Below the pieces are notes generated by a model. It made no database searches. It was not told where the DNA came from and worked only from the letters and a program-made list of their open reading frames with translations. DNA of 20,000 bases from the IMG/VR virus record IMGVR_UViG_3300025128_008688. One strand, 5' to 3'. The stretch is from an uncultured virus (IMG/VR IMGVR_UViG_3300025128_008688) (Duplodnaviria > Heunggongvirae > Uroviricota > Caudoviricetes). The position numbers and the translations under genes are program-made. Within the stretch, counting starts at the first letter, position 1. Each line of letters begins with the position of its first letter. This document shows positions 1-20,000 of the stretch, in pieces.

Positions 1-249
1 AAATTCTTTCTCAGTTCCGGGAGCAATGAAATCCAACGGGAATTCAGTACTAGCACCGGGCGCAAGGCGAATAGGTTCGAAAATACCATCGAGAATATCA
101 CCACTTAAGACTCCTTTTCGGAGAGGAAGCTCTAGTGCTTTCGCAAGTTCAGCGGTTGCGCTTAGAGACTCTTCTCTGACCAATGAACCTGCTTGACGCA
201 GTAGTTCATTCATCTCTGGAGTCGGTTCGAATAACTTTCTTGTAGTCAT
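1..249 (-). CDS. Probable major capsid protein, N-terminal 83 aa (runs off window)
   Basis: Hand-translated from ATG at 249 with AGGAG RBS: MTTRKLFEPTPEMNELLRQAGSLVREESLSATAELAKALELPLRKGVLSGDILDGIFEPIRLAPGASTEFPLDFIAPGTEKEF. Lies directly after the protease-scaffold and decoration genes, the usual MCP position. Confidence 0.7.
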   Translation of the reverse strand, partial: MTTRKLFEPTPEMNELLRQAGSLVREESLSATAELAKALELPLRKGVLSGDILDGIFEPIRLAPGASTEFPLDFIAPGTEKEF

Positions 250-267
250 TTCTAATCTATCTCCTAT

Positions 268-732
268 TTAAACGATGTTAATTTCGACTTTAACATACCC
301 GTCTGCATCTTTAACAGAAAGGAATCTACCGATTTGAGTGGCGCCAGTATCTTGGTCAGGGGTAATAAGCCCGTTGGCCATAGGATAGGCTGGTGTGCCC
401 GCAGCGATAGTGGCGGAAGGAGATCCTTCTACCATGTTAGTAACAACTGTACCACGACGAAGCAATAGGACTTTACCGCCCTTTTGAACTTCATCTTTGT
501 GGAAATTAATGTGTTGACGAGTTAGATCAAGGTTAACTACGTCATTCAGTAACAGACCAGCAGGTAAATCACCGGAGCCCCCAGTGGCAACAATAACGGC
601 AGCATTGCTATCGTCCATTGAGGCCCCAGAGCCAGCAGTGCTGTGGGTTACAACAACCCCTCTTTCACCTGTTTCGTTCATGAAAAAGCTGAGATCTGTT
701 AGATGTTCAACTCTATCTGGTTTAAGTGCCAT
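268..732 (-). CDS. Capsid decoration/cement-like protein (154 aa)
   Basis: Gly/Val/Thr-rich, beta-type protein ending in GRFLSVKDADGYVKVEINI, between scaffold and MCP genes; GGAG RBS. Confidence 0.6.
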   Translation of the reverse strand: MALKPDRVEHLTDLSFFMNETGERGVVVTHSTAGSGASMDDSNAAVIVATGGSGDLPAGLLLNDVVNLDLTRQHINFHKDEVQKGGKVLLLRRGTVVTNMVEGSPSATIAAGTPAYPMANGLITPDQDTGATQIGRFLSVKDADGYVKVEINIV

Positions 733-746
733 TTAAGTTCTCCCTC

Positions 747-2360
747 TTAATCTTCTGAGTTTAAAACATACGAATTCACCCAGCTCTGTAGGCCTGCACG
801 AACCGTCTCTGTTCCATCTTCAATATCGTCAGAAGGAACTGCTAAGTCCACTTCTTCTTCAACTGAAGCTGTCTCTAAGACTTCTTCATCAACCTCTTCG
901 CTCGCTTCAGATTCTTCGACCTCTTTCTTCTTTTTCTTTTTGTCTTTATCGTCATGATATTTCATGCCGGACTCCAAGTTTTCTTCGGTCTCAGTTTCTT
1001 CAGCTTCGGTGGTAAAAGAATCGCTAGCTTCGTCAGCTTCTGAAACCGTTTTCAGTGCTGCAATAGTGCTAACAATATCTTGAAACTGTTCATCTGAAAG
1101 GGAAGCAAAAGTTTCCAGCTTAGAATCTACTTCATCTTCACTGATACCAGCTTCAATGAGACTAGATGCTCTGCTTTGTCTTTTCTTTTCCTCTTCCAAA
1201 CTTGCGATAGCGTCTTCAGCTATCTTACGTGCTTCTGCCTCTTCAGCAACTTTAGACAACAAGTCTTCTTTCGCTGTATTGGCTTCTTCTAGATCAGCTT
1301 GAGCCGATGCTAAAGATTCAGAAAGAGCTTCAACTGTCTGATTAAGTTCAGCCAGCTCGCCTTCCATCTTCTCAACATTGGCATTTGAGAGTTTACTCAA
1401 AAGCTCTTTGTTTTCTTCTTGAACAGAAGAAAGAGCTTCCTTTAACTCCCTTACCTGATCATTTAAAAAGTCGTTGGACATAAGATTCTTCTCCTCTTGT
1501 GGTTCCACTTTAGAAAGAATTTCTTTTTCTACTTTAGATGATACACCATTTTGTTTAGAAAACAGGTTTTTTGCAACAGAAGCTCCAGCAAAATCAAAGA
1601 TATGACCACGATCAAAAATGACACTATCCGGATTAGCGGGCTTTTCAACAAAGCCTTTACCCGAGAAGGTGATATTTCTAAGCAGTCTACCTACCTTGTG
1701 ACCTTGGTACTCACCAGTACCTCCATACGCTCTTAAATGTCTTGATAAGAACGAGGTGTCTTCACTTCTAGCTATTATCTTATTCTCTTCGCTAGGTGTT
1801 CTAACAGCATAATCAAAGCCTCTAAAGATACACTCCATAGAGACAAACATATTCCCTTCTTCTATTTTTCTTATTAAGTCCTCTGCTCTAGCTTTATATT
1901 CAGGATCTTGCCACTGTCTGTATATAACAGAAGAAACCAGTATATGGTAATTGTCTGGTAGCTCATTGGCTTCTGTTGTTTCATTGATAAGTTTAAACTC
2001 ATCATCAACAGCCCAGCTACCTATAATTCCACCTACTATCTTTTTTTCGTCGTGCTCTAAATTTGCCGGTTTGAATTTAGGAGTATTCTTTGCTTCCCAA
2101 ATTTCACCTTTTGCAAAAACGTCATCATTTCTATTCCAAGAAGAAGTAACTAAAATAGAAAAGGTGTGATAAATATCTAAATCTTTTACCCCACCTTGAG
2201 CTAGCATATCTGACATCTTCAGCTTACATGAATTAAGTACTGAAGGTTTGAAGCTATCTGGCTCAAAAAGAGGCGATGCATAAGCTATGGAAGCTTGACT
2301 CTTTATTAGGTCACCTATTCCATCTGCTATCTCTGATTTGTATATTGCAATTTTGCTCAT
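747..2360 (-). CDS. Prohead maturation protease fused to acidic coiled-coil scaffold (537 aa)
   Basis: N-terminal protease-like motifs (WNRNDDVF, NLEHD, VSMECIF, FSGKGFVEKPANP), then a long Glu/Ala/Leu coiled coil and acidic tail; between portal and capsid genes. Confidence 0.75.
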   Translation of the reverse strand: MSKIAIYKSEIADGIGDLIKSQASIAYASPLFEPDSFKPSVLNSCKLKMSDMLAQGGVKDLDIYHTFSILVTSSWNRNDDVFAKGEIWEAKNTPKFKPANLEHDEKKIVGGIIGSWAVDDEFKLINETTEANELPDNYHILVSSVIYRQWQDPEYKARAEDLIRKIEEGNMFVSMECIFRGFDYAVRTPSEENKIIARSEDTSFLSRHLRAYGGTGEYQGHKVGRLLRNITFSGKGFVEKPANPDSVIFDRGHIFDFAGASVAKNLFSKQNGVSSKVEKEILSKVEPQEEKNLMSNDFLNDQVRELKEALSSVQEENKELLSKLSNANVEKMEGELAELNQTVEALSESLASAQADLEEANTAKEDLLSKVAEEAEARKIAEDAIASLEEEKKRQSRASSLIEAGISEDEVDSKLETFASLSDEQFQDIVSTIAALKTVSEADEASDSFTTEAEETETEENLESGMKYHDDKDKKKKKKEVEESEASEEVDEEVLETASVEEEVDLAVPSDDIEDGTETVRAGLQSWVNSYVLNSED

Positions 2361-2364
2361 TCAA

Positions 2365-2550
2365 TTATCTCCAAAAAGGAGGTTTTGGTTGTTCATTATT
2401 CTCAGCTGGTGCTTCGGCTGGTGCTTCCTCTGCCGACTCGTTAACAGGCGGAGCCTCAGGAGCTGGAGCTGGAGGTGAATCATTGCCACAATCAACACAA
2501 TCATCCGGGTCCGGGTATGTGTCCGGGGTAAGCTTTCTTACTACCGTCAT
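2365..2550 (-). CDS. Small Pro/Ala/Glu-rich protein with CxxC (61 aa), unknown function
   Basis: Strong AAGGAG RBS and its own upstream GTGTA motif; fills the gap between portal and protease. Confidence 0.65.
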   Translation of the reverse strand: MTVVRKLTPDTYPDPDDCVDCGNDSPPAPAPEAPPVNESAEEAPAEAPAENNEQPKPPFWR

Positions 2551-2577
2551 TTTTCTCTCCTTATAAAAAGTTTCGTC

Positions 2578-2592
2578 TAATTAAATACACCA
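2578..2592 (-). promoter_or_regulatory. Putative late promoter motif TGGTGTATTTAATTA
   Basis: GTGTA core plus AT-rich tail, about 30-40 nt upstream of the ATG at 2550; same core at 4795-4810 and 10334-10354. Confidence 0.5.
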
Positions 2593-2593
2593 T

Positions 2594-4768
2594 TTACTGG
2601 TTTTCTTTAAAGTTGGCATAGAAAGAAGCCTTCAGGCTTCTGATCTCTTCGATAGTTAGGCGTCTATCAGCATCTTTTGATGCTTGGAATATCCAAGATT
2701 CACATTCTTTGTGAACAGAGCGAGCAATAGGGTCTGAGTTTATTGCTTCAGCTATTTGTTCGGCGCCAACTTCACAGTTGTAGTCTAAGTTACAGAGTAT
2801 CTCGAATTTTAGCCTTTCAGCCATCGACTTCTCATCCCTACTTAAACTTCTAATATTCTTTTTATCAAACTGCTCTAGTATTGCAGGTTTCATAAATGCC
2901 GATATCTTTTCCTGCGCTGACTTTGCCCATATCTCAATAGAGGCCTTCAGTGCAGGTTTAAACTGCCTTCGTTCTCTAGGAACAGAGTCTCGGGAATTCA
3001 TAGGTCTACCTTGCGGTTCAGGAGAAGGAGCATCTGGTTCTGGCAACTTGGGGTTTTTAGAGTCTTTCTTTCTAAGCTCTAGAGCGCTCTTTTCTCCGTT
3101 TCTCTTATTCTTTAGATCAAGACCAACCTCAGAAGGAGAGGCAACTCCTGTCTGCAGTGCTATCTTCTCAAGGCTATGCTGCTTGTCAACTGAATGATAT
3201 GGACTTACTTTTTCCGACATAGAACCTCTTTGCCTCTTAGCGCCTTCTTTGTTTAGTCTATTCTGCTCAACAGTAGGTTTAGCTTTAACATTTCTTTGAA
3301 CAAACTCATCACTGATAATATTTCTGTCAGCCAAGTTTATTAACAACTGCGTCATTGAAGCTGGATCTTCTAGATACATAAAATCAAACTCTATCTGTGC
3401 CGGAGCTCTAAATCCCATTGCTGCCTGCACTAACTTAATTTGATGGTTCCAAAATTCTACCAATATTTCACGAACATAATTAAGTCTTTCAGTAAGCGTT
3501 TTCAACGAGATAAAGTTATTCGTAGTACCGCTAGCCCCAAATGTCCCAGTCAGTGTCGGAGGTATTCCTAAGCATGAGTAGATAGACATTAGAGTGGGTC
3601 GGTATTTTTCGTCGCCCAAAAATCTCTGAACGTCCGATCCTGTCTCTAGTAGTTCAATATCAGGACCCCAAACGATATCCATTGTCCCACCACCAACATT
3701 AGAACCAAGTATACTACTTAACGCACTAGCGGCATTAGCTGTAGGCGCAAGCTTATGTTCTAAGTTACCTAGCTTCCATACTCTTATCTTGTTTACAGCT
3801 CCATCAAGAGCAGCTTTATCAGCAAGTTTGAGCTTTTCATAAAGAATAAGGTCATCAAAGCAAGCGTATGTCATAGGATCAGCCCACTGCTGCCAATCAT
3901 CCTTCTTGTAGTGATACACAAAGGTTTTCTCAGGAGGTAGTATAATAGACTTATTCGGCTGATTAATAAGATTTCTAAGTTCGGAGGGGATGCTATCAAG
4001 TATAGCTCTATCGTCCTTGTTCGGGCTTTTATTAAGCTGATCTATATATCTCTTCAGGGTAGGAGGAAGCTTTATTTTGTATCTCTTTACTCCGGTAAGA
4101 CTAGAAACAGGGCCTCCAACAACGTCTATATTCAATGGATCAAGAAAGATATACTGCCAAGGTATCTCGTTCTTTGAGAACCCATTGCTTTTTATAACGG
4201 CAGTCATATCTGCACCAGCAACAGAACGTTGCATCTCATCTCTTTTCTTTCTGTTTATCTTTGCAGTTTTCATTCTTACAGGAACATTTGCTTCTCTAAA
4301 CAGCAGATTGCAGAATCTCTCTGAAACGAACTTGCCTTTGCATCTAGTGAACCAGTCGTTATAGAATCTTTCTATTCTAGGACTAGAATGAACAAGCCTA
4401 ACACCCTGACATGCAAAGTCTCCCATGAGGTCGATTGCATTTCTTATTAAACCTATTCTTCTGTAAGCTCTTCTAGCAAAAGCCATAATCTCTTTGCTTT
4501 TCTGAGGAACTGCCTCAGTGGGGCGATAGGCATCGTAATCACTACCTCTAAGTCCGGGTCTTCCGCTTTGATAAGTAGTCAGCCCTGAGAAGTCTCTAGA
4601 CCTTGAACCTAATGCAGCGCTAGCGAACTCTGGTATTGCTGAACTATAAGCCTGTATAGCCTCTCTACGTTCTGCAGCGTCTTCTGAAGCCCAACTTACA
4701 TAGGACTCGCCTTCTGGTAAAATCGAACTTTTAGGGTATCTTTTGTCAACCAACTGTAAGCACTCCAA
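2594..4768 (-). CDS. Portal protein (about 720 aa; real start may be TTG at 4753)
   Basis: Immediately downstream of TerL. Helical segment AYRRIGLIRNAIDLMGDFA and LGIPPTLTG..NNF segment are typical of portals; long C-terminal extension. Confidence 0.75.
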   Translation of the reverse strand: MECLQLVDKRYPKSSILPEGESYVSWASEDAAERREAIQAYSSAIPEFASAALGSRSRDFSGLTTYQSGRPGLRGSDYDAYRPTEAVPQKSKEIMAFARRAYRRIGLIRNAIDLMGDFACQGVRLVHSSPRIERFYNDWFTRCKGKFVSERFCNLLFREANVPVRMKTAKINRKKRDEMQRSVAGADMTAVIKSNGFSKNEIPWQYIFLDPLNIDVVGGPVSSLTGVKRYKIKLPPTLKRYIDQLNKSPNKDDRAILDSIPSELRNLINQPNKSIILPPEKTFVYHYKKDDWQQWADPMTYACFDDLILYEKLKLADKAALDGAVNKIRVWKLGNLEHKLAPTANAASALSSILGSNVGGGTMDIVWGPDIELLETGSDVQRFLGDEKYRPTLMSIYSCLGIPPTLTGTFGASGTTNNFISLKTLTERLNYVREILVEFWNHQIKLVQAAMGFRAPAQIEFDFMYLEDPASMTQLLINLADRNIISDEFVQRNVKAKPTVEQNRLNKEGAKRQRGSMSEKVSPYHSVDKQHSLEKIALQTGVASPSEVGLDLKNKRNGEKSALELRKKDSKNPKLPEPDAPSPEPQGRPMNSRDSVPRERRQFKPALKASIEIWAKSAQEKISAFMKPAILEQFDKKNIRSLSRDEKSMAERLKFEILCNLDYNCEVGAEQIAEAINSDPIARSVHKECESWIFQASKDADRRLTIEEIRSLKASFYANFKENQ

Positions 4769-4794
4769 TAGGTATTAAAATTATAGTAATGACT

Positions 4795-4810
4795 ATTAAC
4801 ATTTACACCA
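4795..4810 (-). promoter_or_regulatory. Putative late promoter motif TGGTGTAAATGTTAAT
   Basis: GTGTA core in the short TerL-portal intergenic gap. Confidence 0.45.
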
Positions 4811-4813
4811 ATA

Positions 4814-6901
4814 TTAATTATTTTTGTTTATAGCTCTGAACACAGAAGAGTCTATGCTCTGCGCCCATTCAGGACCTATGTACATCCCCTGCTGAGTAGT
4901 GGATGGGGTGTCTGAACCAACCACCATCCCTATCGTATTATATGTCGGAGCCGGTAGAGCTCTGTGGATAGTTCTAGCTATCATATTAGCTATGACGATA
5001 GCACTATAACGGTCTTTTCTCATTCTGCCCTTCTTACCTGTACCTAGCTTTATTTCGGGCGTAGACCATCTTTCTCGACCTGCATTTGTGACTGTCATAA
5101 CAATCGTAGATAGCTCATCTTTAAGTTCTTCGACTTCCATCACAGCGTCCTCAAGTGTGTCATAGAGCCTTAGAGCTGTGCTCTCTCCAATCTTTTCCTT
5201 GATCTCTTTAAATGCGATCTTGTCCTTCTCTGTCATCAAGCTTAGAGTGAGAGTATCGAATCTGGGGAATAGTAAAACCTTATCCTCCAAGTCTTTTCTA
5301 AGCCCATGATTGGCCTGAGATGTCCACTTAGCACTAGCAAAGTTAACTAGATCTAAGATATGGTCACCTGCCATAGCGTCTGTATCTTTAGTTTTGCCAT
5401 CTTCTATTATTTCATATATAGGTCTTTCGCCCGGTTTAAGCTTATCTAAGTCTCTTAAAGATTCAGCTATTGTGAAACCTCCCCCCTGAGAGTCTATTCC
5501 AAGTCTTACGCAAGGGAATGATCTCATTAGGTCTCTGATCTTTCGAGCGCAGAAAGAATAGTAATCATGCGCATCAGTAAGTCCTATCTTCTTTCGTCCA
5601 GCAAAATCCTTCTTGTTAGTTGTCCATCCGTATACAACCCTCTGATGCTCTGGGTGAAGCTCTAATACTACGACCGCAAAATTATCTTGTTCGGAAGCTG
5701 GGTCAACGCCTATAACATACCTTTTATTTGGATCTCCCTTTGTCATGACATCAAAGGCATCAGGACACCAATCGGGCCAGTTATGACCTCCTACATTTGA
5801 ATCGCTAGCAACGCAAGCATGTATCAAACTCCTTTTAAAGAAGCCTTGGCTATCAGACGTAAAACAAGCGCCATATTCCATTTGGTAAATGCCGTTATGC
5901 ATCGTAGCCCTAGAGCGAGCTACCTGCTGGTCATCCATAAAGCCTTCAGGTATAATTTCATAAGGTACTCTTATAATCGAAAAGGATTTCCAATTCAACC
6001 TTTTCATGTAGTCAGGTATCTCATCATCGCCTTCTTCCGATTCTTCCTTTGACTTATTCCTTGCCTTACCAGAGGTTCCCCTGTTTATTATTGTAGATTT
6101 ATATTTTCTCCAATATTCAGCATATGGTTCAAAGTCATATCCAGCAGTTCCAGCTATGATAGACTGGTTAGCGGAGCGATCTTCATACTGAGATTCTTGA
6201 GCCTCATTCCAGACGCCCTGCTCTTTCATTTTCTTTCTTCTAGCTGCGTCCTTTACGTTCTGAGTAGGATTGCTAGAAACAGCAGCGAAACCAGCAACAA
6301 CAGTCTCATAAATGTGAGTAGGGATAGAGTTAAATTCGTCGGCAATAATTGTATGTGCTCGTAAACCTCTAATCTTATTTCCATCACCCAGAGGAACAGC
6401 CATGGCCCAACTATCATTGACCTTCATAGTGCAGCGGTCAACATCTCTTCTCGGCCCACTTGAATCTGTACAGATACTTTGTAAGATAGGGGCGTTTCTC
6501 CAAATGCTATCCATATATTCAAAGATAACCTTCGACTGCCTGAACGCAGCGCCTACGATGACTATCTTAGTTCCGGGCACAAGAGTTGTCTTAAGAAGAC
6601 AATATACCGAAAGCAGAAAAGACTTACCAAAACCACGAGATGCAATATACATAGGAAACGGTCGTCTCCAAAGCTCTCTAAGTATACATGTTTGTATTGG
6701 TAGTAGTTCTATGCCTAAGAGCGTCTTGACAGTCCAGTGAAAGTATTCTGGATCTCTCATTTTTTTAAGTACATATAAGTGGAAATCGTTCCTGTCTTTG
6801 TCGCTCAGGTTAGAGAGAGGCCTTTCTATTGAGCTGAGGTCATTCTCATCTAATCCTAACCAAGCATTCTCATATGCATTTATATCAATGTTGGAGTTCA
6901 T
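4814..6901 (-). CDS. terL: Terminase large subunit (695 aa)
   Basis: Walker A ASRGFGKS, Walker B IIADEF, GLRA motif, RNase H-like nuclease IGVDPAS and C-terminal KDRYSA. Confidence 0.92.
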   Translation of the reverse strand: MNSNIDINAYENAWLGLDENDLSSIERPLSNLSDKDRNDFHLYVLKKMRDPEYFHWTVKTLLGIELLPIQTCILRELWRRPFPMYIASRGFGKSFLLSVYCLLKTTLVPGTKIVIVGAAFRQSKVIFEYMDSIWRNAPILQSICTDSSGPRRDVDRCTMKVNDSWAMAVPLGDGNKIRGLRAHTIIADEFNSIPTHIYETVVAGFAAVSSNPTQNVKDAARRKKMKEQGVWNEAQESQYEDRSANQSIIAGTAGYDFEPYAEYWRKYKSTIINRGTSGKARNKSKEESEEGDDEIPDYMKRLNWKSFSIIRVPYEIIPEGFMDDQQVARSRATMHNGIYQMEYGACFTSDSQGFFKRSLIHACVASDSNVGGHNWPDWCPDAFDVMTKGDPNKRYVIGVDPASEQDNFAVVVLELHPEHQRVVYGWTTNKKDFAGRKKIGLTDAHDYYSFCARKIRDLMRSFPCVRLGIDSQGGGFTIAESLRDLDKLKPGERPIYEIIEDGKTKDTDAMAGDHILDLVNFASAKWTSQANHGLRKDLEDKVLLFPRFDTLTLSLMTEKDKIAFKEIKEKIGESTALRLYDTLEDAVMEVEELKDELSTIVMTVTNAGRERWSTPEIKLGTGKKGRMRKDRYSAIVIANMIARTIHRALPAPTYNTIGMVVGSDTPSTTQQGMYIGPEWAQSIDSSVFRAINKNN

Positions 6902-7358
6902 GGACTTTCCTCATTATATAGAACGCAACTTCCTCGGCTCTCTTCTTGTCTCCACAAGCTATAACATGTATTCCATACTGAAGCCTAGCTGTAGAAATAA
7001 CTCTATTGATGTACTTGCCCTTTATTTTTATACTGCTCCACTTTGACCTAGGAACACTAGAGCCCTCTGGATATCTTTCTATATCTGACCAGCTAAACTC
7101 TAAGATTAAAAAAGCATAAGGAAAAGTAGACATTCTCTCCAATTCTTTATGGAATCTTTTTTCGCTACAGTTTCCTGCTAACTCGGATACACTTTCTTTT
7201 CTCTCTATGCATAAGACGTGTTCCATCCCTTCAATAGCATAGTCACCTATCTCGACCTTGGCTTTAGTGGTTCCGGAACAATAAGCGTTCTCGTCATACC
7301 ACCAGCCATGGCCTTGTTTCTCCCTAGTGTCACGAATGACTTGAAATCTATTGCTCAT
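6885..7358 (-). CDS. ERCC4/XPF-family nuclease (157 aa)
   Basis: IRDTREK, IGDY and IERK-SVSEL motifs characteristic of the ERCC4 domain. Confidence 0.85.
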   Translation of the reverse strand: MSNRFQVIRDTREKQGHGWWYDENAYCSGTTKAKVEIGDYAIEGMEHVLCIERKESVSELAGNCSEKRFHKELERMSTFPYAFLILEFSWSDIERYPEGSSVPRSKWSSIKIKGKYINRVISTARLQYGIHVIACGDKKRAEEVAFYIMRKVHELQH

Positions 7359-7683
7359 CTTCTTTCTTCTTTATTCTCTGAATGGCGTCCCACTCTAGTA
7401 TTTTAAAGAAGAAGCTTTCATAAACCTCTTCGTTATTTTTTATTGCATCATGGCATTTCTTGCATAATGTAATACCGTTTGTTACATCATATCTCATAGA
7501 AGGGTGACTAGCCCACTTCTTAATATGATGAACATGCAATTTACTTTTTGAACCACATCCCGGATACTTACACACATTGCCATCCCTCTTACGCACTTCT
7601 TTTCTAAAATTAGCATAAGCAGGGTCGTCATAGTTTCTGGAATTGTTATAGTTCGAGCGAAAATTCTTTCTCTTCTTCGGCAT
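7348..7683 (-). CDS. HNH endonuclease (about 111 aa; ATG 7683 preferred)
   Basis: RDGNVC..PGC..LHVHHI..NGITLCKKCH Zn-binding HNH signature; next to the terminase, as for packaging-associated HNHs. Confidence 0.88.
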   Translation of the reverse strand: MPKKRKNFRSNYNNSRNYDDPAYANFRKEVRKRDGNVCKYPGCGSKSKLHVHHIKKWASHPSMRYDVTNGITLCKKCHDAIKNNEEVYESFFFKILEWDAIQRIKKKEDEQ

Positions 7684-8761
7684 CAAGATCACTTTCTAAC
7701 ATTCTCTGTACTAAGTTCTCAAATGAGACCTCAGGATTCCAACCAAGCGTCTTTCTTGCTTTAGAGGGCTCTCCCTTGAGGTATTCCACTTCTGCTGGTC
7801 TATAGAACTCGGGATCTATTACAACGAATTCTGAGTAGTTATCAATCTCAAAATATTCAAAAGCATGAACTAAAAAGTCATGGACGCTGTGTGTTTCTCC
7901 AGTAGCTATTACATAGTCGTCAGGCTCGTCCTGCTGCAGCATAAGCCACATTGCTTTAACATAGTCCTCAGCATGCCCCCAGTCTCTAAATGCGTGCAGA
8001 TTGCCTAGACGGAGCTTAGGGAACTCAGATCTTCTTGAGTGGATATGATCATCATCAAAAAAGAAATGTCTCGAATCAAGATCAAGGCCTTGGTCAAATG
8101 CCCACTTGGCAAAAGCAGCTAGCCATTTAGTTATCTTTCTAGTAACGAAGTTCTCACCTCTTCGTTCGCTCTCGTGGTTAAATAATATTCCACATGAAGA
8201 GTGAAGGCCGAAACCTTCTCTATAGATCCGCACCAAATGGTGGGATGCTAGCTTCGCAGCACCATAGGGACTCTGAGGCTCAAAAACCGTTTCTTCATCT
8301 TGAAATTTTTCAGAATTTGAACCATCTTCCGCGTTGGCGACTAGTTCTCCGTCAACCAGAACGTCGTAGTTTTTTCCAAACATTTCACTTGTGCTAGCTT
8401 GGTAAAATCTTGTGGAAGGTGAAAATCGTCTAATTGCCTCAAGGAAATTCACCACCCCTATCGTATTAACTTGGATAGTGTAGTTAGGCTGGTCAAACGA
8501 TGTCCCGACATGTGATTGTGCAGCAAGGTTATAAATTTCATCAGGTTGATGTTTATCAACTATAGAATATACAGATCCGCTATCTATAATTTCGAATTCT
8601 TCGACAGAAAAGAACTCTGAACTTATATGTGATATCCTATCGTGATTAGAAGTGCTTGCTCTGCGCTTAAGACCAACTACCTCATATCCTTTTTCTAATA
8701 GCAGTTCTGCTAGAAAAGACCCATCCTGACCGGTAATGCCAGTTATTAAAGCTTTCCTCAC
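7646..8761 (-). CDS. gmd: GDP-mannose 4,6-dehydratase (371 aa)
   Basis: ALITGITGQDG, YNLAAQSHV, FYQASTSE, SPYGAAK (YxxxK), GILFNHESERRGENFVTRKIT and RDWGHAEDYV are all canonical GMD motifs. Confidence 0.96.
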   Translation of the reverse strand: MRKALITGITGQDGSFLAELLLEKGYEVVGLKRRASTSNHDRISHISSEFFSVEEFEIIDSGSVYSIVDKHQPDEIYNLAAQSHVGTSFDQPNYTIQVNTIGVVNFLEAIRRFSPSTRFYQASTSEMFGKNYDVLVDGELVANAEDGSNSEKFQDEETVFEPQSPYGAAKLASHHLVRIYREGFGLHSSCGILFNHESERRGENFVTRKITKWLAAFAKWAFDQGLDLDSRHFFFDDDHIHSRRSEFPKLRLGNLHAFRDWGHAEDYVKAMWLMLQQDEPDDYVIATGETHSVHDFLVHAFEYFEIDNYSEFVVIDPEFYRPAEVEYLKGEPSKARKTLGWNPEVSFENLVQRMLESDLDAEEEKEFSLEL

Positions 8762-9568
8762 TTATTCATCCTCCTCATCTTTGACTGTGTCAGCATTAAG
8801 GAACGGCTGGTCTACTCCTCCATCCTCAAACGTATGGTAGTCAGACAGTGCCTTCAACGCTTTATTTGCGGCAAGCCTATTGATTTCCATACTCTCTTCC
8901 TCACGCTTACGAAACTGTTCATCATCAAGTTGTTTTAACCAAGCTGAAAAGTTTGTCTTTGCGTCAGCTGCATTTCGCTTACGCTGTTCTCTTGTCCCCT
9001 TCAAATCTTTTAGGAGACGCTCCTTCTTTGTCAGTAACTTCTCATGTTCATTAATATAAGCAGACTTACTAGCCATCGCAGCACCTAATTGCGTCTGGAA
9101 ACTAGCGATAGCCTGAGTGTCTTGCATATCTGTAGGTTTTCTTATTTCATCTTCGATAAGTTGGTTTAGTCGTGACACATTTTGGAGAACCTCTTGCCGA
9201 TCTTCCATTCCACGATTAATTAAAACCTCAGTCCTGATAACCTCTAGAATTTGCATCTCTTCTGTATGAGTAACATCCTCTGAGAACTGACGATAATAGT
9301 CAATCCACTGATGTTCAAAGAAAATCAACTCAGAATCATGAAATTGTTTTCTTAATTCATTATAATAATATCTTTTTCTAAGATTAATAAGAAGATGCTC
9401 TTCATCTGTTAAATCGCGCGCCTTTAAATTTTCCTTATCAATGAACTTATTAATAGGACCCGTAGTCCTGTTCAAAGTTTCCGCTATTTCTTCAATAGAT
9501 AAATCAAAACAGTTTTGCCTAATATAGTCCATCTCCCCGTTGGAAAGTTTACCACGTTTCCTTGTCAA
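8762..9568 (-). CDS. HTH + coiled-coil protein, candidate terminase small subunit (about 268 aa; TTG 9568 after GAGGAG preferred)
   Basis: N-terminal HTH-like LSIEEIAETLNRT and long helical/coiled-coil body; upstream of TerL. The TerS call is positional inference. Confidence 0.5.
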   Translation of the reverse strand: MTRKRGKLSNGEMDYIRQNCFDLSIEEIAETLNRTTGPINKFIDKENLKARDLTDEEHLLINLRKRYYYNELRKQFHDSELIFFEHQWIDYYRQFSEDVTHTEEMQILEVIRTEVLINRGMEDRQEVLQNVSRLNQLIEDEIRKPTDMQDTQAIASFQTQLGAAMASKSAYINEHEKLLTKKERLLKDLKGTREQRKRNAADAKTNFSAWLKQLDDEQFRKREEESMEINRLAANKALKALSDYHTFEDGGVDQPFLNADTVKDEEDE

Positions 9569-10145
9569 TATTATGCTCCTCAACTATTAAGTTTATTTCC
9601 TCTAGCAATCTAGTTCTTCTATTTTTAGAAAGCTTTAAATTGTTAATAAATCTTATCCAGTCCTCTCGTAAAGAAACCGGAAGCGCTATATCTATTATCT
9701 CAAATACTTCCTTCGTAAATAAAGTACTAAAGAAGCTTTCATTGTGTTCGTTTTGTTCAAATTCTAATGTAACTGATTTCATTAGGCTTTTCTTAGCGTT
9801 GTTGCGTTGACACCACCCTTTATATAGTGCACACTCATCTTGTCTATCAAAAGCTAGGCATTTCTGATTTCTAAAGAACTCACATGTATCACATGGTTTC
9901 TCTGGTCTGGAATAATTGTTCCTCTTAAAGTTATAGAGACGATTTCTTACATGTGTCCAGAGAAAATTCTCAAGTGGTCTCTTTTCATCATACTTTTCTA
10001 GACCTTCCCAAGCAAATAGACTTGCCTGCTGCTTAATATCATCTACTTCATGATAACCAAAACGAAATTTTCTACAAAGTCTTGTAGCAACTCTCTCTAT
10101 GGTCTCTATGACTTCTTCCTCAGTCATGTTAGAAGGAATGTGCAA
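9549..10145 (-). CDS. Phage sigma70-family sigma factor (region 2) with internal Cys cluster (198 aa)
   Basis: DDIKQQASLFAWEGLEKYD...FLWTHVRNRLYNFKR resembles sigma region 2; followed by CDTC-x7-C-x8-C. Confidence 0.7.
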   Translation of the reverse strand: MHIPSNMTEEEVIETIERVATRLCRKFRFGYHEVDDIKQQASLFAWEGLEKYDEKRPLENFLWTHVRNRLYNFKRNNYSRPEKPCDTCEFFRNQKCLAFDRQDECALYKGWCQRNNAKKSLMKSVTLEFEQNEHNESFFSTLFTKEVFEIIDIALPVSLREDWIRFINNLKLSKNRRTRLLEEINLIVEEHNIDKETW

Positions 10146-10146
10146 A

Positions 10147-10293
10147 TTAATCCTCTAGATTCTCTAAAAGCTCTTCAATATCTTTTTCCTCTGACGCATT
10201 AGCTAACTCTTCTTGAACTTCTTGGTCCAGCTCCTCAGACGCTGTTACCTTAAGCTCAGACGGCGTTAGCTTTACATTGTCTTTATCTGTCAT
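10147..10293 (-). CDS. Small acidic protein (48 aa), not in ORF track
   Basis: MTDKDNVKLTPSELKVTASEELDQEVQEELANASEEKDIEELLENLED; AAGGGA RBS; stop abuts the sigma gene start. Confidence 0.65.
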   Translation of the reverse strand: MTDKDNVKLTPSELKVTASEELDQEVQEELANASEEKDIEELLENLED

Positions 10294-10333
10294 AAAACTT
10301 TCCCTTTACATGAAACAATTTTCTGTTATAGGT

Positions 10334-10354
10334 TATATAATATTATATACACGA
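10334..10354. promoter_or_regulatory. Divergent promoter region: GTGTA late motif on minus strand overlapping the perfect palindrome TATATAATATTATATA
   Basis: Between divergent ATGs at 10293 (-) and 10378 (+); 16-bp palindrome at 10334-10349. Confidence 0.5.
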
Positions 10355-10377
10355 AAGACCACTTTTAGGGGATTAAA

Positions 10378-10587
10378 ATGAACATAAAATGGACAGAAGA
10401 AGACAAGCAGTTCGTTATAGATAACTCAAAGTACATGAAAGATAAAGAAGTTGCTGAAAAGTTAAGCGAACAGGCTGGTAGAAAGGTCTCTCTTGACGCT
10501 GTTAGAAAGATGAGACAAAAACTAGGCATAAAAAAGAAACAAGGTCGAGGTATATGCGGAGTTATAGATAATGAACAAGGAAGATAA
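10378..10587 (+). CDS. Small HTH/Myb-like DNA-binding protein (69 aa)
   Basis: WTEEDKQFV...DKEVAEKL...SLDAVRKMRQKLGI pattern, basic tail; GGGG RBS. Confidence 0.7.
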   Translation: MNIKWTEEDKQFVIDNSKYMKDKEVAEKLSEQAGRKVSLDAVRKMRQKLGIKKKQGRGICGVIDNEQGR

Positions 10588-11341
10588 GAAAAAGTTGGTG
10601 GACAGCTACAAGTATTGGTGGCATTCTATTGACTTTGGAGACGGGGTTTGGTCGGATGGAGAGAAGGCAGACTGTTTACCCGTAGAGAAAAGGATGATAA
10701 GTGAAGTTGAAAAATGGCGATTTCCTGAAAACTACTTCAAGGGTAAGAGAGTATTAGATATTGGAAGCTGGGACGGATACTACGCATTCCTAGCAGAAGA
10801 AAGAGGGGCCTCAGAGGTTGTTGCTCTAGACTTATGGTCAGAAAAGATATCGCTTGGATTCGATAAAAAAACAAAAGAAGGGTTTGATATAGCTAAGTCT
10901 ATAAAGAATTCTAATGTTATAGACATAGATATGAATATATATGATGCTACAGAAGAAGTACTGGGAAAATTTGATGTAGTTCTATTTGCCGGAGTGTTGT
11001 ATCATCTGCAAGATCCGATGCGGGCCTTAAGAACAATATGGGATATAATGAACGAGAACAGCAGCCTAATGGTCGAAACAACAACGATACCTGATAGTAG
11101 AGGATATGGTGATGCTTTGCTTGCTCAGTTCCATGCACTGGCTGAAGTCAACAACGATTCAACAAACTTTTGGAATTTTAGTAAGAGTGCTTTGAAGGCA
11201 GTTCTACAAGAATTGAACTTTGTAGTAGATGAGTTCCCTAGAGTTACAGTCGAAGGGGAAGACTCTGAGAGGTCGGTATGTTACTGCAAAAAGCCGATAG
11301 ATAGAAGAGATAGACTGGAACAATGGAAAAACCAATTGTAA
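10571..11341 (+). CDS. Class I SAM-dependent methyltransferase, CmoB-like (256 aa)
   Basis: WWHSIDFGDG, GKRVLDIGSWDG (motif I), FDVVLFAGVLYHLQDP; substrate unknown. Confidence 0.85.
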   Translation: MNKEDKKKLVDSYKYWWHSIDFGDGVWSDGEKADCLPVEKRMISEVEKWRFPENYFKGKRVLDIGSWDGYYAFLAEERGASEVVALDLWSEKISLGFDKKTKEGFDIAKSIKNSNVIDIDMNIYDATEEVLGKFDVVLFAGVLYHLQDPMRALRTIWDIMNENSSLMVETTTIPDSRGYGDALLAQFHALAEVNNDSTNFWNFSKSALKAVLQELNFVVDEFPRVTVEGEDSERSVCYCKKPIDRRDRLEQWKNQL

Positions 11342-11686
11342 GAGAGGTGCCAAATGACCACTTTTATAAATATCAAACGACCAGTTTTTTAGATAAACCT
11401 TCCAAGTGTTGTCTGTACCACCTAGCACATTTTTCTATTCGGGACGACAGAAGTCTGAGATTATAAAACTACCCCCTCGCTAGGAGGGTGGTGAGCTGGC
11501 ACTATACCCCTAGAAATGACTGTATTAAAACGATGTGTTATTACGATACATTTGTAGCTATATGATACAGTGATAAATTACTTACTATAATCAGTCGGCG
11601 GGATAAAATAAAATATTTATCTGGTTATATGCTTATATAGTAGACGTATAAAAATAAAAAAAAATTACCTCTGGATTGGCACGCTT

Positions 11687-11702
11687 TGGCACGCGGATTG
11701 CA
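11687..11702 (+). promoter_or_regulatory. Consensus sigma54 (-24/-12) promoter TGGCACGCGGATTGCA
   Basis: Exact TGGCACG-N4-TTGCA, 29 nt upstream of the ATG at 11731; TTGGCACGC is duplicated at 11676 and 11686. Confidence 0.65.
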
Positions 11703-11730
11703 CTATATATACTATAGAAAGGTAAATAAT

Positions 11731-11937
11731 ATGATACTAATAGAAAACTTCATTGAAAACATTCCTCAAGATTGTGAGATTGCAATCGCTGGCCGTGGCG
11801 TCCGTTGTGACTGGAAATATAAAACAAAGGCAGAGCTGGTTGAGTTCGATGGCGATAGCGTTATGTTCTATGCTCCCTATGTAAAGAGATACATTCATAC
11901 AGATAAAAAAAGTATACTTTCTTACGAAATAATCTGA
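11731..11937 (+). CDS. Hypothetical protein (68 aa)
   Basis: ATG 11731 after GAAAGGT RBS; the track's upstream TTG start falls inside the promoter. Confidence 0.7.
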   Translation: MILIENFIENIPQDCEIAIAGRGVRCDWKYKTKAELVEFDGDSVMFYAPYVKRYIHTDKKSILSYEII

Positions 11938-11942
11938 GAGAA

Positions 11943-11983
11943 TGACCTAACGTGTCACAGCTATAGACGATAATAATAATATA
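11943..11983 (+). promoter_or_regulatory. Class B promoter element copy 1 (TGACCTAACGTGTCAC-N7-GACGATAA)
   Basis: Near-identical to 14592 and 14807; directly upstream of ORF 12018. Confidence 0.6.
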
Positions 11984-12017
11984 ACAAATACAACACGTTC
12001 TTGAAAGGAACAAAAAT

Positions 12018-12140
12018 ATGATTACTGAACCTACTAATGAAGACTTGAACGAAGTCGAAGAAGTGTCCACTCAAGAGTGGAACGACGCTTGCGACGTGTG
12101 GGATTTGATGCACGACGAATACGGCCTAGCTGATATGTAG
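12018..12140 (+). CDS. Small acidic protein (40 aa)
   Basis: MITEPTNEDLNEVEEVSTQEWNDACDVWDLMHDEYGLADM; GAAAGGA RBS. Confidence 0.65.
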   Translation: MITEPTNEDLNEVEEVSTQEWNDACDVWDLMHDEYGLADM

Positions 12141-12141
12141 T

Positions 12142-12198
12142 CTGCCATTTTGGCAGTTGGGCCGGCCCCAAATCGTTATTGAGACATAATCTCATTAA
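12142..12198 (+). repeat. Tripartite palindromic repeat copy 1
   Basis: CTGCCA-TTT-TGGCAG, GGGC-CG-GCCC, TTATTGAGA-CATAA-TCTCATTAA, then A-tract. Confidence 0.92.
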
Positions 12199-12229
12199 CA
12201 AAAAAGATTGATAAATCCCAAGAAAATAC

Positions 12230-12269
12230 TCAAGTATCTATTGACAAGTGCCGATAAATATAGTATAGT
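12230..12269 (+). promoter_or_regulatory. Composite sigma70 / sigma28-like promoter
   Basis: TTGACA(12241)-17-TATAGT; TCAAG(12230)-15-GCCGATAA(12250). Confidence 0.75.
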
Positions 12270-12302
12270 TAAGGTATAACCAGTTAATCGAAAGGATAGA
12301 AA

Positions 12303-12434
12303 ATGATTGATAAGATGATTGAACTAAGAAAAGAATTTGGCCTGCATGGCCTAGCGATGATCTCGGCGTTTGGCGTGTTCGTCGTAGGCTGGTACGTAAA
12401 AGAATTATTAATTTATTTACAGAAAATAATGTAA
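12303..12434 (+). CDS. Small single-TM membrane protein (43 aa)
   Basis: MIDKMIELRKEFGLHGLAMISAFGVFVVGWYVKELLIYLQKIM; GAAAGGA RBS. Confidence 0.65.
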   Translation: MIDKMIELRKEFGLHGLAMISAFGVFVVGWYVKELLIYLQKIM

Positions 12435-12440
12435 TTGCTA

Positions 12441-12469
12441 TTGACAAATCACGAAGTTTATGGTATAAT
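12441..12469 (+). promoter_or_regulatory. Consensus sigma70 promoter with extended -10
   Basis: TTGACA-17-TATAAT with TGn. Confidence 0.85.
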
Positions 12470-12499
12470 ATAATCATGTTAAACGAAAGGAAAAACGAC

Positions 12500-12670
12500 A
12501 TGACTAAAGCACAAGCAGAACTAAGCCTGATTAAGATTAATGCTGATATCGAAGCTAAGATTATCGAGCATAAGAATGAGCTAGGCGAGTACAATAAGAG
12601 TATCGTTGAGGGTGAGCTAGAGTACCTCTGGAAAGTAAAGAATGCTTTAACAAAAATAATTGCAAAATAG
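12500..12670 (+). CDS. Hypothetical helical protein (56 aa)
   Basis: ATG 12500 after AACGAAAGGAAA. Confidence 0.7.
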   Translation: MTKAQAELSLIKINADIEAKIIEHKNELGEYNKSIVEGELEYLWKVKNALTKIIAK

Positions 12671-12671
12671 T

Positions 12672-12712
12672 TAAAGATTACCCTTGACAAACGCCGATAT
12701 ATATAGTATAAT
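12672..12712 (+). promoter_or_regulatory. Composite sigma70 / sigma28-like promoter
   Basis: TAAAG(12672)-16-GCCGATAT(12693); TTGACA(12684)-17-TATAAT. Confidence 0.85.
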
Positions 12713-12740
12713 GATAGTATCAAACGAAAGGAAAATTGAT

Positions 12741-12986
12741 ATGAAAATTTCAGATTTACAACCAGCCGCTTACCCACAATCGCCTTCAGTGGAAAAGCCT
12801 AACAGTGATGCACATGCACTGTTCACTAACGACTTCAATAAGAATAGCTTCATCGAAGCTAATGGAGATGTCGAGATCGTTTGGAACGAACGATACAAAT
12901 ATTGGGAAGTTCCTGCCTTTGCTGAAGGACGTGCGGCTTACTGCAAAGCTAAGCAACGTGCTTGCGATACTTGGGGATGTGAATAA
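12741..12986 (+). CDS. Hypothetical protein (81 aa)
   Basis: ATG 12741 after AACGAAAGGAAA; the track's start at 12684 is the -35 box. Confidence 0.7.
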   Translation: MKISDLQPAAYPQSPSVEKPNSDAHALFTNDFNKNSFIEANGDVEIVWNERYKYWEVPAFAEGRAAYCKAKQRACDTWGCE

Positions 12987-12993
12987 CCACTAC

Positions 12994-13050
12994 CTGTTTG
13001 CCTTTAGTGGGGTTACACGTGAGTTCTGTTTGCCTTTTATAGGGTTACAC
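12994..13050 (+). repeat. Intergenic 25-bp direct repeat x2 (22/25 identical, period 32)
   Basis: CTGTTTGCCTTTAGTGGGGTTACAC (12994) and CTGTTTGCCTTTTATAGGGTTACAC (13026). Confidence 0.85.
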
Positions 13051-13065
13051 TGGAGATAAGAAAAT

Positions 13066-13233
13066 ATGGAATTTGTAGTATATAAGTCAGAGAAAGACAA
13101 TACAGGCCGATTGGTAGAGCTTGTATATAATAGACATTGTGAGCATTACGAGGTTGTTATAGATGGATTAACAGAGTTGAACTTTCAGAGATATGAACAG
13201 GCAAATTATGAATTTGAAATGGAGTGTGTATAA
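13066..13233 (+). CDS. Hypothetical protein (55 aa)
   Basis: MEFVVYKSEKDNTGRLVELVYNRHCEHYEVV...; GGAG RBS. Confidence 0.65.
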   Translation: MEFVVYKSEKDNTGRLVELVYNRHCEHYEVVIDGLTELNFQRYEQANYEFEMECV

Positions 13234-13322
13234 TGAAGGAAAAGTTTAATGAGTGGTTGTTCTGGGGAATGACTTCAGTTTGGTTAGGGTTTGGATGTTA
13301 TATTATATGGGTGACTAGATGA
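13233..13322 (+). CDS. Trp-rich membrane peptide (29 aa)
   Basis: MKEKFNEWLFWGMTSVWLGFGCYIIWVTR; TAATG coupling, GGAG RBS. Confidence 0.55.
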   Translation: MKEKFNEWLFWGMTSVWLGFGCYIIWVTR

Positions 13323-13435
13323 AGATGCGAAGAATTCACGCGGTACAATTAGCTAGAGAATTCAAGCGATTGGAAAAGAAGAAACCAGTACAGAAAAAGA
13401 AAGGGCTATTATCATGGCTAGGGAAACAGAAATAA
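13319..13435 (+). CDS. Small basic protein (38 aa)
   Basis: MKMRRIHAVQLAREFKRLEKKKPVQKKKGLLSWLGKQK; ATGA coupling. Confidence 0.5.
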   Translation: MKMRRIHAVQLAREFKRLEKKKPVQKKKGLLSWLGKQK

Positions 13436-13728
13436 AATCAGCGGTATTTTGCACACTGGCTCTATTGGCTGGGCTATGCTGTGCAGTATTGCTAGGGTGT
13501 AGTAGGTCAAAGGTAGAGCATGGTGCAGAGATCATAGAGCTTAAGCCGCTTGAGACACAGACGCAAGAGCTTACCATTCCTAATTACGATTATAATAAAC
13601 TCTGTAAAGGATGTGGATTTACAAAAGGGACTGACTCGTGGTGTGAGCTTCATGCTAATCCATTTAGTCACCCTGATAATCCACTCATGATGTCAGAAGA
13701 ACACTGCATTGCGATGCGAAAGAGATAG
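13414..13728 (+). CDS. Putative lipoprotein with C-terminal Cys/His cluster (104 aa)
   Basis: Hydrophobic signal ending in lipobox-like LLGC; CKGC...WCELH. Confidence 0.6.
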   Translation: MARETEIKSAVFCTLALLAGLCCAVLLGCSRSKVEHGAEIIELKPLETQTQELTIPNYDYNKLCKGCGFTKGTDSWCELHANPFSHPDNPLMMSEEHCIAMRKR

Positions 13729-13779
13729 GGCGTGCTGTTCCGCTTCTTAATTAAATAGAGCAGATTTCCTTTCGTTGTG

Positions 13780-13820
13780 GCCTGCCGGTTGAACTTTCAG
13801 CCGGTGGGCTTTTTGTTTTT
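13780..13820 (+). terminator. Rho-independent terminator
   Basis: GCCTGCCGGTTGAA-CT-TTCAGCCGGTGGGC followed by TTTTTGTTTTT. Confidence 0.8.
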
Positions 13821-13844
13821 CTCAATCTAGCTTTCTTGGTTTTG

Positions 13845-13903
13845 CTATAAAAAATAGGTTTGGGGCCCGCCCGGCGCGGCTTGTTGAGACTCGATCTCAA
13901 TAA
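13845..13903 (+). repeat. Tripartite repeat copy 2 (box A replaced by CTAT-A5-ATAG)
   Basis: GGGC-CC-GCCC, TTGTTGAGA-CTCGA-TCTCAATAA, A-tract. Confidence 0.85.
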
Positions 13904-13933
13904 GAAAAAACTTTGCTATTTCTCCAGAATATC

Positions 13934-13975
13934 TAAAGGTTAGGGCTATACATGCCGATAATAATAGTATAGAAT
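13934..13975 (+). promoter_or_regulatory. Sigma28-like promoter with weak overlapping sigma70
   Basis: TAAAG-15-GCCGATAA; TATACA-17-TAGAAT. Confidence 0.65.
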
Positions 13976-13989
13976 GAAAGGAGAACAAT

Positions 13990-14058
13990 ATGACATTCTT
14001 ATTTTTACTTATTGGTGCTTGCTTGGTTGGTTTTCTTGGGGCAGAAGTTTTACAATAA
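13990..14058 (+). CDS. Hydrophobic peptide (22 aa)
   Basis: MTFLFLLIGACLVGFLGAEVLQ; perfect GAAAGGAG RBS and its own promoter. Confidence 0.6.
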   Translation: MTFLFLLIGACLVGFLGAEVLQ

Positions 14059-14074
14059 AATTCTGATTTTACTC

Positions 14075-14103
14075 TTGACAACCGGCTTAATTTATGTTAT
14101 AAT
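14075..14103 (+). promoter_or_regulatory. Consensus sigma70 promoter with extended -10
   Basis: TTGACA-17-TATAAT with TGn. Confidence 0.85.
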
Positions 14104-14141
14104 GTAGTTATAACGAAAGACAATTTTTTAGGAGTCTCACT

Positions 14142-14432
14142 ATGAGCGACAAACTTTTCAACGCCGAACTTCGTGACTGTGCCCGTGTTGACGAAAAGGT
14201 TTCCATCTTCGAGCATCACCGCCGTGCTATGGAAGCCGCAGAGAAACGCACCTACACTGAGGAGGAGATTGCGATGTATGAGCGAACCATCGAACTTGAT
14301 GCGGAGGATCTCGCGCGTGCGCAGGGGGATTGGGAAGCCGCCGCCGATCAGGGTCATGACTGGAATGACTATGACGAAATCGACCTCTATGGTGCGGACT
14401 GGGATTCCTTCGCAGTACGTGATTGGGACTAA
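14142..14432 (+). CDS. Highly acidic protein (96 aa)
   Basis: AGGAG RBS; Asp/Glu-rich with recurring DW dipeptides in the C-terminal half. Confidence 0.75.
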   Translation: MSDKLFNAELRDCARVDEKVSIFEHHRRAMEAAEKRTYTEEEIAMYERTIELDAEDLARAQGDWEAAADQGHDWNDYDEIDLYGADWDSFAVRDWD

Positions 14433-14494
14433 CGCCCGTATGGGAACTGGCGCCGAAAGGCTAGGGTTAAGAGCTACTGCATCCCAAAGGCAAC

Positions 14495-14551
14495 CTGCCA
14501 AAATGGCAGCTGGGGCGGGCCCAAATCGTTAATGAGACTGAATCTCAATAA
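14495..14551 (+). repeat. Tripartite palindromic repeat copy 3
   Basis: CTGCCA-AAA-TGGCAG, GGGC-GG-GCCC, TTAATGAGA-CTGAA-TCTCAATAA. Confidence 0.92.
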
Positions 14552-14591
14552 GCTAAAAAAGATTATATTATTCTGAAAAAATGTTGAGCGA

Positions 14592-14633
14592 GTGACCTAA
14601 CGTGTCACGACCATGTGCGATAATATATATATA
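14592..14633 (+). promoter_or_regulatory. Class B promoter element copy 2
   Basis: GTGACCTAACGTGTCAC-N7-TGCGATAA-TATATATATA. Confidence 0.6.
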
Positions 14634-14646
14634 AGGAGTTAAGGAA

Positions 14647-14793
14647 ATGATGAACAACAGACAAATAGCAATAGCAAAACACAACGCGAGCAAAAAACGC
14701 TTTGCGGACATATTCACCGGATGCCTAGCACACGGCACGCTGAAGCAAACACAGAAGAAAAAAAAGACCTTCAAATTGCCAAAAAATAAATAA
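14647..14793 (+). CDS. Small basic protein (48 aa)
   Basis: MMNNRQIAIAKHNASKKRFADIFTGCLAHGTLKQTQKKKKTFKLPKNK; AAGGAG/AAGGA RBS. Confidence 0.6.
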   Translation: MMNNRQIAIAKHNASKKRFADIFTGCLAHGTLKQTQKKKKTFKLPKNK

Positions 14794-14806
14794 TCAACCG
14801 GCACGA

Positions 14807-14848
14807 GTGACCAACCGTGTCACACGCTTAGACGATAATATATATATA
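14807..14848 (+). promoter_or_regulatory. Class B promoter element copy 3
   Basis: GTGACCAACCGTGTCAC-N7-GACGATAA-TATATATATA. Confidence 0.6.
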
Positions 14849-14874
14849 CAAGAGATTAACAAAAGGAAAAACAG

Positions 14875-15096
14875 ATGAAACAATTCAACGTTCTAGCCGT
14901 CGTCCCAGTCACTCGAAAAGAAAGAACCTTTCGGAATGTTGACGCTAAAGACCTGTTCCACAACGAACACGGCGAAACATACTTCCGATACAATCGGTTG
15001 GTTAACTGGGAAGTTATCACAGCTACAGAAATCCCACAGGAAAAGTTGGATGCTGAGCTGGCATACTTTACAAAATTTGGAACTAAAAATGAATAG
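14875..15096 (+). CDS. Hypothetical protein (73 aa)
   Basis: AAAGGA RBS; downstream of a class B element. Confidence 0.7.
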   Translation: MKQFNVLAVVPVTRKERTFRNVDAKDLFHNEHGETYFRYNRLVNWEVITATEIPQEKLDAELAYFTKFGTKNE

Positions 15097-15105
15097 AAAT
15101 AATGC

Positions 15106-15134
15106 TTGCAATATAAAATTGCGTATGTTAAAAT
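15106..15134 (+). promoter_or_regulatory. Sigma70 promoter with extended -10
   Basis: TTGCAA-17-TAAAAT with TGn. Confidence 0.7.
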
Positions 15135-15160
15135 ATTAGTATAGAACGAAAGGAAATAAA

Positions 15161-15397
15161 ATGGCTTATACAGCATATGAAATCAGACGAACGAAAGAAA
15201 CTCCAACCGGCAAGCGTCACCTAGTGCGATGCAACCGACTAGGCAAGTGGGCAATCACTAGCTGGGTAGGTTCAACCGGCTCAGCTATGGGTAGCGTTGA
15301 ATGTCAGGGTGAATATGACTATGTCATAAAGAAGTGGAAACAACTTGTCGGCGCAGAAAGTTTCGAAGCATTACGTAAATTAGCAGTAGGAGAGTGA
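15161..15397 (+). CDS. Hypothetical protein (78 aa)
   Basis: AACGAAAGGAAA leader; ORF track. Confidence 0.72.
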   Translation: MAYTAYEIRRTKETPTGKRHLVRCNRLGKWAITSWVGSTGSAMGSVECQGEYDYVIKKWKQLVGAESFEALRKLAVGE

Positions 15398-15654
15398 ATA
15401 TGATAGTTGCAGATGAAAGAGCCAAAGACGGCTTAGAGCTTTTCGACATAGACGGAACGGAATCGTTCGAGATGAAAAACGAAACGCTTCGGATGTGTGC
15501 GGATGAAGATGGTTCGATATGGTACTCTGTGCGAGGCCTGACCATAAAAGACGCAGACGGAAATACGTTGTTTACTTTATCGTGGTCGGAGAATGGCGTT
15601 TGTGGTTCGCTATACGATGACGAGTTGACCGTTGAGATAGAGGAGGAGTTCTAA
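15394..15654 (+). CDS. Acidic hypothetical protein (about 84-86 aa)
   Basis: AGGAG RBS, coupled to the previous gene (GTG 15394 or ATG 15400). Confidence 0.7.
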   Translation: MNMIVADERAKDGLELFDIDGTESFEMKNETLRMCADEDGSIWYSVRGLTIKDADGNTLFTLSWSENGVCGSLYDDELTVEIEEEF

Positions 15655-15818
15655 TGAGAATTTTACAAACCGATTGCACACCGGAGCAAGTACAAAAAGA
15701 TTTGCCGGAGCTAGAAAGATTAAATCGTGAAGCGATGGAAACAAAAATCATGTGGGAGTTCTTCGGTGGAACAATCACACTAGAAAACGGACACAAGTAT
15801 CAGGTAACAGGAGAATAG
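15654..15818 (+). CDS. Hypothetical protein (54 aa), not in ORF track
   Basis: MRILQTDCTPEQVQKDLPELERLNREAMETKIMWEFFGGTITLENGHKYQVTGE; GAGGAG RBS, TAATG coupling. Confidence 0.65.
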   Translation: MRILQTDCTPEQVQKDLPELERLNREAMETKIMWEFFGGTITLENGHKYQVTGE

Positions 15819-15820
15819 AC

Positions 15821-15976
15821 ATGCAAGAATATTTTGAATACCTAACTGATTTACGAGACGGTGGCACCATTAATATGATGGGAGCGCCGAGAGAACTAGA
15901 ATATGAGTTTGGCCTAGATAGGGCAGAAGCTCGTGAAGTATTTAGCAAGTGGTGCGAATCACTGAAAGGAAATTGA
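15821..15976 (+). CDS. Conserved-type small phage protein (51 aa)
   Basis: YLTDLRDGGTINMMGA...EFGL...AREVFSKW resembles a recurrent small phage family (recognised by eye); AGGAG RBS. Confidence 0.7.
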   Translation: MQEYFEYLTDLRDGGTINMMGAPRELEYEFGLDRAEAREVFSKWCESLKGN

Positions 15977-15978
15977 GA

Positions 15979-16209
15979 ATGAGTGATTTAAGAATAATTA
16001 AAGAGCGCCGTTTCTATGACGAGCACGGAACAAAAAAGTTTGCGCTGCTTGAGGAAGGGCAGACAGTAAAGATTGACAGCCATCCGCGTTCGGGTAGCGG
16101 TCCGTTACTCTGCAGGGTGGTTAACCCGTCAGAAGCGTCTAAGGATTTTGGCGTGCGTGATGGTATGCTGGTTGAAGTTGATTGGGAAGATTTGGGGTTT
16201 GAGGAATGA
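15979..16209 (+). CDS. Hypothetical beta-rich (SH3-like) protein (76 aa)
   Basis: ATG 15979 after GAAAGGA; the stop abuts repeat copy 4. Confidence 0.68.
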   Translation: MSDLRIIKERRFYDEHGTKKFALLEEGQTVKIDSHPRSGSGPLLCRVVNPSEASKDFGVRDGMLVEVDWEDLGFEE

Positions 16210-16266
16210 CTGTCAAAATGGCAGTTGGGCCGGCCCCAGCGGCTTGTTGAGACTGAATCTCAATAA
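16210..16266 (+). repeat. Tripartite palindromic repeat copy 4
   Basis: CTGTCA-AAA-TGGCAG, GGGC-CG-GCCC, TTGTTGAGA-CTGAA-TCTCAATAA, A-tract. Confidence 0.92.
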
Positions 16267-16318
16267 GAAAAAACTTCTATCTTTTTCCCTGAAAATGACT
16301 GGATTGGGTGGATTTCTT

Positions 16319-16347
16319 TTGCAATATATGCCGATATATATTATACT
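16319..16347 (+). promoter_or_regulatory. Sigma70 promoter with GCCGATAT in spacer
   Basis: TTGCAA-17-TATACT; GCCGATAT at 16330; no TAAAG upstream. Confidence 0.7.
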
Positions 16348-16376
16348 GGAGGGGTACTCAAGAGAAAGGTAACAAT

Positions 16377-16541
16377 ATGAGCTACGAAGAAATTTATGAA
16401 TCAGGCAAGACGGCAGGATACAACGGACTACCGGCAGGTAGTAATCCATACGACCGAGATTTTGAACCGGAAGAAAATAACTATTGGTTCATGGGGTGGA
16501 TAGCAGTAAGACAGGGAAAAGAAACCTTAGACTTTTCCTGA
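16377..16541 (+). CDS. Ribosome modulation factor (Rmf/CrpP)-fold-like protein (54 aa)
   Basis: YESGKTAGYNG...NPY...YWFMGW matches the Rmf pattern G..AG..G...PY...W..GW; GAAAGGT RBS. Confidence 0.6.
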   Translation: MSYEEIYESGKTAGYNGLPAGSNPYDRDFEPEENNYWFMGWIAVRQGKETLDFS

Positions 16542-16559
16542 AAATAATTCAGACTGCTA

Positions 16560-16588
16560 TTGACAAACGGCTAACTTTATGGTATAAT
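16560..16588 (+). promoter_or_regulatory. Consensus sigma70 promoter with extended -10
   Basis: TTGACA-17-TATAAT with TGn. Confidence 0.85.
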
Positions 16589-16616
16589 AGGGTTATCTTA
16601 AACGAAAGGAAATAAG

Positions 16617-16928
16617 ATGAGCTACTTCAAATTCAGACAGAACAATTCGTTCGGTCACTTCGTCGGGACTCCGTTGGTATTTGTTCAGGCAGATAATGCC
16701 ATAGATGCCAACCGTGTTGCACAGGATCACGGTGTCTACTTCAACGGCGTAGCCGATGGCGTTGACTGTGATTGCTGTGGTGATCGTTGGTATCCTGTTC
16801 AGGATGACGACGCACAGGATCAGCCTAAATCATACGGTTATGGTGGTGGTGTTACTGTCTACAGTGACGGTGATAATTACATGGACTACAGTGGAAAAAA
16901 CTGGCCTGTAAAAGTAATCCAAAAATAA
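16617..16928 (+). CDS. Conserved-type phage protein with CDCCGDRW motif (103 aa)
   Basis: FRQNNSFG...GVYFNGVADGVDCDCCGDRWY is a pattern recurrent in phage hypothetical proteins; AACGAAAGGAAA leader. Confidence 0.78.
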   Translation: MSYFKFRQNNSFGHFVGTPLVFVQADNAIDANRVAQDHGVYFNGVADGVDCDCCGDRWYPVQDDDAQDQPKSYGYGGGVTVYSDGDNYMDYSGKNWPVKVIQK

Positions 16929-16941
16929 TAGTTTTTTGGGC

Positions 16942-16970
16942 TTGCAAATTGATTCCCGCTATGGTAAAAT
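16942..16970 (+). promoter_or_regulatory. Sigma70 promoter with extended -10
   Basis: TTGCAA-17-TAAAAT with TGn. Confidence 0.7.
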
Positions 16971-17003
16971 CGTAGTATACAAAACAACAACAAAGGAAAA
17001 GTT

Positions 17004-17366
17004 ATGAACGAAACAACTAAAAAAATGCTCGCTGAACTAGATGCCGCTATCCTTGAGTGCCTATGGGTTCCTAATGAGTCCCTACCCGAGGAATTCCAAG
17101 ACAATCGCGAAGGCGGCAAGACGTTGAAACGACTTCACAAACAGCTTCAGCCGGAGCAGGAAGTTGACCCAAGACAGGCACACGTTGTCATATCCAATGG
17201 TCAGATTAAATACGGCAATCAGGAAAGAATCGACGTACTAAATAAATATCAGGCAGACGTTGAGGCTGGCCGTGAAATTGAATACGATGTTAACGAGTAC
17301 AAGCTACATAAAAACCTTATGGCGTTTTGCTCGGCTATGAATGTTGACTTGGAGCCTGAAGAATGA
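17004..17366 (+). CDS. Hypothetical protein (120 aa)
   Basis: AAAGGA RBS; ORF track. Confidence 0.75.
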   Translation: MNETTKKMLAELDAAILECLWVPNESLPEEFQDNREGGKTLKRLHKQLQPEQEVDPRQAHVVISNGQIKYGNQERIDVLNKYQADVEAGREIEYDVNEYKLHKNLMAFCSAMNVDLEPEE

Positions 17367-17430
17367 TTGTAAAGATAATTATAATTTGCACACTAAGTTT
17401 AATGTTTTACCCCAGCGAAGGAGTTTAAAG

Positions 17431-17712
17431 ATGTCTATAGAGATTAAAGAAGAAACATTGTTGGCAGTAGTAGAGAAGGCAATGCAATCAGACCCCATGG
17501 AATACTGCGGTAGATTCCTAGAGGAACACAAGAGCGTAGCCGAACCACTTTCGACGCTAGCTGTCAACCTTGCCCAGTTGGTAACCGATGGTGACGACAT
17601 GGAAAATCTAATAATGGCATCGACCGCAATCAGTTCCGCTATGTTCATGACTTATGAAATGGCAAACGCAGAAGTCGAAGCCAAAGAGCTAGAGGAGTTA
17701 TTCGATGCGTAA
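17431..17712 (+). CDS. Acidic helical hypothetical protein (93 aa)
   Basis: ATG 17431 after AAGGAG. Confidence 0.72.
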   Translation: MSIEIKEETLLAVVEKAMQSDPMEYCGRFLEEHKSVAEPLSTLAVNLAQLVTDGDDMENLIMASTAISSAMFMTYEMANAEVEAKELEELFDA

Positions 17713-17866
17713 AAAAACAAAGAAATTAATTATTAAGGCCGAAGACATTAAAGTGTCAACAGGTCATCGCCAGCACTTCACTGGTACGGGAGCGTGGGAC
17801 AATCGCCCGAAACGTCAACGCACTCGATCCGCACAATCTCGGGCAACTATGAAGGAGTACCAATAA
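17705..17866 (+). CDS. Small basic protein (53 aa), not in ORF track
   Basis: MRKKTKKLIIKAEDIKVSTGHRQHFTGTGAWDNRPKRQRTRSAQSRATMKEYQ; GAGGAG RBS. Confidence 0.65.
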   Translation: MRKKTKKLIIKAEDIKVSTGHRQHFTGTGAWDNRPKRQRTRSAQSRATMKEYQ

Positions 17867-18046
17867 ATGGTTACTGCAATTCTAAAGGCCGGTACGCCGG
17901 TTGAGTTCACCCTCACGGGTATCGCTGGCACGGTCAAAGCGATTCAGAATGACCGAGTTCTCATTGAGAACGCTAAAGGGGAAACCCTAAACCCAAGCCT
18001 AGCCGATGTTCTGGTGATGGTCAAGTCTGGATCGTTAAAAGTATAG
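17867..18046 (+). CDS. Small KOW/SH3-like protein (59 aa), not in ORF track
   Basis: MVTAILKAGTPVEFTLTGIAGTVKAIQNDRVLIENAKGE...; AAGGAG RBS. Confidence 0.65.
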   Translation: MVTAILKAGTPVEFTLTGIAGTVKAIQNDRVLIENAKGETLNPSLADVLVMVKSGSLKV

Positions 18047-18060
18047 ACTTCGTTGTGCGG

Positions 18061-18110
18061 TGTCCCTGCCGGTTGGTTTTTGAACTTGCGACTAGCCGGT
18101 AGGGATAACA
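18061..18110 (+). terminator. Long hairpin related in sequence to the 13780 terminator
   Basis: TGTCCCTGCCGGTTGGT...ACTAGCCGGTAGGGATA; lacks a U-tract. Confidence 0.5.
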
Positions 18111-18116
18111 ACGAGA

Positions 18117-18174
18117 CTGCCAAAATGGCAGCTGGGGCCCGCCCAAAGTCCTTATTGAGACTCTATCTCATTAG
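18117..18174 (+). repeat. Tripartite palindromic repeat copy 5
   Basis: CTGCCA-AAA-TGGCAG, GGGC-CC-GCCC, TTATTGAGA-CTCTA-TCTCATTAG, A-tract. Confidence 0.92.
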
Positions 18175-18194
18175 GAAAAAATCTAAAGATTGAT

Positions 18195-18235
18195 TAAAGA
18201 TTCTATTTGCAATATGCCGATGTATATAATATAAT
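18195..18235 (+). promoter_or_regulatory. Composite sigma70 / sigma28-like promoter
   Basis: TAAAG(18195)-16-GCCGATGT; TTGCAA(18207)-17-TATAAT. Confidence 0.75.
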
Positions 18236-18240
18236 GAAAT

Positions 18241-18380
18241 TGTAAGACAGGCGGCACGCAGTTAGCCAAGCAGGGAAACCGTCAGTCACGCAGTAAGTCG
18301 TGTCCTCTGTCTTGCCCAAGATAGCTTGCTTGACTGTTTTACATACTGTTTAGCACGCGAGTTTACCACGACAGTTTTTC
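18241..18380 (+). ncRNA. Candidate structured small RNA
   Basis: Starts at the expected +1 of a strong promoter and lacks the GAAAGGA RBS/ORF arrangement; several complementary segments; ends at ACTGT...ACAGT + TTTTT. Confidence 0.45.
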
Positions 18381-18402
18381 ACTAGAGTTTTCCGAAAAAT
18401 CC

Positions 18403-18443
18403 TAAAGTTCCCCCTTGACAATAGCCGATATATATGGTATACT
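18403..18443 (+). promoter_or_regulatory. Composite sigma70 / sigma28-like promoter
   Basis: TAAAG(18403)-16-GCCGATAT; TTGACA(18415)-17-TATACT with TGn. Confidence 0.85.
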
Positions 18444-18467
18444 GAAAGAGAAAGAAAGGGAGACAAA

Positions 18468-18869
18468 ATGATAGATAGAAACAAAAGAGTATATGTTTAC
18501 TTCAATCTGCATCGCAAGTGTTTCAGTGTTAGACAAGGTACGCGAGTTGTAGAGCATACAAATCAGGTTTGCTTAAAGGATGTTAGGTACATGGTTCAGC
18601 CGGCAGGTAGAGCTAAGGTACTAAAAGAGAAGAAGAAGAATGTCCACGCTGGATTGTCGGGCTACTATGTTGACCGTGTTCCAGTTCCGGCAGTTAGTTT
18701 TGATGTTACATACAACCCATACAAATACGATTCATTCGTAGATACTCAGGATCATGAAGCTCAGGAATGGTCAGAGTATGCCCACCTTACATGTGGAGAT
18801 GGGTGGAGAAACATAGAAGCGATATTTACTCGGGAATATTTTCAGGAAAAAGTTAAAGTTCCTGCTTGA
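18468..18869 (+). CDS. Conserved-type phage hypothetical protein (133 aa)
   Basis: VYVYFNLHRKCFSVR...AGRAKVLKEKKKNVHA...YNPYK is a pattern recurrent in phage genomes; GGGAG RBS. Confidence 0.8.
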   Translation: MIDRNKRVYVYFNLHRKCFSVRQGTRVVEHTNQVCLKDVRYMVQPAGRAKVLKEKKKNVHAGLSGYYVDRVPVPAVSFDVTYNPYKYDSFVDTQDHEAQEWSEYAHLTCGDGWRNIEAIFTREYFQEKVKVPA

Positions 18870-18894
18870 CAAATGCCGATATATATTATATAAT
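18854..18894 (+). promoter_or_regulatory. Composite sigma70 / sigma28-like promoter overlapping the stop of the previous gene
   Basis: TAAAG(18854)-16-GCCGATAT; TTGACA(18866)-17-TATAAT. Confidence 0.85.
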
Positions 18895-18932
18895 GAAAGA
18901 GTTCAACAGTTAGTTTTTTTAGGGAGAATCGA

Positions 18933-19196
18933 ATGAAGATTCAAAAGACAGAGGCATTAGCCTTAAGTTTCGGAAACGAAGTATACACTAATACTTATGT
19001 TTCAAATTATTCTGGTGAGACTGAAATCAAGTTTCACGATTATCAGAGTGATGGCGCAGAGTTCAAGGTAAATATCAATGTGCCAATCGAAACAGCTCGT
19101 TCTATCCTTAATGAGTTGCAACAGGATCTTGAAAACTACGATGCTTTTCAAGCCAAGAAAGCTCAGGAAGCCATAGCCGAAGCTACAGAAGAGTAA
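18933..19196 (+). CDS. Hypothetical protein (87 aa)
   Basis: GGGAG RBS; ORF track. Confidence 0.75.
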   Translation: MKIQKTEALALSFGNEVYTNTYVSNYSGETEIKFHDYQSDGAEFKVNINVPIETARSILNELQQDLENYDAFQAKKAQEAIAEATEE

Positions 19197-19276
19197 CCCT
19201 TTCGTGAGTCGTGGCGGACTATAAAACGCCATTTTACAAAGTTTACTATTTTTTTCTAAGACTAGGAGAAGTTATT

Positions 19277-19462
19277 ATGAAAGCTGTTAAAGGAAACCTT
19301 TTTGCCGTGGAAATCAAAGGCAAAGTAAATACCACCAACCGTAGCCGTGACCAATGGGCACAGATTACTGATGCTCGAAGTGGCAGAGTTCTGCACACTG
19401 GTCAACCTCGCTACATCAAGCGAGTGGCTAAGGCTAAGTACAACACACTGTTGGACATCTAG
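19277..19462 (+). CDS. Basic hypothetical protein (61 aa)
   Basis: ATG 19277 after AGGAG. Confidence 0.7.
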   Translation: MKAVKGNLFAVEIKGKVNTTNRSRDQWAQITDARSGRVLHTGQPRYIKRVAKAKYNTLLDI

Positions 19463-19474
19463 TCTTAGGATGGG

Positions 19475-19518
19475 ATTGCCGCCCTGTAAGTCATGAGAAT
19501 GCGTGGGCGGTAATTTTT
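19475..19518 (+). terminator. Probable Rho-independent terminator
   Basis: ATTGCCGCCC...GGGCGGTAAT followed by TTTT; large loop. Confidence 0.6.
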
Positions 19519-19606
19519 AATACAAAGATAAAACAGAGTAGCCCAATTAAAGCCTCCTTGATGAAGGGTGAAAAGGGTGACGGCTTAACCCCTACTCTAT
19601 TTTTGT

Positions 19607-19664
19607 CTGCCAAAATGACAGTTGGGGCCGGCCCGGCCCGCTTATTGAGACCCAGTCTCATTAA
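19607..19664 (+). repeat. Tripartite palindromic repeat copy 6
   Basis: CTGCCA-AAA-TGACAG, GGGC-CG-GCCC, TTATTGAGA-CCCAG-TCTCATTAA, A-tract. Confidence 0.92.
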
Positions 19665-19705
19665 GAAAAAAAGATTGCCTATTCCGAAAAAACAAATGGT
19701 TTTGA

Positions 19706-19746
19706 TATAGTTTTAGTTTGCAAATGGACGATATATATAGTATACT
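19706..19746 (+). promoter_or_regulatory. Composite sigma70 / degenerate sigma28-like promoter
   Basis: TATAG-16-GACGATAT; TTGCAA(19718)-17-TATACT. Confidence 0.7.
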
Positions 19747-19781
19747 GGTAGTATAACCAAAACGCAAAAGGGAGAAACACA

Positions 19782-20000
19782 ATGCTAAAATTCAGCAAAG
19801 CTAATGCCAAAACGCAAGCACTCAAAAACGATTCAGAGTTAGCAGACTACTTGACAGACAAGCGTAAAATTTATTCGTTAGATTTACTCAGTGGCTACTC
19901 GTGCCCATATGCTGAAAAATGTTTATCTAAGGCAGTAGTTCAGCCTAATGGTAAACGTAAAATTAAAGATGGTAAGAAAACAGAGTTTCGTTGCTTCTCA
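19782..20000 (+). CDS. GP88-like (radical-SAM-related) phage protein, N-terminal part
   Basis: MLKFSKANAK...IYSLDLLSGYSCPYAEKCLSK...FRCFS matches the GP88-type pattern (N-K, F/L-L-xG-xCP-A-xxC...C); GGGAG RBS. Confidence 0.65.
   Translation, partial: MLKFSKANAKTQALKNDSELADYLTDKRKIYSLDLLSGYSCPYAEKCLSKAVVQPNGKRKIKDGKKTEFRCFS

What the first reader, a model, noticed from the sequence alone, without database searches (positions are those of the whole stretch)
12142..19664. Six dispersed ~57-bp three-palindrome elements divide the early region into promoter-bearing gene cassettes
Seen: copies at 12142, 13845, 14495, 16210, 18117 and 19607, 0.65-1.9 kb apart and all in the same orientation. Each has box A CTGYCA-W3-TGRCAG (absent in copy 2), box B GGGC-SS-GCCC (all six), box C TTRWTGAGAC-N3-RTCTCAWTAR (all six) and an A-tract. 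The A-end to C-start distance is 19-20 bp, about two helical turns. Each copy follows a stop codon or hairpin (copies 1 and 4 begin within 1-2 nt of a stop) and is followed within about 20-55 bp by a promoter. Variation is symmetric but not compensatory: CTGTCA on the left arm in copy 4 versus TGACAG on the right arm in copy 6, AAA/TTT loop inversion, and independent ATT/AAT swaps in box C arms. Inference: this pattern fits dsDNA sites for dimeric proteins better than RNA hairpins. The element could be a three-protein operator platform controlling each early module, a decoy array titrating host regulators, or a recombination junction for gene shuffling. The last would be analogous to the PeSL promoter cassettes of T4-like phages, but with a different structure. 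I do not recognise this element as described.
Basis: partly seen in the sequence, partly recalled or inferred. Interest (0 to 1): 0.88.

Follow-up and report, generated by a model that had tools for sequence, protein, structure and literature searches.

The report
Host iron/heat-shock sites at phage promoters
A marine phage of planctomycete bacteria has placed copies of its host's own iron-sensor site and heat-shock enhancer site in front of several of its early promoters, so it probably uses, or soaks up, two host stress regulators at the start of infection.

Summary
The element is real: six copies, none elsewhere in the 125-kb contig (a planctomycete phage, about 52% complete). It is not three novel palindromes. 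Box C is the host iron-regulator (Fur-type) box: a motif found de novo upstream of Pirellulaceae feoA genes picks the six C boxes as its top six hits in the phage. Box A is the host chaperone-gene site: 20 of 30 host matches lie before groES, dnaK or hsp20, 19 of those 20 with a sigma-54 promoter downstream, so it is probably a sigma-54 enhancer. Box B is a variable GC-rich spacer. In relatives the slots are exchangeable (A+C, C+C, A only), the C-to-promoter distance clusters about one helical turn apart, and these promoters tend to have weakened -35 boxes. Best reading: host regulators act on adjacent phage early promoters from upstream, probably as activators (about 0.5); a decoy role is the main rival (0.25). 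Cassette shuffling is limited; RNA stems are rejected. No binding or expression data exist. My paper searches found no description of the composite; Fur-type boxes also occur in other phages, including the T5 injection-stop region.

The parts
12142..12205 (+). Copy 1: box A 12142-12156 (host sigma-54 enhancer-type site), GC spacer B 12159-12168, box C 12176-12198 (host Fur-type box), A-tract 12200-12205
12241..12269 (+). sigma-70-type promoter after copy 1 (consensus -35); C centre 63 bp before the GHCGATA anchor
13863..13910 (+). Copy 2: no box A; B 13863-13872, C 13881-13903, A-tract; follows a terminator-like hairpin with T-run (about 13785-13820); downstream promoter lacks a -35 match; C-to-anchor distance 62 bp
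14495..14560 (+). Copy 3: A 14495-14509, B 14513-14522, C 14529-14551, A-tract; downstream promoter is of the box-D class
14592..14608 (+). Box D (GTGAC-N7-GTCAC) in place of a -35 box; also at 11942 and 14807; the same motif is enriched in host genomes
16210..16273 (+). Copy 4: A 16210-16224, B 16227-16236, C 16244-16266, A-tract; promoter at 16319 (non-consensus -35); distance 75 bp
18117..18181 (+). Copy 5: A 18117-18131, B 18135-18144, C 18152-18174, A-tract; promoter at 18207 (non-consensus -35); distance 53 bp (counted by hand)
19607..19672 (+). Copy 6: A 19607-19621, B 19625-19634, C 19642-19664, A-tract; promoter at 19718 (non-consensus -35); distance 74 bp
11687..11702 (+). sigma-54 -24/-12 promoter-like site before ORF 11731-11937, 455 bp upstream of the first box A; a similar site lies near the start of the early region in L341, L363 and L014
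11731..20000 (+). Early region of short co-directional ORFs: of 25 scanned, only DUF7296 (16617) and a Phage_L5_gp82-like protein (18468) have Pfam hits; continues beyond the contig end
1..10293 (-). Divergent late block: portal (2594-4768), terminase large subunit (4814-6901), ERCC4 nuclease, HNH, GDP-mannose dehydratase, sigma factor (9549-10145)

Best explanation
The element is a two-slot landing pad for HOST transcription regulators, built in front of a subset of the phage's early promoters. Shown by sequence comparison: box C is the Pirellulaceae iron-regulon box; box A is the site found upstream of Pirellulaceae chaperone genes with sigma-54 promoters; B is a GC-rich spacer; the slots can hold A+C, C+C or A alone. 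Inferred: C binds the host Fur-family protein and A binds a host sigma-54 enhancer-binding protein. Inferred mechanism: with its centre at about -79, -89 or -100 from the start site, metal-loaded Fur (helped by the protein at A or by a second Fur dimer) sits on one helical face relative to RNA polymerase and raises the output of promoters with weakened -35 boxes. That would tie part of the early programme to the host's iron and protein-folding state. The sign is not shown: Fur spreading over the AT-rich spacer could repress instead.
For: Host: the best 80 of 317 hits of a phage DUF1501 protein are nearly all planctomycete genomes, mostly Pirellulaceae. Box C core exact in 44 of 151 family genomes against 7 for the reversed control. 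9 of 30 loci have feoA/feoB downstream, 1 a PepSY-TM gene, 6 DUF1559/prepilin genes. Unbiased test: the de novo palindrome from 27 feoA upstream regions is present in 26, and its top six hits in the phage are the six C boxes (20.0-25.8 bits, next 14.5). Fur in 5 of 5 hosts, DtxR-family in 2 of 5, Fur in 0 of 5 related phage records/bins and not in this contig. Box A exact in 92 of 151 genomes against 20 control; 20 of 30 loci precede groES (13), dnaK (5) or hsp20 (2); 19 of these 20 have a sigma-54 site 93-288 bp downstream and none has CIRCE; HrcA in 0 of 4 hosts; box A in 6 of 7 operon-leading groES regions and 0 of 26 feoA regions. Geometry: of 63 sites within 80 bp of a promoter anchor, 28 lie at 52-54 bp, 25 at 62-65, 10 at 70-79, none at 55-61 or 66-69; p about 0.0006 on 15 sequence clusters. 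Consensus -35 in 11 of 55 element-bearing against 71 of 105 other promoters. Published Fur-activated promoters carry the box about 90-100 bp upstream (PMC3788343, passages).
Against: No binding, transcript or mutant data; the runs laid were contigs only. The promoters are related by duplication, so phasing and -35 counts are not independent: the -35 contrast is p=0.016 at one clustering level and p=0.11 at a looser one, p=0.063 in a first rank test. Seven sites at 70-71 bp are 3-4 bp off phase. A sigma-54 activator normally needs a sigma-54 promoter, and none lies at host-like distance downstream of the A boxes in the window. H-NS and Lsr2 were found in 0 of 5 hosts, so the ftnA-type anti-silencing route lacks a known target. 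Exchangeable slots fit a decoy as well. The de novo groES run was swamped by GroEL tail repeats and did not recover box A. The true host is not identified, only its likely family.
Confidence: 0.5

Rival explanations
1. Decoy array: the boxes soak up host Fur (derepressing ferrous-iron uptake for the phage's iron-dependent enzymes) and the heat-shock activator (dampening the host stress response), mainly once the genome has replicated; the position next to promoters is incidental.
For: Phage boxes are near-consensus. Slots are exchangeable, and one slot is filled by a reversed sigma-54-promoter-like site in several relatives. The phage carries SufB-like and Fe-S biosynthesis genes. Other phage families carry tandem box-C arrays at roughly 30-46-bp periods, several next to terminase genes rather than at single promoters.
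Against: A decoy does not need helical phasing to a promoter, a fixed orientation with the A-tract on the promoter side (31 of 46 proximal against 3 of 9 distal C boxes), or weaker -35 boxes. About eight sites per entering genome is few against an abundant regulator (Fur abundance recalled, not from a call).
Confidence: 0.25
2. Structural role at genome entry: host proteins bound along the first-entering DNA pace, anchor or shield it, as proposed for host-protein sites in the T5 injection-stop region.
For: T5's annotated injection-stop region (9140-10149) holds Fur-type boxes at 9656, 9691 and 9697. Box-C arrays in unrelated phages often sit at the late/early junction. All copies lie in the early region beside the packaging genes.
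Against: Genome ends of this phage are unknown. More distant relatives lack A and C in the early DNA examined while keeping the promoter type (L020, L023, L024) or lack all of it (L033). The spacing follows promoters, not a regular ladder.
Confidence: 0.1
3. The element exists mainly as a recombination junction that shuffles gene cassettes (PeSL-like).
For: One swap of neighbouring cassettes between lineages, and some cassettes joined differently; assemblies break up in this region and related contigs show mosaic joints.
Against: Order is unchanged in L333, L341, L369, L363, L014, L111/L116 and L366, and identical in a second assembly of the same phage; gains and losses also fall inside cassettes. 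None of the 15 joints shown (of 38) reads as an in-register element-to-element excision. The central bases of C differ among copies, and both boxes match host regulon motifs.
Confidence: 0.07
4. Operators for phage-encoded regulators (HTH at 10378 or 8762, or genes in the missing half).
For: 10378-10587 has a weak PHROG transcription-regulator hit (E 5.8e-5); about half of the genome is missing.
Against: Both motifs match host regulons with coherent target genes; no Fur gene in this contig or in five related records, one of them complete.
Confidence: 0.05
5. RNA or single-strand hairpins (terminator or processing signals).
For: All three boxes are inverted repeats, and the elements lie between genes.
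Against: Pairing is broken in 37 of 68 sites at +/-8 and 33 of 68 at +/-2, with no compensation (the core positions were fixed by the search pattern); no U-run follows on either strand; no Rfam family reaches its gathering score.
Confidence: 0.02

Closest known systems
Fur boxes, including Fur-activated promoters (N. meningitidis norB about -100, V. cholerae ompT -90, E. coli ftnA; PMC3788343, passages read)
   Same: 19-bp palindrome with the 7-1-7 layout (layout recalled); same motif precedes host feoAB; upstream position of -79 to -100 in the phage
   Different: Here on a phage, repeated before many early promoters, paired with a second host site; in hosts the box appears (by eye) to sit just after the -10 box, a repressing position; binder not shown experimentally
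sigma-54 upstream activating sequences; predicted sigma-54 control of chaperone genes in Planctomycetia (PMC12316311, passages read)
   Same: Box A lies 93-288 bp upstream of sigma-54 sites at host groES, dnaK and hsp20, often with a second degenerate site about 40 bp away across a GC-rich spacer
   Different: In the phage it precedes sigma-70-type promoters; the only sigma-54 site on that strand is 455 bp upstream of the first copy; the activator is unidentified
PeSL promoter-stem-loop cassettes of T4-like phages (PMC4122927 abstract; PMC2839356 search listing)
   Same: Repeated intergenic units that bound variable early-gene cassettes
   Different: PeSLs are terminator-promoter composites; this unit is made of host regulator sites, is not an RNA stem-loop, and variation is not confined to it
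Phage T5 injection-stop region (bioRxiv 10.1101/866236, passages read)
   Same: Non-coding early DNA with host-protein sites; Fur-type boxes present by my scan
   Different: That paper proposes DnaA boxes and does not contain the word Fur; T5 boxes form one cluster, not promoter-phased units; no sigma-54 enhancer tested there
Single Fur box before the sitABCD iron-transport operon of lambdoid phages (PMC6969025, passage read)
   Same: Host Fur box on phage DNA
   Different: One ordinary operator on an iron gene, against a repeated composite before small genes of unknown function

Membership tests
Fur box (box C) | AT-rich 19-bp inverted repeat of 7-1-7 type | tested here: met
   De novo host consensus and all six phage copies; the canonical layout itself is recalled
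Fur box (box C) | Same motif upstream of host iron-uptake genes | tested here: met
   26 of 27 feoA upstream regions; 9 of 30 pattern hits before feoA/feoB
Fur box (box C) | Host encodes a Fur-family protein, with DtxR not a better candidate | tested here: met
   Fur 5 of 5; DtxR-family 2 of 5 (draft genomes). Four of the five have two Fur paralogues, so which one binds is open
Fur box (box C) | Metal-dependent binding by Fur | not testable with these tools
   Needs EMSA or ChIP
sigma-54 enhancer (box A, in hosts) | Palindrome about 100-300 bp upstream of a -24/-12 promoter | tested here: met
   19 of 20 chaperone loci
sigma-54 enhancer (box A, in hosts) | Host encodes sigma-54 activators | tested here: met
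   7-21 family hits in each of 4 hosts; cognate activator not identified
sigma-54 enhancer (box A, in the phage) | A sigma-54 promoter at enhancer distance downstream | tested here: not met
   Window has one + strand site at 11687, upstream of all copies, and one - strand site inside an ORF at 19809
CIRCE/HrcA operator (box A) | CIRCE inverted repeat and an hrcA gene | tested here: not met
   No CIRCE at 20 loci; HrcA 0 of 4 hosts; PMC4989314 passage states HrcA is absent from Planctomycetes
PeSL cassette | Composite of terminator stem-loop and early promoter | tested here: not met
   Element is not a conserved stem; separate hairpins precede only some copies
PeSL cassette | Gene gain, loss and exchange with breakpoints at the element | tested here: inconclusive
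   One cassette swap; much variation inside cassettes; breakpoints not mapped at base level
T5-type injection-stop signal | Lies in first-transferred terminal DNA and halts entry | not testable with these tools
   Contig is linear and 52% complete, no end repeats
Structured RNA family | Compensatory pairing or Rfam match | tested here: not met

The most novel reading that the evidence does not exclude
These phages build early promoters as a panel of borrowed host signals (Fur box, heat-shock sigma-54 enhancer, box D, sigma-54 sites) so that each early cassette is switched by the infected cell's iron and folding state, with a sigma-54 activator repurposed at sigma-70-type promoters. Fur-box pads in unrelated phages, including the T5 injection-stop region, would then reflect a general, overlooked use of host Fur at the start of infection, linking iron status to the onset of lysis in the sea.
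Probability: 0.3. Interest if true: 0.9.

Novelty: new variant of a known kind. Interest (0 to 1): 0.76.

Why it matters
It turns an unexplained repeat into a testable statement: a phage of abundant marine planctomycetes carries the host's iron and heat-shock regulator sites at fixed geometry before early promoters. If functional, host iron status would shape the start of infection, or the phage would derepress iron uptake with DNA alone; either matters where iron limits growth. The work also yields a predicted Pirellulaceae Fur box, a chaperone enhancer and a third motif, and the Fur-type boxes in T5's injection-stop region give a laboratory route to the wider question.

Tried and rejected
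Rfam: two chance hits below gathering score. Strict B+C scan of viral contigs found only one near-identical phage contig, because B is not conserved. Phage-encoded Fur: not found. HrcA/CIRCE for box A: rejected. H-NS and Lsr2 as anti-silencing targets: not found in 5 draft genomes. De novo groES motif search failed because most top groES hits follow groEL; the sigma-54 pattern had a wrong spacing and its output was not used. A sigma-28-like reading of the TAAAG...GHCGATA part of the promoters (consensus recalled): present in 110 of 160 phage promoters but not enriched over control in 61 host genomes, so left open. Read laying: contigs only, so no start sites, ends or expression; the one RNA run held mostly diverged relatives. 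A bin with phage-like contigs (G005) showed no excess of box C. The Rhodopirellula heat-shock paper (PMC2754498, passages) gives no motif. Look-ups of earlier notes by place and sequence were empty. Structure prediction, complex prediction and the protein homologue searches were not used. No supplements were read; motif tables in supplements of PMC12316311 or PMC2754498 could bear on whether boxes A, C or D are already listed.
Full report
OBSERVATION. The six copies are present as described. Boxes A and C each have a chance expectation of 0.01 per shuffled window, and a profile finds no further copy in the 125,401-bp contig. The contig is a linear virus record, about 52% complete, and ends 2 bp after the window. 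A near-identical assembly (L345/L349) continues and adds a seventh copy with two A boxes, an eighth with A and no C, and a further degenerate C.

SETTING. The left half of the window is the late block on the minus strand (portal, terminase, sigma factor); the right half is a run of short co-directional ORFs with many strong promoters. The genome carries at least four DUF1501 genes plus SufB-like and Fe-S biosynthesis genes. The best 80 of 317 genome hits of one DUF1501 protein are nearly all planctomycete, mostly Pirellulaceae; two carry other labels. The host family is inferred from this; the host species is unknown.

BOX C IS THE HOST IRON BOX. Its 17-bp core is exact in 44 of 151 Pirellulaceae genomes against 7 for the reversed control. 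Of the 30 loci returned, 9 have feoA or feoB next to the site, 1 a PepSY-TM gene and 6 DUF1559/prepilin genes; the rest are unrelated or unannotated. Because that search used the phage pattern, I ran it the other way. From 30 FeoA loci I dropped 3 that looked like FeoA domains of longer regulator-sized proteins and searched the other 27 upstream regions de novo. One palindrome dominated (TGAGA-N5-TCTCA exact in 14, posterior above 0.85 in 26), and its matrix ranks the six C boxes first in the whole phage contig. By eye the host box sits just after the -10 element, where a repressor binds. Fur is present in 5 of 5 hosts and DtxR-family proteins in 2 of 5. That the binder is Fur is an inference.

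BOX A IS THE HOST CHAPERONE-GENE SITE. It is exact in 92 of 151 genomes against 20 control. Twenty of 30 loci precede groES, dnaK or hsp20; 19 of these have a sigma-54 -24/-12 site 93-288 bp downstream and none has CIRCE. HrcA was found in 0 of 4 hosts, in line with a passage of PMC4989314. A survey predicts sigma-54 promoters at chaperone genes in Planctomycetia (PMC12316311, passages). A de novo run on 29 groES regions failed; among the 7 groES loci of the operon-leading type, picked by their protein start, 6 carry box A, against 0 of 26 feoA regions. Box A is therefore most likely an enhancer for a sigma-54 activator.

BOX B AND THE SLOTS. In 68 related sites the spacer averages 71% GC, but the strict palindrome is in 17. 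At equivalent positions the first slot is A in this phage and a second C in L333, L341, L014 and L111/L116; other relatives keep A and replace C by a GC hairpin or a reversed sigma-54-like site. The A+C composite recurs in 9 viral and 53 metagenome stretches, many redundant. More distant relatives lack A and C in the early DNA examined, so the pad is clade-restricted.

GEOMETRY. Among 73 non-identical C sites with a promoter anchor within 120 bp, 63 lie within 80 bp: 28 at 52-54, 25 at 62-65, 7 at 70-71, 2 at 74-75 and 1 at 79; the other 10 are at 90 (3) or are distal partners of tandem sites (7). One of the 73 (L094) is probably from another phage family. On 15 clusters the 10-11-bp periodicity has p about 0.0006 against a uniform null. 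These distances put C at about -79, -89 and -100, like published Fur-activated promoters (PMC3788343, passages). Element-bearing promoters have a consensus -35 in 11 of 55 cases against 71 of 105; after clustering this is 5 of 20 against 30 of 50 (p=0.016) or 1 of 11 against 9 of 22 (p=0.11). A third class replaces -35 by box D, also enriched in hosts and followed there by a similar CGAT word in several loci.

SHUFFLING AND RNA. Over 23 contig stretches, cassette order is kept in the closest relatives, one swap separates a second lineage, and genes come and go inside cassettes. Laid contigs show mosaic relatives, but no in-register element-to-element excision among the 15 of 38 joints shown. 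Arm pairing in C is broken without compensation.

WIDER PATTERN. The box-C pattern hits 118 viral stretches. In many other phages it forms arrays with periods of roughly 30-46 bp, several beside terminase genes. T5's annotated injection-stop region holds three Fur-type matches; a preprint on that region proposes DnaA boxes and does not contain the word Fur. Earlier notes of this scan report similar arrays and a planctomycete chaperone enhancer; I read them after my own host tests and count them as leads only.

MECHANISM. Most likely the pad lets host Fur, with a partner at the first slot, act on the adjacent promoter from upstream, probably raising weakened promoters (0.5). Against this: no direct data, non-independent promoters, no sigma-54 promoter at the usual distance, and no H-NS or Lsr2 in 5 hosts. 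Decoy 0.25, entry/structure 0.1, recombination 0.07, phage-protein operator 0.05, RNA 0.02.

NOVELTY. Ten full-text searches listed no paper describing this composite, a Pirellulaceae Fur box, or repeated Fur boxes before phage early promoters; the library lacks most subscription papers and no supplements were read. Host-regulator sites on phages are known singly (PMC6969025, passage), and repeated promoter cassettes are known as PeSLs (PMC4122927, abstract). I rate this a new variant of a known kind; interest 0.76.

Noticed in passing
window 11942, 14592, 14807: Box D replaces the -35 box in a class of early promoters; the same oriented motif is enriched in Pirellulaceae genomes (12 exact copies in G009). 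Regulator or alternative sigma unknown.
   Followed up: partly
window 12230, 12672, 13934, 18195, 18403, 18854: Early promoters carry TAAAG-N14-16-GHCGAT overlapping the sigma-70 boxes, resembling a sigma-28 promoter (recalled); only these six in the contig; not enriched in hosts.
   Followed up: partly
window 11687-11702; L341 5265 and 5501, L363 5066, L014 11335 (early-strand coordinates): A sigma-54 promoter-like site recurs near the start of the early region in relatives.
   Followed up: partly
L047-L126 (for example L048, L053, L057, L066, L083, L090, L094, L124): Tandem Fur-type box arrays in other phage families, several next to terminase genes; L094 has seven boxes at a 46-bp period, the nearest 53 bp before a promoter of the same type.
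   Followed up: partly
L384 (phage T5) 231, 6098, 9656-9715: Fur-type boxes near the left end, in repeat region 2 (weak) and in the injection-stop region.
   Followed up: partly
G000 C1 40418-47599, 25718-27448, 9443-9780: Four DUF1501 genes in a cluster, Fe-S assembly genes, a tmRNA and four tRNAs.
   Followed up: partly
L175 and L248 (G005); L174: Genome bins labelled SAR202 and Proteobacteria hold the closest relatives of the phage DUF1501 protein (79-86%); G005 contigs look like mis-binned phages of this family.
   Followed up: no
L032, about 3986-4085 upstream-strand coordinates: Four palindromic repeats at a 28-bp period upstream of the sigma gene in a distant relative.
   Followed up: no
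L020, L023, L024: A different dyad (AAGTC-N13) repeats two or three times in the early region of relatives that lack boxes A and C.
   Followed up: no
window 12994-13055: Two tandem 30-bp repeats 32 bp apart between ORFs 12741-12986 and 13066-13233.
   Followed up: no
window 18240-18400: A 200-bp ORF-free stretch between the copy 5 promoter and the next promoter; possibly a small RNA; no Rfam match.
   Followed up: no
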